Source: a virus
Lineage: Duplodnaviria > Caudoviricetes
Length of the DNA stretch: 60,473 nucleotides
Strand: one strand, 5' to 3'
Virus record (IMG/VR): IMGVR_UViG_3300043448_000474
Location: 1 to 60,473 of that record
This document shows, piece by piece, positions 1 through 60,473 of this stretch (within the stretch, counting starts at the first letter, position 1; each line of letters opens with the position of its first letter). The translations under genes were made by a program, and so were the position numbers. A model generated the notes under the pieces. That model was given only the letters and a program-made list of their open reading frames with translations. It had not been told where the DNA came from and ran no database searches.

Positions 1-2
1 GC

Positions 3-368
3 AGCGCCATCAGGCAGAGCCCGGACATCCAGTTCTACGACTACACCAAGTCCATCAAGCGAATGGAGAAGTCGCTGACCGGGGACAACGACTGGCCCAC
101 CAACTACAAGCTCACCTTCAGCTACTCGGGCGACAACCTCGACGAGTGCCTGTTCGTGCTGAAGCTGGGCGGCAACGTCGCTGTCATCTTCGACGAGGTG
201 AGACCAGCCACATGGCACGGGTTCCAGGTCATCGACGGCGACCTGCACGACCTGCGGTTCATCGACCCTCGCGGAACCGTCATAGGTCTCAAGCCAAAGG
301 GCAAAGCCAAGGGCGACACCAGCGGGTTCGTGGTGCGCCCTCAGATTGAAGAAATGTTTCCTGCCTGA
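3..368 (+). CDS. GP88-like phage protein, 5'-truncated by the window edge
   Basis: Frame open from the window start; motifs QFYDYTK, YKLTFSYS, NVAVIF and IDGDLHDLRF..G.VIGLKPKG recalled as typical of the GP88 family. Confidence 0.7.
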   Translation, partial: SAIRQSPDIQFYDYTKSIKRMEKSLTGDNDWPTNYKLTFSYSGDNLDECLFVLKLGGNVAVIFDEVRPATWHGFQVIDGDLHDLRFIDPRGTVIGLKPKGKAKGDTSGFVVRPQIEEMFPA

Positions 369-461
369 ACATCGAACGGTCCCACTCGCTGAGTGGGATC
401 ACATCGGCGTTCGCCGACACGGCATCAAGTCGTGGCAGCTAAACTAAACACAGAACACACA

Positions 462-1085
462 ATGAACAACATCAACTGGAACAATGTAGACTGGAGCAAG
501 CGCACTGTTGACATCGCACAGCAGCTTGGAGTCTCGCCTGGTAACGTGAGCTACCACCGCAACGAGATGCACAAGCGCAAGGAGAAGCGTGGCAAGTATC
601 GGATCGACTGGTCGAAGGTTGACTGGACCAAGCCGAACTACGTCATTGGAAGCGAGATCAACGCTTCTCCCAGTGCTGTGATCATAGCTCGTAAGATCCA
701 CGCCCCAGAAAACTTGAAGCGCGGACGAGACGTAAAGGGTGCCCACGCAAAAGCTCACCTTCGCGATCATTTCAAAGGGAAGAAGTACGTGAAGCGGCAG
801 CCGAAGCGCGTGCCTACCGAACAGGATCACAGGCTCGCCATGCGCAACGCCGCAGTGATCTACACCGCAGACCAGATTCAGCAGCACAACGGACGTGTCG
901 CAACAGACGCATCCAAGGGAATTGGCCCATGCGTGCAAGGCGGACCGTTGCAGTCGCCCATCGCAGCCATCCAGCATCCGGTGCAGCGACAAGCCCAGCC
1001 GTCTTGGGTGAAGCGCAAGCTGATCGCCATCCGCGACTGGCTCTTCAACCTCTGCGTGTCCGTTGAGAAGGAGGCTAACAAGTGA
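462..1085 (+). CDS. Putative DNA-binding protein with two (I/V)DWS/T-HTH-like repeats
   Basis: ATG at 462 after an A/C-rich leader; NINWNNVDWSK..DIAQQLGVS is echoed by RIDWSKVDWTK..IGSEINAS. Confidence 0.55.
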   Translation: MNNINWNNVDWSKRTVDIAQQLGVSPGNVSYHRNEMHKRKEKRGKYRIDWSKVDWTKPNYVIGSEINASPSAVIIARKIHAPENLKRGRDVKGAHAKAHLRDHFKGKKYVKRQPKRVPTEQDHRLAMRNAAVIYTADQIQQHNGRVATDASKGIGPCVQGGPLQSPIAAIQHPVQRQAQPSWVKRKLIAIRDWLFNLCVSVEKEANK

Positions 1086-1366
1086 GCGGTGTCGTAGCTA
1101 AAGAAGATGCGCAGCGCCTGATGCGCACCAAGATGGACTACAACTCGCAGATCATACTGTCTGCGAGCGAGCAGATTCACAAGGCGACACAGGCGCTACA
1201 GGAGGCGACGAGGATCCAGTCAATGGACAAGATGAACAACGCCCTCAAGGAGATTGTGGACGCATCGGTCTCCTGCCGGTCACGTCTCCAGTTCATGCGT
1301 GGCGTGTGGTCGTACTACAAGGATGTCGCGGAGACTATGGAGGCTAACAATGAAAGACGTTTTTAG
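1082..1366 (+). CDS. Hypothetical helical protein
   Basis: GTGA overlap with the upstream stop codon; 94 aa. Confidence 0.55.
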   Translation: MSGVVAKEDAQRLMRTKMDYNSQIILSASEQIHKATQALQEATRIQSMDKMNNALKEIVDASVSCRSRLQFMRGVWSYYKDVAETMEANNERRF

Positions 1367-1443
1367 ATTAGCTTCGTGCATACTGATAGTAGCCATTGAG
1401 TTGACGTTCTACGTCATGCTGATCAGACACCTAACGAAATAAC

Positions 1444-2622
1444 ATGACCACTATGTACCAACCGACTCAGTCGATATCACTGAGTCCAACTCAACTGGAG
1501 GAACTGTCGCGTTCATACTACGACACCGACTTCCCAGGACGCAGACCGGCAACGGTACACTTCGCCGAGAAGTGGGTTACCAAATGGCTGCGCTGGATGA
1601 AAGCGTGCCACCACAACGAGGTTACCTATGACAACCTTCAGCAGTACGTCACCAAGATGTACGCCGAGTACAAACCAAAGACGGCCTTCGAGTACTGGGT
1701 TTCAGTGCGCCGATACCTCCGGTGGCTGGTAAGAACCGGCCGCACAACGAACCGTCCACACGAGGCGATCCGTCTACCAAAGGTCAGGGTTGAGCGGACG
1801 ATCAACCCCATCACCCGCGAGGAGTACATCAAGCTGCGCGAGGCTTCTGCTGGGCATTGGATGGACTGGGTCATCCTCCTCGGATGGAACACAGGTATGT
1901 CCATTGGCGACTGCATGATGCTGCGCTGGTGCGACATCGATGAGTCGCGTTGCGTGATCAAAATCCGCCGCATCAAAACCGGCACAGAGTCAGTCATACC
2001 GTTTGACCCAAGCGACGAGTTGGGCAGGGCCATCAAGGCAAGGCGCGACGCCTCTCCGAACGCCGCTCCCGAGGACTACGTATCGTCAGATGCTGGTCAG
2101 CGAGTGCGCATCGACAGCCAGGCAGTTGCGAAGGTTGGATGCGACAGCTTCCGATACATCGCTCGCAAGGCAGGGCTTCCTCCAAACAAGCACTTCCATT
2201 GCATGCGCCACTCGTTCGTGTCGATGCTCGCCAACAGCGGCATGAGCACGATCATGGCGACCAAGGTGTCCGGCCACCTCGACCCTCGGGTCTTCGCCAA
2301 ATACGTTCACACCGATGCTGATGCTCTACGCCAGGGCGTCGTTGATGCCCGGTCAAAGTCTGGCAACCTCGATGAGGTCGACGTGGTTCCGCATGGCCAG
2401 GTCGTTTCTCAGATCAACTCGTATCTGTGGAGGCCGAATACGGTCTACATGGTCAAGCGCGGAAGGATATCCATGCCCGACGGAACCCCAGTTCAGTACG
2501 TCATAACAGGCGAAAAAGCCGATGGAAAACGTGCAGTCGTGACTGCTTGCGATGAGTCTGGTGAAACCGTCTCGAATCTCGGACTGGTCGTTGACATCGC
2601 TGATGTCAGGCGCTTCAGTTAG
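1444..2622 (+). CDS. Tyrosine recombinase/integrase
   Basis: Core-binding region, then TGMS(R position)..D, K(IKT), HCMRH, SGH and Y(AKY); about 100-aa extra C-terminal domain. Confidence 0.85.
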   Translation: MTTMYQPTQSISLSPTQLEELSRSYYDTDFPGRRPATVHFAEKWVTKWLRWMKACHHNEVTYDNLQQYVTKMYAEYKPKTAFEYWVSVRRYLRWLVRTGRTTNRPHEAIRLPKVRVERTINPITREEYIKLREASAGHWMDWVILLGWNTGMSIGDCMMLRWCDIDESRCVIKIRRIKTGTESVIPFDPSDELGRAIKARRDASPNAAPEDYVSSDAGQRVRIDSQAVAKVGCDSFRYIARKAGLPPNKHFHCMRHSFVSMLANSGMSTIMATKVSGHLDPRVFAKYVHTDADALRQGVVDARSKSGNLDEVDVVPHGQVVSQINSYLWRPNTVYMVKRGRISMPDGTPVQYVITGEKADGKRAVVTACDESGETVSNLGLVVDIADVRRFS

Positions 2623-2649
2623 CACGCGCTTCGTGCGCTATCACTACCT

Positions 2650-3123
2650 ATGGCATCATTCAACAAAGTCATCCTCATGGGAAACGTCACCCGTGACCCT
2701 GAGGTCAAGTACACCGCAAAGGGAACCGCCATTGCCAAGCTCGGCCTGGCCGTGTCCCGCAAGTTCAGCACCGAGTCTGGCGAGAAGAAGGAGGAGGTCA
2801 CGTTCGTGGACGTGGACTTCATCGGGAAGATTGCCGAGACGGTTGGCAAGTTCGTGAAGAAGGGAGACCCGATTCACATCGACGGTCGGCTCAAGCTCGA
2901 CCAGTGGGAAGACAAGAAGACCGGAGACAAGCGTTCCAAGCTCGGCGTTTTGGGCGAGGGCATGCAGTTCCTGTCTCGCCCTAGCGGACCTCCTGAGGGT
3001 GGAGGAACCAACATCAACCGGCACCGTCAGCAGAATGCGAATGCACCCGTGTCTCCACGTCAGGCTGCAGCGGGTGTCACAAACGATGGGCCAGTCGAAG
3101 CAGACGATGATGTTCCGTTCTGA
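2650..3123 (+). CDS. ssb: Single-stranded DNA-binding protein
   Basis: FNKVILMGNVTRDPE OB-fold start; C-terminal DDDVPF tail. Confidence 0.97.
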   Translation: MASFNKVILMGNVTRDPEVKYTAKGTAIAKLGLAVSRKFSTESGEKKEEVTFVDVDFIGKIAETVGKFVKKGDPIHIDGRLKLDQWEDKKTGDKRSKLGVLGEGMQFLSRPSGPPEGGGTNINRHRQQNANAPVSPRQAAAGVTNDGPVEADDDVPF

Positions 3124-3130
3124 CGGCACA

Positions 3131-3159
3131 TTGACATCAAGCGCACGGTGTCTTACACC
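3131..3159 (+). promoter_or_regulatory. Sigma70-like promoter with palindromic operator, upstream of the RNA cluster
   Basis: TTGACA-N10-GGTGTCTTACACC; one of 8 related sites. Confidence 0.75.
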
Positions 3160-3352
3160 TTGCGCGTTGACTTCCGCATAACGCGGCGAGTTGAGGCCCT
3201 GGACCGCGCAGGTAAACATCGGTGACGGCTGGGAGAGACCAGCTGCAATTTTCGACTGAGGTTGTCGGGTAATGCGGCGGCGTTGTTTGGTTCGCTGGTC
3301 AATGGATTCGCCTGATCTCGGAACCGCATAGAACGAGGTCGCCTCAGTCAAC

Positions 3353-3427
3353 GGCGGGGTGTAGCAGTGGTAGCTAGGCTGCCTCATAAGCAGACGGTCG
3401 GTGGTTCGATCCCACCCCCCGCTACCA
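3353..3427 (+). tRNA. tRNA with CAT anticodon (Met, initiator-like body), encoded CCA
   Basis: Acceptor GGCGGGG/CCCCGCT-A-CCA; D stem TAGC/GCTA; anticodon loop CTCATAA; T arm GGTGG-TTCGATC-CCACC. Confidence 0.93.
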
Positions 3428-3430
3428 ATT

Positions 3431-3589
3431 TGATCCGTGGTGTAGAGAAAGCCGACGGGCGTAAGACACGCTGGGCCGTATGGTCCAGAGGTTCGGGGTA
3501 CTTGGGCTGAGAGACGGTGGATTTTCCGATGACAAGGAACCCACTGGAACCATGCTGAAATCCAGCCGTTCCACCCGACGGGTCATCCA
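3431..3589 (+). ncRNA. Enlarged tRNA-like RNA (159 nt) ending in CCA
   Basis: Acceptor TGATCCG/CGGGTCA-T-CCA; D stem GTGT/ACAC; anticodon-like stem CTGGG/TCCAG; variable region AGGT; T stem TCGGG/CCCGA; 22-nt D loop and 76-nt structured T loop. Confidence 0.7.
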
Positions 3590-3606
3590 TTTACAGTCAG
3601 CAGCAG

Positions 3607-4020
3607 ATGAAGGAAACGATCTCCGAGATGCTCAGTGCATTCCCCCCGTGCGTCATCCGACTACTCGCACGAGAGGGCAAGGGACGCGGGGCCAAGCGGC
3701 TCACGCATGAAGACATCGCCAAGCGCAGCGGGATATCTTACGAGAAGGTGCGTGACATCGCGGTGCTGAAGTCATGGGACAAGGTTGCAATCGCTGATGC
3801 GGACGCATTCATGCGAGGTTGTGGCGTTACACTCCGCAACCTTTGGCGTCACCGCTACTTCCTCCGCAGGTCGCTGGACCCTCGCAAGACCAGCAACCCG
3901 CTCTCGTTTACAAAGCGGCGGGGAGCAGCGCAGAAGCCGCCTTCGCCCGAGCTTTTGGTCGCAGCAGCCTTGAGCCGGACACGGCCGAAGACTTCGCGAT
4001 CCTCAGCTTCTTCGGCTTGA
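3607..4020 (+). CDS. HTH (XRE-like) DNA-binding protein
   Basis: LTHEDIAKRSGISYEKVRDIA helix-turn-helix pattern; 3' end overlaps the giant ORF convergently. Confidence 0.6.
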   Translation: MKETISEMLSAFPPCVIRLLAREGKGRGAKRLTHEDIAKRSGISYEKVRDIAVLKSWDKVAIADADAFMRGCGVTLRNLWRHRYFLRRSLDPRKTSNPLSFTKRRGAAQKPPSPELLVAAALSRTRPKTSRSSASSA

Positions 4021-7000
4021 TCGCCTTGATCTTCTTGTTCAGCGCCCTCAGAGCCCTTGGCTGTGTGGCCTTCCGAACACGCATGATCCGCCTATTGACG
4101 CGATCGATTGCGGTCGTCGGCTTGCCTCCAACCTTCTCCATGCCACCTCTCTCACCAGCCCTGGGCACGAGCGACGCGAGCTTGGAGTGCGTCTCCTCAG
4201 CCCTCATGTATGTCGCACGTTGCGAGTCGCTCATGCGAGACATGAGTCCCTGCTTCTCGTCTTCGGTCAGCTTCCGGCCGAAGGTGCGGGTGTCGACGCT
4301 GCGCGACTGGATCGCAGACCTCACTGATCCCCACGGATCTTTGCCTCCCTGCTTCTTCTTCTCCTCGGCAGCCTCTTGCAGCAGCCGTTGAGCACCGGCT
4401 TGGTCACCCGCGCTCATGGCAGCCTCGGCTCGCTTCACAAGGTTGCTGAACTTCGTGGGCTGAGCTCCACCTCCGCCGCCACCTTTGTCTGCAAGCTCCA
4501 AAGGACCAGCAGCAACGCGAGCAACACGCGCCGCATCGTTCACCTCATCACGCGCACGTGTGGACGGGAGTCTGTTGATCAGCATGTCCGATCCTGGGAC
4601 TGTGCTTCTGAGAAGCTGAGTGAACGTGCCAGTCCAGTCTCCGGTCTTGGATCCGCTCATCAGCGCATCGCTAAACGTGTTCACCAACTGCAGCGGCTGG
4701 GACAGGTTAGCAATGTCTGTCAGCGACGTGCGGTAGCTTTGTGCTCCAAGCGCGTTTGCAACTGACTCACCAGCGTACGGAATCATCAGAGCGATCGAGG
4801 CACCAAATAGCTTGGCTACGGACGCAGGGTTGGCATCTCGCAGCACGTCACCAAGGCGAATGACCGGGAAAGGACGACCTTTCACAAGCTCATACATCAT
4901 TCCGCGAAGCTCATTCGTCCACATGCCTGACATGCCAAGCATCACCATTAGCAGTGCAATGCTAAGCCCAGATATCGCAGCCGTGTTGAGCGTTCCCCTA
5001 GTTCTATCGACTCCAACCAAACTGCCAAGTGTGCTGAACCAGCCGTTTACCCAACTCGTAAATGTGAAGATGAAGTTGTAAATACGGCTCATCGCAGTAC
5101 GCGAGCGGAGCAGGTCTGGGCGCATTGAATCCATCGCGGCATTGCTCAGGCCCAGCATCTCGCGGGTGACATCCATGTAGAACCCCTCGTCTGCAATCGG
5201 TGGCACATCGTTGATGTCCTTACCGGCAGCCTTCGCCGCGTTGACGCGCTTCCAGAAATCGTGCAGCACGACCTCAAGCCCACCCATCCCGGAGAACGCC
5301 TGTCGCATGCGGATCAGCGTCTCCTTAGACCAACCAGCCTGAGCCGCCTCAGCTTCGCTAATCGCGTTGGCCGGGTCAGTCCAGTTGTCCCATCCGGTAG
5401 AGCCAGACTGCGACCTGTTCTCCATGATGGAGTAGCCAGAACGCATAACATCGTTCAGTGCCTTGTCCACCTGGATCATAGTCAGGATATTTGCCGCACG
5501 GTCTGCGGTAGCTGGGATGTTCTGGATGGCGAGCGCAATGCGTGGGAACCACCACTTCGAGAACAACTTGTCCATGCCGCTGGACATCATGCCCTTCGAG
5601 TCATTGAAGCCTTCGACCGGGGAGTCGTAGGAGCCAACCTTCCTGATTATCGCGGCTTGTTCCTTGAGCGAGAGCTCGTCTGCGCCGAATCCATCAAACC
5701 TGGCCTTGGCCTTCATCTTCTGGATCTGGTCCACAGTGGATGCAAACTGCCGCATAAGTGGAATCATTGCATTGCGGTTGGCAATAATCCATGAAGACAC
5801 AGGCTTATTGGAAGATGCTATGTAAGCGGCGGTATTAAACGCAGCTTTGACTGCACCGGCAATGGACTCGGTTACAATCATGCGTGGCTTATACCCGGCT
5901 AGATAGGTGCGAGGCACGAACTGTCCAGACATCACCGCCTGGCTATAGTTAACGATTGCAGCAACGGCCTGTGCAACAAGCGCAACACGGCGCAGCTGAA
6001 GCACATCCTCAAAGAATGTTGTCTGACCACTTCCGAGAACAGGCTTGGCGATCGTGGTCTGAAGCGTCTCGATCGAGTTGCGCATCTGCTCGATCAGCTC
6101 TTTCAGCTGCCAATTCGTAACGTACGCTTGCTTGGCGGTAACGCGCTTCTTGCCAGTAACAAACTCAAGCGTCAGCTTGTCGCGAACACTCTTAGCTCCT
6201 TTGACGTCTTTCGATAGACGCTTCTGAAGTTCCACTAGTGCAGCCTGTATGTTCTGCATCGACTCAATCTGTTTGCGTCGAAGAGGAAGCATTACTCCGT
6301 GGGCAATAGACCCGCGTGAACTGTCACTAGAAAGCGTGTATGTGTAGAAGTTCGTCGGCGCGATCATCGCTCCACGAGGCTTCGTAAAGTTGTTGGCGGC
6401 ACTTGTAATTATTCCTCCAACCAACCCAGCTGAAAGCGCGTCCGTTCTGAGCACGGCGTTCGGATCGTTAGCAGCAGCGCCTATCAAGTCATTACGGTAC
6501 GCCTTGATAAACTCAGTGATCTCTCCGATCAGCTGAGTCTTGATCTTCAGCGCCCTGTCAGCAGGTGGAGGAAGCGGCAGCTGGTTGTTGATGTCGTCAA
6601 CCAACTCATCGAATGTGGTCGGGTACTTGCCTGTCTTGGCGTACTGATCGGCAAGTTGCCGATACACCTCGTTGAACGGAGATGTCCTGTCATACTCCGG
6701 GTTCATCTCGGCGACGTGCGCCACCGCAAACCTGGTGAGGAAGTTTGGATCCTGCAACAGCGCCTCACGGGCGGCTTGTGTTGCGGCCGGGTCGTTCGGA
6801 ACCTCAGCCTTGATCCACACATCCGACATCTTAAACGGGTCAGTGTCGAGCTCGCCAAGGTCGTAGCTTCTAGGCGTAGTTAGAGCTCCACCAGCATAGG
6901 CGTATCGGAATCGGATTCGCTGCTGCCCGTTCACCACGTATGTCTCCTGCACCAGCGTCGGGAAGTACATCGTGATGCCGCCACGCTCAGCGCCTTTAGC

Positions 7001-10000
7001 AACACGGTAAAGGGCATCAGCAAATCGAGACTGAAGTTGCGCAGCTTTAAGATCCTCAGCGGTAATCTTATGTCCGAAGATAGTGGTCTCGCCAACGCGC
7101 ATGTTTCGGCCGGTCCGCTCCTGGTTTCCGCCGAGCAACTCGTTTAGTACCTCCTTATCCCACACCTGCGGATCAATCCCAGGATGGCTATCAATCGCAT
7201 CCTGAGCCGCATTGTTAATTGCGGCCTCTCCGTAGACAGGATGTTTGCGAGCAGCCTCGATCTGCGAGGACATCGACATTCCGACCTTTGCAAGCAGACG
7301 AGCCTGGCTTCCCATCGCTCCTGGGATCTGGCGGAAGATGAACATCCGGTCGATCAGTGGCGTGAGCAATGGAATCCAAACACGGACTCGGTTAATAATG
7401 TCGAACGGGTTGATTCCGAGCGCAGCATCAGTCATCTGATGGCTGTACCGAGCGAGCTTCGTCTGCATCCACTTCAGCTTGAAGATCTCGTACGGGTTGT
7501 CCGTGTTCTGAAGTTCGTTATCAATCGCGACAAGAGCGGCCAGGACAGTGCTCTTGTTCTTCTCGTTCTCTGCCGGGTCAGCGGTGTAGTTGATCTCGAA
7601 ACGGTTCTTCGGGTCGCTGCCAACCTGGAATGTCAACTTGCGCGGGGTAGGATTACCCTCGGCACCACCCTCGGTGTGGCCTCCGGTCAGAATGTTCAGC
7701 TGCTTGATGGCGGTCTCGACCTGATCCTTGTACTCGGGCGACTTGAGGATCTCGTCATAGATCGAGACCTCGTCCTGAGCGTCAGTAACGCGCTTGACCA
7801 GGCTATTGATCTGGCTGTTCAGGAGTCGAACCTGCTCAAGCGCCTCTCGCCGCTTGGCATCCATGCTCGCAAATGCCTTGCCGAACATCCGAGGCGACAC
7901 GGTGCGGGTCTTGTTTCCGCGAGCCGCAGCAAAAGCGTTCTCGTAAGCGTCGATCGCGTTGTCCAGGGCCGACTTATCCGTCTTCAGCTTCTGGATCAAC
8001 TTGATCGCAGGGATAAGCCGCCGGAAGGATTCAAGCGGAGTCTTGCCACCTGCACTCTGGGTCGTCAGGAAATTGATAGTGTTCTGATCAACCCCTGCGT
8101 CGAGCACCTTGTTAGAGACGACGTAGTTCAGGATGTCCGCGTTGCTCGTAGCGGCGTTGATGACCGAAGCCGGGATCTTCTCGGCCATCGTCTCCATCGC
8201 GCTCCGCATGTTGTTCGATTCTGTGCGAATCTTACGGACAACCTCGGCCGCAGCAGAAATTGCGCCCCGCTCAGCCAGGGTGAGCTTACCTGCCAACTCA
8301 AAACGGCTCCTGAGGTACTCGCTGTAGTCGTCGAGCATCGACTCTCCGACAGCTTTGATCGCCGCAAGGTTCCCCTTGGCCGTGTTGAGCTCTGCGCGAA
8401 GCGAACCAATGTTGTTGAACTGCTGCTGAAGATCAGCCAGTCGCTTCTCGGCTTTCTCGGAACGCGCTTCGATCTCACGGGCAACTTTGTCAACGCCGTG
8501 CGAAAGCTCAGCAAGTTCCTCCACGTCTCCGTAGGTCGGATTGGCGACAGCGAAACTGGAAATTGGCGCTGGATTGGGTGAGGCCGCTGCCTGACGCAGC
8601 AAGAATGCGAGGCGTCGCTGCAGCCGGTTGGACGCAGCACCGATCATGGTTACCGCAGATTGCGGAACCATCTGAGCCTGTGTTGCAGCGAGCCTCTCGA
8701 TGGCTCTGACGTTGTCCATCTGCAGACCCGGCACCGAGAGCAGTGCCTGACGCTTCTGGTCGCTATCAATGCGCGGCGCGGCATAAAGGATGCCTTCGCC
8801 ACCAGCCACGTTTGGCGAGAAGTTGTCGGTCGCAAGGTTCATCACCCTGTCGAAGACGCTCGACTGTTCCTTGGTGATCCCGAGCAGCTTCGCGACCAGG
8901 TTCTTGAACCGATCCCACAGCGACTCGTTCTGCGAGGCGGGAACTGAACGCAGGGCCTCTTGGAACTGGCTGTTAGACAGAGCCTCAGAGATGAACTCAG
9001 CAAGATCCTTGAAGTTGGATCCATGGTTCTGCAGCGCATAGGAGTCCTGGCCAAGCGCACTGATTGCCTGGGATCGCAGGTTCCGAATCTCGTTGCGGAA
9101 CTGAACATTGGTCCGTAGCGCGTTGACAGTCGCCGCATGGACCGCCTCGTGCATCACAAGGTAGTCGTGCGACTGAGCGGATTGGCGAACGTAGATGATG
9201 TTCGCGTCCGGGTTCGAGTCGTAGAACGCGGTTGCGCCTTCCTTTGCTCCAAGCAAACCGAAGTCAGCGTCCGGCAGCACTACCACACGGGCGGTGACGC
9301 GAGACGACAGCAGCTTGGCCGCGATCGAGCGCAGCAGACTGCCCTGAGGTTCATTCTGGAGCACCGTATCGATGGCATCTGACAGGGTGAACTCGCCCTG
9401 CTGCAGCAACTGGTTCCCGGTGTTCGGAGCACCAGCATTGGCGGCAAGAGTAGAGTCAATGGTTCCGTCTGTGATGGCCTCGGTGATTGCTGGAATGCCC
9501 CCCTCGTCGTAGAGCTCCTGAAGATCACCAGATGCAGCCTCGCCCATGTCTGTAACAACGCGGACAAGCTGGGCGTTCTTGGAAGCGCCCTCGCTGGACA
9601 GGTCTAGCATGTCGACCATGCCCTGAACGACTGCATCAGTGAACTGAACCGGGGTGAGCCTACCCTTGGCAACCTTCTCAGCAGCAGCAACCGCGTTGGA
9701 AATAATCCTAGCAAGCGCAACCTTGTCCTTGATCAGGGTGAACAGCGAAACGCTTGCAGAACTCGGCTGGGAAGCAGTTCCAACCGGAGCAGCAGACGTT
9801 TCCGATCCAGTCTCGGACGCCGCTATCTGCTCAATCGGGCTAGTCTCCTGCCCGTCCAGGTCAGTGCCGCTGCTCAGTGATACGGTAGCCTTGTCAACCG
9901 CACGGCGTTTGATCGCGTTACGAAGCGCAAGCTCGGCTGCAGATCTTGGGCTGAACTTTTGGTACTCAGCCTGTTCAAGGTTCGTTTGAAGCCATTTCCT

Positions 10001-12949
10001 GACAAGGCTGTCGTAATCTCGACCAGCAGCTTCGACGTCGAAGTCCCTGATATGTCCTTCGATTTCCGCATTGAGACGCAGCGACTCAGCGCCCTGCATC
10101 TGGCGAACAGCGGCCTCGATTGACAGGTACCGACGCTTGCCTTCCTCGGTCTGGTACAGGTTTGCGCGCTCCTCTTCGAGGTTCTCCTTGTCTCCTTCGT
10201 CGCCCTTGGACGCCCCCTCTATCGAGTCCTTGATGAACCCAAACATCGGGTCTTCGGCACCCTGGTTGATGAGCTCCTGAAGCGGGTCGACCTTGACAGG
10301 CTTCTCTTTGGCCTCGCGCTTCTTTTGCTCAGCCTTGACGTTCTTGTTCTCCTCCTTGGTGAGGAACGCGCCCTTCTTCTTGGTAAGCGGAACCTCGTCC
10401 TGAAGGTTGACACCGGCCTCGGATGACTGGGCTGTGCCGGTTTGGCCTTTGCCAATGCTGGTGATCTTGATGAACGGCACTCCGTCAACGATCTTGGAAA
10501 CGGTTCCATAGATCTTGGTCTGACCAATCAGCTTGTTGACCCGAACGTAGTCACCAACCTTTACCTCTTCGCCTTCTTGGTACCTCGGAGGAGTCGGCTG
10601 CTTGACGGTACTCGTTCCGGCAGATCCTTGTACCGCACCGGCTTGTCCTTCTGCATTTTGCGCAGAACCTTGGGGTTGTTGACCGCCAGAAACTTCCACT
10701 CCGCTTTGGACTTGATTGGCATTGGCTACTCCTTGGGTTTGGGCTGCTTGCGCGTTACCTGCCCCACCAGCCGCTTTGGCTTTGGAGGGCTCGATCTTGG
10801 GCGCAGGTGGCGCGACAGGCGCTTTATCTTGGGTGACACTGGTGGGTGCTTTGGTTGAGCGATTGCGAAGATCAGCAAGTCGATCCTTGTCTTTCTTTTT
10901 CGACAAACCGAACGCCTCGTCGGCGCTCTCAAGAGCCTCAAGCTCACGCTGTTCGGATTCCGACAACGCGCTCTGGGCTGGAGCAACAACTTGGGCTTGT
11001 GCTGAAACAGGAACCGGGGCCGCAACTGGGACACCACCCACAGGAGCAGCCCCGGTGTCCGCCGGTAGCGATGATTCAGTCGGCGGGGAAATCTTGGCAG
11101 CAGCCCTCTCGGAATCAGCCCTATCAGCAGCCGCCTTAGCATCGGCGGCAGCCTTATCTGCGGCAGCCTTTGCCTCTGCAGCGGCGCGTTCAGCAGCAGC
11201 TTTTCGCTCAGCGGCAACGCGAGCCTCCTCGGCACGAGCAGCGGCAGCAGCCTCGGCCTCCGCGAGCATGCGCTTTTCCTTCGCCACAGAATCGCGGATC
11301 CGCTGCATGATGTCGGAACCCTTGCCCGGCAAAGCAGGAAGGATGTCGCGTTGGCCAGGCCCAAAGCGGTCAGCCTGTGCAGCCTCAAGAGATGCAAGAG
11401 CCTGAGCCCCACCAGCAGCCTGTTGCCGCTGCGCATTGATGGCTTCGCGCTGCGATTGAGACTGCCTTGACTCCCTGATAGCCCCCATCGCCTCAGCTGT
11501 AAGATCGTTGTATGCGGCCGTGTCTTTGGCCCAACGATCAAGCCGGTTTCTGATGTCGATGACCGCGTTGACAGCGCCGGTTGGATCTTCGCGGCGCATG
11601 GCAGTGTCTGCGATCCTGCCAAGGAAAGTGGTGATCTCGCCGGACTGGTTCAGCAGGGAATCGCGTACTGACTGATCAACGTCATATCCGTTCTCAATCT
11701 GGTCCAGCGTGCTTCCGATCGAGATGATCGAGTTGCGCACCTGCGGGTTGACATTGAGACCGTAGATACGGTTCTCAAGGTAAGACGACGGCGCAGCAGT
11801 GGTAGCACCAGCCGCAGCACTCCTGGCGTCCGCCATGCTTTCGGACACAGCAAGGCTGCCAACGTCGTTCGGATTGATGCGAGAGGCAGGGTTCTGAGCC
11901 TCCTCGATACGCGCCCCGGTGTACGGCTGCAGACCGCCTTCGGCATTGATGCCCCGGAGAGGCTGAGGCGAAAGCTGGTCCTGAAGCGCAGCGGCGTACG
12001 GGCGCACGTCGCCAACACTGGCGACACCCTTACTGACTCCGCTCATCACACCGCCGGTAAGTCCGCCGCCTATCGCGGCTTCGGTCACTCTGCGAGAGAA
12101 CTCCTCCTCGGTTGGAAGTCGACCACCGGCAACAAACGGTGCAAGCGACGCAATCGCTTCCTGACCAGCCTCGGTCAAAGCCTCATCTCTAACACCCTTC
12201 AGCGCCTCGACACCAACATCTCGGAGCGCCTTGCGGAATGCCCCTCCGCCGCCGGACATTAGGTTTTGTAGTGCGCGAGACTCTCCTCCAAGGGCCTCAA
12301 GCGCAGCGGATCCAAGACCACCAGCAGCAGCAGTAGCTCGCTGACGGAATCCAGTCTGGCCAGTTTCATCGGTGATGTCCTGGTAGATCGCACCGGCCTC
12401 TTGCGGGAACGTCGTAATTACTGGCGCTAAAACGGCCGCAGCTTTCGAGCTAAGTCCGGCCGCCTTCAACCCACCAGCCACAGGGCCAGAGACGAGCAGC
12501 TGAGGAATCTGCTCTGCAAGCATTCGACCCGCATAACCAGCCACATCGCCAACATCCTGAATCTCGCTTATCGATCCAGGAGCAGTGCTCTCGATGCCAC
12601 CCATCTGAGAGAGCGCCTTGCCGTAGGCGTTGACGCTCTTTGAGGCGTCTCCAGGAAGAAGCATTGAACCGGCTGAGATCGCGCTCCCGGCCATATTGGC
12701 CATGCCACTTGCAACCCGGCGGCCAAGCTCAGACCGCATGAGTAACGGAATCTCAGGGTCGTTCTCGTATGCATCGAGAATGTCAGCCCTGGTCTGAGCC
12801 TCCGTCGCCTCCGCTCGAATCTGACCCTGCTTGGCGCGGAACTGTTGTCTGGCGATCGTCTTGTAAACGTCGTCGATTCCAGCATCAGTGATGTCGTCGG
12901 GCACCTCGACCGTCTGGTTGAGGTCGGGGAACTCAATGAACTTGGGCAT
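3908..12949 (-). CDS. Giant internal virion/ejection protein (3013 aa) with zincin-like HExxH domain
   Basis: Last gene of the virion operon; Ala/Gly-rich helical sequence; VMHEAVHAAT..EFISEALSN motif near 8950-9160; hydrophobic segment near the C-terminus; very basic tail. Confidence 0.75.
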   Translation of the reverse strand: MPKFIEFPDLNQTVEVPDDITDAGIDDVYKTIARQQFRAKQGQIRAEATEAQTRADILDAYENDPEIPLLMRSELGRRVASGMANMAGSAISAGSMLLPGDASKSVNAYGKALSQMGGIESTAPGSISEIQDVGDVAGYAGRMLAEQIPQLLVSGPVAGGLKAAGLSSKAAAVLAPVITTFPQEAGAIYQDITDETGQTGFRQRATAAAGGLGSAALEALGGESRALQNLMSGGGGAFRKALRDVGVEALKGVRDEALTEAGQEAIASLAPFVAGGRLPTEEEFSRRVTEAAIGGGLTGGVMSGVSKGVASVGDVRPYAAALQDQLSPQPLRGINAEGGLQPYTGARIEEAQNPASRINPNDVGSLAVSESMADARSAAAGATTAAPSSYLENRIYGLNVNPQVRNSIISIGSTLDQIENGYDVDQSVRDSLLNQSGEITTFLGRIADTAMRREDPTGAVNAVIDIRNRLDRWAKDTAAYNDLTAEAMGAIRESRQSQSQREAINAQRQQAAGGAQALASLEAAQADRFGPGQRDILPALPGKGSDIMQRIRDSVAKEKRMLAEAEAAAAARAEEARVAAERKAAAERAAAEAKAAADKAAADAKAAADRADSERAAAKISPPTESSLPADTGAAPVGGVPVAAPVPVSAQAQVVAPAQSALSESEQRELEALESADEAFGLSKKKDKDRLADLRNRSTKAPTSVTQDKAPVAPPAPKIEPSKAKAAGGAGNAQAAQTQGVANANQVQSGVEVSGGQQPQGSAQNAEGQAGAVQGSAGTSTVKQPTPPRYQEGEEVKVGDYVRVNKLIGQTKIYGTVSKIVDGVPFIKITSIGKGQTGTAQSSEAGVNLQDEVPLTKKKGAFLTKEENKNVKAEQKKREAKEKPVKVDPLQELINQGAEDPMFGFIKDSIEGASKGDEGDKENLEEERANLYQTEEGKRRYLSIEAAVRQMQGAESLRLNAEIEGHIRDFDVEAAGRDYDSLVRKWLQTNLEQAEYQKFSPRSAAELALRNAIKRRAVDKATVSLSSGTDLDGQETSPIEQIAASETGSETSAAPVGTASQPSSASVSLFTLIKDKVALARIISNAVAAAEKVAKGRLTPVQFTDAVVQGMVDMLDLSSEGASKNAQLVRVVTDMGEAASGDLQELYDEGGIPAITEAITDGTIDSTLAANAGAPNTGNQLLQQGEFTLSDAIDTVLQNEPQGSLLRSIAAKLLSSRVTARVVVLPDADFGLLGAKEGATAFYDSNPDANIIYVRQSAQSHDYLVMHEAVHAATVNALRTNVQFRNEIRNLRSQAISALGQDSYALQNHGSNFKDLAEFISEALSNSQFQEALRSVPASQNESLWDRFKNLVAKLLGITKEQSSVFDRVMNLATDNFSPNVAGGEGILYAAPRIDSDQKRQALLSVPGLQMDNVRAIERLAATQAQMVPQSAVTMIGAASNRLQRRLAFLLRQAAASPNPAPISSFAVANPTYGDVEELAELSHGVDKVAREIEARSEKAEKRLADLQQQFNNIGSLRAELNTAKGNLAAIKAVGESMLDDYSEYLRSRFELAGKLTLAERGAISAAAEVVRKIRTESNNMRSAMETMAEKIPASVINAATSNADILNYVVSNKVLDAGVDQNTINFLTTQSAGGKTPLESFRRLIPAIKLIQKLKTDKSALDNAIDAYENAFAAARGNKTRTVSPRMFGKAFASMDAKRREALEQVRLLNSQINSLVKRVTDAQDEVSIYDEILKSPEYKDQVETAIKQLNILTGGHTEGGAEGNPTPRKLTFQVGSDPKNRFEINYTADPAENEKNKSTVLAALVAIDNELQNTDNPYEIFKLKWMQTKLARYSHQMTDAALGINPFDIINRVRVWIPLLTPLIDRMFIFRQIPGAMGSQARLLAKVGMSMSSQIEAARKHPVYGEAAINNAAQDAIDSHPGIDPQVWDKEVLNELLGGNQERTGRNMRVGETTIFGHKITAEDLKAAQLQSRFADALYRVAKGAERGGITMYFPTLVQETYVVNGQQRIRFRYAYAGGALTTPRSYDLGELDTDPFKMSDVWIKAEVPNDPAATQAAREALLQDPNFLTRFAVAHVAEMNPEYDRTSPFNEVYRQLADQYAKTGKYPTTFDELVDDINNQLPLPPPADRALKIKTQLIGEITEFIKAYRNDLIGAAANDPNAVLRTDALSAGLVGGIITSAANNFTKPRGAMIAPTNFYTYTLSSDSSRGSIAHGVMLPLRRKQIESMQNIQAALVELQKRLSKDVKGAKSVRDKLTLEFVTGKKRVTAKQAYVTNWQLKELIEQMRNSIETLQTTIAKPVLGSGQTTFFEDVLQLRRVALVAQAVAAIVNYSQAVMSGQFVPRTYLAGYKPRMIVTESIAGAVKAAFNTAAYIASSNKPVSSWIIANRNAMIPLMRQFASTVDQIQKMKAKARFDGFGADELSLKEQAAIIRKVGSYDSPVEGFNDSKGMMSSGMDKLFSKWWFPRIALAIQNIPATADRAANILTMIQVDKALNDVMRSGYSIMENRSQSGSTGWDNWTDPANAISEAEAAQAGWSKETLIRMRQAFSGMGGLEVVLHDFWKRVNAAKAAGKDINDVPPIADEGFYMDVTREMLGLSNAAMDSMRPDLLRSRTAMSRIYNFIFTFTSWVNGWFSTLGSLVGVDRTRGTLNTAAISGLSIALLMVMLGMSGMWTNELRGMMYELVKGRPFPVIRLGDVLRDANPASVAKLFGASIALMIPYAGESVANALGAQSYRTSLTDIANLSQPLQLVNTFSDALMSGSKTGDWTGTFTQLLRSTVPGSDMLINRLPSTRARDEVNDAARVARVAAGPLELADKGGGGGGAQPTKFSNLVKRAEAAMSAGDQAGAQRLLQEAAEEKKKQGGKDPWGSVRSAIQSRSVDTRTFGRKLTEDEKQGLMSRMSDSQRATYMRAEETHSKLASLVPRAGERGGMEKVGGKPTTAIDRVNRRIMRVRKATQPRALRALNKKIKAIKPKKLRIAKSSAVSGSRLLRPKARAKAASALLPAAL

Positions 12950-12966
12950 GGAATTGGCGTGTTCGT

Positions 12967-14022
12967 TTACTGGGCGAACTGAGGCTGCGTAGGAACGATT
13001 CGGAATCTCGCTCCCCCTTGCGTCTGGCGAAACTCTGTGGGGACGCTGTTGGTGCCGCCGCCTCCCTGAGGAGGATTCGGCTGTTGCCGCTGAGAGCCAG
13101 TGAAAGCGGAAGACCGCCCATACAGCGGTGTAAGCTCATCGATCGCCATCTTGCGAGCAGCAGCTTCAGGGGACATACCGGCACTCGTATACTCCTGCAT
13201 TGTGTCCTTCCGTTTGCTGTCCCAAAAATCAATCCCATTAAGCTCCTCCAGGTTTCTGCGAGCCTGTTCGTTCAGTGCATTTTGAAATGCAGACTCTTGC
13301 TCCTGCTGGTTTGACATCTGGAGCATCTGTAAATTCGGATCCTGCGGACGAAGACCGGCCGCACCATATTGCTCATACATCTTCTGCTGTGGAGCAGTCA
13401 GGCGGTCGTACGGAAGCGAAGCAATACGCCCCTGGGTGTCGAATCCGTAGCGGGTTGTGTCTGAATTGATACGCGCAGTATCAACGCCACGGTCGAATCC
13501 GTACTTCTGGGCGTCAGTCATCAGCCGAGTCGTGTCAACGCCACGGTCAAATCCGTATCGGCTGGTTTGATTCTGCTCCATGCCAAGGCGCTCATTAGAC
13601 TGAATCCGATCAAGCTCGCGCTGAATCAGTCCACCACGATAGGTGTTCATGCCGGTGACATCTTCGCGGCGAGTACCAGCATCAGTCTTCCCGATTTCGA
13701 CCTGACCGCGCCGAAGATCGTTGAGGCCAGTCACGTCTTCTCGCCCGGTCTCAGCCTGGAAACGGCGGGTTCCAGCGTCCTGTTGACCGATTCCAATCTG
13801 GCCTCGACGAAACTCGTTCATGCCACCAACGTCCTCGCGCCGGACATCGATATCGCCCATGCGGTACCTATCCATCGAATCGCCCTCGCGGCGGCGAAGG
13901 TTGGTATTCGCCGTCTGGTTCAGGAAGTTGCGGTAAGAGTTCGCCTCAGCCTGAGAAGCGGCCTTTTGGGCCATCTCATTCTGCATCAGCGAGTCCAATG
14001 AAGATCCGTAAACGCTTGCCAT
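12967..14022 (-). CDS. Putative ejection/internal virion protein with internal repeats
   Basis: Position upstream of the giant ORF; repeats RREDV.GMN..RRG and YGFDRGVDT. Confidence 0.6.
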   Translation of the reverse strand: MASVYGSSLDSLMQNEMAQKAASQAEANSYRNFLNQTANTNLRRREGDSMDRYRMGDIDVRREDVGGMNEFRRGQIGIGQQDAGTRRFQAETGREDVTGLNDLRRGQVEIGKTDAGTRREDVTGMNTYRGGLIQRELDRIQSNERLGMEQNQTSRYGFDRGVDTTRLMTDAQKYGFDRGVDTARINSDTTRYGFDTQGRIASLPYDRLTAPQQKMYEQYGAAGLRPQDPNLQMLQMSNQQEQESAFQNALNEQARRNLEELNGIDFWDSKRKDTMQEYTSAGMSPEAAARKMAIDELTPLYGRSSAFTGSQRQQPNPPQGGGGTNSVPTEFRQTQGGARFRIVPTQPQFAQ

Positions 14023-14037
14023 AGTAATTCCTGTTGA

Positions 14038-14988
14038 TTAGCCCATCCGACCAAAGTCATACCCGGTGGAGTTCCAGTAGTCCAAAGCCCCCATCCCACC
14101 AGGGAACGGGCCACCGCCTCCTCCGCCACCACCGCGCTTGCCGCGACCAGTGAGGCCGCCCATCAAACCACCAAGCATTCCACCACCGCCACCGCCACCA
14201 CCACCGCCTCCAAGCATGCCCCCGCTGTAAAGCGACATGCCGGTGTCGATCGCGCTGTTGACGCTGGAGTCAAGGGCATCACCGAGGGCAGCCCACTTGT
14301 TCCGCTTCTTCTGGAACCCAGCGAAGTTGGACTCATTGACGCCAGAAAGGCCGCCAAGCTGACCAATCTCAGACTCGCGAGCCATCTGACGGGCTCGGAG
14401 GGGGCTGAGTTCCATGTCAGCAAGGTTAGTCGGCAGGGCATTCCGGTAACCCATCAGCCCCATCTGCTGACTGATGTTCTGGCCACGCTCAGAAGCCGCC
14501 CCACCAGCAGCCTGGTTCAATCCTCCAAAAATCTGCTGGGCAATCGGAGCGCCGAAGGCACCGACGTAGCTGGATCGCTGTTTGTCCATGTAGGAACTCG
14601 ACGGTTTCCCGGCGTAGCCCAGGCGAGAGGCCGCGATCTTGTCCGATTTGGACATTCCGCCGCCCATCTGACCTAGCAAACCTTGAAGAGCGGCCAAATC
14701 ACCTTCGCGAGCACGCTCACGATCGCCCATGAAGCTCGCCTGACGAAGACCGCCAAGCATCTGATTGGTCTCGGCTTCCGTTTGCTTGTTGAGGCGGCCA
14801 ACTTCGCCGATTGCACGGCGATTAGCGCCGGTAAAATTGCCGATCGCGGTGTCCGCCTCGCTGCGGTACTTGTCCATACCGCCAACCGAGGTGTCGATCT
14901 GCTTCTGAAGCCCCTCGTTCTTGTACATCCGCTCCATCTTGTCGGGAGCAAACGCACCAATGATTCCACCAAGGTTTGAGATGCCCAT
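14038..14988 (-). CDS. Putative ejection/pilot protein (Gly/Gln/Met-rich)
   Basis: Composition and position match podovirus DNA-transfer proteins; poly-Gly C-terminus. Confidence 0.6.
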   Translation of the reverse strand: MGISNLGGIIGAFAPDKMERMYKNEGLQKQIDTSVGGMDKYRSEADTAIGNFTGANRRAIGEVGRLNKQTEAETNQMLGGLRQASFMGDRERAREGDLAALQGLLGQMGGGMSKSDKIAASRLGYAGKPSSSYMDKQRSSYVGAFGAPIAQQIFGGLNQAAGGAASERGQNISQQMGLMGYRNALPTNLADMELSPLRARQMARESEIGQLGGLSGVNESNFAGFQKKRNKWAALGDALDSSVNSAIDTGMSLYSGGMLGGGGGGGGGGGMLGGLMGGLTGRGKRGGGGGGGGPFPGGMGALDYWNSTGYDFGRMG

Positions 14989-15036
14989 AGTCGGTCCTTT
15001 TCTTCGATTTAGTGAAGCGGTGATGACCGCGTGACG

Positions 15037-16863
15037 CTAGAAATAGTCGCCGTGGGAGCTACGGATTGAGACGTTCATCTCGTTCAGTGACGCAGAACCA
15101 CCTTTGACTGGACCCTTGGCCGAGTCGGCGATCATCAGTCGGTAGGCGATTTGCGCTCCGGTACGGAAAAATTGGAATGACGCCTGTTTGTTGGGGCGAA
15201 TGTTGTTCGCGACCATCTGGGCCTCTGTTTGCGACGACAACCTGTCGATCGGACGCGCCGTGGATCCCTGCCAAATGAGTTTCCTCGGCTGCGCACCATA
15301 TCCAATGTCGGCATGCAGCTTCGCGGCAAGCTCGTCAGGCACGTCTGGAGCATCGTACTCGACCACAATGCGGCTCACTGTTTTGTTATTCGGCGTCCCC
15401 ATGTCCATCGAGTCGGTCTGGATGAGGCTTACGTACCCATACTCGCCGTAATCAACAACAGTGGTTGGGTGCTGCGCATCGCTCCACTGCAATCCAGACC
15501 TATTGGCCTCTGGCGTGGTGCAATACTCGCGTGCGTAGTAATCGGGTGTGTACTCCTTGAGGCACTTGTCTTGCGCCGAAGCCATCACGAACTTGTAGCC
15601 GTTGCCACACGGAGTGCAGTCAGGCTCCAGTGATGGATTTGCTGACATTACCGAGCACAAAGAGCTCGTCGGAGTAACCGGAAGATTATCGAGACTGCAA
15701 GGGTTTGGCTTATCAAACAGGCAAAGCTCGTTGGTGTTCCTCACCGAAGTGATCGTGGTGTTCGGAATCCACTGCTGAGGCAGTGGATCGCCCTCTCCAT
15801 CAAACGGAACAGGCTGACAGATACCCATGTCTGCAAGCCAACGGCGCACGCTGACTTGGTACGTCGGCAGATGGGAACAGAACGCCGTGAATCCAGAGTC
15901 CACAACGCACGCTTTTCCAATATCCATCTGCATGACCAGGCTCTTGGTCGGGACGATCTCGTCGTCGGGTGCCCAGCTAAACCAAAGAATGCGCTGGGCC
16001 TCATCGTAACCACCCGTAAGCAGGTGGCAGTGGGAGCGGTTGATGGGGCCGAACGCGGAAAGCGTCGTGGACGGAATGCCTCCCAGAAGGTCTGCGCTTA
16101 CACCGTTGTAGATCGCTCCGCTTGCGCGGTACATCCAGTCTACAAGGCGGGGGCTGCGATCAAACTCGCCGAGGGCGTATAGTGTATCCTCGCCTCCGTA
16201 AATGTGTGTGTCTCCAAGGTTTACCAGCGAGTTGGCAAACCTCAGCACCTGTGGTCCACGGTAGACCTCTCTGAAGTTGAACACCTCATCTCCTCCGACG
16301 AGGTTGACATCGTAGATCGCTTTGTCCGTGTAGACCCTAAACTGGCCTCCCAGAGGAGCCATAGCCAAGACACGCTCGTCAGAGCCAAGGTCGATGTAAC
16401 CAGCCAGAGAATCAGGCAGAGGTGTAAAGGACAGCGGGTCATTGAAGTCGCTCCAGTAAACACGGTTCTGGTAGATGCTTCCCTCGGCGACAGCATTGCC
16501 AATGAACACAAAACCACGCCACGCCCCAACGCATTGCACCGAGTTGATGTCGAGCGCCACGAGATCTTCGATGAGCTCGCATGCCATTCCGTTATCACCT
16601 GCCGGTTTCTCGAAGCTCCACCAGTACGGCTGATCTACGCCGTTGGTGAAGATGACCACGTTCCCCATCTGGGCGTGCTTCCATCGGATCTCTGGAACTC
16701 CGTCAACGGGGATATCGCCTCCAGTTCCGGCCAGAAGAAGCCTCCAGTTTCCGTCTAATCCGGTGTTGCAGAAGATGCGCGATCGAGTAGCCGCCAGAAG
16801 CCTAGTGTCCCCAGACTCGCCGCGCATGTGGGCGAGGAACGTGATGTACTCAGGAGAGCTCAT
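15037..16863 (-). CDS. Tail nozzle/stabilisation protein (P22 gp10 / T7 tubular-B-like)
   Basis: Beta-propeller-like motifs (VIFTNGVD, NRVYWSDFNDP, VYTDKAIY); position before the ejection genes. Confidence 0.7.
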   Translation of the reverse strand: MSSPEYITFLAHMRGESGDTRLLAATRSRIFCNTGLDGNWRLLLAGTGGDIPVDGVPEIRWKHAQMGNVVIFTNGVDQPYWWSFEKPAGDNGMACELIEDLVALDINSVQCVGAWRGFVFIGNAVAEGSIYQNRVYWSDFNDPLSFTPLPDSLAGYIDLGSDERVLAMAPLGGQFRVYTDKAIYDVNLVGGDEVFNFREVYRGPQVLRFANSLVNLGDTHIYGGEDTLYALGEFDRSPRLVDWMYRASGAIYNGVSADLLGGIPSTTLSAFGPINRSHCHLLTGGYDEAQRILWFSWAPDDEIVPTKSLVMQMDIGKACVVDSGFTAFCSHLPTYQVSVRRWLADMGICQPVPFDGEGDPLPQQWIPNTTITSVRNTNELCLFDKPNPCSLDNLPVTPTSSLCSVMSANPSLEPDCTPCGNGYKFVMASAQDKCLKEYTPDYYAREYCTTPEANRSGLQWSDAQHPTTVVDYGEYGYVSLIQTDSMDMGTPNNKTVSRIVVEYDAPDVPDELAAKLHADIGYGAQPRKLIWQGSTARPIDRLSSQTEAQMVANNIRPNKQASFQFFRTGAQIAYRLMIADSAKGPVKGGSASLNEMNVSIRSSHGDYF

Positions 16864-18413
16864 GTGCAGGTTACCATCGTGTTAATCGGCGTGATGAAAA
16901 TGTTGTCCTGAGCGGTGAAGCTCCAAAGAATTACGAGGCTCGCACCGCCCGTGTCGTTCCACTGAGCAGCGTCGTCTGGTGCGCATCCGTAGACGTACAC
17001 GTTGTCGTTCACAGCAAGGTTGGACCCTTCAACGGTCTCAAACCTGGACACCACATTTCCACCAGCTGTTGCTGAGTAGAACGAAAGGTCAACCCACCCA
17101 CGAGTTGGAGGAGTAATTGCAGAGGTGACCTTTACAGATGTGCGCCACTTGCGCTGAACGTATGGCACGTAGATTCGTGCGGTTGGCGCGTATGCAGAAA
17201 TTGTAGGCATCTGCACTTCTCCGTACGTTGCTTCTGACGCAACGACTGTAGGTCCAGTTACCTGCACAGTCGCTGTCTGAGCAGACACAGCGCCTGGTGA
17301 AAACCCGTCAAATCCCCACCCGATTACTGGGTACGCAGGAAGAACAACAGGCAGCTTATTGTTTACGACATTGGTTAGCAGCTGGTCGTGAAGATCCTCG
17401 TTCTTGCGCTTCGTGATGTAGAATGTGTCGAAGATAACACCGTCCAACATCACCGCCTCGATCTTCAGACGGTAGCCCTGAGTCGTTAGACGCATTGCGC
17501 CAAATCGCGGTGGATCATCGTATTTTAGCTGATTCGGATTTGGGTTGTCATACCCGTTCAGCGGAGCCCCTCCATGCCCAGTAATGACGTACGGAATCTC
17601 CTTGTTGGTCCACCTCTGGTAGTTGTGCTCGTGTCCGCTGAATACAGCATCAGCGCCCATAGCTCCAAAGTCCCATCGCATGTGCGTCAGGCCAGGATGG
17701 TACTTGCTTCCGCTGCTGAATGGCGGGTGGTGGAACAGCACGATCTTGAACATCGCCGTGCTGCTCTGGAGAGCCTGTTGCAGCCAAAGGTACTGGATGC
17801 TCCCTACTGTATGGCCATCGGGCTCAAAGTGAGTCCCATCGGTTCGCATTCCTGAGCTCAATACAAAGAGCTCAACCGCACCTTCGTTGTAGTGGGCTCG
17901 GTAGTAGTTCTTTGTTCCGCTCTGGAATGCGTACGGAAACTTGGATCGGTACCACGATGGCGTGGTTGGGTCGTAGTCGACATCATGGTTTCCGATCGAC
18001 GGAAAAAACTTCTGCGCAGCTATGAAGTCTCCGTACTGCAGCGTGTTGGTTTCAGCGAATCGCTGGTTCGCCTGTGCCAACGTCATCGATGGGCTAAGTC
18101 CGTAGACGTTATCTCCAACAGTTGCAATGAATGCTGGATTCCACGACTTGATCATCGCTGACACGTCTGTTTCCGGCTGAGTGCCCCACCCGTAATCTCC
18201 AACGATTGCAAACGTCAGCTGCTCAGCGGTTGCCTCGGTCAACGACAAGGCACGCCAACCGCCAAGACGACGCAGACGGCCGTCGCGCTCGCTGATTGCG
18301 TTGGCAATGAGTCGGAAGTAGCCCTCGCTGGTCTTACCGGCGGGGGATCTTAGGTCCAACGATACCGCATTGAGCGGAAGGTTGGTCTCTCTTACGCCGG
18401 GTAGACGCTTCAT
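16860..18413 (-). CDS. Metallophosphoesterase (purple acid phosphatase-like) fused to nozzle-like N-terminus
   Basis: All metal motifs present: GDYG, GDNVY, GNHD, FHH, GHEH; N-terminal ..DGRLRRLGGW; ATGA-coupled to the nozzle gene. Confidence 0.8.
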   Translation of the reverse strand: MKRLPGVRETNLPLNAVSLDLRSPAGKTSEGYFRLIANAISERDGRLRRLGGWRALSLTEATAEQLTFAIVGDYGWGTQPETDVSAMIKSWNPAFIATVGDNVYGLSPSMTLAQANQRFAETNTLQYGDFIAAQKFFPSIGNHDVDYDPTTPSWYRSKFPYAFQSGTKNYYRAHYNEGAVELFVLSSGMRTDGTHFEPDGHTVGSIQYLWLQQALQSSTAMFKIVLFHHPPFSSGSKYHPGLTHMRWDFGAMGADAVFSGHEHNYQRWTNKEIPYVITGHGGAPLNGYDNPNPNQLKYDDPPRFGAMRLTTQGYRLKIEAVMLDGVIFDTFYITKRKNEDLHDQLLTNVVNNKLPVVLPAYPVIGWGFDGFSPGAVSAQTATVQVTGPTVVASEATYGEVQMPTISAYAPTARIYVPYVQRKWRTSVKVTSAITPPTRGWVDLSFYSATAGGNVVSRFETVEGSNLAVNDNVYVYGCAPDDAAQWNDTGGASLVILWSFTAQDNIFITPINTMVTCT

Positions 18414-19084
18414 TCTGTGCGCGTGGTTCGCATGATGTACCAGAGAGCCGTGTACGGAGACATCGTGCTGAACTCCAGCGTGTCCTGTCCCCCAGCTTGC
18501 GGCTTAGCGTAAAGATAATTGTTGTCGCTTGAGCTAGTTGAGTACTCCGTCACTTCGTACGGTTGACTTGAACCATTAAGGTTTGCAACTGCGCCGAAAT
18601 CGTCCTCGCCGTCCACGTTCTTTGCGGTGGCAAAGCGCAATCGGCCTTCGATTATGTGGCCGTGTGCAGGAATGTCGTTGCTGTTAATCGTAACGCTCTC
18701 AGCGCCGCCAACGCTGTTGAATGCTCGCTGAGTAAGACCAGACCCCTGACCGGCTCCAATGATGGCGCGTCCACGCAGATCTGGAGTGCCACCAGTGCCG
18801 TCACATAGACGCCAGAATGGGCTCGCGCTGGTTCCTCCGTTCAGCGTCATCACGGACGCTTTAATTGCCTCCTCAGAGCCGTTCGAGTAGTACGGCATGA
18901 TGACTCCAGGCGGCAGAAGGAACATCGACTTGAAGTCATCGGTGGCGTTACCGCTAGAGTCGAAGGCCCAGTCAAACCACAGCTTCATCTTGCTCGAAAG
19001 CGAAAGCAGATTCGTGATGCGAGCGCAGAAACTCTCTCCTGGAGTTGCAATGGTCCAGCTGCTGCCTGTAATCGGCGAACTCAT
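18410..19084 (-). CDS. Tail-collar domain protein (short fibre)
   Basis: PPGVIMPY..WRLCDGTGGTPDLRGRAIIGAG..IPAHGH..PYTALWYIMR. Confidence 0.85.
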   Translation of the reverse strand: MSSPITGSSWTIATPGESFCARITNLLSLSSKMKLWFDWAFDSSGNATDDFKSMFLLPPGVIMPYYSNGSEEAIKASVMTLNGGTSASPFWRLCDGTGGTPDLRGRAIIGAGQGSGLTQRAFNSVGGAESVTINSNDIPAHGHIIEGRLRFATAKNVDGEDDFGAVANLNGSSQPYEVTEYSTSSSDNNYLYAKPQAGGQDTLEFSTMSPYTALWYIMRTTRTE

Positions 19085-19132
19085 GCTCACGGTGTTACTG
19101 CGCCAACACCCGGTCAGCAAGCTGGAGTCGCC

Positions 19133-19167
19133 AAAGAAAAAGGCCCACCCCCTTTCGAGGATGGGCC
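19133..19167 (-). terminator. Rho-independent terminator
   Basis: Minus strand GGCCCATCCTC-GAAA-GGGGGTGGGCC followed by TTTTTCTTT. Confidence 0.8.
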
Positions 19168-19191
19168 ATGGTTGTTCGGGGTGCTTACCCG

Positions 19192-19437
19192 TTAGTTATT
19201 GGCTTCGACCGGGATGGGCGCAGAAGCCTCGGCAGGTGCGGGGGCTGCGAAGGTGTTGAGAAGGCGCTCGTAACCCATCACAGCGCCCTTAGACGCGATC
19301 AGGTTCTGCTGCGCCTGATTCAACTGCTGGGTAAGAACATTGATGTTCTGCTCCAGCTGCTGAATGTTCTGCAGCACGAGCTCTCGCTCACCAGTGATCT
19401 TTTGGACGATTTCAGCGTTCGGATTGATGTCAGACAT
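19192..19437 (-). CDS. Small coiled-coil protein
   Basis: Gln-rich heptads; has its own promoter/operator and terminator. Confidence 0.7.
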   Translation of the reverse strand: MSDINPNAEIVQKITGERELVLQNIQQLEQNINVLTQQLNQAQQNLIASKGAVMGYERLLNTFAAPAPAEASAPIPVEANN

Positions 19438-19446
19438 GCGCACGTA

Positions 19447-19474
19447 GGTGTAATCCACCCGATGCGGGTGTCAA
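19447..19474 (-). promoter_or_regulatory. Promoter/operator variant on the minus strand
   Basis: TTGACA-N9-GGTGGATTACACC, 10 nt before the ATG at 19437. Confidence 0.6.
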
Positions 19475-19477
19475 GAA

Positions 19478-19789
19478 TCAGTTCGTCGGAATCGGGATCA
19501 GCGTCAGCCCGAGCTTCTCGGCCACCTTCTCGTAGAGGTAGTTGTCGTCCGCACCCCATGAGGTGTAGTCGGCTCCGGTTAGCGTGATGTTTCCGGTCAT
19601 CAGGACAGGCCCCATGATCGGGGGAAGCACCTGACCATCCGGCAACGGCGGGATGTCGGTAATCTGGCGCACCTCGTACTGTGCCGAGCAAGACTGGAAC
19701 AGCTGCACGTTCACGTACGGGATGGCGATGGCGTTGGCGGTTTTCTCCAACACGGGAGCCGGTTGGATCATTCGGTAGTTGGGTTGCAT
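19478..19789 (-). CDS. Small tail-associated hypothetical protein
   Basis: Follows the fibre genes; GNITLTGADYTSWG.DD.Y..VAEKLGL motif; start placed at MQPNY. Confidence 0.6.
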   Translation of the reverse strand: MQPNYRMIQPAPVLEKTANAIAIPYVNVQLFQSCSAQYEVRQITDIPPLPDGQVLPPIMGPVLMTGNITLTGADYTSWGADDNYLYEKVAEKLGLTLIPIPTN

Positions 19790-19790
19790 A

Positions 19791-20267
19791 TCAGTTTTCT
19801 TTGAGCACTTCTGGTGTGAAGGCGTTAAGTGTCTCCGGTGTATCGTACGCCGACATGTCAATCAACGTAACGTCGCGGAGAAGTTTTTTCTTGGCGGTGA
19901 TCTCCGCAACCTGTGCGGCATTCCCCTCCTCCAAACTCCGCATGAACTCCACGTCGAGCTTTTCCAGGAGGGGTTTTCTAATGGTTCGGAAATGCTTGCG
20001 CTTGAGATCGTCTGCGGCCGACTTGCTCCATGTTACTGCACCACCTGGAGTCAGTCGCCACGCCTCAAAGAAGAGGTTCATTCCATTCAGGCTTGAGGAG
20101 TCCACTATGAATGACTGCCGCACCGATCCGTCTGGCAGCTGCGGCACGTCATTTTTCTGAACCCAGGCGGCGATCTGCAGTTCTTGCTCTGCCGTGATGT
20201 CGGCAGGATAGCATGGGGTTGCCACGCTCACCCACCCGTCGTCGTTAGTGTATATGATTACTTTCAT
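19791..20267 (-). CDS. Tail fibre assembly-like protein
   Basis: Directly after the long fibre; R.PLLEKLDVEFMR..KKKLLRDVT motif. Confidence 0.7.
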   Translation of the reverse strand: MKVIIYTNDDGWVSVATPCYPADITAEQELQIAAWVQKNDVPQLPDGSVRQSFIVDSSSLNGMNLFFEAWRLTPGGAVTWSKSAADDLKRKHFRTIRKPLLEKLDVEFMRSLEEGNAAQVAEITAKKKLLRDVTLIDMSAYDTPETLNAFTPEVLKEN

Positions 20268-23200
20268 TATGCTGCTATAAATGCAACTCCGATTGATACG
20301 CTGTCGTATAGAGTTGCGTTTCCTGGATATTCACATGCAATGCGGCAACTTCCGGTTGCCTTAGCTCCCGAACGACGCGGTATTCCAATATACAGGTTGT
20401 AATTCGATGAGTTGTTTGTCGTGTCAAGTTGTGCGTACCCAGAAACAACGTAGTTGGTATTTGCCAGTGCGCTGGAAAAATTAACAGTGTAGTCTCCGGT
20501 GGCGTTTTTTGTAATGCTGCTTACGTTGAACGATGCATTTGGGCTCTGAGAGCTCGCAAAATTGCCATTGAACTCACACCACGCCACAACTCGCCCACCG
20601 ATCGTGGTAGTCAGGTTTCCTGCGGCACGGGTCAACGTGAGCGTTCCTGCCGATATTCCGACTGCAGTGGTGTCCCGGTTCTCGTAGTAGGACGCTGCCT
20701 GGCCGTTCAGTTGAGTTGAGTTTGTGGCGCTAGACGCGGACGATGCGCTACCAGCCGAGTCCGCATAAGATACGCTGCAACCAGCGTGGACAGTATCGTT
20801 GCTGTAGTATCCATCTAGTCTCCAGTACGTCCCGGTCCAGTAGTTCTGGACGCTGTACGCATCGTTTGCATCTCGGCGGTATAGACGGTACGGACCCGGA
20901 CGAGCAGCCGATGTCCACATTCCAGTCTGGCCAGTGATTCCGCTTGCAGCGACAGCACTTGCCGTAGCCGCGTTTCCAGAGCAGCTGGTTGAGCTACCCG
21001 AGATGTTCATCGTGTTGCCGCTCAACATGCTCGCCAGTGATGCCATGTTGATCTCGACCGGGGCCTGTGCCGCAGACGGGCTGCTGTTGCCGAGTACCGT
21101 GTACGCCGTTACGTTCTGGATCTTGGCGTATGTAACGACGCTATTGGCCAGTTTGGCCGTGGTGGAGACAGCGCCGTCAGCGATTCCGCTCGCCGTTGTG
21201 CATGTTGCGGCGTTTCCAGTACACGAGGCTGAGCTACCAGTGATGTTGATGCCCCAAGATCCTGAAGCTCCACCACCAGTCAGAGTTGGCGCGTAGCTGT
21301 TGTAGTTCCCGCTGTGTAGGTGCGCCCTCCACGCGGTAAACGTGCCGTTGTTAGCGCCGGTTCCTCCTGAATACGTCCTAGACCACAGCACCTCGTCGTA
21401 GTAGCTCATCGCCAACTGGAAGCCGTGGTCATTTCCAGTGTTGCTGTGCCTGACGTTGATCAGGTTGTACCACGTTGCGGTCGGAGAGTTGGTTGCTTGA
21501 TACCCTTGGTAAAACCCGGATGGCAGCGAGTTATTGAAGTTTGATATTTCAAGAATCAGGTTCTGATTCCCAGCCCATCCAGGCTTTACTGTAAACCCGT
21601 TCGTGGCAGTAGCCGCGTTGCCAGTGATGCTGATGCCCCACGTTCCAGACGCGCCAGTGCCTGTTAATGTTGGGGCGTAGTTATTGTAGTTTCCTCCGTG
21701 CAGGAGTTCATACCATGAAGTAAATGAACCACCCCAAACGCTTCTCAGCCACAAACGGTTGTTTCCTGCGCCTCCGACAATCTGCCAACCGTAACGAGAA
21801 GACCCGTTCGTGTAATGAACAGCCTGTATTCCAGTATGGTGTGATGAGTCTCCTGGGTTGTTTGCTGGGCTGCTCCACGAGTCAGTGAATCCGCTGCCCC
21901 AGTCGAATATTGAGTTCCAGTCGGTGGTTCCCCAACCCATGACGCCAGTCCAGTAATTGCTGTCACTGGTAAGGTTGGGCCTTGAGTTTGCCCACTTGGA
22001 CGTGATTCCAAGATGAGCCTTGGCCGTTGCGAAAGGTGCTTGCCTGATGTTCGCGTCGGTCGACATGAACACCGTGGTTGGCAACGAGTTGCCAATGCTT
22101 GCCTGATGAGTTCCGAAAGACGGGAAATTAATGTCTGTGACGCACCTGTTCCATGTCTGCCAACTTGAAGATGTCCATCCGCCACGGAACACAAGATCGT
22201 TTCCAGCGTGGCTGATGTAGACCTGAGCTCTTGCGTCCGATCCTGTTCCGAAGTTGATCAGTGTTCCGTACTTGTACGAGGCATTAGTCGGGAAGTTTGA
22301 GCTTCCGGTGCTGGTCGGGAGATTGAAGTTTTCCTGGTACATCTGGTGTACCGTCTGAGCGGTATTGCCAAACGTGTCCCAGTTTCCGTACCCAGGATGA
22401 CCAGCGGCGCGTAGGTATGTATTGTTGAGGTAGGACGTGTAGTTACCAGAGTGAATTACTGTTTGAGCAGTACCAGAAACAGTAGCGTACAATTCTCCGT
22501 TGATCGATTTTCTGAGATCCCAGCCATTGGATGTGTTAAGGAATCCGGTTCCACCGGAATCTCCGTATAGCATTCCGAACCACGAGCCTGTAGATCCATA
22601 CAAAGCTATTGCGGACGCACCGCTGTCGGCGCTTGTAGATTTCCATGCAATCCAGTTTGCGGAACCTGCAGATAGCTGCCTTGATCCGTTATTGAGACCA
22701 GCAGCATTTCCTCCAATACTTAGGTTTGGTGCGCTAGTTGTTGCAGATGTGAGGATCGTATTTCCTCCGACCAGCCATGCGGTCGCAGCGTTGGAGATGT
22801 CCACCGTGCTGTCCGCGCTGAAGTCGGTGATGTTCGTTGGCGTCGGCGCTGTGTTGATGTACGTGTACCCAACAGGAGGATTGCTGTTGAACGTAATCAG
22901 GCGCGATGTTGTGACGCGCACGTCAACATATGCGTAGTACCTAACATCGACGTAGATCGGCAGGTAGTAATGATTACCACTGACAAACTGCTCTGATCCA
23001 AGCACCACCTGAAAGTTGTTTTCCCCAGCACCGCTCATCTCGACCAGCTTTAGAAGCGGCCGAGTTCCTGAATACCCGTATGAGACAATGTACTTCTTCT
23101 TGAGTCCTTTGCTCCAATACTGCTCACACAGTTCAATTTCAAACGTGCCAACCTGGTTCCAGTTTACGATGTCGATCGCAATACGAGCGATCTCGAAGCG

Positions 23201-26200
23201 ACGCGCCTGAGTGGTTGATGCTGAGAGCGTGTCCCAGAAGAACTGCTTCACACGCTTGGTGTTGTCCACCGCGTAGCTGCTGTAGTTGCTCGCGTGGAGA
23301 ACTTGATTTCCGTTGATCGAAGCGTTTGAGAAGTACGCAGTCGCCGAATTGTAGTCGAACCTCAGGTACGTTCCGTCGAAGTACATTCCACGGCGCGTAG
23401 TCCAGTCGTTGCTGTTCGCTAGAGACCAGAACCCGTTGTTCTCACCAGCGATGTAGCAGCCGTCTATAAGGACGCCCATCTGCCCCGTGTTCGGCAAGTC
23501 CTGCCCAAACACAACTTCGCCGCCATTAGCACTGAACCCACCCCATCTCGATCCAGGTAGGCTTGCTCCGTACCACGATCCACCTCTTGGCAATGTGTAG
23601 TTGGTGTAGTTGTTGGCATCCAGGACGTTTGCACCCTTCCACTGAAGCGAAGCGTTTCCGCGATATGCGGTCAGCAGTGTGGTCCAAGACACCGCAGCGC
23701 CAACGGTTCCAGTTGCCGCGCTGTAAACCTGGATGCCATCCGCGAGGTCGATGCGTGTGACAGCATCAGCAATGGCGTAGGTATGAGAACCGGCAGTCGC
23801 GGTGTAGTTGATGCCGTAGCTGATGCCGCCGTAGTTTCCGCCAGAGTAGCCGATGCGGACAGCGCGTGGGTTTCCCGAGTTGGAGCCACTCCACGTAACA
23901 TCGCCGCTAAAATAGCCGCTTGTTCCAGAGAGACCTCCGGTGAGAGTGCCTCCAGAGCTTGAAAAGGCATCTGTGATTCCAAATCCTCCAAGCGTTGTTG
24001 GCTTACTTGTAATCCCAGACCACGCCACGTTGGTGGCAGTCGCAGCATTTCCGGTGCAGCTTGTTGAGCTTCCGACGATGTTCATCGTCTGGCCCGACAG
24101 CATTCCCGCAAGTGTCGCCATCGACAGGGCAGCAGGGGCTTGAGCTACTGAGGCGCTGCTGTTTCCAAGAACGCTCGATACTGCCACGTTCTGAATCTTC
24201 GCGTAGGTAACCGCTGAGTTTGCGATCGTCGCCGCAAACGAAAGATTGGCAGTGCCGTCAAAAGTGCCACTTGTTGCCGTGACATCTCCCGTAAGCGCGA
24301 TCGTCCTACCAGTAGCCCACCTTGCCGCACTGCCGCCGACGTTCAGACTGTTTGCGGTTCCGGTAAGCCCTGTCCCTGCACCGGTGAAGCTAGACCCAGA
24401 CACAGTTCCGGTTGCGCTGACGTTTCCTGGCAGCGTTAGATTTCCGTACAGCGTGATGTTCCGACTTCCATCCCAGTCATACACTCGGTTGAACGAGGAG
24501 TACCCGCCCATGATTCCGATGTGTCCGACAGAGATCGCGTTGTTCGGGTAACCGGACGGGCCGTTGTTTCCGATCAACTCGAACACCATCCGAACGTCGC
24601 GAGTGTCCCACCATCCGCTGACGTTGACGTGCGACGTGAACGTGTACCCAGGCCATGAACTGATTCCGTTTACCCTGTACGATTCAGCACCAAACACACC
24701 ATTCAGGTCGCTCTTGTAGAACACGAAGTTCATCGAGTGACCGTTGGTCGAGTGGCACAGTGTGAAGTGGGAGAAGAAGTGGTATCCGAAGTTGACCCAC
24801 GTCATCCGAACCTTGGTCCAAGCTCCGATGTTGGACCCGACGTTCATGTTGAACCCGCCCCACTTACCAAACACCTTCCCATCGAAAACGTCGCTGCTAA
24901 TCGTGGTTGCGACCCAATTTACTCCATCGACAGTGTACTCGACAGTTGTTGGAGGACGGAAAGCTATGAGGTTCTGAACAGAGTCAGTGCCCCACAGGCG
25001 CTGCATGTTTCCAGATCCGTAGATGTCGCCCTGCGTGAACCCATTTGGGTCCACCTGATACATCGCATCGGTGATGCCGTAGCCGGACAACGTCGTCGGC
25101 TTTCCGGTCACGCCTGACCAAGGGACCGCACCAGCAGTGAGGCTGCTCGCGGTTCCAGTGAGGCCAGTTCCAGCACCGCTGAAGCTGACCGCATTGATTC
25201 CGCCTGAGGCGTCACGCTGCGCAAGCCTGTTTGCCGTTGCTGCAGTGTCAGCGCCCACCGTGATTGTGCCACTTCCAGCACTAATTCCGATGCGAAGGCC
25301 GCCGCGAGCCTCGATAGGACTTTCAACGTATAGACCCGCTGTCTGACCAGTCTTCGGGAGGTAGAGTCCGTATGACGCGAAGTTTGCGACGTCATCTGTG
25401 GACTCGGATCTTATGCTGAGACGGCCGCCACCCTTGTATATTCCGTTGGTGGAATCCGTGAAGTACAGCGTTCCTGTAAGCGTCCCACCACTCAGCGGCA
25501 ATGCATCAGTGATTCCGTAACCACTCAGCGTGGTCGGTTTGCTAGTAATACCAGACCACGGAACTGACGAAGCAGATGCAGCGTTTCCTGTGCAAGATGT
25601 TGATGAACCGGATATGTTCATCGTCTGACCACTCAGCATCGTGGCCACCTGAGCAGCCGTGAGGTCGGACGGGCTATTTGCAACAGCACCATTGTTACCC
25701 TTGATGGTACCTGCGCCCATCGTGTTCAGCTTCGCATTTGTAATTGTGCTGTTTGGGATTGTAGTCGTAATAGCCGTTGTCCCTGTGCCCGTAACATCCC
25801 CAGACAGCGTGATGCTCTGGTTTCCGGTTAGGTAGCGACCATCGAGGCTGACCGTCAGATTGCCTGTAGCGCGAGTCAGCGTCAGTGTTCCACCAGAGAA
25901 TCCGACCGCTGTAGTGTCTCTGTTTTCATAGTACGCGCCATGTTGACCATCCAGCAGGTCAGAGTTCAGGTTTGTTACTGCTGTTGTTGAAGCAACCGAG
26001 AACGGCGCTGTTCCAGTTGCTACGCTGCTCGTGATTTGACTCGCAAATGTGGCTGAACCAGCAACAACCAGCTTTGCAAGTTTTTGCGTCCAATCAATAG
26101 TTGGCGCATATACCGTGCCGGTGGTTGACCCATTTGGAGGTGTGCCTGAAACGTAAGTAACTACTGTTCCAGAGTTTATAGTTGCCTCTGCTGTGTAAAC

Positions 26201-27529
26201 ATACGTCTGCCAATCAGCCAACTGACGGATCTGCAACTCGTACACTCCAAGTGCCGTTTTTACGACGCGCACATAATCCGAAACTGGTCCAGTAACCCAG
26301 GCGTCGTTGTACGAGTCCTGCACACCGCCGCTTCTGCGGCATGAGGCAAAAAACGTCATCGGGTAACAGTCAGAGTTCCACCCGAAATTGCCTTGGTTGT
26401 CTACTACATCTACACGAAAAGTGACTGCTCGGTATAACCCAACTCCGATAGTGATGTCGGCTATCTTCTTCCAGTTGAGATCCTGTCCACCACCGTAATA
26501 TACGGTGTATATTTGCTGACGGTTGCTGTACTGAACGGTAGTGGCAGCGTAAAACGCTCCGCCAGATGTAAGTGCAGAGTTTACAGTAAGGTTACCTGAC
26601 TTGGTCTGCGCAGTTGCCGAAGTGTCTAATGCGTCAGTTATTCCAAACCCCGCCAGAGTTGTCGGTTTGCTTGTTATTCCAGACCACGCCACATTAGTGG
26701 CTGTCGCGGCATTGCCTGTGCAGGAGGTCGAAGATCCGACGATGCTCATCGTCTGACCACTGAGCATTCCTGCTAGGGTGGCCATCGAAAGTTCCTGCGG
26801 TGCCTGTGCCACCGAGGCGCTGCTGTTGCCGAGCACGCTGGACACCGCGACGTTCTGAATCTTGGCGTAGGTGACTACAGAGGCGGCGATCTTCGCCGAG
26901 GTCGATACGGCACCATCAGCAATGTTTGTTGCGATCGCAGCGGTTCCGCCAATGTTCAACGCAGCAGCGGTTCCGGTAAGCCCTGTTCCTGGACCAGAAA
27001 AATTGGTCCCGGTAACCGTTCCAGTGAACGTCGAGTATCCTCCGTAGTTGGACGAGTCGAGCAGCTTTTTCCACGCGCCCCAGGTCGTGTTGCTACCGCT
27101 GCGCTGCCACACGTTCCCGTTGTCCGTGAACCCAAGCTGGTGAGACGACCCGCCGGTCCAGTCAGTGCCGCTACCGTACTGGCGGAACGTCAACAGTCCG
27201 AAGTAGTTTCCGCCGTCGTTTAGTCCGTTCGACGAGTTCGCCTTGAAGTCGAAGACGACACCCCTGTTGATGGTCTGAGGGGTTGTCGCATCATCGCGCG
27301 TGTCGGCCACGAAAACAGCGTACGAATACCCAGTGACTGAAATGGGGTAACTCCCAGAAAGACGCCCAGCAGCGAGAGTCCCGGTGAAGTTGGCGCAGTC
27401 GAGGTAGTAGGCCCCGTGCTGACCGTCTAAAAGGTCAGCGTTGAGGTTTATGACGGCTGCGGTCTGGTTGACCGTGAACGGGGGTACACCCGCTGCGGTG
27501 ACGATCTGCAGTTGGCTCTCAAACTTCAT
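20267..27529 (-). CDS. Long tail fibre/adhesin (2420 aa)
   Basis: Thr/Gly/Ser/Ala-rich; LNADLLDGQHG; repeated WSGITSKPTTL.G.GITDA and GNAATAT shaft motifs; several knob-like domains. Confidence 0.88.
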   Translation of the reverse strand: MKFESQLQIVTAAGVPPFTVNQTAAVINLNADLLDGQHGAYYLDCANFTGTLAAGRLSGSYPISVTGYSYAVFVADTRDDATTPQTINRGVVFDFKANSSNGLNDGGNYFGLLTFRQYGSGTDWTGGSSHQLGFTDNGNVWQRSGSNTTWGAWKKLLDSSNYGGYSTFTGTVTGTNFSGPGTGLTGTAAALNIGGTAAIATNIADGAVSTSAKIAASVVTYAKIQNVAVSSVLGNSSASVAQAPQELSMATLAGMLSGQTMSIVGSSTSCTGNAATATNVAWSGITSKPTTLAGFGITDALDTSATAQTKSGNLTVNSALTSGGAFYAATTVQYSNRQQIYTVYYGGGQDLNWKKIADITIGVGLYRAVTFRVDVVDNQGNFGWNSDCYPMTFFASCRRSGGVQDSYNDAWVTGPVSDYVRVVKTALGVYELQIRQLADWQTYVYTAEATINSGTVVTYVSGTPPNGSTTGTVYAPTIDWTQKLAKLVVAGSATFASQITSSVATGTAPFSVASTTAVTNLNSDLLDGQHGAYYENRDTTAVGFSGGTLTLTRATGNLTVSLDGRYLTGNQSITLSGDVTGTGTTAITTTIPNSTITNAKLNTMGAGTIKGNNGAVANSPSDLTAAQVATMLSGQTMNISGSSTSCTGNAASASSVPWSGITSKPTTLSGYGITDALPLSGGTLTGTLYFTDSTNGIYKGGGRLSIRSESTDDVANFASYGLYLPKTGQTAGLYVESPIEARGGLRIGISAGSGTITVGADTAATANRLAQRDASGGINAVSFSGAGTGLTGTASSLTAGAVPWSGVTGKPTTLSGYGITDAMYQVDPNGFTQGDIYGSGNMQRLWGTDSVQNLIAFRPPTTVEYTVDGVNWVATTISSDVFDGKVFGKWGGFNMNVGSNIGAWTKVRMTWVNFGYHFFSHFTLCHSTNGHSMNFVFYKSDLNGVFGAESYRVNGISSWPGYTFTSHVNVSGWWDTRDVRMVFELIGNNGPSGYPNNAISVGHIGIMGGYSSFNRVYDWDGSRNITLYGNLTLPGNVSATGTVSGSSFTGAGTGLTGTANSLNVGGSAARWATGRTIALTGDVTATSGTFDGTANLSFAATIANSAVTYAKIQNVAVSSVLGNSSASVAQAPAALSMATLAGMLSGQTMNIVGSSTSCTGNAATATNVAWSGITSKPTTLGGFGITDAFSSSGGTLTGGLSGTSGYFSGDVTWSGSNSGNPRAVRIGYSGGNYGGISYGINYTATAGSHTYAIADAVTRIDLADGIQVYSAATGTVGAAVSWTTLLTAYRGNASLQWKGANVLDANNYTNYTLPRGGSWYGASLPGSRWGGFSANGGEVVFGQDLPNTGQMGVLIDGCYIAGENNGFWSLANSNDWTTRRGMYFDGTYLRFDYNSATAYFSNASINGNQVLHASNYSSYAVDNTKRVKQFFWDTLSASTTQARRFEIARIAIDIVNWNQVGTFEIELCEQYWSKGLKKKYIVSYGYSGTRPLLKLVEMSGAGENNFQVVLGSEQFVSGNHYYLPIYVDVRYYAYVDVRVTTSRLITFNSNPPVGYTYINTAPTPTNITDFSADSTVDISNAATAWLVGGNTILTSATTSAPNLSIGGNAAGLNNGSRQLSAGSANWIAWKSTSADSGASAIALYGSTGSWFGMLYGDSGGTGFLNTSNGWDLRKSINGELYATVSGTAQTVIHSGNYTSYLNNTYLRAAGHPGYGNWDTFGNTAQTVHQMYQENFNLPTSTGSSNFPTNASYKYGTLINFGTGSDARAQVYISHAGNDLVFRGGWTSSSWQTWNRCVTDINFPSFGTHQASIGNSLPTTVFMSTDANIRQAPFATAKAHLGITSKWANSRPNLTSDSNYWTGVMGWGTTDWNSIFDWGSGFTDSWSSPANNPGDSSHHTGIQAVHYTNGSSRYGWQIVGGAGNNRLWLRSVWGGSFTSWYELLHGGNYNNYAPTLTGTGASGTWGISITGNAATATNGFTVKPGWAGNQNLILEISNFNNSLPSGFYQGYQATNSPTATWYNLINVRHSNTGNDHGFQLAMSYYDEVLWSRTYSGGTGANNGTFTAWRAHLHSGNYNSYAPTLTGGGASGSWGINITGSSASCTGNAATCTTASGIADGAVSTTAKLANSVVTYAKIQNVTAYTVLGNSSPSAAQAPVEINMASLASMLSGNTMNISGSSTSCSGNAATASAVAASGITGQTGMWTSAARPGPYRLYRRDANDAYSVQNYWTGTYWRLDGYYSNDTVHAGCSVSYADSAGSASSASSATNSTQLNGQAASYYENRDTTAVGISAGTLTLTRAAGNLTTTIGGRVVAWCEFNGNFASSQSPNASFNVSSITKNATGDYTVNFSSALANTNYVVSGYAQLDTTNNSSNYNLYIGIPRRSGAKATGSCRIACEYPGNATLYDSVSIGVAFIAA

Positions 27530-27541
27530 GCTGATGGGGTA

Positions 27542-29662
27542 TTAGTAGCCGACAACAACCCAGCGATACGCGGCAGCATTGGCTGGTGCAACAGCGAACG
27601 TGAACTTGACGGTGTTAGAATCGAACGTCTGCGTGTTCACGAAGATCTGATTGTCCGACGAATCGTAGATGTCCACGACGACGTTCTTTGTGTTCAGATT
27701 GTGAACGGCGTTGAATACGGTGGTAGAGCCGTCACCAGTGATTCCGCCGGACACCATTGCCGCAAGCTGGGCGTTTCTGTCCGTCAGCGAGTAGGTTCGT
27801 AGCGTTGATCCGCCGGTCGTGAACTGGGCGTAGGCAGTGCCGGTGCCGCCGTTACCAGCAGCAAGGACTCCTGTGACGGCCGAACCGTTCGCCAGATTGA
27901 CGGCACCGAAACCAAGGGCTGTTCCGTTGGAGTCAACCCGAAGCACCTGATTAGCCGCGCCTGTGATTGCACCCCCATTAGCAGCTGATCCCGTCGAGTT
28001 GCCGAACACCGACAGACCTGCGATCTGTTGGAACTTCGAGTAGGTGACCGCGTTGGCCGCGATGGTAAGGCCACCGGCAGCAGCGATGGTGGCATCACCC
28101 GACATCGTGACGAATGTTGGAACACCACCCGCGCTACCAAGAACGATCTGCCCTGATGTCGGCGCAGCAGTCTGGCCCATTGCGCTCGCGCCACCATAGA
28201 ACAGCCCGTTTGTCGTCCAGGATGACAGGCCGGTACCGCCATTACCAATAGGCAGAATACCGCTGACGTGGTTGGTTAGCGTGACCTTGTCCCAGCTTGG
28301 CGCTGTGCCGACGCCTCCAGAGATCAGGACATTGCCAACTGCAACACCAGCTAGTTTAGACAGCGCGTTAGCTCCACTAGCGTAGAGTATGTCGCCGATT
28401 GTGTAAGACGACTGACCAGTGCCGCCGTTACCGGCAGCTAATGTTCCAACGACTGCGGCTGTTGCACTGACATCGATCGCCCCAAATGCAGGAGTGCCTC
28501 CACCGGCCGGGATTCGGAGCACTTGATACGCAGCACCAGCAGCAATGAATCCTATGGAAGTGGTTCCGTTGGCATACGGAATAGTGTTCTGCGTGTAGTC
28601 CGAGTTCTGGGCAAAATGGAACTGAGAACCGTTCAGCACCATGCCGCGACCAGCCGTGTACGAACCAGCGCCCGAGAACTGCACCCAGTTTAGCGCGGTA
28701 GTGTCGAGGGCCACCGGAGCATCGGCGGTCATCACCCACCCGGTGTCTTTATTGACGGTTCCCTCTTCGATGAACGTGAACGATCCTGGGCTTGCCTTGG
28801 CGCTCGTGTTGAAGTCGGTGGCTCGGGTGAGAACCCAGGCCGAACCATAACTACCAATGGCAGTGACGGTATAGATACCGTTCTGGCTTGCGACCGACTG
28901 GCTCTTGACCAGGACTCGGTCGTTTACGGCCATCGTGACGCCGTCCAGCACCAACGGCTGACTGGGGCCAGTAATAGTCTTAGTACCCGCCGAATACGTG
29001 CCGCCGAGGTCCGCAGTCGTAGATGATCGGCAGGACGCCTTTGGATCAAGCCCTTGAGCAGTGGAGTCGACGTAGTTCTTTGTGGCCGCGTCTTGCGGGT
29101 TAGCAGGATCCGCAAGGTTCGTGATCTTCTGGCCGCCAAACGCAACGTCTGCATTCGGGGCACCAAGCTCGGAGATGAGGAACGTGTTCTTTGCAACCGC
29201 TGCGCCAACTCCACTGCCGTTGCCGACGATGATCTGGTTGTTCGCCAGAGTGATTTCGCTGGGCACTATCGACAGCGTCGTCACGTTCAGAACGACGGCA
29301 CCTGTTCCGTTGAACGCTACCGCAGCCGCTGTCGCCTTGCCGGTGATTGAGAAGTTCTGCGAGGCGGCAAGCTGCGAAGCCTGAGACGCGAGACCCGCGA
29401 AGTTGGGGGCGGTGATTGTTCCGGCCGTGCTGAAGCTACCGGCCGAGTCACGCAGGACCACCGTGCTGCTCGCGGAGGTGGACGCCGGATAGATCGTATT
29501 CCACGACGTGCCATTACTCCAATTCAGGAGGTTGTTGGCCGTGTCCATCCAGAACGCACCTTTGTTTCCGGCACCAGCCGTGAAAGGGGCTGATGCGGAG
29601 TTTTGGGTGCGGAACTGGATGATCTCCAGCAGCCCCATGTCGATTGAAGAATAGAACCTCAT
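27542..29662 (-). CDS. Tail fibre/baseplate-like protein
   Basis: KITNLADP..QDAATKNYVD, DRVLVK.Q....NGIY, NGGTG repeats; C-terminal HNLNT domain. Confidence 0.8.
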   Translation of the reverse strand: MRFYSSIDMGLLEIIQFRTQNSASAPFTAGAGNKGAFWMDTANNLLNWSNGTSWNTIYPASTSASSTVVLRDSAGSFSTAGTITAPNFAGLASQASQLAASQNFSITGKATAAAVAFNGTGAVVLNVTTLSIVPSEITLANNQIIVGNGSGVGAAVAKNTFLISELGAPNADVAFGGQKITNLADPANPQDAATKNYVDSTAQGLDPKASCRSSTTADLGGTYSAGTKTITGPSQPLVLDGVTMAVNDRVLVKSQSVASQNGIYTVTAIGSYGSAWVLTRATDFNTSAKASPGSFTFIEEGTVNKDTGWVMTADAPVALDTTALNWVQFSGAGSYTAGRGMVLNGSQFHFAQNSDYTQNTIPYANGTTSIGFIAAGAAYQVLRIPAGGGTPAFGAIDVSATAAVVGTLAAGNGGTGQSSYTIGDILYASGANALSKLAGVAVGNVLISGGVGTAPSWDKVTLTNHVSGILPIGNGGTGLSSWTTNGLFYGGASAMGQTAAPTSGQIVLGSAGGVPTFVTMSGDATIAAAGGLTIAANAVTYSKFQQIAGLSVFGNSTGSAANGGAITGAANQVLRVDSNGTALGFGAVNLANGSAVTGVLAAGNGGTGTAYAQFTTGGSTLRTYSLTDRNAQLAAMVSGGITGDGSTTVFNAVHNLNTKNVVVDIYDSSDNQIFVNTQTFDSNTVKFTFAVAPANAAAYRWVVVGY

Positions 29663-29670
29663 ATCTTTTC

Positions 29671-30270
29671 CTAATTGATGTACGCGTAGCCCGAAGTTTC
29701 ACCAGCAAGAGTCACCTCGCAGGTGTTTGTGTCGATGTAGGACACGTTCCCATAGAAGACGTTCTGGGACATGTCGATCAGGGTTACCGATGGGTACCAC
29801 CCAAGGTTGTGCCTGATGATCCATGCGGCCGAAGGAACGCCTTGGGTGTGAACGTATCTGGCATTCTTGATGAGAGCCTGAACATCTGTTTGCGTGACAC
29901 CAGCAGTGTCGATGTCGTCGATCTTCTTCTGGAGGTCAGCAACCTTGTTCGTGATTGACGAGTTTAGTGACTCGATCTGTTTGTTGATCGCCTCAACAGC
30001 CGCGTCGACTGCGGTGGAAATCTGCGAAGATGGGTCGGTAGGCTCGACGACCTGAGTCGTTGGGACCGGGAACTGCGCCTGGAGGCCGGATCGCCATCGA
30101 TCTACAGCATCTGAAAACTCCCTGATCGATTGCTCTGTCAGCCGCTGCGGCAGCCTTGGGAACTCTGGAACAACGATGTCGGCAGATCCCAAGCCAGTAT
30201 TGGCACCAAGCCCCTTTCCTGGGGTGGATGCCAACCGCTTGATCAGGGTTGCCTTGGCGTTGGATGCCAT
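29671..30270 (-). CDS. Virion structural protein (coiled coil plus HNLG domain)
   Basis: YVHTQ..SAAWIIRHNLGWYPSVT..SGYAYIN C-terminal domain. Confidence 0.7.
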   Translation of the reverse strand: MASNAKATLIKRLASTPGKGLGANTGLGSADIVVPEFPRLPQRLTEQSIREFSDAVDRWRSGLQAQFPVPTTQVVEPTDPSSQISTAVDAAVEAINKQIESLNSSITNKVADLQKKIDDIDTAGVTQTDVQALIKNARYVHTQGVPSAAWIIRHNLGWYPSVTLIDMSQNVFYGNVSYIDTNTCEVTLAGETSGYAYIN

Positions 30271-30273
30271 GGC

Positions 30274-31260
30274 TTAGACATTACTGAGGACGTCCAGTGC
30301 GACAACCCTGAGTCGCTCCTTGAACTTCTGCTTGGTGAATCTCAGAGACGTCTGGTACGAGGCGGACGCCTTTTTCCGAAGAAGATCTCTGTTGCGGTAG
30401 GCTTCACGCATCGCCGCTATCACGCTGTCTTTGATTGGTTTCGCGCCACGGCCTACGCCAAAATACGGGTGTTCTTTTGGTGCCTGAACAAGCGTGTAGT
30501 CGAGATGCCATGAGTCCTCCTTGCTCGTGAAGTCGGCCGGTCCACCCCATGGGATAATGATGTTTGGTCGACCAGCCGCCATGAGCTCTGCAGCCGGGAA
30601 GTTCCACCCCTCCAAGCCAGACAGGAACACGCCGCAGTGATGCTCTGAAAGCATCTGCTCGTACCGTTCCTTGCTGTAGTCCTCGTAGAGGATCTCGATG
30701 CGGTCATCTTTTACCTCGCGACGGTCACATTCCGGGTTGCTCTTGATCGTGAGCCGCACGTCACTTTCGGTTGGGAACGCAAGTGTGAACCACTCCATTA
30801 GTTCGCCGAACCCCTTCCTGGAATTGATTCCGTTGTCGCGTCCTACGGAAATGAACTTGAGGATACTGTCGTTTGGAAGAGGCGACCACGGCGCTTCCCC
30901 CCACAGGTTGATGAGGTGAATCGGCCCACGATAACCAGAGTTCCTGAACAGCTTGACGTTCATCGAGCACGGAACAATCAGTGACGCGGCGTTCTTGAAC
31001 CCCATCGCCGAATCTGGAAGAGCGTCCGGCTCCCACATCGTAAACCTGATCGGAGACTCCTGTGGCCACATCGGGTTCGTTAGAACGAAGTCTGGGTAGT
31101 CGATGGCCGACACCCTGACCATGTTAAGAGCCTCCATGCACGCAACGCCGAGACGACCGTAGCCGGTGGCCTCGTTTGCGGTGCAGGAGTAGAATCGGAG
31201 CGGTCTGCCGAACAGGAGTGATCGATTGTTCAGCGGAGGCCGGACGTTGACTGTCAGCAT
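30274..31260 (-). CDS. Glycosyltransferase (GT-B, family-4-like)
   Basis: TGYGR, FTMWE, RKG and EGWNFPAAELMAAG (EX7E) motifs. Confidence 0.85.
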   Translation of the reverse strand: MLTVNVRPPLNNRSLLFGRPLRFYSCTANEATGYGRLGVACMEALNMVRVSAIDYPDFVLTNPMWPQESPIRFTMWEPDALPDSAMGFKNAASLIVPCSMNVKLFRNSGYRGPIHLINLWGEAPWSPLPNDSILKFISVGRDNGINSRKGFGELMEWFTLAFPTESDVRLTIKSNPECDRREVKDDRIEILYEDYSKERYEQMLSEHHCGVFLSGLEGWNFPAAELMAAGRPNIIIPWGGPADFTSKEDSWHLDYTLVQAPKEHPYFGVGRGAKPIKDSVIAAMREAYRNRDLLRKKASASYQTSLRFTKQKFKERLRVVALDVLSNV

Positions 31261-32021
31261 GCTTCTGGAGGAGTCAGCCTGGGATCGCGGAAGAACTGCT
31301 GTTTTCGACGGCATTCCCAGATCAACTGAGCAACCGCATCAGAATAAGCCTTTGACGATGTCTGATACGTTCCCATGTCCTTCGTCTCTCGACGAGCCAC
31401 CTGCGATTCAAGGTAGAGCTCAACAGCGTTCACAACATCACGGTCCTCGAATGTCGACGGTATTATGGTTGTGTCATCGAATGTGCGGCGGATTCCGTTC
31501 CACTCAACGACGATCTGCTCGTAGCTTTCGATCGAAGGGAACACGTAAATAGTGCCACGGTTCATCGACCAGTAAGCCTGTGCCTTACCGGCACGATAAC
31601 CTTTGTCGGTCGAAGGGCTGCTTGTAATGTAGACTGGCGCTCCAACAGCACCGTTTGGGGCAATGGGATGCATTCCGTACGCGTCATCCTTCAGGCAGCA
31701 CCGATACGCATGAATCATGTCGTTCATGCGATTCTGGTCGATGTACTGATACTCGATCTCTGAGCACGCTCCATCGAGCAGTGACGTATACACGCGTTCG
31801 ATGTTTCCATCCACTGAATCAAATGTGTTCGATCCGCAGTGGAAGATGGTTGACGCCTGGCCGATGTAGTCAGCGTTCTCAGTGCGCAAACACGGGATCT
31901 TGGTCTGAAGATCGATGATCGCATCTTTGACAGCGAGCTTGTGGACGCTGACGAGGTTTTCTGCCTCGCCCTCTGGGAACACGGCTGCGCTGATCTGGGT
32001 GTAATATTGGGCGAATGTCAT
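31254..32021 (-). CDS. Putative head-tail adaptor
   Basis: Position, size and GTIYVFP motif. Confidence 0.5.
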   Translation of the reverse strand: MTFAQYYTQISAAVFPEGEAENLVSVHKLAVKDAIIDLQTKIPCLRTENADYIGQASTIFHCGSNTFDSVDGNIERVYTSLLDGACSEIEYQYIDQNRMNDMIHAYRCCLKDDAYGMHPIAPNGAVGAPVYITSSPSTDKGYRAGKAQAYWSMNRGTIYVFPSIESYEQIVVEWNGIRRTFDDTTIIPSTFEDRDVVNAVELYLESQVARRETKDMGTYQTSSKAYSDAVAQLIWECRRKQQFFRDPRLTPPEAC

Positions 32022-32653
32022 CGTGCAAGCCTTCCACGCTGCGACTCCAGATCCGCGATCTGGGAGTTCAGCATGCTTATGGTTGAACTGTCGGTGGCAA
32101 GAATTGCTCGCTCACGGACGGAGCGGATCTGATTGGCAAGGATGCCGTCAAATGTCTGGTACGCTGCGTTCACCGCTAGGCTTGACTGGCGCACGCGGTT
32201 GAATGCGAACAGGGCGATGAGCACGCCAACTCCAAGCAAACCAACGCTGACTCCAAGTGGAATGCTGATCTCTTTTTTTTCGTTGGTGGCAGCCTTTTCT
32301 GAGTCTGACGCGTCCACGTTAGCAGCATACCTTACCTCCTCGCGATACTGCTCATCATGCTGAGCACGCTCCTGCTTCACGGTGGGAACACCAACCTCTT
32401 GAACCTCGATCTTCTGCGGTTGAACAGGATCTATCTGAGGAATCTTCAGTTCCACTTTGTTGCCAAGGCCACCGACATGAAGCTGCGCCATCGGAGCCTT
32501 CTGTTGTCCGGTGACGATCTTTGAGAACTGCTCGCTGGACTTGACCGAGGAGGCCGAGGCTTCAGCAGTCGTGGTGGTCCGTCGAGAAGTGGACGGAACG
32601 AGTGCTCCGCAGCCAGTGAGTAGAACGAGCGCAAGGAGTAGGAGTGATTTCAT
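32018..32653 (-). CDS. Lipoprotein with second TM segment; unimolecular spanin candidate
   Basis: MKSLLLLALVLLTG-C lipobox; hydrophobic IPLGVSVGLLGVGVLIALFAF near the C-terminus. Confidence 0.6.
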   Translation of the reverse strand: MKSLLLLALVLLTGCGALVPSTSRRTTTTAEASASSVKSSEQFSKIVTGQQKAPMAQLHVGGLGNKVELKIPQIDPVQPQKIEVQEVGVPTVKQERAQHDEQYREEVRYAANVDASDSEKAATNEKKEISIPLGVSVGLLGVGVLIALFAFNRVRQSSLAVNAAYQTFDGILANQIRSVRERAILATDSSTISMLNSQIADLESQRGRLAR

Positions 32654-32907
32654 TAGTCATCGATCGTGATGCCAAGCTGGGCAGCTTTAGCCCTCAGTAT
32701 TTGTAGCTCGGCTTTGGTTTTCTGAATGTTCAGTCGGCTCAAGCGAATCGCGTATACGCTTGCCAACGTGGCAGCTATTGCCGCTGTAACCTGCATCCAA
32801 GTTGGAAGGTTGAAAAAGTGTGACACGGCGACTGCAAGCATGCTTCCAAGGGACAGCGCCCCTGACTTAGTGGCCACGAGTTCTGGTGCTAGTGTGTCGG
32901 TGTTCAT
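32653..32907 (-). CDS. Holin candidate
   Basis: 84 aa, two hydrophobic segments and a basic C-terminus; adjacent to the lipoprotein. Confidence 0.55.
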   Translation of the reverse strand: MNTDTLAPELVATKSGALSLGSMLAVAVSHFFNLPTWMQVTAAIAATLASVYAIRLSRLNIQKTKAELQILRAKAAQLGITIDD

Positions 32908-32912
32908 GGAGG

Positions 32913-33353
32913 TCAGCGTTTTACTTTACCTACAGATGGACGAGCCACATTAGAATCGCTCGTAGAAACCGACTCTGTGGATTTAACCACCGGATCCACT
33001 GACACCTGCTTCGCCACCTCAGCGGCGACCGGAACAGCAGGAGCGTCTTGGCGGGGGGCTGCTCGCTGCGCCTCCGCCAGAGAGATTCCTCCCCGAATCA
33101 CTGACTGAAGCCGCTGCTGCGATTGCAGCGTCGAGCTCGGCGCGTTGTTTTTTTTTAAGAGCTCGTCGTACTCCAGCTGGGTCATTTCCCAGATGCCGCC
33201 ACGGCGCTCGCGAATGCGGGTTTCAAGAGCCTCAATGACGGCCGCGTCCTCCGTGGCAATAATTCCCTGACCAGCCTCAATCTCGATAAACGGGACGGTC
33301 TTACCAGCGACCTGGATGGTGTTGTAGACGACCGATTTTCCAAAGTACCGCAT
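32913..33353 (-). CDS. Hypothetical protein downstream of capsid
   Basis: 146-aa ORF in operon context. Confidence 0.65.
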   Translation of the reverse strand: MRYFGKSVVYNTIQVAGKTVPFIEIEAGQGIIATEDAAVIEALETRIRERRGGIWEMTQLEYDELLKKNNAPSSTLQSQQRLQSVIRGGISLAEAQRAAPRQDAPAVPVAAEVAKQVSVDPVVKSTESVSTSDSNVARPSVGKVKR

Positions 33354-33400
33354 ACGTGGATTTTTGGTTCGTGCCAGATTGATCGCAACCCAAAGTCTTC

Positions 33401-33440
33401 AAAGAAAAAGGGCGGCTGAGCCGAAGCCCAACCGCCCTCT
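33401..33440 (-). terminator. Rho-independent terminator after capsid gene
   Basis: Minus strand AGGGCGGTTGGGC-TTCG-GCTCAGCCGCCCT followed by a T-run. Confidence 0.85.
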
Positions 33441-33452
33441 GCTCATCACAGA

Positions 33453-35219
33453 TCAGACGTAGTAGGAACCGTCGTTCGAGCCGGTGCCATCCGGGGCAGC
33501 GGAACCCAGGTTTTCCAGCACGAAGCTAGTGGTCTCGGCCTCCAGAACCGCCGTATAGGTGGTGCTGGTCAGCTTGGTGGTCTTGCTCGGGACACGCATC
33601 ACGCAGGAGTAGGTGTCGTCCACAGCGGCAAGCTGCTTCAGATCGCCCGTCTTGTTGGTGACGGTGTTGGAGTCGATGATGCCCTGGTAGACGTTCTGCC
33701 AGTCGATGGCCCAGAGCATGCGGCCCGAGGACTCGAACCCAGCCGCCTTGTGAGCGGCAAGCATGTCGTCGAACATGCGGTGGGTGACGATGCGGAGCTC
33801 GACCTGCGGGTAGTCGAGGGTGAACTTGTAGAAGCGGAAGCCGAACGGCCCCTGCTCCCCGCCCTGGTTCAGCTGCATGGTCAGCCGGAACACGTCCGAG
33901 CCGTACTTCGTCTTGAAGTAGTTGACCATGCCGATGATGAACTGGTTGGCGTAGAACGAGTCGGTGAAGAGCTCGATGATGTCCGCCTTGGTACCAGCCG
34001 CTTCGCGCTCGCGCTGCAGACGGTAGAGGCTGTTGAACAGCTTGTGCAGGTTGAGGGTCTCAGCCTGGAGGTCGACCACACGGCCGCACTCGCCAAGCTG
34101 CTCGTAGATGCCAGTGGCGTTGGCCTTGCGACCAATGCACTTGCCCTCGATCGAGGAACTGATGTTGGACGAGCTCGGGACGACGATCTGAGCCAACTGA
34201 TCGTACGACGCCATGGTCTGGTTCGGCAGCGCCTTGTTGAAGAAGAAGGCGTTGGCGTGACGGCGCTGGAAGTCCTCGATGATCTGACGGTTGAGCTCGA
34301 CCTGAGGAACATCGCCAAACTCCTTGAAGAACGGGTTCGAGTCCCGAAGAGCCGAAAGGTACTTCTGGGTGAGCTCGTCTTCGCAGATCGAGTAGCGGGT
34401 GGTCTCGATCCAGAACGGCAGCAACTGGTTGTTGTTGAGGCCGGGGATCTCGGAGCAGAACGACTCGTAGTCGGAGACGTTCGGCGTGCCGCGCAGCAAC
34501 AGACCGAGAACCGCACCAGCCGCGAGGTTGGCGGGGATCTTGGCCTTGTTAGCGATAGCAGCGGTCGCGTTGCCGTAGAACACCGAGGCGGTATTCTGCG
34601 GGGTCAACGTGGCGCTCAGGAACGAGCCGTTGCCGTCAGAGCCGGTGCTGCTGACAGTCTTGACGACGAACGCCAAGCGGTAGGTGGTGTCGCCAGTGGC
34701 CGGGCTACCGGAACCGGCGTTGGTGCCGTTCACGAACACGCGCAGACCGGGCGGGAACCAGCGAGGATCAGCCGGGGCAGTGCCCTGGGTGTAGATCTTC
34801 ACTTCGATGTCGTTGACCTGAGACGGGGTCGCTCCGGTCGCGTTCACGACACGGACGGTCCAGTACTCGGTGTTCAGCTGACGCTTGCGGCCCATCTTGA
34901 TGAACGGGCTGATCTCCCACAGGCCGCCATTGACCTGCTGGACGCTCAGGCGCTTGCCGCCCATGATGCGCTTGTTGGCCTGAAGGAAGTCATACAGGCC
35001 GTTTTGCCGGACGCCCACGGCCTTGCCGAGAAAATCGGCAGAGACGAGGTTTCCGAGGATGCGGTAGGTGCTGTCGCTCGATCCGTAGATCGTGGCGAGG
35101 TCAGCGGAGGTAACCTGCTTAGCCGTACACGCGGTAACGGCACCACAGGTCTCGATGTTGGTGCTCACCGCCGGGGCACAGCGGTTGAACAGGTTGGTCG
35201 TATCAATTTGACTGGGCAT
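33453..35219 (-). CDS. Major capsid protein (probable)
   Basis: Follows portal and scaffold; strongly biased C/G-ending codons; strong terminator downstream. Confidence 0.75.
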   Translation of the reverse strand: MPSQIDTTNLFNRCAPAVSTNIETCGAVTACTAKQVTSADLATIYGSSDSTYRILGNLVSADFLGKAVGVRQNGLYDFLQANKRIMGGKRLSVQQVNGGLWEISPFIKMGRKRQLNTEYWTVRVVNATGATPSQVNDIEVKIYTQGTAPADPRWFPPGLRVFVNGTNAGSGSPATGDTTYRLAFVVKTVSSTGSDGNGSFLSATLTPQNTASVFYGNATAAIANKAKIPANLAAGAVLGLLLRGTPNVSDYESFCSEIPGLNNNQLLPFWIETTRYSICEDELTQKYLSALRDSNPFFKEFGDVPQVELNRQIIEDFQRRHANAFFFNKALPNQTMASYDQLAQIVVPSSSNISSSIEGKCIGRKANATGIYEQLGECGRVVDLQAETLNLHKLFNSLYRLQREREAAGTKADIIELFTDSFYANQFIIGMVNYFKTKYGSDVFRLTMQLNQGGEQGPFGFRFYKFTLDYPQVELRIVTHRMFDDMLAAHKAAGFESSGRMLWAIDWQNVYQGIIDSNTVTNKTGDLKQLAAVDDTYSCVMRVPSKTTKLTSTTYTAVLEAETTSFVLENLGSAAPDGTGSNDGSYYV

Positions 35220-35320
35220 AATTTATGTCCTTTCGCCAACCATCATTCCATGCCGCGTCTTTGTTTGTGAATGCTATGCGGTGTTTTGATCTTCAGAACG
35301 ATCACTGGACCGCATTGGCC

Positions 35321-35352
35321 AAATAAAAAAGCCGCGTTTGTGAGACGCGGCT
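35321..35352 (-). terminator. Rho-independent terminator between scaffold and capsid
   Basis: Minus strand AGCCGCGTCTCACAAACGCGGCT followed by TTTTTATTT. Confidence 0.75.
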
Positions 35353-35376
35353 GTTGTAAAACACCACAAGTTCTTA

Positions 35377-36891
35377 TTACACCGGGATGCCAATAGATTC
35401 CCAGAAACCCCTTGGAACACCATTGATTGATGTCTCTTCGGCCTTCTCGTCTTTGCGCCCAGTAGGCTGCGCCTTGACCGACGGTGCGGACTGCGTAGTC
35501 GCAGGTTTTGGTGTTTGTTTTTGTGAGGAATTGCTCTCAGACTTCGTGAAGCCCATGCGTTTTGCGTACGCTTCAGCCTTTTTTTCGATGTCAGATTTGA
35601 TTTTAAACGCTTCGTATTGGGCCGTCTTTATGATCAGCTGGGGAACGAGAGACTCGTCCTGCACGGTGTAATACTTAGACCTCTGAGACACCGGCATATT
35701 GGCGTAATCACGCATGGTTGAGAATCTGCGACCGTCCTCGGTTACTGGACGCTCTTCGCGCGGCACGGATGCAATCACCTTCTCAACGTGCAATGCGGCA
35801 CTCACGAGGGTTTGCACCTCGCGACTCTTCTCGCTGTATCCATTCGGATTGTTGATCACACGCACCGCAGCATCGAGGGCCGGGATACTCCACTGCTCCA
35901 CGGTGCTTACAGCCTCCATTGCGATTGGGTCGTTCTTGATGTCCTCAACAGCCTTGGATCGATCGGTGTCAAACGTCTCTACAAGATCAGGACGCACAGC
36001 TTCAAGGAGGCTCTTGGAAGCCATTGTATCCACCTGCTGACGGATTGGTGCCAACTGAGCTTCCGCCTTTGCGCGGCGCACCTCCTCGATCTCGCCGCCA
36101 TATCTCTTGGCGATACGCTCTTCAGCCTCTCGGATAGCCTGTTCTTTGAGGATGGATCGATCAGCCTCTTTTAGATGGCGATCATCCACCTCGATGGAGT
36201 TCTCATCGATGAATGCGCGGTGGTCGTCATCGTCCCACGAGAAGTCCACGCCAGGGTTTTCCTTGCGCCATTTCCGCTCATACTCGCGCTCTTTCTTGGT
36301 GCCATCGAGGAACTCGCGCACGAGATCGCGGCCACGGTACTCTTGCGGGTGCAGACGCTGCACTTCGCGGAGTCGCTCGACTTCCTCCTGGGCGTCCTCC
36401 GGGATATCAACTTGTGAAGCACGGGCAGCTTCTTGAGCAGCCCTGTCGGCAGCAGCAGCCTTCTCTTGCTCAATGCGGCGGTAGGTTTCGGCTGCAGCTT
36501 CTGCAGCAGCCCTGCTCGCGGTCTCGGCCACCTTTTCTGCGGTCAGACGCGAGCGTCGCGGTTTGGGCTCTGGCTTCTCTTCTTCAACCTCCTCATCGGC
36601 ATCCTCGGCCTTTAGCTCTTCTTTGGGAGCCTCAGCCTTCTTCTCCGCCTTCTTGGACGGCTTTGGCTTCTCTTCAGTCTTCTGAGCCTCTGGCTGCTTG
36701 GAATCCTCATTCTGCTCATCGACCTGCTTCTCCTCGCCGAGTAGCCGGTCAAGAAGCATTAGACTTGCCTCTTTCGCGGCCTCGTCCATTGCTGCGGTAT
36801 TGTCGCCCTTTTGCTCGGGGCTTGGCTGCGTCTGCTGCGCCTGTTCAGCGGCGGCTAGAGCATCGGTATTCTGCTGTTCTTCAATGGTCAT
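35377..36891 (-). CDS. Scaffolding protein (probable)
   Basis: E/K/A-rich helical protein between portal and capsid; start placed at MTIEEQQ. Confidence 0.65.
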   Translation of the reverse strand: MTIEEQQNTDALAAAEQAQQTQPSPEQKGDNTAAMDEAAKEASLMLLDRLLGEEKQVDEQNEDSKQPEAQKTEEKPKPSKKAEKKAEAPKEELKAEDADEEVEEEKPEPKPRRSRLTAEKVAETASRAAAEAAAETYRRIEQEKAAAADRAAQEAARASQVDIPEDAQEEVERLREVQRLHPQEYRGRDLVREFLDGTKKEREYERKWRKENPGVDFSWDDDDHRAFIDENSIEVDDRHLKEADRSILKEQAIREAEERIAKRYGGEIEEVRRAKAEAQLAPIRQQVDTMASKSLLEAVRPDLVETFDTDRSKAVEDIKNDPIAMEAVSTVEQWSIPALDAAVRVINNPNGYSEKSREVQTLVSAALHVEKVIASVPREERPVTEDGRRFSTMRDYANMPVSQRSKYYTVQDESLVPQLIIKTAQYEAFKIKSDIEKKAEAYAKRMGFTKSESNSSQKQTPKPATTQSAPSVKAQPTGRKDEKAEETSINGVPRGFWESIGIPV

Positions 36892-37198
36892 GTTGATCCG
36901 TGATTTGTACTTCGGCCGTTCGGAGCTTGAGCTTCTCCGACAGCGCGTCATTCAAGACGTTTAGGCACGTCTGAAAACGGGATGCCTGTGTCAGCGCCGT
37001 TGCTGCGCGGTTGTCCAGCCCCGCTTGGGAGGACAGCGACTCAGGGTTGCGAACTACTACGTTTGCGGCCTCGGCCTGTAGGGCTGCGATCTCAGCCAAC
37101 AGGCATCGCTTGAGGAGGGAGGCTTCCGGTTGCAGCAGCCATTTGCTGATCTGCAGGGATTCCGCCTCCGATAGGAACTTGGTCTGGACTGACAGCAT
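36881..37198 (-). CDS. Small hypothetical protein after portal
   Basis: 105 aa, helical; overlaps the portal 3' end by 107 nt. Confidence 0.55.
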   Translation of the reverse strand: MLSVQTKFLSEAESLQISKWLLQPEASLLKRCLLAEIAALQAEAANVVVRNPESLSSQAGLDNRAATALTQASRFQTCLNVLNDALSEKLKLRTAEVQITDQHDH

Positions 37199-39530
37199 TC
37201 AGTTGTTGTGCTTCTCCGATGATCTGAAAGAGCCGCATGACGGCTTGCGCTTGCTGGTCCTGGCGACCGGCCAGTTCCTCCAGCGCGGCGGTTGTCTGCT
37301 GCGCCTGAACTTGCATCGGCTCGACAAGGTTGGCGCGAAGCTCTTCTCCCAGCTGCATCATCTTGCCGTCTACGACCTGGGCAGCCATTTGAGCCAACTG
37401 CTGCTGCACCTGGGCGGCCTGTTCCTCCTGCGCCTTCTGCATCTCCTCAGGTGACTGAGGGGGCTGCTGAGGTGGCTGGATGCGCAGACGGAAGTCCTTT
37501 GGCGCGCCACTATAGACGAGGATCTGATTGAATAGGTCAATCAGCTGTTCAAGACCGGCGGCTTGGGAAAGCGTCGGGTTTGAGAAGATCGACTGGAACG
37601 TCTGGATCATCGTCGCCGCAATCTTCGAGTCCACAATACGATCAGCGCCATCGCGATCACTAGAGAAGCCATCCACGCGCAGGGCATCCTTGCTGCCGCG
37701 AATACCAGCCTTGGCATTGCGAGACTCTGGCTCGTCCACCTTGAATCCCATCTCTTCGAGAGACTTCCTCTTGGTGTCATCGACCTCAGCGACATCAGCC
37801 AGAACCTCGTCGTCGGAGTAGGCTAGGAACGCCTCGTAGAGCAGCTTCTTGCGAGCCTTCATAGCTCCGTCAATAAAGCTGCCAGTGAGCTCCAGTCGGT
37901 TACTGGTGTTGCTCGCCACAATGCGCACCTCCTCGGCCGTCTGCTCGTGAGACGCCGGGAAGCCAACCTCCTGCGGGGAGTAGCCAAGCACACGCTCCAT
38001 CATCTGAAGCAGCTGGTTGATGCCAGAGGCGATCTCCATCGAACTTCCCTGCGGAAGGCCAACCGGGGTAAACGCCTCGCGCTCAGACTGCTGCTGCCAC
38101 GAAAGTTCGCGCTTCGAGTACGGAATGAATGTGACTCCACGGTACTTCTTCTCACCAAGGTTGTTGATGAGGTCGATGTACTTCTGGTCAACCACGTCCG
38201 CATTCCAAAACACAATGCGCTCCAGGTTCTGCTTCACCGTCAGTATGTACTGGGTGAGCATGTTGGAGATGTGGTCCTGGAAAGGCAGGAGCTCCAGCGA
38301 TAGTGAGGAGTTGTGGGCGCTTCCCTGATCCGCGTCGTACATGTAAGCAACGAGCGGGTTGTAAGCGAGCGGCACAGCGTGACTGACAGTGTGCGATCCG
38401 GTATGGATGAATCGCATCCAGACCGGGTGATCGTAGTCGAACAAATCCCACTCAGATGGGATCAGCTTTGTAAAATGAGACACCACGGTGACACCCTCGT
38501 CATTGTGGTTCAGCGTGTAGCGATAGGCGTTCTTGACGCGCTCGTCCTCGCCGCTTCCTGGAGCGAACATGCCGACCTGCGGGAACTTCAGGGCGCACGG
38601 GAATAGCTCGCGGTAAAAGTTGTACTTCGCGTCCACCCAGCTTCCGTACTTGAACTGGATGTTGTCTGTGTTCCAGAAGTTCTTGTTGCTCTTGACGTCT
38701 TTGTACCGAAGCACGTTCCAGAACCCGGCGTATTCGCAGCCGGTGTCCGTGTTCATCGTGGTCAGACGGTTTGCGAGATCCCAGAACACACGACTAGGGT
38801 GGGGGATTTCAAAACGAACACCCTCCTTCACGGTTCTGGTCTTCTCGGAGCCCTTTTCCAGGAAGATCTGCTGCTCTCGGTAAAAGTCCTCGGACGGGAA
38901 GTTGATGCACGTCCCGTACTTGAGCATCTGCAGGATCGACTGGCGCTCGTCCTCGCGATAGCCCATCTCCTGGACCATGCGCTGAATGCGGCTCGTGATA
39001 ATCTCGCAGCGCAGCCGATTGGCCGTGGTCATCGACACCGGCTCGTACTTGTAGAGCGGGTAGATGTCGCGGTCGGTGAAGAGCTTGGCCCAGCGCATCT
39101 TCGTGTACGCCTGGACCAGCGGCACGAAGATGTGGAAGAACGTCGGCAGGTCCAACTTCATTATTGGCTTGCCGTCCTTGCCGCACTTGGCTGTGCCGTC
39201 CGAGTTGCACAGGGGCACGAGCATGTTCGTGAGGCGCTGAGTCATGCCCCACGTCTTCATGGCGTCGTACGCCTTCTCGCCGGACACGCCGCTGGACAAC
39301 AGACCCTCCACCAAGGTGTAAGTGATCTGCCTCTGGGACACGTCGTACGCCTGATCGATGGCGTACCACAGGCGAGCATCGTCGAGGTTTCGACGAATGC
39401 CCTCGTCAATGCGAGAGGAGTTCAGGTCGATCAGCGCCTTGATCTTGTCGCTGGGAACCTCGGCGGTGAACTTCGCCTTGAGCTTCTCAGGCGTGGCTCC
39501 GCGCTTCTTGAGCAGTTCGAGATCGACCAT
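37092..39530 (-). CDS. Portal protein (probable)
   Basis: 812 aa; LKYGT and EQTAEEV motifs; Gln-rich C-terminal barrel as in P22-like portals. Confidence 0.75.
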   Translation of the reverse strand: MVDLELLKKRGATPEKLKAKFTAEVPSDKIKALIDLNSSRIDEGIRRNLDDARLWYAIDQAYDVSQRQITYTLVEGLLSSGVSGEKAYDAMKTWGMTQRLTNMLVPLCNSDGTAKCGKDGKPIMKLDLPTFFHIFVPLVQAYTKMRWAKLFTDRDIYPLYKYEPVSMTTANRLRCEIITSRIQRMVQEMGYREDERQSILQMLKYGTCINFPSEDFYREQQIFLEKGSEKTRTVKEGVRFEIPHPSRVFWDLANRLTTMNTDTGCEYAGFWNVLRYKDVKSNKNFWNTDNIQFKYGSWVDAKYNFYRELFPCALKFPQVGMFAPGSGEDERVKNAYRYTLNHNDEGVTVVSHFTKLIPSEWDLFDYDHPVWMRFIHTGSHTVSHAVPLAYNPLVAYMYDADQGSAHNSSLSLELLPFQDHISNMLTQYILTVKQNLERIVFWNADVVDQKYIDLINNLGEKKYRGVTFIPYSKRELSWQQQSEREAFTPVGLPQGSSMEIASGINQLLQMMERVLGYSPQEVGFPASHEQTAEEVRIVASNTSNRLELTGSFIDGAMKARKKLLYEAFLAYSDDEVLADVAEVDDTKRKSLEEMGFKVDEPESRNAKAGIRGSKDALRVDGFSSDRDGADRIVDSKIAATMIQTFQSIFSNPTLSQAAGLEQLIDLFNQILVYSGAPKDFRLRIQPPQQPPQSPEEMQKAQEEQAAQVQQQLAQMAAQVVDGKMMQLGEELRANLVEPMQVQAQQTTAALEELAGRQDQQAQAVMRLFQIIGEAQQLNAVSPDQVPIGGGIPADQQMAAATGSLPPQAMPVG

Positions 39531-39536
39531 GATTGG

Positions 39537-39866
39537 TTACTTCTTCTTGGGGCCACCGATCATAATGATCACGCCCATTCCTTTGCCCTTGTGCTTCATC
39601 TTTCTGCGCGGCTCATCATAAGCATCATCATCAGCAGCATCGCCTTGCTCTCTCTCATACCCAGGATCCTCGGAAGCATCTTCGGAATCCATAGAGCCTT
39701 CCTCATCCATGTCTTCGCACTTCTCCACTTCGGAGATGTCTGCGACGACCTCGGAGTCAGACTTGGACTTGATCTTGAGGGTAGCGTAGACCTCGACCGT
39801 TTCACCGGGTTTGGCGTTTGCAACGGCCTCGTCAACGTCGGCAATCGGGATGGTAATCTCAGCCAT
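39537..39866 (-). CDS. Small acidic hypothetical protein
   Basis: First gene of the minus-strand operon; acidic middle, basic end. Confidence 0.65.
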   Translation of the reverse strand: MAEITIPIADVDEAVANAKPGETVEVYATLKIKSKSDSEVVADISEVEKCEDMDEEGSMDSEDASEDPGYEREQGDAADDDAYDEPRRKMKHKGKGMGVIIMIGGPKKK

Positions 39867-39935
39867 AGGTCACAACTTTAGGTGGAGCATTCGCTGCGCC
39901 CGTGCAGAATTACAACCGAAAGTCGCACCGACCTT

Positions 39936-41414
39936 ATGCACGACAAAAACGGCCGGTGGTTACCAGATCTCTCGCCAAAAGGTTTCGAGGTTTTCAATGC
40001 CTACGAGCGTTATCTGATGGTGGATGGACCCCGCAAAGCAGGGAAGTCTTTAGCGATCGCTAACCGCGTGGCACGCCATCTCTTTGAGAATCAGAATGCC
40101 ACCGTTGGGATCATCACAAAGACCCTGAAGAACGGTAAGGTTGGTGTATGGTCTGACCTTACAAAAACTGTTCTTCCGCAGTGGATAGGCGCGAAAATCG
40201 GCATGAAGTGGACAAAGGAGCCAACAATGGACGTGGCTACAAAGATGTCCTACGCACGTGTCCGAAATGGATTTGGAGGAGAATCCGAGGTCCAGCTTCA
40301 CTCGCTAGAGAACGTCTGGGAGGCGGAAGCCAAGTTCAAAGGAACACGCTTCTCGTTACTTTGGTTGTCCGAGGCTGACCAGTTTGAGGACCGCGTTGTG
40401 TTCGACGTGTTGACCGACCAGCTACGCGTCGTTGAGATCCCATACGAGAACCATCAGATCATCGCCGACCTGAACCCCCCAGAAACCGGGATCAACCACT
40501 GGCTCGCCGGGATATGGATCACGCGAAAGCAAAGCGACAACGAGCAGTTCGAGAACCAGTTCAAGCGCATTCAGTTCACGATCGACGACAACACATTCCT
40601 TGATCCACGCGAGAAACAAGACCTGATCAACAAGTATTCATACGACAAGCAGCTGTACGCTCGTTACGTCATGGGAGAATGGGTTGAAGACGTAAGCGAG
40701 GGCCACTTCGCCGATGTGTTCGTCCCAAACACTCACGTCGTCGGAAACGTCTCAGGCCCACGCGAGGAGGATCACGAGATCATCATCCCTCCCAAAAACT
40801 GCATCGAGCTCTTCAGTGGTTGGGACTTGGGTGATGTGAACCACGCCTGTTCTATCTCGTGCAAGCGTACCGACGCCAACGGAAACTCGATCTTCGACGT
40901 GATCGATGAGGCGGTAGTCATCGACCGGAAGATCAGCATCGCCGACTTCACTGATACGGTGATGGAGAAGATGCAGTGGTGGGAAGAATACCTGAAGAAG
41001 GAGCACGGCACAGAGCGAATCCTATGGCGTCACTGGTCGGACAACTCGGCGTGGCGATACCGTGCTGCCTCCGACGTGTACGATGAGCTCGTGGTGCGCC
41101 AGGTGTCGCAGGGCAAAATCGTCCTGCACGCAGTTACCAAAGGATCCGGCTCCGTGAAGCAGCGCATCGGGCTCCTCAAGAAACTCATTTTCGATCGGCG
41201 CATCTTCTTCTCCGCACAGCTGACCAACACGATTAAGATGGTCCGCGAGATGAAGCCGGGACCGAACCGCGCCGAGCCAATCCGTGACGGAGACAAGAAT
41301 AAACACATCTTCGACGCGCTAACCTACATGCTCATCAGCGAGACCCCTATGGATGTAGAACGACGGACCATTACAACGTCGGTCAAGAAGCCGACCATGG
41401 TCTTCACGCAATGA
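39936..41414 (+). CDS. terL: Terminase large subunit
   Basis: Walker A GPRKAGKS, Walker B-like LWLSEADQ, DLNP, DNTFL; nuclease motifs GWDLG and HIFDALTY. Confidence 0.88.
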   Translation: MHDKNGRWLPDLSPKGFEVFNAYERYLMVDGPRKAGKSLAIANRVARHLFENQNATVGIITKTLKNGKVGVWSDLTKTVLPQWIGAKIGMKWTKEPTMDVATKMSYARVRNGFGGESEVQLHSLENVWEAEAKFKGTRFSLLWLSEADQFEDRVVFDVLTDQLRVVEIPYENHQIIADLNPPETGINHWLAGIWITRKQSDNEQFENQFKRIQFTIDDNTFLDPREKQDLINKYSYDKQLYARYVMGEWVEDVSEGHFADVFVPNTHVVGNVSGPREEDHEIIIPPKNCIELFSGWDLGDVNHACSISCKRTDANGNSIFDVIDEAVVIDRKISIADFTDTVMEKMQWWEEYLKKEHGTERILWRHWSDNSAWRYRAASDVYDELVVRQVSQGKIVLHAVTKGSGSVKQRIGLLKKLIFDRRIFFSAQLTNTIKMVREMKPGPNRAEPIRDGDKNKHIFDALTYMLISETPMDVERRTITTSVKKPTMVFTQ

Positions 41415-42604
41415 CACCGAAGCTGATCTACCTCAACCACAAGGACACCGAACTCTGGCTGATCTCTGGTGACACCTGGGAAATCCCAGTCAAATGCAGG
41501 TACTGCGAGTTCAACGGCACCGAATACATCCACGCTTTTCCCGCCGTGGCACTCGGGTTTGCTCAGTCATCGTCCCTTGACCTGGCGCTCAAACGACTGG
41601 GCGGGGAGATCGACGTGAAGTCAGGGTGGGCTATCCCAGCTGAAGCGATGCGACAGCATTTCAGGAAGGCTGAAGGCATCACTCCCGAGTTCTACTTCAA
41701 GTGGAACGGAGACGCGGTCAAGACACCCACAGCCGAACAGATCGACGTGAAGGTGAAGGAGCGTCAGTCCAAGCTCGACTGCTCCGAGTTCATCAAAAAC
41801 GTCGCTCAGGCGTCTGGTATCGATGTGGGCACATTGACGCTCGCATGGATCGCGATCACACAGCAGATCCCTTCGTGGCTGCTGACGGGTAACACGCTGA
41901 ACCTCGGCTTCTCAAGACTCATCGCCGTCCCATACCGGAAGAACTGGAAGGAGATACTGCTGACGCGCTACCCGACGCTGAAGAAAGCTCTGATGATCAA
42001 GAGCCCGAAGCGACTGCTGTCGATGGCGTTCACTGCTGCGTCCAGGATGGTTCGCATGTCTGAACTAACCGAGAGCCATGAGCGCAGGGGGCGTACTGTA
42101 TTCTCGTGGACAATCGAGGTGTTGCACGACTCAGGCTGGGAAAAAACGTGCGATCAAGTAGAAGGTGACGCAGCAGCGCGACTCGGCCCACTGGCTTACG
42201 TAAAGCGGTGGGCCAACCGTGTTTCGCAGATCGAAGACAGCATCTATGAGGTCTTGGCTGAACAGATTCAGAAAGAAACTGCTCCGACTTGCCGAGTACT
42301 CTGGCGTCGTGGTCAGCGGGGTATGCAATTTGTTCAGGCATCTCCCACTGTCATTGGCTCTTCCACGATTGTTGAATGCGATGACGGCAGCAGCACGAGC
42401 GTTGACGATTTCCTCGGCATCGAAGACGCGTCCGAGTATCTGGAGGAAAAGGCTTCGCGCCTGTTACAAATGCCCACTGTTCAATCCGAAAATGAAGACG
42501 TGCGGGTACCACGGGGAACTGATGCACAGGTCAGGCCAGACGATGGGATGCTGGTGCTACCTGCCTCTGGCTGCCAAGTTGCCAGAGAAGCAGTGCTGGA
42601 TTGA
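41411..42604 (+). CDS. Hypothetical protein with possible HU/IHF-like segment
   Basis: ATGA overlap with terL; SEFIKNVAQASGI..LLTGNTLNLGF resembles the HU fold. Confidence 0.55.
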   Translation: MTPKLIYLNHKDTELWLISGDTWEIPVKCRYCEFNGTEYIHAFPAVALGFAQSSSLDLALKRLGGEIDVKSGWAIPAEAMRQHFRKAEGITPEFYFKWNGDAVKTPTAEQIDVKVKERQSKLDCSEFIKNVAQASGIDVGTLTLAWIAITQQIPSWLLTGNTLNLGFSRLIAVPYRKNWKEILLTRYPTLKKALMIKSPKRLLSMAFTAASRMVRMSELTESHERRGRTVFSWTIEVLHDSGWEKTCDQVEGDAAARLGPLAYVKRWANRVSQIEDSIYEVLAEQIQKETAPTCRVLWRRGQRGMQFVQASPTVIGSSTIVECDDGSSTSVDDFLGIEDASEYLEEKASRLLQMPTVQSENEDVRVPRGTDAQVRPDDGMLVLPASGCQVAREAVLD

Positions 42605-42638
42605 CGCAATGGGATCAAAAGGCAAGTGGACTGAATGA
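42246..42638 (+). CDS. Cys-rich putative Zn-binding protein in an overlapping frame
   Basis: RLRACYKCP..KTCG..GCWCYLP.AAK..KQCW; its stop overlaps the next ATG (ATGA). Confidence 0.65.
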   Translation: MRSWLNRFRKKLLRLAEYSGVVVSGVCNLFRHLPLSLALPRLLNAMTAAARALTISSASKTRPSIWRKRLRACYKCPLFNPKMKTCGYHGELMHRSGQTMGCWCYLPLAAKLPEKQCWIDAMGSKGKWTE

Positions 42639-43168
42639 CACCGATTCCAACAGAACAAAATGGATGCATATCTACCAATGTGCAGCCAATTAGTAATAGG
42701 CCAACAATCTCGATGGCTGTAGCAGAAAAGGCTGCACGCGAAGCGGGGTTCAATGTCATTGACGCCAAGCAACTGAAAGCTGCTGGTGTTTTTGGTGAGT
42801 TTGTTTCCCAGGTTGGCGCAATCCACTTGGGCCGATCTCGTTTGGCAATGAATCTGGCTCGCACAGACAAAGCTCTTGAGTTCTGCGAGCAAGCCCTTGA
42901 GCACCGCGAGTTTCCTGATCCCGAGTCGATGATTGGCGTTATGAAGGTTCACGCCTCACTGATTGGCGAGTCGAACCGTGCCGCAGAGCTCTTGATCAAG
43001 TCGGCGCAACAGGCCGCTGAGACTGCGAAGACTGAGGCGCTCACACAGTTGCCTGGGTTTGTTCCTCGTGCTCAAGTCGGCCCCACTCAAGTGAACGTGC
43101 AGGTCATTGCCAAGGCTTCCGAGACCAGCGTGACCGAAGTGAAAGGAGACGACGATGCCTCAGATTAA
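42635..43168 (+). CDS. Hypothetical protein (possible terminase small subunit)
   Basis: Helical body with C-terminal beta strand TQVNVQVI; near terL. Confidence 0.45.
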   Translation: MTPIPTEQNGCISTNVQPISNRPTISMAVAEKAAREAGFNVIDAKQLKAAGVFGEFVSQVGAIHLGRSRLAMNLARTDKALEFCEQALEHREFPDPESMIGVMKVHASLIGESNRAAELLIKSAQQAAETAKTEALTQLPGFVPRAQVGPTQVNVQVIAKASETSVTEVKGDDDASD

Positions 43169-43472
43169 AGGAGTCAAGCGGTTGCCCAGCGGCGGCGTCA
43201 TGTACCGTGGAGAGCGATTCCCCGGCTTCAATAAGCCGAAGGCTGCTCCTGCTGGTGACATCCACAAGAAGCGGGTGCTCGCGAAGAAGGGCGATAAGGT
43301 GAAGGTTGTGCCGTTTGGTCATCGTGGCTACAGCGACTTTACCAAGCACAAGAACCCAAAGCGCCGGGCCAACTACCTGAGTCGATCGGGGGGCATCCGC
43401 AACAAAAGCGGACAGCTTACCAAGGACGACAAGTTCAGCGCGAACTACTGGGCGCGGAGGATCCTCTGGTGA
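43155..43472 (+). CDS. Basic protein, DUF5754-like
   Basis: VPFGHRGYSDFTKHKNPKRRANY..DDKFSANYWARRILW. Confidence 0.7.
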   Translation: MPQIKGVKRLPSGGVMYRGERFPGFNKPKAAPAGDIHKKRVLAKKGDKVKVVPFGHRGYSDFTKHKNPKRRANYLSRSGGIRNKSGQLTKDDKFSANYWARRILW

Positions 43473-43870
43473 GCACTGCCTCAAAGTCCAACCCCGGCCT
43501 CTGGAAGCGGATCGTCAAGGCGGTGAAGTCGTCGTCGAAGGGCGGCAAACCGAACCAGTGGAGCGCGCGAAAAGCGCAGATCGCCGTACGTCGTTACAAG
43601 GATCTTGGAGGTTCATACCGTGGAGCAAAGTCTCCATCCAACAGCCTCGCCAAGTGGACCAAAGAGGACTGGGGCACCAAGAGCGGGAAGAACTCAGTTG
43701 TCGGACGGGGTGCCACCGGGGAGAGGTACCTGCCGCGCAAGGCTCGTCAGTCGCTGAGCAATTCAGAGTACGCCGCAACAACGGCCGCGAAGCGTGCCGG
43801 AATGAGGTCCGGCAAACAGTTCGTGCGTCAGCCAAAGGGAATCGCAGAGAAAACCGCTAGATACCGCTGA
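43469..43870 (+). CDS. Basic protein, DUF5872-like
   Basis: QWSARKAQ..YK..GGSY..SLAKWTKEDW..ERYLP. Confidence 0.7.
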   Translation: MSTASKSNPGLWKRIVKAVKSSSKGGKPNQWSARKAQIAVRRYKDLGGSYRGAKSPSNSLAKWTKEDWGTKSGKNSVVGRGATGERYLPRKARQSLSNSEYAATTAAKRAGMRSGKQFVRQPKGIAEKTARYR

Positions 43871-43921
43871 CGACTCCACCTTTCAGGTCCGACACATACC
43901 GTGTAGGCAACAGGTCAATTT

Positions 43922-44368
43922 ATGGCTACCGCTCAAATCTACAACAATGCACTCCTGGAGATGGTCAAGGGCACCTTGAACTTCCCCACGACCACCACAC
44001 CGACCTACAAGGTCATGCTGATCGCTGCGACTCCGTCGTACACGTTCAGTAAGAACCACTCGACTGTGTCCGACGTAAAGACCGCTGGTGCCACCGAGGT
44101 CTCTGGAACCGGGTACTCCACTGGGGGCGCATCAATCCCGTCGCCAGGCATTGCCACGACGATCAACTCAAACGCGATTGAGGTGAACATCACCGACGTA
44201 ATCTGGCCGAGCTCTACGATCACTGCCCGTGGCGCGATCCTCTACAACCCGACCGGGAACGACGCGACTGCTAAGGTGGTTGCCTACATCGACTTCGGCG
44301 CGAACGTGTCATCGAACAACTCGGCGCTGACGATCGACTTCCAGACACCGCTCAAACTCCAGAACTAA
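43922..44368 (+). CDS. Beta-rich phage protein, possibly structural
   Basis: EVSGTGYSTGG..W..STITARGAILY..YIDFG. Confidence 0.65.
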   Translation: MATAQIYNNALLEMVKGTLNFPTTTTPTYKVMLIAATPSYTFSKNHSTVSDVKTAGATEVSGTGYSTGGASIPSPGIATTINSNAIEVNITDVIWPSSTITARGAILYNPTGNDATAKVVAYIDFGANVSSNNSALTIDFQTPLKLQN

Positions 44369-44373
44369 CCAGC

Positions 44374-44886
44374 ATGGCCAATCTGATCGCCTTCGCCGGT
44401 TACGCTCGCGAAGGAAAGGACGCTGCTGCCCAGCGACTGGTGGCTCTCGGATGGAGGCGCATTGCCTTTGGGGACATCATCAAGCGGCAGATCGACCCGC
44501 TGGTGCAGCAGCACCTGGGCTTTTCTGCGTTCACTGAGGACGACAGCCAGAAGAAGCAGATCCGGCCAATCCTGGAGCAGTGGGGCGAGGTCAACTACGA
44601 CGGAGTGATGAAAGAGTTCTTCGACACTCTGCCGCCTCGCGCCGTGAACACAAGACTGGTCCGCTTGCGTGAAGCCAAGGAATGGATGAAGCGGGGTGGC
44701 ATTATCCTCCGAATCAGGCGTCCTGGCGTGACCCCGGCGACCGAGTGGGAAGCTGCCCGTCTTCAAGAACTCTACGACGGTGGAGTCGTTCACGATACAA
44801 TCATCAACGACGGCACCATTGAGCAGCTGAATAATCGGGTTGAGCTTTTTGCGTTCCCGGTAGACCGCTACCTGCAGACTCGATGA
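44374..44886 (+). CDS. Deoxynucleoside monophosphate kinase-like protein
   Basis: P-loop GYAREGKD; R.ILEQWG; I.NDGTIEQL. Confidence 0.8.
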   Translation: MANLIAFAGYAREGKDAAAQRLVALGWRRIAFGDIIKRQIDPLVQQHLGFSAFTEDDSQKKQIRPILEQWGEVNYDGVMKEFFDTLPPRAVNTRLVRLREAKEWMKRGGIILRIRRPGVTPATEWEAARLQELYDGGVVHDTIINDGTIEQLNNRVELFAFPVDRYLQTR

Positions 44887-44913
44887 ATCCTAAGGGGGCG
44901 CACACGATCCCCC

Positions 44914-44935
44914 TTGACTCTCGGTGTAATACACC
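44914..44935 (+). promoter_or_regulatory. Operator palindrome inside a promoter spacer
   Basis: TTGACT-N3-GGTGTAATACACC. Confidence 0.65.
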
Positions 44936-45109
44936 TAGGGTCTTCACCTGCGAAGACGCAGAACGCCCCTTTGGATCGCGGCACGAACCATCCAGAGTTA
45001 AGTGATGGCGCGTAGCTTTCACGTGGTTTGCCCACCTGGGGAGACGTCCGCATTTCGCAGCACAACCTTGATCGCCTCGTCGGGAGGCGGTGCGGGTTCC
45101 ATCCAAACC

Positions 45110-45976
45110 ATGTCAACACCACTGTTCCGTAAAGCCACACGCGAGAAGGTCTTCCTCAAGCTCGCGGTGACCGGCCCGTCCGGGTCCGGCAAGACCTACT
45201 CCGCACTGCGACTCGCCCGTGGCCTCGTCGGCCCTACCGGCAAGATTGCACTCATCGACACCGAGAACCGATCAGCCTCTTTGTACGCTGACCGATTCGA
45301 CTTCGATACGCTCGACATTGCGCCTCCGTTTGAAAACGAGAAGTTCATCGATGCAATCAACGCGGCTGTCGAAGCTGGTTATGGAGCCATCATCATCGAC
45401 TCGGCCAGTCACTTCTGGGAAGGAATCCTGGACTACAAGTCCCAGTTGGACGCTCGTGGTGGCAACTCGTACACCAACTGGAAGCTCGCTGGAGAAAAGC
45501 ACAACGGCATGATGAAGGCTTTGCTCCAGTCTCTTGTCCACGTCGTCTGCTGCCTCCGCGTCAAGATGGACTACGTGCAGGAAAAGGACGACCGAGGAAA
45601 GACTACCGTCCGCAAAGTTGGGCTCGCTCCGATTATGCGTGACGGCGTCGAATACGAGTTTACTACCGTGTTTGACGTGGCTCCTAACCATGAGGCGTCT
45701 GTCAGCAAGGATCGCTCCGGGCTCTTCGTCGACAAGATCTTTAAGATCACAGAGGAAACTGGTGCCAAGCTGGAAGCGTGGCGTCTGGCTGGTGCTGAGC
45801 CGCTGTGGAAGGTTCAGCTGGGCACCATCATCGGCGCTCACGAGCCAAAGGCCAACGCGTTCCTGGTGACGCTCGGATGGATCAAGGAAGGTCAGTCTTT
45901 CCGAGACCTGTCCGTGGCCAACGCCGAAAAGATCCTCGCCAATACCGCCGCCTTTCTCGCCAAGGCCAACGCCTAA
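45110..45976 (+). CDS. AAA ATPase, Sak4-like single-strand annealing protein
   Basis: GPSGSGKT, IDTE, IIDSASH.W, YEFT motifs; adjacent to an exonuclease. Confidence 0.85.
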   Translation: MSTPLFRKATREKVFLKLAVTGPSGSGKTYSALRLARGLVGPTGKIALIDTENRSASLYADRFDFDTLDIAPPFENEKFIDAINAAVEAGYGAIIIDSASHFWEGILDYKSQLDARGGNSYTNWKLAGEKHNGMMKALLQSLVHVVCCLRVKMDYVQEKDDRGKTTVRKVGLAPIMRDGVEYEFTTVFDVAPNHEASVSKDRSGLFVDKIFKITEETGAKLEAWRLAGAEPLWKVQLGTIIGAHEPKANAFLVTLGWIKEGQSFRDLSVANAEKILANTAAFLAKANA

Positions 45977-45997
45977 ACGCGCCCAGTGCTTCATCCT

Positions 45998-46930
45998 ATG
46001 ACCACCGAACAGTCACTGATCGCTGACGGCATCTACCCTCTACTGGACGAGAGGGTGTACCGCAACGACCCCGCCATCGCAGTCTCCGATCTAAAGGAGA
46101 TGAACCTGTCTGCCGCTCACTTCTACTCGAAGAAGTTCGGCGGCTACCGCACTGAGCAGACCCACGCTCAGTACATCGGAACGCTCACACACCTCTCGGC
46201 GCTGGAGCCCGAAGTGTATCGTAGCAAGGTGGTACTCGATCCGCCCGACGCCCCAAGGAAGCCTACTTCGGCACAGCTGAACGCCAAGAAGCCCAGCGAA
46301 GACACGATCGCCGCCATCAAGTGGTGGGACGAGTGGAACAAGGCAAACGGCGACAAAACCATCCTGTCGGGCGACGAGATGGCTCAAATCGACGGTATCA
46401 CCGCCGGTATCACCCTCAACCCTGATGCTGCAGGGCTCCTAGAGGGTGCTCGCAAGGAGCTCGCCATGTTCAAGACAATCAAGGTCAATGGGCAGGAGAT
46501 TCGCATCAAGGGAAAGGCCGACATCGTCTGTAGCGACAAAGGCATCAACTCCGACATAATCGCGGACATCAAGACGGTCGATCGCGGTTACGCAAACGCT
46601 AACGACTTCTCATACTCAATCCAAAAGTGGGGTTACGCTCAACAAGCGGCTTGGTACATCGACCTCTACAATCTGTTGACATCGACGGACGATCCGTTCA
46701 CGACAGCGGTCAAGAAGCGGCGCTGGGTGTTCATTGTAGCCGAGAAAGAACCGCCTTACGTAACGGTCACGCTCGAACTCGACGAGAACGCGATCGCCTC
46801 AGGTCGGGCGATAAACCAGAGGAACCTTGAAACCCTTGCACACTGCTTCCAGACAGGAGTCTGGGAGCGTCCGCTCAACGGAACGCGAGGGTTTGTGACA
46901 TCCCCTGAATGGGCAAAAAAGGCGAGATAA
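45998..46930 (+). CDS. RecE/exonuclease VIII-like PD-(D/E)XK nuclease
   Basis: GTLTH, KGKAD, DIKT, Y..QAAWY, AEKEPPY. Confidence 0.85.
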   Translation: MTTEQSLIADGIYPLLDERVYRNDPAIAVSDLKEMNLSAAHFYSKKFGGYRTEQTHAQYIGTLTHLSALEPEVYRSKVVLDPPDAPRKPTSAQLNAKKPSEDTIAAIKWWDEWNKANGDKTILSGDEMAQIDGITAGITLNPDAAGLLEGARKELAMFKTIKVNGQEIRIKGKADIVCSDKGINSDIIADIKTVDRGYANANDFSYSIQKWGYAQQAAWYIDLYNLLTSTDDPFTTAVKKRRWVFIVAEKEPPYVTVTLELDENAIASGRAINQRNLETLAHCFQTGVWERPLNGTRGFVTSPEWAKKAR

Positions 46931-47160
46931 CTAAAACCTGCATCCGTTGTGGGCGCACTCAACCGATCAAGAACTTTTGGTCGGGTCGTCCGACCTGTGT
47001 TGAGTGCGCCCGTAAACTTTGGTACGCGCCCAAGTGCAACGCCGATCCTCGCCGTGGACCAAACTGGCCTATGATGGAGCGGATGTGGAAGGCCGGTCTT
47101 ATCAGTTATCCCCCAGAAGCATTTCCAGATGATCCGCCAACACCCCCACATCGCGATTGA
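46909..47160 (+). CDS. Small Zn-finger protein
   Basis: KTCIRCG..PTCVEC. Confidence 0.5.
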   Translation: MGKKGEITKTCIRCGRTQPIKNFWSGRPTCVECARKLWYAPKCNADPRRGPNWPMMERMWKAGLISYPPEAFPDDPPTPPHRD

Positions 47161-47596
47161 TCCAGGTGCCTCAGGTGGCATCGCTTGGCTTGATGGGCTT
47201 ATGCGTACACAGGCCATGCCTCAGGAACCGACAGCCATCGTCGATCTGCTGCGCGACCTGAAGGCAGACAACTACACCACGCTCTTCATCGAGCAGCTGC
47301 CGCGCTTCGTCCCGATGGGTGGTGGCAAGGGCATCCCTGGCTCCATGGCCGCTGTGATGTTTGAGAACTTCGGCATCATCCTTGGTGCCGCCATGGCGCT
47401 CGGCTATCGCATCCAGAGGGTCACACCTCAAGCATGGCAGAAGGAACTGGGCCTTGGAACATCCAAGGGGTCCACCAAGGGCGAGTGGAAGAACAAGCTC
47501 AAGGGCCGCGCCCAGGAGCTCTTCCCAGGCGTTCCGATCACCCTCAAGACATCGGACGCACTCCTAATCTGGGAGTACGGTCGGCGTCACCCTTGA
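47129..47596 (+). CDS. RuvC-like Holliday junction resolvase
   Basis: IAIDPG, FIEQ, VTPQAWQK, SDALLI. Confidence 0.85.
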   Translation: MIRQHPHIAIDPGASGGIAWLDGLMRTQAMPQEPTAIVDLLRDLKADNYTTLFIEQLPRFVPMGGGKGIPGSMAAVMFENFGIILGAAMALGYRIQRVTPQAWQKELGLGTSKGSTKGEWKNKLKGRAQELFPGVPITLKTSDALLIWEYGRRHP

Positions 47597-47621
47597 CAAC
47601 GCGCTGACGGCGTATTACACC
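47593..47621 (+). promoter_or_regulatory. Promoter/operator upstream of replication genes
   Basis: TTGACA-N10-GGCGTATTACACC. Confidence 0.75.
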
Positions 47622-47694
47622 ACACACGTTCTCGGCGATCGGTGAGAGGAGAGTCGAGGGCATCCACAGGGAGCAGTTTGATCCGGTTTTTGGC

Positions 47695-47769
47695 CCCCAC
47701 GTATTCCGAGGTTTCGCTGACCGTCTCCCCAGCGATCTCTCCCCCTTGGAATGCGTGGGGTCTTTTTTT
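47695..47769 (+). terminator. Attenuator-like hairpin in the replication gene leader
   Basis: 17-bp stem CCCCACGTATTCCGAGG/CCTTGGAATGCGTGGGG (two G-U pairs), inner hairpin, then TCTTTTTTT. Confidence 0.7.
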
Positions 47770-47803
47770 GCCTGTTCACTGAAACAGGCCGTTTCACCGC
47801 ACG

Positions 47804-48739
47804 ATGAAAACCATCATCCGAGTAAAGCGTCAGCAGGGCGGATTCACGATCATCCCCAACGAAGTCCTCCGCTCCAAGATGTCCCTTCGCGCCAAGGGGC
47901 TCCTGTGCATGATCCTGTCCAACGTGGACGAGTGGGTCGTTACAAAGGCGTGGGTCTCGCAGCACTGCACCGACGGGCGCGAGGCGCTTAGGGCTTCCTT
48001 CGATGAGCTAGTCGAGCTCGGATACGCCTCCATGGAGGAGCAAGGGAAGACCGGGGACGGGCGCTTCGCACAGCGAATCTGGACCTTTACCGACCAGCCT
48101 CACCGCGGACGGGAAGTCGCACCAAATGGCCAAGAATGTGCGGGTAACCGTCAACGGGAAGTCGCACAAAATGAGCCTTTTCGTGCGGAAAGCCGTCAAC
48201 GGGAAACCGTCGACGGAAACCCGTCCCCTAAGAATACTATAGAAGAAGACCATTTAAGAACTAGCGGCGGTGCCGCGAAAGAGCGCCCGAGAAACGACCT
48301 AGCCGATGCGATTGCTCAGGTCTGCGGCATGGACACCACCTGCATGACTTCCGGGGAGTGGAAGAAGGTTGGAATCGCTTTGGCAGACATCAAGAAGGCC
48401 CAGTCGAACGTGACGACCCAGGACATCGCGGTCCACGCCGCGAATTACCGGAGGGCATATCAGGGGGCTGCGTTGACCCCGTTTGCTCTGAGCAACCACT
48501 GGGGCGCTACCGCTCCTAAAGGCTCGCCACACGGTCTTGATGGGCGTTCCGGTATCCCAACACCCCTCGACGTTCAAATCGCAAGGGACAGGGTTATGGG
48601 GCACGCAGCGAACCCCCGGCATGGCGACCTCTTCAAGGGGCTTATTACTCCGAAGCTGCAGGACGAGTATGATCGCCTCGTGAGGCTGTACCACGATCTA
48701 TCGACTTGGACGCCAAAGCAACCGGGGGAAAACAAGTGA
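47804..48739 (+). CDS. Replication initiator (N-terminal wHTH)
   Basis: FTIIPN..MSLRAKGLL..DGREALR..ELVELGY; internal repeats; upstream of DnaB. Confidence 0.8.
   Translation: MKTIIRVKRQQGGFTIIPNEVLRSKMSLRAKGLLCMILSNVDEWVVTKAWVSQHCTDGREALRASFDELVELGYASMEEQGKTGDGRFAQRIWTFTDQPHRGREVAPNGQECAGNRQREVAQNEPFRAESRQRETVDGNPSPKNTIEEDHLRTSGGAAKERPRNDLADAIAQVCGMDTTCMTSGEWKKVGIALADIKKAQSNVTTQDIAVHAANYRRAYQGAALTPFALSNHWGATAPKGSPHGLDGRSGIPTPLDVQIARDRVMGHAANPRHGDLFKGLITPKLQDEYDRLVRLYHDLSTWTPKQPGENK
48109..48222 (+). repeat. Iteron-like repeats (probable replication origin)
   Basis: ACGGGAAGTCGCAC twice; CCGTC(A/G)ACGG palindromic unit three times. Confidence 0.65.
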
Positions 48740-50058
48740 GGGAGCCTCCATTCTCGAAAGAAGCCGAACTTGGCGTAATAGGCTGCTGTTTACTCAACAA
48801 CAACGCCATAGATGACGCGATAAACGGTGGCATCAAGGCTGATTGGTTTTACGATGTTCGATGCCACGACCTTTGGAACATCATCGCAAAGATGCGTGAT
48901 GACCGCGTGCCGGTTGATCTGGTTACGATCTCAAACAGGCTGAATGGCGATGCATTCAATCGGGTTGGCGGAATCGGGTTCGTCTCCGAGGCGATGGACG
49001 CCGTCCCTAGCGCGGCCAACCTGCCATACTATCTGGACATTGCGCGGGACAAACATCGGGCCAGAAAGCTCATCGAGATCTCTCAGGACGCCATAAATAC
49101 GGCCTACTCCGGTGGCTCCAAGGTGGACATGGTGCTAGACGCATTCGAGGCCAAGTTGATGGGCATTCGGAATGAGCACTCCACTGACAGCGACTTCAGC
49201 GGCAAGCAGATTGCCTCTCAGGCACTCGACCTCCTTCAGGATCGATGCGCCGGTAAGAGCGATGCCATACCCACCGGATGGGCCTTCATGGACCGTATAC
49301 TCCGTGGAGGTCTCCGTCCGGGTCAGGTATTCGTGGTGGCAGGTCGCCCTGGCGCTGGTAAGACGGCCTTCACCTTGAGCCTCTTAGCCTCTCTTTGCGC
49401 CAGTGGTGTGCAGACGGGGTTTGTGAGCCTTGAGATGAGTGCCGAAGAGGTGGGCATGCGAATGCTTGCCATCGAGTCACAGGTGGATGTGGGTCGATAC
49501 GACGATCGAAATCAGCCCAACGAGGGCGAGATGAAAAAACTCACCATGGCTACCTCCCGTCTGGCGAGGCATAAGATCATGGTCAACGACAAGCCCAACC
49601 AGACCGCCCAGAGCATTGCTGCCAAGGCTCGTCGCTGGGTGAGGTCGGCCGGAATGAAGGTGCTTGCGGTCGACTACCTGCAGTTGATTACGGCCACCGA
49701 GGGCAAGGAGCGGCGCGAACAGATCGATGCCATCAGCCGCAACATGAAGCTGCTCGCTAAGGAGCTTAGAATCCCGATCGTACTCTTGGCCCAGCTGAAT
49801 CGCGCCATCGAGCGCGATGGAAACCGCAAGCCCCGCCTAAGCGATCTGCGCGAGTCTGGGGCCATTGAGCAAGACGCAGACCTAGTCGGAATGCTCTACC
49901 AGCCCGAGCAACAGGAGTCCGACTCCACACAATCTGGTCCGAGGAAAATCAACCTGTTCATCGCCAAGCAAAGGGCGGGTCAGGCAGGGGTGGATATCCC
50001 GTTCGACTTTAGACCAGAGCTCACACGATTCGATCCAACAAGCCTGTTCGACCAATGA
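48736..50058 (+). CDS. dnaB: Replicative helicase
   Basis: AGRPGAGKT, SLEM, VDYLQL, LAQLNR, PRLSDLRESGAIEQDAD, KQR. Confidence 0.96.
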   Translation: MREPPFSKEAELGVIGCCLLNNNAIDDAINGGIKADWFYDVRCHDLWNIIAKMRDDRVPVDLVTISNRLNGDAFNRVGGIGFVSEAMDAVPSAANLPYYLDIARDKHRARKLIEISQDAINTAYSGGSKVDMVLDAFEAKLMGIRNEHSTDSDFSGKQIASQALDLLQDRCAGKSDAIPTGWAFMDRILRGGLRPGQVFVVAGRPGAGKTAFTLSLLASLCASGVQTGFVSLEMSAEEVGMRMLAIESQVDVGRYDDRNQPNEGEMKKLTMATSRLARHKIMVNDKPNQTAQSIAAKARRWVRSAGMKVLAVDYLQLITATEGKERREQIDAISRNMKLLAKELRIPIVLLAQLNRAIERDGNRKPRLSDLRESGAIEQDADLVGMLYQPEQQESDSTQSGPRKINLFIAKQRAGQAGVDIPFDFRPELTRFDPTSLFDQ

Positions 50059-50771
50059 AAATCAGAGCCTACCAAGAACGCGTCTACAACTGGCAGCGCG
50101 ATGTCGCAGCCCAGCCCGTCACCAAGACGCCAACGCAACGCGACCCCGAGTTCTGCAAGAAGCAGCTTGGGTTCGCAAAGTCTGAGTGGTTTGAAGAGTA
50201 CCTTCCAAATGCATCTGATTACGCTGACGCGCTCGGCCAAATCGACGAAATCAACCTCACATCAAACCTAAGAAAAATCGATAGGTGCCGGTTCAAAATC
50301 GCTGATGACATCGGAGATGTCGCATTCACGATTCTCGGGCTCCTCAACGCCTACGGTGTAACGCTCGATAACATTTCGTTCTCTCGGACCACGGATTTGA
50401 ACTTAATCGCCCTGGAGAGCCGAATATCTGAGTTCCTTGAAAAAACTGAACGCAGCGACAGCGTTTCAGACTCGGCCGCAAAATCTGCATTTCTCGACCT
50501 GATTGCCATCTCGACTTACTACGCTATCAACTTTTGGTCTTCACTCCAGGCTGTGTGCATCAGCAATGACACGAAGCTGTGGAAGTTGACAGAGGTTCAC
50601 GACAACGAGTTGAAGATTGAGAGTCTAAAATGGACGGTGACCAAGGTTGCCGGTCTCTGCGACGATCGGTGCTTTCGGGTCAAGAACCCCGACGGGAAGC
50701 TGATGAAGAGCCCATCATTCACCGAGCCTGACCTTCGCGCCGCAGTCATGCAGTTCGTGGACTTGACATGA
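50055..50771 (+). CDS. MazG-like/PRA-PH NTP pyrophosphohydrolase
   Basis: EWFEE..DDIGDV..SNDTKL..DGKLMKSP.F.EPDL. Confidence 0.7.
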   Translation: MKIRAYQERVYNWQRDVAAQPVTKTPTQRDPEFCKKQLGFAKSEWFEEYLPNASDYADALGQIDEINLTSNLRKIDRCRFKIADDIGDVAFTILGLLNAYGVTLDNISFSRTTDLNLIALESRISEFLEKTERSDSVSDSAAKSAFLDLIAISTYYAINFWSSLQAVCISNDTKLWKLTEVHDNELKIESLKWTVTKVAGLCDDRCFRVKNPDGKLMKSPSFTEPDLRAAVMQFVDLT

Positions 50772-50791
50772 TCCGACTGGTGTATTACACC
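50763..50791 (+). promoter_or_regulatory. Promoter/operator
   Basis: TTGACA-N10-GGTGTATTACACC. Confidence 0.78.
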
Positions 50792-50799
50792 TCAAGCAC

Positions 50800-50997
50800 A
50801 TGGCGACCTCGACCCAGATTCCACCCGGCAAGTACCAGAACGTCTACAACCCAACCGTCAAGGTGGAGGTGCTTGCCGAGGCTCAGTATCGCATGGGCGA
50901 GGTTCGCCATCAGTGCGTCATCTACTCCAGGGATAATCGGTTCTACGTCCGCTCGGTTGCCGAGTTTATGGCGAAGTTTCGGCCTCTGGAGGGCTGA
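50800..50997 (+). CDS. DUF1653-like small protein
   Basis: PGKY..VIY..FYVR...EF..KF. Confidence 0.65.
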   Translation: MATSTQIPPGKYQNVYNPTVKVEVLAEAQYRMGEVRHQCVIYSRDNRFYVRSVAEFMAKFRPLEG

Positions 50998-51011
50998 TTC
51001 AGGATTCACGT

Positions 51012-51040
51012 TTGACAGCTTGGCATGGGTGTAAGACACC
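51012..51040 (+). promoter_or_regulatory. Promoter/operator upstream of RHH gene
   Basis: TTGACA-N10-GGTGTAAGACACC. Confidence 0.75.
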
Positions 51041-51050
51041 TGCGCCAACG

Positions 51051-51200
51051 ATGCCTAATCAACGCGGAAAACAAAGGGTTCTACTAGCATTATGGGTGAG
51101 TTCCAAACAGCTGAAGATGCTCGACAAGGCTTCACGCTCGAAGCGCCTCAGCAGGTCGCAGTACGTGAGGAGCGTCCTGTTCGCGGACAGCGCAGAATAA
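51051..51200 (+). CDS. Ribbon-helix-helix (CopG/Arc-like) regulator
   Basis: 49 aa: beta strand LLALWV, helix, then LSRSQYVRSVL. Confidence 0.7.
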   Translation: MPNQRGKQRVLLALWVSSKQLKMLDKASRSKRLSRSQYVRSVLFADSAE

Positions 51201-51382
51201 ACCGTCGTAACCTTGGTTCATTCATCGTCAATGGATCAAAGGTTAGTGCGTGGTTTGAGCGCGGACAGGTTGTCTTCAGGAAGCGGTACAGTCATCGCAC
51301 CGAGGCCGCGAGTCTTCAGGACATCTATCACCGCGCCATCGGGCAGTCGGAGTTCAAGCTGTAGCGCATAACGCCACGGGAT

Positions 51383-51628
51383 ATGCCCACCGAGATAACC
51401 AGCGTCACGTCGGTCACGCTCACCAGAAATCGGCGCGTGACGGTGTGGCGGAAGGAAACCGGAGTCCTCAAGGAGTACGAGCATGGCGATGTGATCGGAA
51501 CAATCGTCATGCAGACTGGGCTTACGTCGGCGAAACTAGCCGAATACATTCTATCCAACCTTCCACGCGCCGTTGCCGTGGAAGTCATGGATTCGTCGGG
51601 AAACGGAGTCAGCATGAAGAAGACATGA
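51383..51628 (+). CDS. Hypothetical protein
   Basis: 81-aa ORF with ATGA coupling to the next gene. Confidence 0.6.
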   Translation: MPTEITSVTSVTLTRNRRVTVWRKETGVLKEYEHGDVIGTIVMQTGLTSAKLAEYILSNLPRAVAVEVMDSSGNGVSMKKT

Positions 51629-51819
51629 AAGTAAAACTATACGAAGTGCTCAGCCGCTGCGTCCTAGACGGGATGCAGAACGCAAGAAAAGATGCGTCAA
51701 TAGAGAGAGGCTGCATGGACCCAGTAGCTGAATTATCGCAAGCCGATATTGAGGAGATTCATATCAGCGTCATGCGCGAGATATCCGAGTACATCGATTT
51801 CAAAGACAATGCCAAGTAA
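51625..51819 (+). CDS. Hypothetical protein
   Basis: Coupled start MKVKLYE. Confidence 0.55.
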   Translation: MKVKLYEVLSRCVLDGMQNARKDASIERGCMDPVAELSQADIEEIHISVMREISEYIDFKDNAK

Positions 51820-52144
51820 ACCAGTCCGACTACCGCGCAACGTCATCATCGCCATCAAGAAAGACATCAAGGATGGGAGAACATTCAGGGAAATATGTTC
51901 TGCGCACCATGTTGCAGCAGCAACCGTGAAACGGGTCAGGGAACTGAAAACTGTCCCTAAGAAAGATGAGTTCTTTAGGGATGACAGCGCGTGGCCGTGC
52001 AAACACAGTCGCGAGAAGCTGGAGATGATCAAGAAAGCCAGGAAGGCGGGTGCGCTGATAAAAGACATCGCGGCGCAGTTCCATGTGTCCATGAGCTACG
52101 TGAGCAACATCATCAACGGCAGGGAAAGGAGCGCAGAAAAATGA
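51809..52144 (+). CDS. Tandem-HTH protein
   Basis: TFREICSAHHVAAATV and IKDIAAQFHVSMSYVSNIING. Confidence 0.7.
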   Translation: MPSKPVRLPRNVIIAIKKDIKDGRTFREICSAHHVAAATVKRVRELKTVPKKDEFFRDDSAWPCKHSREKLEMIKKARKAGALIKDIAAQFHVSMSYVSNIINGRERSAEK

Positions 52145-52395
52145 CCGAACAACAGCAGTCAGTGCTCAGGAAGGCGGCGCACGATCTTGGAGAACACTTC
52201 GATACGATTCAGATTTTCGTCACCACCCACCAACCGGCTGAATTGGGCGGAACAATGCACGGCTCGCTTGGGGTTGGAAACTGGTACGCTCGCTACGGCC
52301 AGATTAGAGAATGGCTTATCAGGACCGACGAAGACGCCAAGTGCTCCGTAAGACACGAGAGAGCGAGAGAAGAAAACGACGGTGAAGAGGATTAG
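52141..52395 (+). CDS. Hypothetical protein
   Basis: ATGA-coupled; GNWYARYG motif. Confidence 0.6.
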   Translation: MTEQQQSVLRKAAHDLGEHFDTIQIFVTTHQPAELGGTMHGSLGVGNWYARYGQIREWLIRTDEDAKCSVRHERAREENDGEED

Positions 52396-52867
52396 CCTTA
52401 AGTTCCAGGAGTTCGACCTGGCGATCAACACGGCTCGTCTTCGGATGGCTGTTTCGATTGCTGCAGGATTGAACGCCCAGAACAAGGTTAGCGGACGATC
52501 ATGGATCAGGAGGTTTTACGAGGAGGTCATCGGTGTCTGCGGAGAAATAGCTGTAGCTAAACTTGGCGGATTTTACTTTGTCCCAGGGCTCAACGAGTTT
52601 CACGTTGTGCCGGACGTGTTCAAGGATGTGGAAGTCCGCTCCACAGACCGTGAGGATGGCTGCCTCATCATTCGCGACAACGATGTTCCTGACCGCCGTT
52701 TCATCCTGGCGATCGTGACAGGGAGCGATGTTGTGCTTGCGGGGTGGATTTACGGGAATAGCGGGATGAAGGATGAGTACCTGCGCAACCCAAACAACCA
52801 CTCCCCGGCGTGGTTCATCCCAAGGCACAGGCTCAATTCGATGGGGATGTTCAAGGTAGCGCCTTGA
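52382..52867 (+). CDS. Putative PD-(D/E)XK-like protein
   Basis: GEIAVAK..PDV..VEVRST..GWI. Confidence 0.55.
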   Translation: MKRISLKFQEFDLAINTARLRMAVSIAAGLNAQNKVSGRSWIRRFYEEVIGVCGEIAVAKLGGFYFVPGLNEFHVVPDVFKDVEVRSTDREDGCLIIRDNDVPDRRFILAIVTGSDVVLAGWIYGNSGMKDEYLRNPNNHSPAWFIPRHRLNSMGMFKVAP

Positions 52868-52892
52868 CTCGTGTTGTGCGGTGTATTACACC
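52864..52892 (+). promoter_or_regulatory. Promoter/operator upstream of RNA ligase
   Basis: TTGACT-N10-GGTGTATTACACC. Confidence 0.78.
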
Positions 52893-52901
52893 TGCATGCG
52901 C

Positions 52902-53879
52902 ATGAAGTTGGCTTCCATAGAGACGATCTCAGAGATACTTCCGCACACCAACGCTGACTCCCTAGAGATAGCCAAGGTTCTTGGGTGGCAGGTCATAGTC
53001 CGTAAAGGCGAGTTCAAGGCTGGTGAATCGATCGTTTTTATCCCGATCGACACCATCCTACCAGATGCACCATGGTCTGCTTTCCTCAAGAAGGGCGATA
53101 GGGCCATTCGGCTGAACACCATCAAACTGCGAGGTCAGTACAGCCAGGGCCTGGTACAACCGCTGTCCATCCTACCGGAGAACGTCCGTGGATGGCATTT
53201 GGGTGCTGATGTGGGCGGTGAACTGGGTATCAAGAAGTACGAGAAGGAGATTCCAGCCTGTCTCAGCGGTGAGGTGCATGGCCCATTCCCGTCTCATATC
53301 GCGCCAAAGACCGACGAGGATAACGGGCTGAGCAACCCAGATATCGTGAAGTACGTCCTGGAGCAGGAGTGCTTCGCCACCCTGAAGCTCGACGGGTCGT
53401 CCTGCACTATCGTGGTGCGTGGCGGCAAGATCGAGTACGTCTGCTCCCGCAACCTGAGCCTAAAGGAGTCGGACACCAACGGCTTCTGGAGGGCTGCCAA
53501 GAAACTGAGCCTCACCGAGGACATGAGTTTGGTCATCCAGGGTGAGCTCATGGGGCCTGGAGTGCAGGGGAACCAGCTGGGGCTTCTTGAGCCGACGCTT
53601 TACGTTTACCAGATCCGAGACCTCGATACAGGAAAGTGGATCGGATACGCACACATGAGTGCGCTGTGTCAGGTTGATCTCAAGTGCAACTTCGTCCCGT
53701 TCATCAGATACATCGACACCGGATCTTCGGTGGAGTCACTGCAGGAGTTGGCAGACGCGCAGACGGTTCTCGGTAAACCGGCCGAGGGCATCGTTGTGAG
53801 AACGGTTAAGACAGAGTCGATGGGCATAGGACGCCCACTCGGTTTCAAGATCATCAACCGCAACTACAAAGACCAGTAA
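52902..53879 (+). CDS. ATP-dependent RNA ligase, DRB0094/Rnl5-like
   Basis: N-terminal OB domain (H.NAD.LE..V.GWQV; LRGQYSQG), KTDE, motif I KLDGSS, QGEL.GP, EGIV, FKIIN. Confidence 0.9.
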   Translation: MKLASIETISEILPHTNADSLEIAKVLGWQVIVRKGEFKAGESIVFIPIDTILPDAPWSAFLKKGDRAIRLNTIKLRGQYSQGLVQPLSILPENVRGWHLGADVGGELGIKKYEKEIPACLSGEVHGPFPSHIAPKTDEDNGLSNPDIVKYVLEQECFATLKLDGSSCTIVVRGGKIEYVCSRNLSLKESDTNGFWRAAKKLSLTEDMSLVIQGELMGPGVQGNQLGLLEPTLYVYQIRDLDTGKWIGYAHMSALCQVDLKCNFVPFIRYIDTGSSVESLQELADAQTVLGKPAEGIVVRTVKTESMGIGRPLGFKIINRNYKDQ

Positions 53880-53881
53880 TC

Positions 53882-54064
53882 ATGGATCCAAAAACAAATC
53901 AGCCAATGAAGAGTGTGCGCGTTAGAGACGAGCATAAAGTTTTGCTAGTCTCACCTGAGACTCATGCCCGTTTCAAAAGATACGCTCAACAGACGGGATA
54001 CAAAATGCAGTACATTGCAGATATTGCGATTGAGGATTTTTTGAATCGAAAGGAAGAGGGATGA
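53882..54064 (+). CDS. Small RHH-like protein
   Basis: LLVSPETHARFKRYAQQTG..IAIEDFL. Confidence 0.55.
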   Translation: MDPKTNQPMKSVRVRDEHKVLLVSPETHARFKRYAQQTGYKMQYIADIAIEDFLNRKEEG

Positions 54065-54492
54065 ACACATCCACCGAAAAGCTGGTGATGGCGCTGCGAG
54101 TCTTAGCGGCCGATATCCAGTCCGACGACGGCGTTGCCAACGCCGCGATTCACGAAGCTGCTCAGCGCCTGGAACAGCAGAGCGAGAAGATCAAGCGGCT
54201 ATACGAGGGCATCCTCAAGAACAACCAAGAGATCGAGCAGACCTGCGGCAAGGTGCTCGGCTACCCGTGGTTCAAAGACGATCAGAAGAACTTCCCCGGC
54301 GCGACCGAGAAGGACGGCGTGTGCGTGGGTGACCACGTCGGCGAAACCATCGTGTCTGAACTAGCGAAGAGGCACGCGGAGGCGCTGGGCCGCATCAAGC
54401 GGCTGGAGGAGGCTGGGGATAGAATGCGATTGTATTGCGCTGATTCGGATGACTGCTTCGCATGGGACAAAGCCAAGGAGGACAAGCCGTGA
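54061..54492 (+). CDS. Hypothetical protein
   Basis: Coupled ORF, 143 aa. Confidence 0.6.
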   Translation: MNTSTEKLVMALRVLAADIQSDDGVANAAIHEAAQRLEQQSEKIKRLYEGILKNNQEIEQTCGKVLGYPWFKDDQKNFPGATEKDGVCVGDHVGETIVSELAKRHAEALGRIKRLEEAGDRMRLYCADSDDCFAWDKAKEDKP

Positions 54493-54782
54493 GCGAGCCA
54501 CTGACAAAGGCCGATGTGGACAAGATTATACCTGAAGGCGATGCGAGATACGTGGCCTTGCTGGAATTGCGCATCAAGCAGCTAGAGGACGCCGCCGAGG
54601 TAGCGGCAAACCAGATTAAGCTCATGGCCGAGCTTCACTCCAAGAGGACTCTTGAGGAGCATAAGCGCGTCATGGAGCTTGAGGCTGCCATCCGCAAGAC
54701 GCTGGACGAGAACCGGCATCTCGCGGACGGCGAGGACTGCGCTCTTTACAACCTCAAGAAAGCACTCCCTGAGTGGACCTGA
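54489..54782 (+). CDS. Hypothetical coiled-coil protein
   Basis: GTGA-coupled. Confidence 0.55.
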   Translation: MSEPLTKADVDKIIPEGDARYVALLELRIKQLEDAAEVAANQIKLMAELHSKRTLEEHKRVMELEAAIRKTLDENRHLADGEDCALYNLKKALPEWT

Positions 54783-54801
54783 TCAAGAAAATGGTTGTCG
54801 A

Positions 54802-55344
54802 ATGAGCTACCACCAGTCAGGTCAGCTGCCTCATCACCAATACTGTTACGTTGACGCAGCAGCGATCAGCAGCGGCGAGGGATTTGTTCCATGCGTCTGG
54901 TTCGGGCTTGTCTCGATCCCAGGCCGAATGTGGGGATGCACGGTCATGCTGGAATGCGGAGCGGTCTACAGATCGATCCCGCCGCACTTCATGGCGTTCA
55001 GCGACAAGCCAGAGGCGATCTGGACGCAGCAGCAAGCCCAGCGATGGGACTGCTACGGCAGAGAGTTCTCCACCATCGAGTACACCTACCTGCGTGGAGT
55101 TGAGTGCATGGCCAAGTGCGATGATCAGAAGTTGGTTGGTGAGTACATCTTCACCGCAGCACCCATCGACGATGGGTTTTCACGGCACCCGTCACAGGCC
55201 AAGGAGTTCATGTTCATCAAGCTCTACAACGGAAGGTTGACCATCCAGCCAACCGACAAGGTGCTTTTCATGGAGAAGTCGTTCGTGGAGCCACAATGGC
55301 CGTCAGGGCTCAAACTCTCCAACGAGGTGTGGTCTTGCGAGTGA
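54802..55344 (+). CDS. Conserved-looking phage hypothetical protein
   Basis: LECGAVY..P.H, Q.WDC, GEYIFT, IKL.NG..QP motifs. Confidence 0.65.
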   Translation: MSYHQSGQLPHHQYCYVDAAAISSGEGFVPCVWFGLVSIPGRMWGCTVMLECGAVYRSIPPHFMAFSDKPEAIWTQQQAQRWDCYGREFSTIEYTYLRGVECMAKCDDQKLVGEYIFTAAPIDDGFSRHPSQAKEFMFIKLYNGRLTIQPTDKVLFMEKSFVEPQWPSGLKLSNEVWSCE

Positions 55345-55364
55345 CGAACTGAGATCGTAAACCT

Positions 55365-55541
55365 ATGGATTTCATCAAGAAAGCTGCCCTCGAACTCTGG
55401 TGCATGGCGTACGGATTCCTGCTGTTCCTCATTGCGTGGTGGATCGTGGTTGCGGTCGCCGCGCTCATTGCAGTCATCATGTTCGTTGTTTACTTGGCGA
55501 CCCCGAACAAGCCAAAGCGTAGCTCGCTTGACGATAGGTGA
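55365..55541 (+). CDS. Small membrane protein (58 aa, not in the ORF track)
   Basis: MDFIKKAALELWCMAYGFLLFLIAWWIVVAVAALIAVIMFVVYLATPNKPKRSSLDDR. Confidence 0.5.
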   Translation: MDFIKKAALELWCMAYGFLLFLIAWWIVVAVAALIAVIMFVVYLATPNKPKRSSLDDR

Positions 55542-55556
55542 ATGGTGTATTACACC
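55528..55556 (+). promoter_or_regulatory. Promoter/operator upstream of thyX
   Basis: TTGACG-N10-GGTGTATTACACC. Confidence 0.78.
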
Positions 55557-55567
55557 TTGTTGAGCCA

Positions 55568-56311
55568 ATGAAAGTCACCTCTGTTGCGGTCACGCTGAGC
55601 CTCGTCGAGGACAACGGTGTCCCGCTCACACCGGACCAGCTTCTGGTCTACACTGCTCGGGTGTCGAACCCGGACAACCAGCAGAACCACCTTACTGGAG
55701 CCAAGCTGCTTGGGTTTTGCATGCGCGAGGGCCACTGGTCGGTGTTCGATCAGGCTGACCTCACCGTCGAGATCGAGACCAGCATCTCCATCTCGATGCA
55801 GATCCTGCGCCACTGGTCTGCGAAGTTTCAGCAGTTCTCCCAGAGGTACGCCGAGGTCTCCAAGCTGGGCATGATCCTGGAGCCTGTGACCCTTCGTTTG
55901 AAGGCCAGGGGCGGCAACAGGCAGGGCAGCGGAGAAGACCTGCCGCAGGGGCACATCCTGCAGTACGTCTTCAACGACTCGGTTCAGAAGGCTGTCAGTG
56001 CCTACATGACGCTCATCGAGGGTGGCATAGCGCCCGAGAGCGCACGGTTTGTCCTGCCGCTCTGCACCAAGACACGCCTCTACATGAAGGGCTCGGCTCG
56101 CACATGGATCCACTATCTGGATCAGCGCGAATCACCGCATGCCCAGAAGGAACACAGGCTGGTCGCCAATGCGATCCGCTCCGAGTTCCAGAAACATTTC
56201 CCCACGGTCGTCGAGGCGATGGCCCTGCGGAAGAGCGAGGTGGAATCGCTCAAGTCGGAGATCGAACGCCTCAAGACGGAAATCAACCAACTGAAAGGAC
56301 AAGCACAATGA
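55568..56311 (+). CDS. thyX: Flavin-dependent thymidylate synthase
   Basis: ARVS, HWSVF, RH-X7-SQRY, ARFVLP, HAQKEHR. Confidence 0.93.
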   Translation: MKVTSVAVTLSLVEDNGVPLTPDQLLVYTARVSNPDNQQNHLTGAKLLGFCMREGHWSVFDQADLTVEIETSISISMQILRHWSAKFQQFSQRYAEVSKLGMILEPVTLRLKARGGNRQGSGEDLPQGHILQYVFNDSVQKAVSAYMTLIEGGIAPESARFVLPLCTKTRLYMKGSARTWIHYLDQRESPHAQKEHRLVANAIRSEFQKHFPTVVEAMALRKSEVESLKSEIERLKTEINQLKGQAQ

Positions 56312-56571
56312 ACTTCGGACAAGCACTGGAATGGCTCAAGAAGGGTAAGGCGATCTACCGCAGCGGCTGGAACGGCAAGGGTATGTGGCTCAAGATCTAC
56401 ACCCCAGAGGTCTCTGCCTCTAACCCGTACGGGAACGGTAAGGACATGACCCTGCCGTACATCTACATCGAGTATCCAGTCGGTCATGCCGCCTACCCCA
56501 ACGGCTGCCGTGTGCCGTGGCTTGCGTCCCAGACGGACATCCTTGCCAACGACTGGGCCTACAAAGCCTAA
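56308..56571 (+). CDS. DUF2829 / Tad2-like anti-Thoeris sponge protein
   Basis: MNFGQALEWLKKG..R.GWNGKGMWL..PWLASQTDILANDW. Confidence 0.85.
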   Translation: MNFGQALEWLKKGKAIYRSGWNGKGMWLKIYTPEVSASNPYGNGKDMTLPYIYIEYPVGHAAYPNGCRVPWLASQTDILANDWAYKA

Positions 56572-56620
56572 TGCTGGGTGCATGTTCCAGAAATCCGTTT
56601 CGGGGACACCCCAATTTCCT

Positions 56621-56779
56621 ATGACCTACACCCGCGCCCAGAAAGCAATGAAGCACGGTGTCAGTGCGGCCCCGCTCAAGCGCAGCGAGGTCGGTGACAT
56701 CGCCCGTGCGGTGAAGTCGTACAAGCTCAAGAACGACATCACCATCAACAACCGAAGACAGAGGAGGAAGACAGAATGA
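56621..56779 (+). CDS. Small basic hypothetical protein
   Basis: MTYTRAQK..; ATGA-coupled to the next gene. Confidence 0.45.
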   Translation: MTYTRAQKAMKHGVSAAPLKRSEVGDIARAVKSYKLKNDITINNRRQRRKTE

Positions 56780-57600
56780 CGAGATTCCAAGCGAGGCTGA
56801 TCAGCGATATGTGCCAGAACGCGTCGGAACTGAAACAGTTCCACAAGGCGTACACGGCGCTTCTCAATAGCTGCAGCGACACGGTGTTGCAGAAGCCAGT
56901 TGTCCACGCGACTCCGCAGCCGACCGTGACGGTTAGCACCACCGGCACGACACCGCCACCGCCCAGCACACCTAAGCCACTGGGACCGGAATGGTGGAAG
57001 GAGCGTCAGGCCGAAGCCATCAAGGAGCAGATCGAGATCATTGCCGACCAGAACAAGAAGATCGCGGAACTGCAGAAGCAGGTTGAAAAGTTGGAGATCC
57101 AACAGTGTGTTGACGCCAAGACGATCAAAGACCTCAAGGCGAGCCAGGCGGCTAGTGTGACTGCATCTAGCCAGATCCTCGGTGCGCTCAATGAAAGCGG
57201 CCTGAGGCAGTACGACGGCTCGTTGGCTGACAACGTCGTCGATGTGATCAAGCAGTGTGTCGTTCAGGGGAAGCAGATTCATGTGATGAACAAGGATCTG
57301 ATCAGGAAGGACAAGGAGATCGGGAAGCTCACGCAGTGGCACGCAGACTCCATCGATCAGGTCAACAAGCTCGGCAGAGAGTTAGGACAGAAGATCCAGG
57401 AGAACGAGCGCCTCAAGAAGGAACTGGAGGTGGCAGGTAAGAAGCAGAAGGCCATCATCAAAGCCGGGAACGATCTGAAGTATCTGCTGAGAGACGTATT
57501 CCCCGACGACTACCCGCTTATGTACGGCTGCGTTTCATACTGCACGCACTACATCTCTCTCTGGGACGACAACACCGCCCCACAATCATCCGCAGGTTGA
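56776..57600 (+). CDS. Coiled-coil hypothetical protein
   Basis: 274 aa with long heptad stretches. Confidence 0.65.
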   Translation: MTRFQARLISDMCQNASELKQFHKAYTALLNSCSDTVLQKPVVHATPQPTVTVSTTGTTPPPPSTPKPLGPEWWKERQAEAIKEQIEIIADQNKKIAELQKQVEKLEIQQCVDAKTIKDLKASQAASVTASSQILGALNESGLRQYDGSLADNVVDVIKQCVVQGKQIHVMNKDLIRKDKEIGKLTQWHADSIDQVNKLGRELGQKIQENERLKKELEVAGKKQKAIIKAGNDLKYLLRDVFPDDYPLMYGCVSYCTHYISLWDDNTAPQSSAG

Positions 57601-57861
57601 AGACTCACCTGCCGGTTTAGAACGCCGGTACCCATCCTTCCAAAGCTGCTTGGCCAGGAAGGTGGCGTACCGGCTGATCTTCTTCTCGGACCAATCTGGA
57701 CACGCCATGTGCAGAAGCTCATGCACCAACGTGTCCAGACGACTCTCCTCTGGCTGGAACGGATGGATCTTGATCAGCGCCTTCGAGTAGAAACACATCC
57801 CCCAAGCCCTCTCCTTACCCAGATCCTCCTCCACGATCCTCACCTTCTTGGGAAGCGCCAT
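57586..57861 (-). CDS. Small HExxH (zincin-like) protein
   Basis: AWGMC..IKIHP..LDTLVHELLH. Confidence 0.7.
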   Translation of the reverse strand: MALPKKVRIVEEDLGKERAWGMCFYSKALIKIHPFQPEESRLDTLVHELLHMACPDWSEKKISRYATFLAKQLWKDGYRRSKPAGESSTCG

Positions 57862-58866
57862 GCACAGATAAGATCCCCTCCACACACCACATTCAAACCC
57901 AAGTCGCAAATAGAGCTTGACGAGATTCGCTGATCCCCCCTTAACATACCCCCACACCCAGTCAGCATGGATAGTGTGGAGGTGACCAGTCACCAAAAGG
58001 ACTCGGCCCTAGCCGAGGCCAGTAGGTATCCCCAACACCAGCCATAAGGCGATCCCCAGGCCATCCGCCAGGGCGCATATCCCCCGCCCCACAGCACAAA
58101 TCACCACTCAGGGGGGAGGGGTCAATTCGGTGCAAATACACATTCGGAGACAGGAGCACCGGGTTAGCCGCTGACTCTAATTGATAAAGCGGGGCGAGAG
58201 TTGAGAAGGGGGGTACCCCATATCCCCATGATGGTTTTGGCCGAACCCCGCTATACCCCCCCCCGCACGCGCGAGACAGTACGCGCACGCGGTATTGGTC
58301 GCGTCGCACGCGTTCTACTTTGAAAAGGGAGGGTTGCGCCATTGGAAGCAACCTATGGCGAGAAACGGAGGGGATCGACAATGGGAGGTGTCGGTTGTTC
58401 TTTCAAATCAAACGGTTCGGCAAGGGGCGAAAGCTCCGGCGGTCAACAGCTTCGGGCTCGGACCTCGGCACCTTGGGGTGTCGGGTAGCCCAAGGGGAAA
58501 GGTTCCCCAAGCGCCGTCGGTTATTCACGCAAAAGACCTTGGGACGGACTAGAGGCTCCGGGCAGCTACACGCCCGTGTTATGCGCGACGATACCGGATC
58601 CACTCCGGGACTCGGACCTGCGCCACCCCTGATCTTCGGTTGTGGATTCGGCGGGGTGGAGTGGCAGCCGACGGCGGGGCGCAGAGAAAAGGCAGGAATC
58701 ATCGGCCTTGGGTTACTGTTCAACCCGAAAGCATCCTTGCCATGCCCCAACACTACCGGGGTTTGGTGGACCAAAACAGCGTGTCAGACGGTACGTCAAC
58801 CCGTTTCACTCCCCGGATCCGTTGGATCCGTTTGCCTTTGGGGCTCCGGTTGGAGCCTCCGAGGTT

Positions 58867-58961
58867 ACCCTAGACGCAAGCGGCGTCCTCGTCGCCTAGG
58901 GTGTCCACCGTGCGGTTTATTCTGTCCCGATTGGGTCAGGCCGTCACGGGCCAACGCTTGC
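58867..58961 (+). ncRNA. HDV-like self-cleaving ribozyme
   Basis: P1 ACCCTAG/CTAGGGT; P2 GCAAGCG/CGCTTGC; P3 GCG/CGC; L3 TCCTCGT; P4 CCGTG..CACGG; J4/2 GCCAA. Confidence 0.85.
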
Positions 58962-58975
58962 AACTCTGTAACACT

Positions 58976-59389
58976 ATGTCCACCTGCACCGCCGTCGCCA
59001 CGCTGCCCTCCACCTCCACCCCGATCCTCGGAGCCAAGGGGCGCACCCTCGGAACCCGGTATTTCATCGGCACCGAGAGCGCCAAGTCCCTGAAGGAGAC
59101 CGGGAAGTCCCTTGGTCTTCGTGGCAATGCCCTGAAGGATTATGTCAACAAGGCCCTGTCCGATGAGTCTGCGGCCCGTGCTGCCACCGTTGCGGCCACC
59201 GTGTCGGCCCTCGCTTCCAAGGGGTTCGTGGCCGACACCGTCGACGTGCGCAAGTCCTCTGCCCAGATCAAGTTTGTGAAGCCCGAGGCCCCGAAGGGTC
59301 CGTCGGACTCCATGCGCACCCTCGCGGAGAAGCTGGTTGCGTCTGGCAAGTTCGCCTCGGTCGATGAGGCCCTCGCGTTCCTCGCCTGA
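58976..59389 (+). CDS. Early hypothetical protein (137 aa) between HDV-like and hammerhead ribozymes
   Basis: ATG 15 nt after the ribozyme end; strongly C/G-biased third positions; Ala/Lys-rich. Confidence 0.75.
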   Translation: MSTCTAVATLPSTSTPILGAKGRTLGTRYFIGTESAKSLKETGKSLGLRGNALKDYVNKALSDESAARAATVAATVSALASKGFVADTVDVRKSSAQIKFVKPEAPKGPSDSMRTLAEKLVASGKFASVDEALAFLA

Positions 59390-59451
59390 TCGCCCGTCCG
59401 CCGCACTGATGAGACCGGAAGGTCGAAACCCCGCAAGGGGTCTGCGGATCA
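59387..59451 (+). ncRNA. Type I hammerhead ribozyme
   Basis: Stem I CCGCA/TGCGG; core CTGATGA; stem II GACC-GGAA-GGTC; GAAA; stem III CCCC-GCAA-GGGG; GTC cleavage triplet. Confidence 0.95.
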
Positions 59452-59501
59452 CGCAACGCCTATGCCCCGAGCGTTCAATCGGGGCTTCTGTGTTTCACTC
59501 C

Positions 59502-59699
59502 ATGACCAAAATTGACCTGTTGTGCCAAGAGCTCTTGAAGTCTGGAAGAATTACCATCGATGAAGCTCTCGGCCTTGGATCGTCGGTTCGTGCCCTTGCG
59601 CTTAACCTTACCGAGGTTGAGGTGCGCCAACGATACGGAACGTGGTCCGTAGATGCGGCAATGGAATGGATGTTGCCGGTGACTCCTCGGGATTCGTAA
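59502..59699 (+). CDS. Small hypothetical protein (65 aa) between hammerhead and twister
   Basis: MTKIDLLCQELLKSGRITIDEALGL..; TCACTCC-ATG leader shared with neighbouring genes. Confidence 0.6.
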   Translation: MTKIDLLCQELLKSGRITIDEALGLGSSVRALALNLTEVEVRQRYGTWSVDAAMEWMLPVTPRDS

Positions 59700-59766
59700 T
59701 TCGCAGAGTGACGGGGCTTCTGGCCCCGGTAATGCGGCACGCTGGTCACAAGCCCAGCGACGTTCC
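59689..59766 (+). ncRNA. Twister ribozyme (type P5 permutation)
   Basis: P2 CGCA/TGCG; GAGTGA; P1 CGGGGC/GCCCCG closed by a loop; TAA; P4 CGCTGG-TCACAAGC-CCAGCG; pseudoknots TCAC/GTGA and GC/GC. Confidence 0.88.
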
Positions 59767-59811
59767 TCGTTCCGTTCCCGTCCGGTTGGCGGGTTTCATT
59801 CGTTCACTACC

Positions 59812-60198
59812 ATGGCAAACTACTACGGAGTTGGCCGCAGCAACTACTTCAAGGTCAAAGACCCTGCGGCATTCATGAAGTTCATCGAGGCGTTCGACTG
59901 CAAAGTTGTCCCCAAGGGCGACACGTTCGCCGTCCTGTCTAACGCCGAAGACGGCAGCTTCATGAGCTACCCGGATGACAGCGATTCACTCTGCATCGTC
60001 GATGGCATTCACGAGCACCTGCAAGAGGGTGAGGTCGCTGTCTTCTTAGAGTGCGGCCACGAGAAGCTGCGCTACGTCGGCGGCAGAGCCATCGCCGTCC
60101 ATAGCAGCGGCAAGCAGACGTGGCTCCACCTCTCCGACATCTACGCCAAGGCCAAGGAAGCCTTCGGCGTCGCTGAAATCACCCTCGCTGAATACTGA
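59812..60198 (+). CDS. Early hypothetical protein
   Basis: MANY..RSNYFKVKD..EKLRYVGG; 128 aa. Confidence 0.75.
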   Translation: MANYYGVGRSNYFKVKDPAAFMKFIEAFDCKVVPKGDTFAVLSNAEDGSFMSYPDDSDSLCIVDGIHEHLQEGEVAVFLECGHEKLRYVGGRAIAVHSSGKQTWLHLSDIYAKAKEAFGVAEITLAEY

Positions 60199-60205
60199 TC
60201 ACTCC

Positions 60206-60473
60206 ATGAACTCCTACGCATCACTCATCACCGCCCTCATGGCCGTCGAGACCGGCGGTCAACGCAACCCCGACATGGCCGTCGGTGACGGTGGCCGCGC
60301 CATCGGTGCCCTTCAGATCCACCGCTCTGTGGTGAAGGACGTGAACCACTTCTACGGCACGTCCTATCGCTGGGAAGGCATGACAAACCGTGCCGATGCC
60401 CGGAGGGTCTGTGACCTCTACCTTGGCCACTACGCCAAGGGCAAGTCGCTCCAAGACGCCGCACGGATATGGA
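60206..60473 (+). CDS. Lysozyme-like protein (i-type/destabilase or transglycosylase-like), 3'-truncated
   Basis: Not in the ORF track; MNSYASLITALMAVETGG..AVGDGGRAIGALQI..DAARIW, with a catalytic-type Glu and G.LQI. Confidence 0.7.
   Translation, partial: MNSYASLITALMAVETGGQRNPDMAVGDGGRAIGALQIHRSVVKDVNHFYGTSYRWEGMTNRADARRVCDLYLGHYAKGKSLQDAARIW

Follow-up and report, generated by a model that had tools for sequence, protein, structure and literature searches.

A putative HDV-like ribozyme preceding a conserved gene in a group of tailed phages

An HDV-like element was found on the plus strand of a phage genome, at positions 58867-58961 of the stretch of DNA analysed here (the window), which is a whole IMG/VR virus record of 60,473 bases, linear and with a CheckV completeness of 95%. 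Judging from its sequence and from that of its relatives, this is a real conserved RNA element and very probably an HDV-like ribozyme, representing a new lineage of a known family. The reading we prefer, with a probability of about 0.7, is that the ribozyme is active and cuts at 58866/58867, so that the mRNA of the gene behind it (gene 1) would carry a 5'-OH on a folded 5' terminus, and that it is the first member of an array in which a hammerhead and a twister follow. In silico, the assignment to the HDV-like ribozymes has good support, which comes from the complete fold, the invariant core, the covariation in P1 and P4, and the hammerhead and twister found in its neighbourhood.

The genome carries an integrase (1444-2622), an SSB (2650-3123), a weakly ImmA/Peptidase_M78-like gene (57586-57996, minus strand, divergent from gene 1), a tRNA-Met which is the sole tRNA of the window (3353-3427, 55 kb from the ribozyme), and terminase and portal genes, and is therefore assigned to a temperate tailed phage. 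The metagenomes in which the ribozyme stretch occurs are mainly freshwater ones, and no match to either the window DNA or the gene 1 protein was obtained among GenBank phage records. The features discussed below, from the first upstream hairpin to gene 3, are all on the plus strand.

Fold, core and conservation of the element

The arrangement at 58867-58961 is the nested double pseudoknot of HDV-like (delta) ribozymes. The fold was read from the sequence, and the element scores 113.8 bits with the covariance model R1 (see below). P1 is formed by 58867-73 (ACCCTAG) and 58896-902 (CTAGGGT), and P2 by 58876-82 (GCAAGCG) and 58955-61 (CGCTTGC), with seven Watson-Crick pairs each, the two 5' strands being joined by J1/2 (AC, 58874-75). 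P3 has three base pairs (GCG 58883-85 with CGC 58893-95) and closes L3 (TCCTCGT, 58886-92), in which U58886 and G58891 are U20 and G25 when A58867 is counted as +1. All 17 pairs of P1, P2 and P3 are Watson-Crick, as is also the case in the four full-length relatives. The 3' end of P1 is followed by G58903 and U58904, and then by P4. C58888 and G58903 form the one Watson-Crick pair of P1.1, the second pair being a C58887/U58904 juxtaposition. P4 takes up 45 nt (58905-49), for which the nested fold gives a stem at 58908-16/58940-49 and a distal stem at 58922-28/58933-39. J4/2 (58950-54, G-C58951-C-A-A), where C58951 is the putative general acid, leads directly into the 3' strand of P2. By analogy with the family, the scissile bond is predicted to lie between U58866 (-1) and A58867 (+1).

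This is in agreement with what is expected of the family: a cytosine in J4/2 is followed by nucleotides ending in A and then by the P2 3' strand, and L3 provides U20 and G25 as well as cytosines available for P1.1. The G.U wobble which typically, but not universally, closes P1 is replaced by A-U in the window. A sequence-only reading of this DNA had described the complete nested double pseudoknot, and each helix and joining strand it listed was found in its place. The two atypical points that it raised, namely the A-U first pair and the presence of only one Watson-Crick pair in P1.1 (C58888-G58903), are confirmed as well, and it was also right that the element is not at a tRNA 3' end, the sole tRNA of the window being the one at 3353-3427.

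The element was found before gene 1 homologs in five further IMG/VR contigs (L001/L013, L002/L035, L014, L044 and L042), the copy in L042 being cut by the contig end. In the four relatives which run past the element, the ATG of the gene 1 homolog lies 13-18 nt downstream. Two alignments were used, A3 with five sequences from one phage group and A4 with six sequences, the last column of which is position -1. In A3, 99.3% of the 150 pair cells are standard pairs and seven pairs change on both sides, a result reached by none of 500 column shuffles; six slid controls gave 0. Three of the compensatory pairs are in P1, together with one one-sided change, and four are in the distal P4 stem. The P1 of L044 is ACCCAUC/GAUGGGU in place of ACCCUAG/CUAGGGU. 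L002 has a G instead of an A at +1, opposite U, and with it the canonical G.U, while the A-U first pair is seen in the window, L001, L014 and L044 (four of the five full-length members), and L042 also has an A at +1. In L044, a 5-bp hairpin stands in for the 45-nt P4 and the core is untouched, so that the element measures 69 nt instead of 95 nt; such a shrinkage would be expected for the dispensable P4 of the family. The carriers are only five to six closely related phages, and the covariation counts therefore reflect few independent events. A further relative, at a loose end in run X4, has GCCCGTC at the P1 5' strand (the 5' strand being the only one seen).

The putative catalytic positions do not vary. 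U-1 is the same in all six sequences, U20, C21, C22, C24 and G25 of L3 are invariant in A3 (position 23 is either U or A), and J4/2 reads G-C-C-A-A in 5/5. The seven pairs of P2 and the three pairs of P3 are also unvarying across the five sequences, and these helices are therefore neither supported nor contradicted by covariation. For the helices which define the pseudoknot, the evidence consequently consists of their complementarity and of one G.U variant, the natural change C58955T, by which the inner P2 pair goes from G-C to G.U (also implied by the P0002 protein).

The covariance model R1, built from A3, gives 61.7-119.3 bits for the members, with one copy per phage record, and no more than 30.5 bits for any of 59 bacterial or archaeal loci with the same 20-mer core. 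None of the 59 bacterial and archaeal genome stretches with the shared core has J4/2 and the P2 3' strand. Pattern scans for the core only returned full P1 and P2 pairing in 3 of 34 and 1 of 22 stretches, all of them from this phage group. The core motif alone occurs by chance; the complete fold with the core is found only in this phage group. Scans of viral contigs in which the core was fixed and P1, P2, P3 or P4 was left free in turn gave no member outside the phage group, and a pattern scan of genome contigs gave no member. A protein-guided scan of metagenome contigs found only L038, a distant gene 1 homolog (36% identity) without the element, which means that gene 1 does not need it.

Chance was also addressed with an HDV-type descriptor of our own, which requires a 7-bp P1, a 3-bp P3, an L3 of 6-9 nt with a C, a G after P1, C-N-R-A in J4/2 and a P2 of at least 6 bp; a match was considered to be as good as the element if P2 had at least 7 bp and neither P1 nor P2 contained a G-U pair. 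On both strands of the window, the descriptor has one match, which is 58867-58961. At least one loose match was obtained in 21 of 400 dinucleotide shuffles of the window, and seven loose matches were obtained in 950,902 bases of unrelated natural loci, none of them as good in either case. The descriptor is moderate evidence only, and the weight is therefore put on conservation and covariation. No Rfam HDV-type model was among the eight matches at E <= 10 in a search with 1.9 kb, or among the five matches at E <= 5 in a search with the whole window. The Rfam HDV-type models catch little beyond their seed lineages, and they cannot model the pseudoknot.

The nested minimum free energy of the element is -40.5 kcal/mol (z = -2.34), and 3 of 200 shuffles fold equally well. 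This nested fold favours an alternative 6-bp helix (58880-85/58890-95) over P2 and P3, which uses up three nucleotides of P2 and most of L3, with P1 lengthened by U58866.G58903. The active fold would have to outcompete this helix, which is a genuine concern, the folding here being a nested one in which the pseudoknot is unscored.

Several of the positions discussed above have a counterpart in the literature. U20 and G25 pair beside the active site, and a G25A change abolishes activity, as does a C-to-U change of the J4/2 cytosine, for which the role of the equivalent C has been described (PMC13635239); U58886 and G58891 fall at 20 and 25 in the same numbering. The genomic HDV ribozyme is fastest with a uracil at -1 (PMC1874588). 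The second P1.1 pair is C:U in the ribozyme of C. briggsae and U:U in that of an Ackermannviridae phage, which are both fast (PMC13635239), and the active L1Tc ribozyme has a C1 as first nucleotide and a 1-bp P1.1 (PMC3185411). By analogy, neither the A-U first pair nor the single pair in P1.1 has to impair activity severely. The sequence-only reading had likened the element to the slower CPEB3-type ribozymes; the atypical pairs are there as it said, but the slowness this implied is weakened by the L1Tc ribozyme with its C1 and 1-bp P1.1 and by the G.U of L002.

Instead of cleaving, the element could be a conserved structured 5' UTR, which would adopt the delta fold or a nested part of it (P1, P3 or the alternative helix, and P4) and serve for example to stabilise the 5' end, to bind a protein or to control translation as an operator. 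The absence of covariation in P2 and P3, the choice of the alternative helix by the nested fold, the lack of an Rfam HDV match, the A-U first pair with its weak P1.1, and a 151-nt metagenome contig which is uncut across the site (from a run that is probably DNA) would all fit such a role. It leaves unexplained, however, why the catalytic hallmarks (C-N-A-A in J4/2 followed by P2, U20/G25, and U-1) are invariant, why a perfect P2 3' strand is kept 60-90 nt away despite the swap and shrinkage of P4, and why self-cleaving ribozymes occupy the next two intergenic slots. We consider a non-cleaving 5' UTR to be unlikely, though not negligible.

Upstream hairpins and the start of gene 1

Two hairpins are located immediately upstream of the ribozyme. 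Hairpin 1 (58814-58830) has a 7-bp stem and a GTT loop followed by a T-rich tail, and is terminator-like. Hairpin 2 (58834-58865) has an outer part of 5 bp, an inner part of 8 bp and a GGTT loop, and leaves only U58866 (U-1) unpaired before the cut site. The stems of both covary among the relatives and the loops stay G-T-rich, the loop of hairpin 1 being kept in this form in five relatives. An equivalent of hairpin 2 abuts the ribozyme in L044, L001, L002, L014 and L042, and in every member the cut site is preceded, at a distance of 1-3 nt, by the end of a stable hairpin. Hairpin 2 may be regarded as a candidate insulating helix, which would stop upstream RNA from mispairing with the ribozyme, and after cleavage it could provide a stable 3' end for the upstream fragment. 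The region further upstream is an ORF-poor stretch of about 870 nt which is poorly conserved apart from patches, among them a conserved block with CACGCGG-type repeats at 58196-58316.

These features could indicate that an active ribozyme is there mainly to make the 3' end of an upstream RNA, or that it works as a timing or attenuation device together with the terminator-like hairpins. The upstream RNA would then be a non-coding leader or sRNA of about 0.6 kb, running from near 58196-58316 to hairpins 1 and 2. The ORF-poor stretch with its conserved block is consistent with this, as is the fact that the two conserved hairpins, one of them terminator-like, end exactly at U-1; an HDV-type cleavage would in addition set the whole upstream RNA free as a molecule of its own. 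The tight spacing of 13-18 nt to the ATG in four members and the strict linkage to gene 1 favour the downstream mRNA instead, and the upstream region is, outside of the patches, poorly conserved. As the main role this appears quite unlikely, but it is not exclusive of the role in the downstream mRNA.

It is worth mentioning that the two upstream hairpins, with their G-T-rich loops of 3-4 nt, and a 3013-aa ORF encoded by the phage suggested hairpin promoters for an N4-like virion RNA polymerase. Hairpins of that kind come as a pair only at this site. The idea was rejected, as the 3013-aa ORF has no polymerase match in PHROG, Pfam or PDB sequences. No RNA datasets were among the listed holders of the ribozyme stretch. 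A 213-nt contig from a run labelled RNA-Seq starts at 58868, one base past the predicted 5' end, and a 151-nt contig from another run with this label spans 58838-58988 uncut; both runs are rated as probably DNA and no weight is given to either contig.

Gene 1 (58976-59389) codes for a protein of 137 aa with no assigned function. Its ATG is separated from the end of the ribozyme by 14 nt, and this start is conserved in its homologs. A large protein collection contains 17 homologs, most of which start at ATG. The protein has no PHROG or Pfam family, and its AF2 model (pLDDT 67) gave no match at E <= 0.001 in a Foldseek search of BFVD. The sequence-only reading took the element to be the 5' UTR of the first early gene. 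That it is the 5' UTR of a real conserved gene holds, and gene 1 is the first plus-strand ORF after an ORF-free stretch of about 980 nt behind the divergent ImmA-like gene. The "first early" part stays a hypothesis: 57500-60473 contains no sigma-70-like promoter site, and the linear record is 95% complete. An argument based on the genome end was considered for it, a related complete contig with terminal repeats having the ribozyme about 440 nt from an end, and was rejected because the assembly breakpoint of such a contig is arbitrary. The statement that gene 1 has no Shine-Dalgarno sequence is true, but this is normal for the phage, in which most genes are without one: the energy of the anti-SD duplex has a median of -2.5 kcal/mol, with values of -6 or lower in 10 of 57 ORFs. 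A missing Shine-Dalgarno sequence is the rule here, and is therefore no argument by itself for a ribozyme-assisted translation.

The P0002 and P0007 homologs are called with N-terminal extensions through P4, J4/2 and P2. Together with the loose descriptor matches in natural GC-rich DNA (about seven per 0.95 Mb), this would be the ground for seeing in the element a chance resemblance or a coding extension of gene 1 from GTG 58901/58910, which is highly improbable since no shuffle or background match is as good, the compensatory changes preserve helices and not codons, most homologs start at ATG, and the L044 element, being 26 nt shorter (not a multiple of three) and followed by a different spacer, allows no common reading frame.

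Downstream array and proposed processing

A type I hammerhead-like ribozyme is found at 59401-59447, 11 nt past the gene 1 stop, with a predicted cut after C59442. It consists of stem I (CCGCA/UGCGG), the CUGAUGA core, stem II (GACC/GGUC), GAAA, stem III and GUC, and has in this way the C-U-G-A-N-G-A and G-A-A-A of the hammerhead core, a U-H cut site and three stems. Its Rfam scores of 21.6, 16.8, 15.7 and 17.3 bits are sub-threshold (cut-offs 34-56), and control genomes also give sub-threshold hammerhead matches. A hammerhead follows gene 1 in all five of the related records which reach that far, of type I in four and of type III in one, and in four of five records the best hammerhead match is the one just past gene 1. 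Homologs with compensatory stem changes occupy the same slot in four other records; those of L014 and L044 share the core and have compensated stems, and those of L001 and L002 have an extra U after the core heptamer. In the slot after gene 1 of L044 (G004) the hammerhead is of type III, with 45.4 bits against a cut-off of 48.5 and an E-value of 1.3e-10. The occurrence of a type III topology where a type I ribozyme is otherwise found speaks for selection on cleavage at this place.

Between the hammerhead and gene 2, there is a hairpin with a U-rich tail (59464-59485), which may be terminator-like or stabilise the 5' end, and which is conserved in L014. Gene 2 (59502-59699, 65 aa) has no assigned function. 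In one metagenome strain, 212 other letters stand in its place, through replacement or divergence, and the hammerhead and twister which flank it are kept. The twister is a Twister-P5 ribozyme (Rfam RF02684) at 59702-59757, which begins two bases past the gene 2 stop and covers model positions 1-58, with 61.8 bits against a gathering score of 37.6 and an E-value of 1.8e-10. This model is above its cut-off in three of five records, including G002 and G003, and in none of 14 control genomes. A hairpin with a T-rich tail (59777-59793) precedes gene 3 (59812-60198, 128 aa), which has no assigned function either. G002 and G003 show the same succession of HDV-like element, hammerhead and twister, and G001 ends shortly after the hammerhead.

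In the reading we prefer, the RNA would fold co-transcriptionally into the nested double pseudoknot. By analogy with other HDV-like ribozymes, C58951 of J4/2 would act as general acid, a metal ion would be held near U58886 and G58891 of L3, and the chain would be cut between U58866 and A58867. The upstream product would then end with the hairpin at 58834-65 and one U carrying a 2',3'-cyclic phosphate, and the gene 1 mRNA would start with a 5'-OH on the intact and compact ribozyme fold, 14 nt before an AUG without a Shine-Dalgarno sequence. The earlier suggestion that the ribozyme sets and protects the 5' end of the mRNA, and may affect its translation, is a reasonable one. Cleavage by the hammerhead (after C59442) would give the gene 1 mRNA a 3' end with a cyclic phosphate, and the twister (59702-57) would separate gene 2 from gene 3, the mRNAs of which would start at the hammerhead and twister cuts, with the hairpins at 59464-85 and 59777-93 preceding their AUGs. 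One primary transcript would in this manner be divided into discrete mRNAs, whose ends would be independent of the transcription start and of the upstream leader. Their structured ends with a 5'-OH would be handled poorly by RNases which sense a 5'-monophosphate or triphosphate.

More tentatively, it could be proposed that the array of three ribozyme classes serves to generate separate, promoter-independent mRNAs, on which the 5'-OH and a stable fold would act as an RNase-resistant "cap" and as a landing structure for near-leaderless initiation, with the ribozymes bordering exchangeable cassettes. The ribozyme itself would provide the 5' fold of gene 1, and a hairpin that of gene 2 and of gene 3, each lying about 13-20 nt before an AUG without a Shine-Dalgarno sequence.

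Comparison with known systems

What self-cleaving ribozymes do in bacteria and phages is described as largely elusive (PMC6765202). The present locus is a compact natural test case, with three ribozyme classes within 900 nt bracketing two tiny genes, and the variation it already has in nature (a much shortened P4, exchanged pairs in P1 and the exchange of a type I for a type III hammerhead) amounts to a mutational series. Should the cleavage be confirmed, it would follow that the 5' end of an mRNA can be set by an HDV-like ribozyme in a prokaryotic virus, and direct tests of the effect of structured 5'-OH ends on mRNA stability and translation would become possible. Should the array reading be true as well, HDV-like ribozymes would join the phage-gene context of hammerheads and twisters and give it a testable function.

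As far as the consulted sources reach, HDV-like ribozymes are already known in phages, at the 5' ends of eukaryotic retroelements and upstream of one bacterial gene, and what is new here is a lineage of this known family in a context for which no report was found. In the available parts of the literature searched, no HDV-like ribozyme was encountered that belongs to a hammerhead/twister cluster or makes up a phage gene's 5' UTR, Weinberg 2015 and supplementary hit lists being outside of this scope.

The closest likeness is to the HDV-like (delta, "drz") ribozymes which include those of an Ackermannviridae phage and of C. briggsae, for both of which structures and kinetics have been reported (PMC13635239). 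They have the same nested P1, P2, P3, P1.1 and P4, the same cut site 5' of P1, a J4/2 cytosine followed by P2, and U20/G25, and the weak second P1.1 pair, C/U here, is as in the C. briggsae ribozyme. The putative ribozyme described here differs from them in that no Rfam model scores, the first pair is mostly A-U, P4 is either 45 nt or 5 bp long, and the element lies 13-18 nt before a start codon, as the leading member of an array to which a hammerhead and a twister belong. Theta ribozymes are minimal HDV-like ribozymes of gut Caudoviricetes which lack P4 and mostly follow tRNAs; their non-tRNA examples are of unknown function and mostly more than 200 nt from an ORF (PMC10879173). As in the theta ribozymes, an HDV-like ribozyme is found here in non-coding DNA of a tailed phage, in sense orientation to the neighbouring genes. 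However, a P4 is present (45 nt, or 5 bp in L044), no tRNA is adjacent (the tRNA is 55 kb away), the phages are freshwater ones and a protein gene is directly downstream, so that the element is not counted among the theta ribozymes.

The ribozymes in the 5' UTRs of R2 and L1Tc are, as is proposed for the present one, at the 5' end of a protein-coding RNA which is freed from a longer co-transcript. They stay there as a structured 5' UTR, and it has been proposed that they take part in translation initiation (PMC3185411, PMC6765202). The L1Tc ribozyme resembles the present one also by its non-G first nucleotide and 1-bp P1.1 (PMC3185411). R2 and L1Tc are eukaryotic retroelements with cap-independent translation, whereas the element described here belongs to a dsDNA phage of a prokaryote. 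In bacteria, clusters of hammerheads and twisters (also twister-sister, pistol and hatchet) are found near phage-like genes, and it has been suggested, though not proven, that they process polycistronic mRNA (PMC6765202, PMC8782182). The present locus is similar in having several ribozyme classes within 1-2 kb between small phage genes, and differs in having an HDV-like ribozyme as the first member of the array. An HDV-like ribozyme is also found upstream of glmM in Faecalibacterium prausnitzii, where control by a metabolite is suspected (PMC6765202). Both are HDV-like ribozymes of the bacterial world in the 5' leader of a protein gene, with the difference that glmM is a chromosomal metabolic gene and the gene concerned here is a phage gene within a ribozyme array.

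Lastly, the ribozyme element is a candidate natural insulator part for synthetic biology. In synthetic insulators of the RiboJ type, a ribozyme is placed between promoter and gene, so that neither the mRNA 5' end nor the expression level depends on the sequence upstream. RiboJ is an engineered part made of a hammerhead-type satellite ribozyme and a hairpin, whereas the element described here is natural and has the delta fold.

Hammerhead-like and twister ribozymes around gene 2

Directly 3' of gene 1, the small ORF that follows the HDV-like ribozyme, lies a predicted hammerhead-like ribozyme (window 59401-59447, + strand), and elements of the same kind were predicted directly 3' of gene 1 in the related viral contigs L014 (833-881), L001 (3413-3472) and L044 (944-999). 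In all related records that extend that far, gene 1 is followed next by such an element. Four of the records have a type I topology and L044 a type III one, compensatory changes occur in both stem I and stem II when the related records are compared, and in L001 and the related contig L002 the core heptamer is followed by one additional U. In Rfam scoring, every hammerhead-like element of the group falls short of the gathering cut-offs. The next ribozyme, a Twister-P5 (59702-59757, + strand; Rfam RF02684, 61.8 bits, gathering score 37.6), begins 2 nt beyond the gene 2 stop codon and was also found in the related phage records G002 and G003.

The slot of gene 2 between these two ribozymes differs in one strain from a freshwater metagenome (run X11), where 212 other letters occupy the place of the 209 bases of gene 2 (window 59487-59697) and the flanking hammerhead and twister are both conserved. 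This looks like a cassette exchange, or else like strong divergence with the ribozymes as its bounds.

Gene 1 homologs

Three gene 1 homologs (P0002, P0007 and P0009) were called by the gene callers of other assemblies with an upstream extension through the ribozyme, starting from a GTG inside P4. As a result, spurious N-terminal extensions, which are translated ribozyme, have entered public protein sets. A distant homolog with 36% identity is present in the metagenome contig L038 (1-700), with a palindromic hairpin 3' of its stop codon; no HDV-like element was found upstream of it, and no Rfam ribozyme was detected within positions 1-700 at E <= 1.

Hairpins, start contexts and the upstream non-coding block

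Two paired hairpins precede the HDV-like ribozyme (58814-58830 and 58834-58865, + strand), with stems that covary and G-T-rich loops (GTT, GTC, GGTT, GTTT) in six phages. The first is terminator-like, with a tail rich in T, the second adjoins the predicted cut site, and no other pair with G-T loops of this kind occurs elsewhere in the window. Terminator-like hairpins with U-rich tails (59464-59485 and 59777-59793, + strand) are each placed between a downstream ribozyme and the following start codon. Genes 2, 3 and 4 share the start context CACU(A)CC-AUG and lack a Shine-Dalgarno (SD) sequence.

Further upstream, within an ORF-poor stretch of about 870 nt, a conserved non-coding block (58196-58316, + strand) is common to the window, L013, L042 and L044. 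In it, a 30-nt motif (GAGAGTTGAGAAGGGGGGTACC...) precedes repeated units of the CACGCGG type; candidate roles are those of an operator, an origin and an unusual promoter.

Wider phage genome

Two giant ORFs are encoded on the minus strand: one of 3013 aa (3908-12949), with zero PHROG, Pfam or PDB-sequence matches, and one of 2420 aa (20267-27529), whose sole matches are a C-terminal tail-fibre-like one and one DUF5907 repeat. Most predicted genes of the window lack an SD sequence (over the whole window, median anti-SD duplex energy -2.5 kcal/mol, with -6 or lower in 10 of 57 ORFs), a hint that translation initiation in the host proceeds mostly without SD pairing. A gene with a weakly ImmA/IrrE-like metalloprotease motif (HELLH; 57586-57996, - strand) is oriented divergently to the ribozyme-gene 1 block. 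The phage also encodes an integrase (1444-2622, + strand); the ribozyme array may adjoin a lysis-lysogeny switch region.
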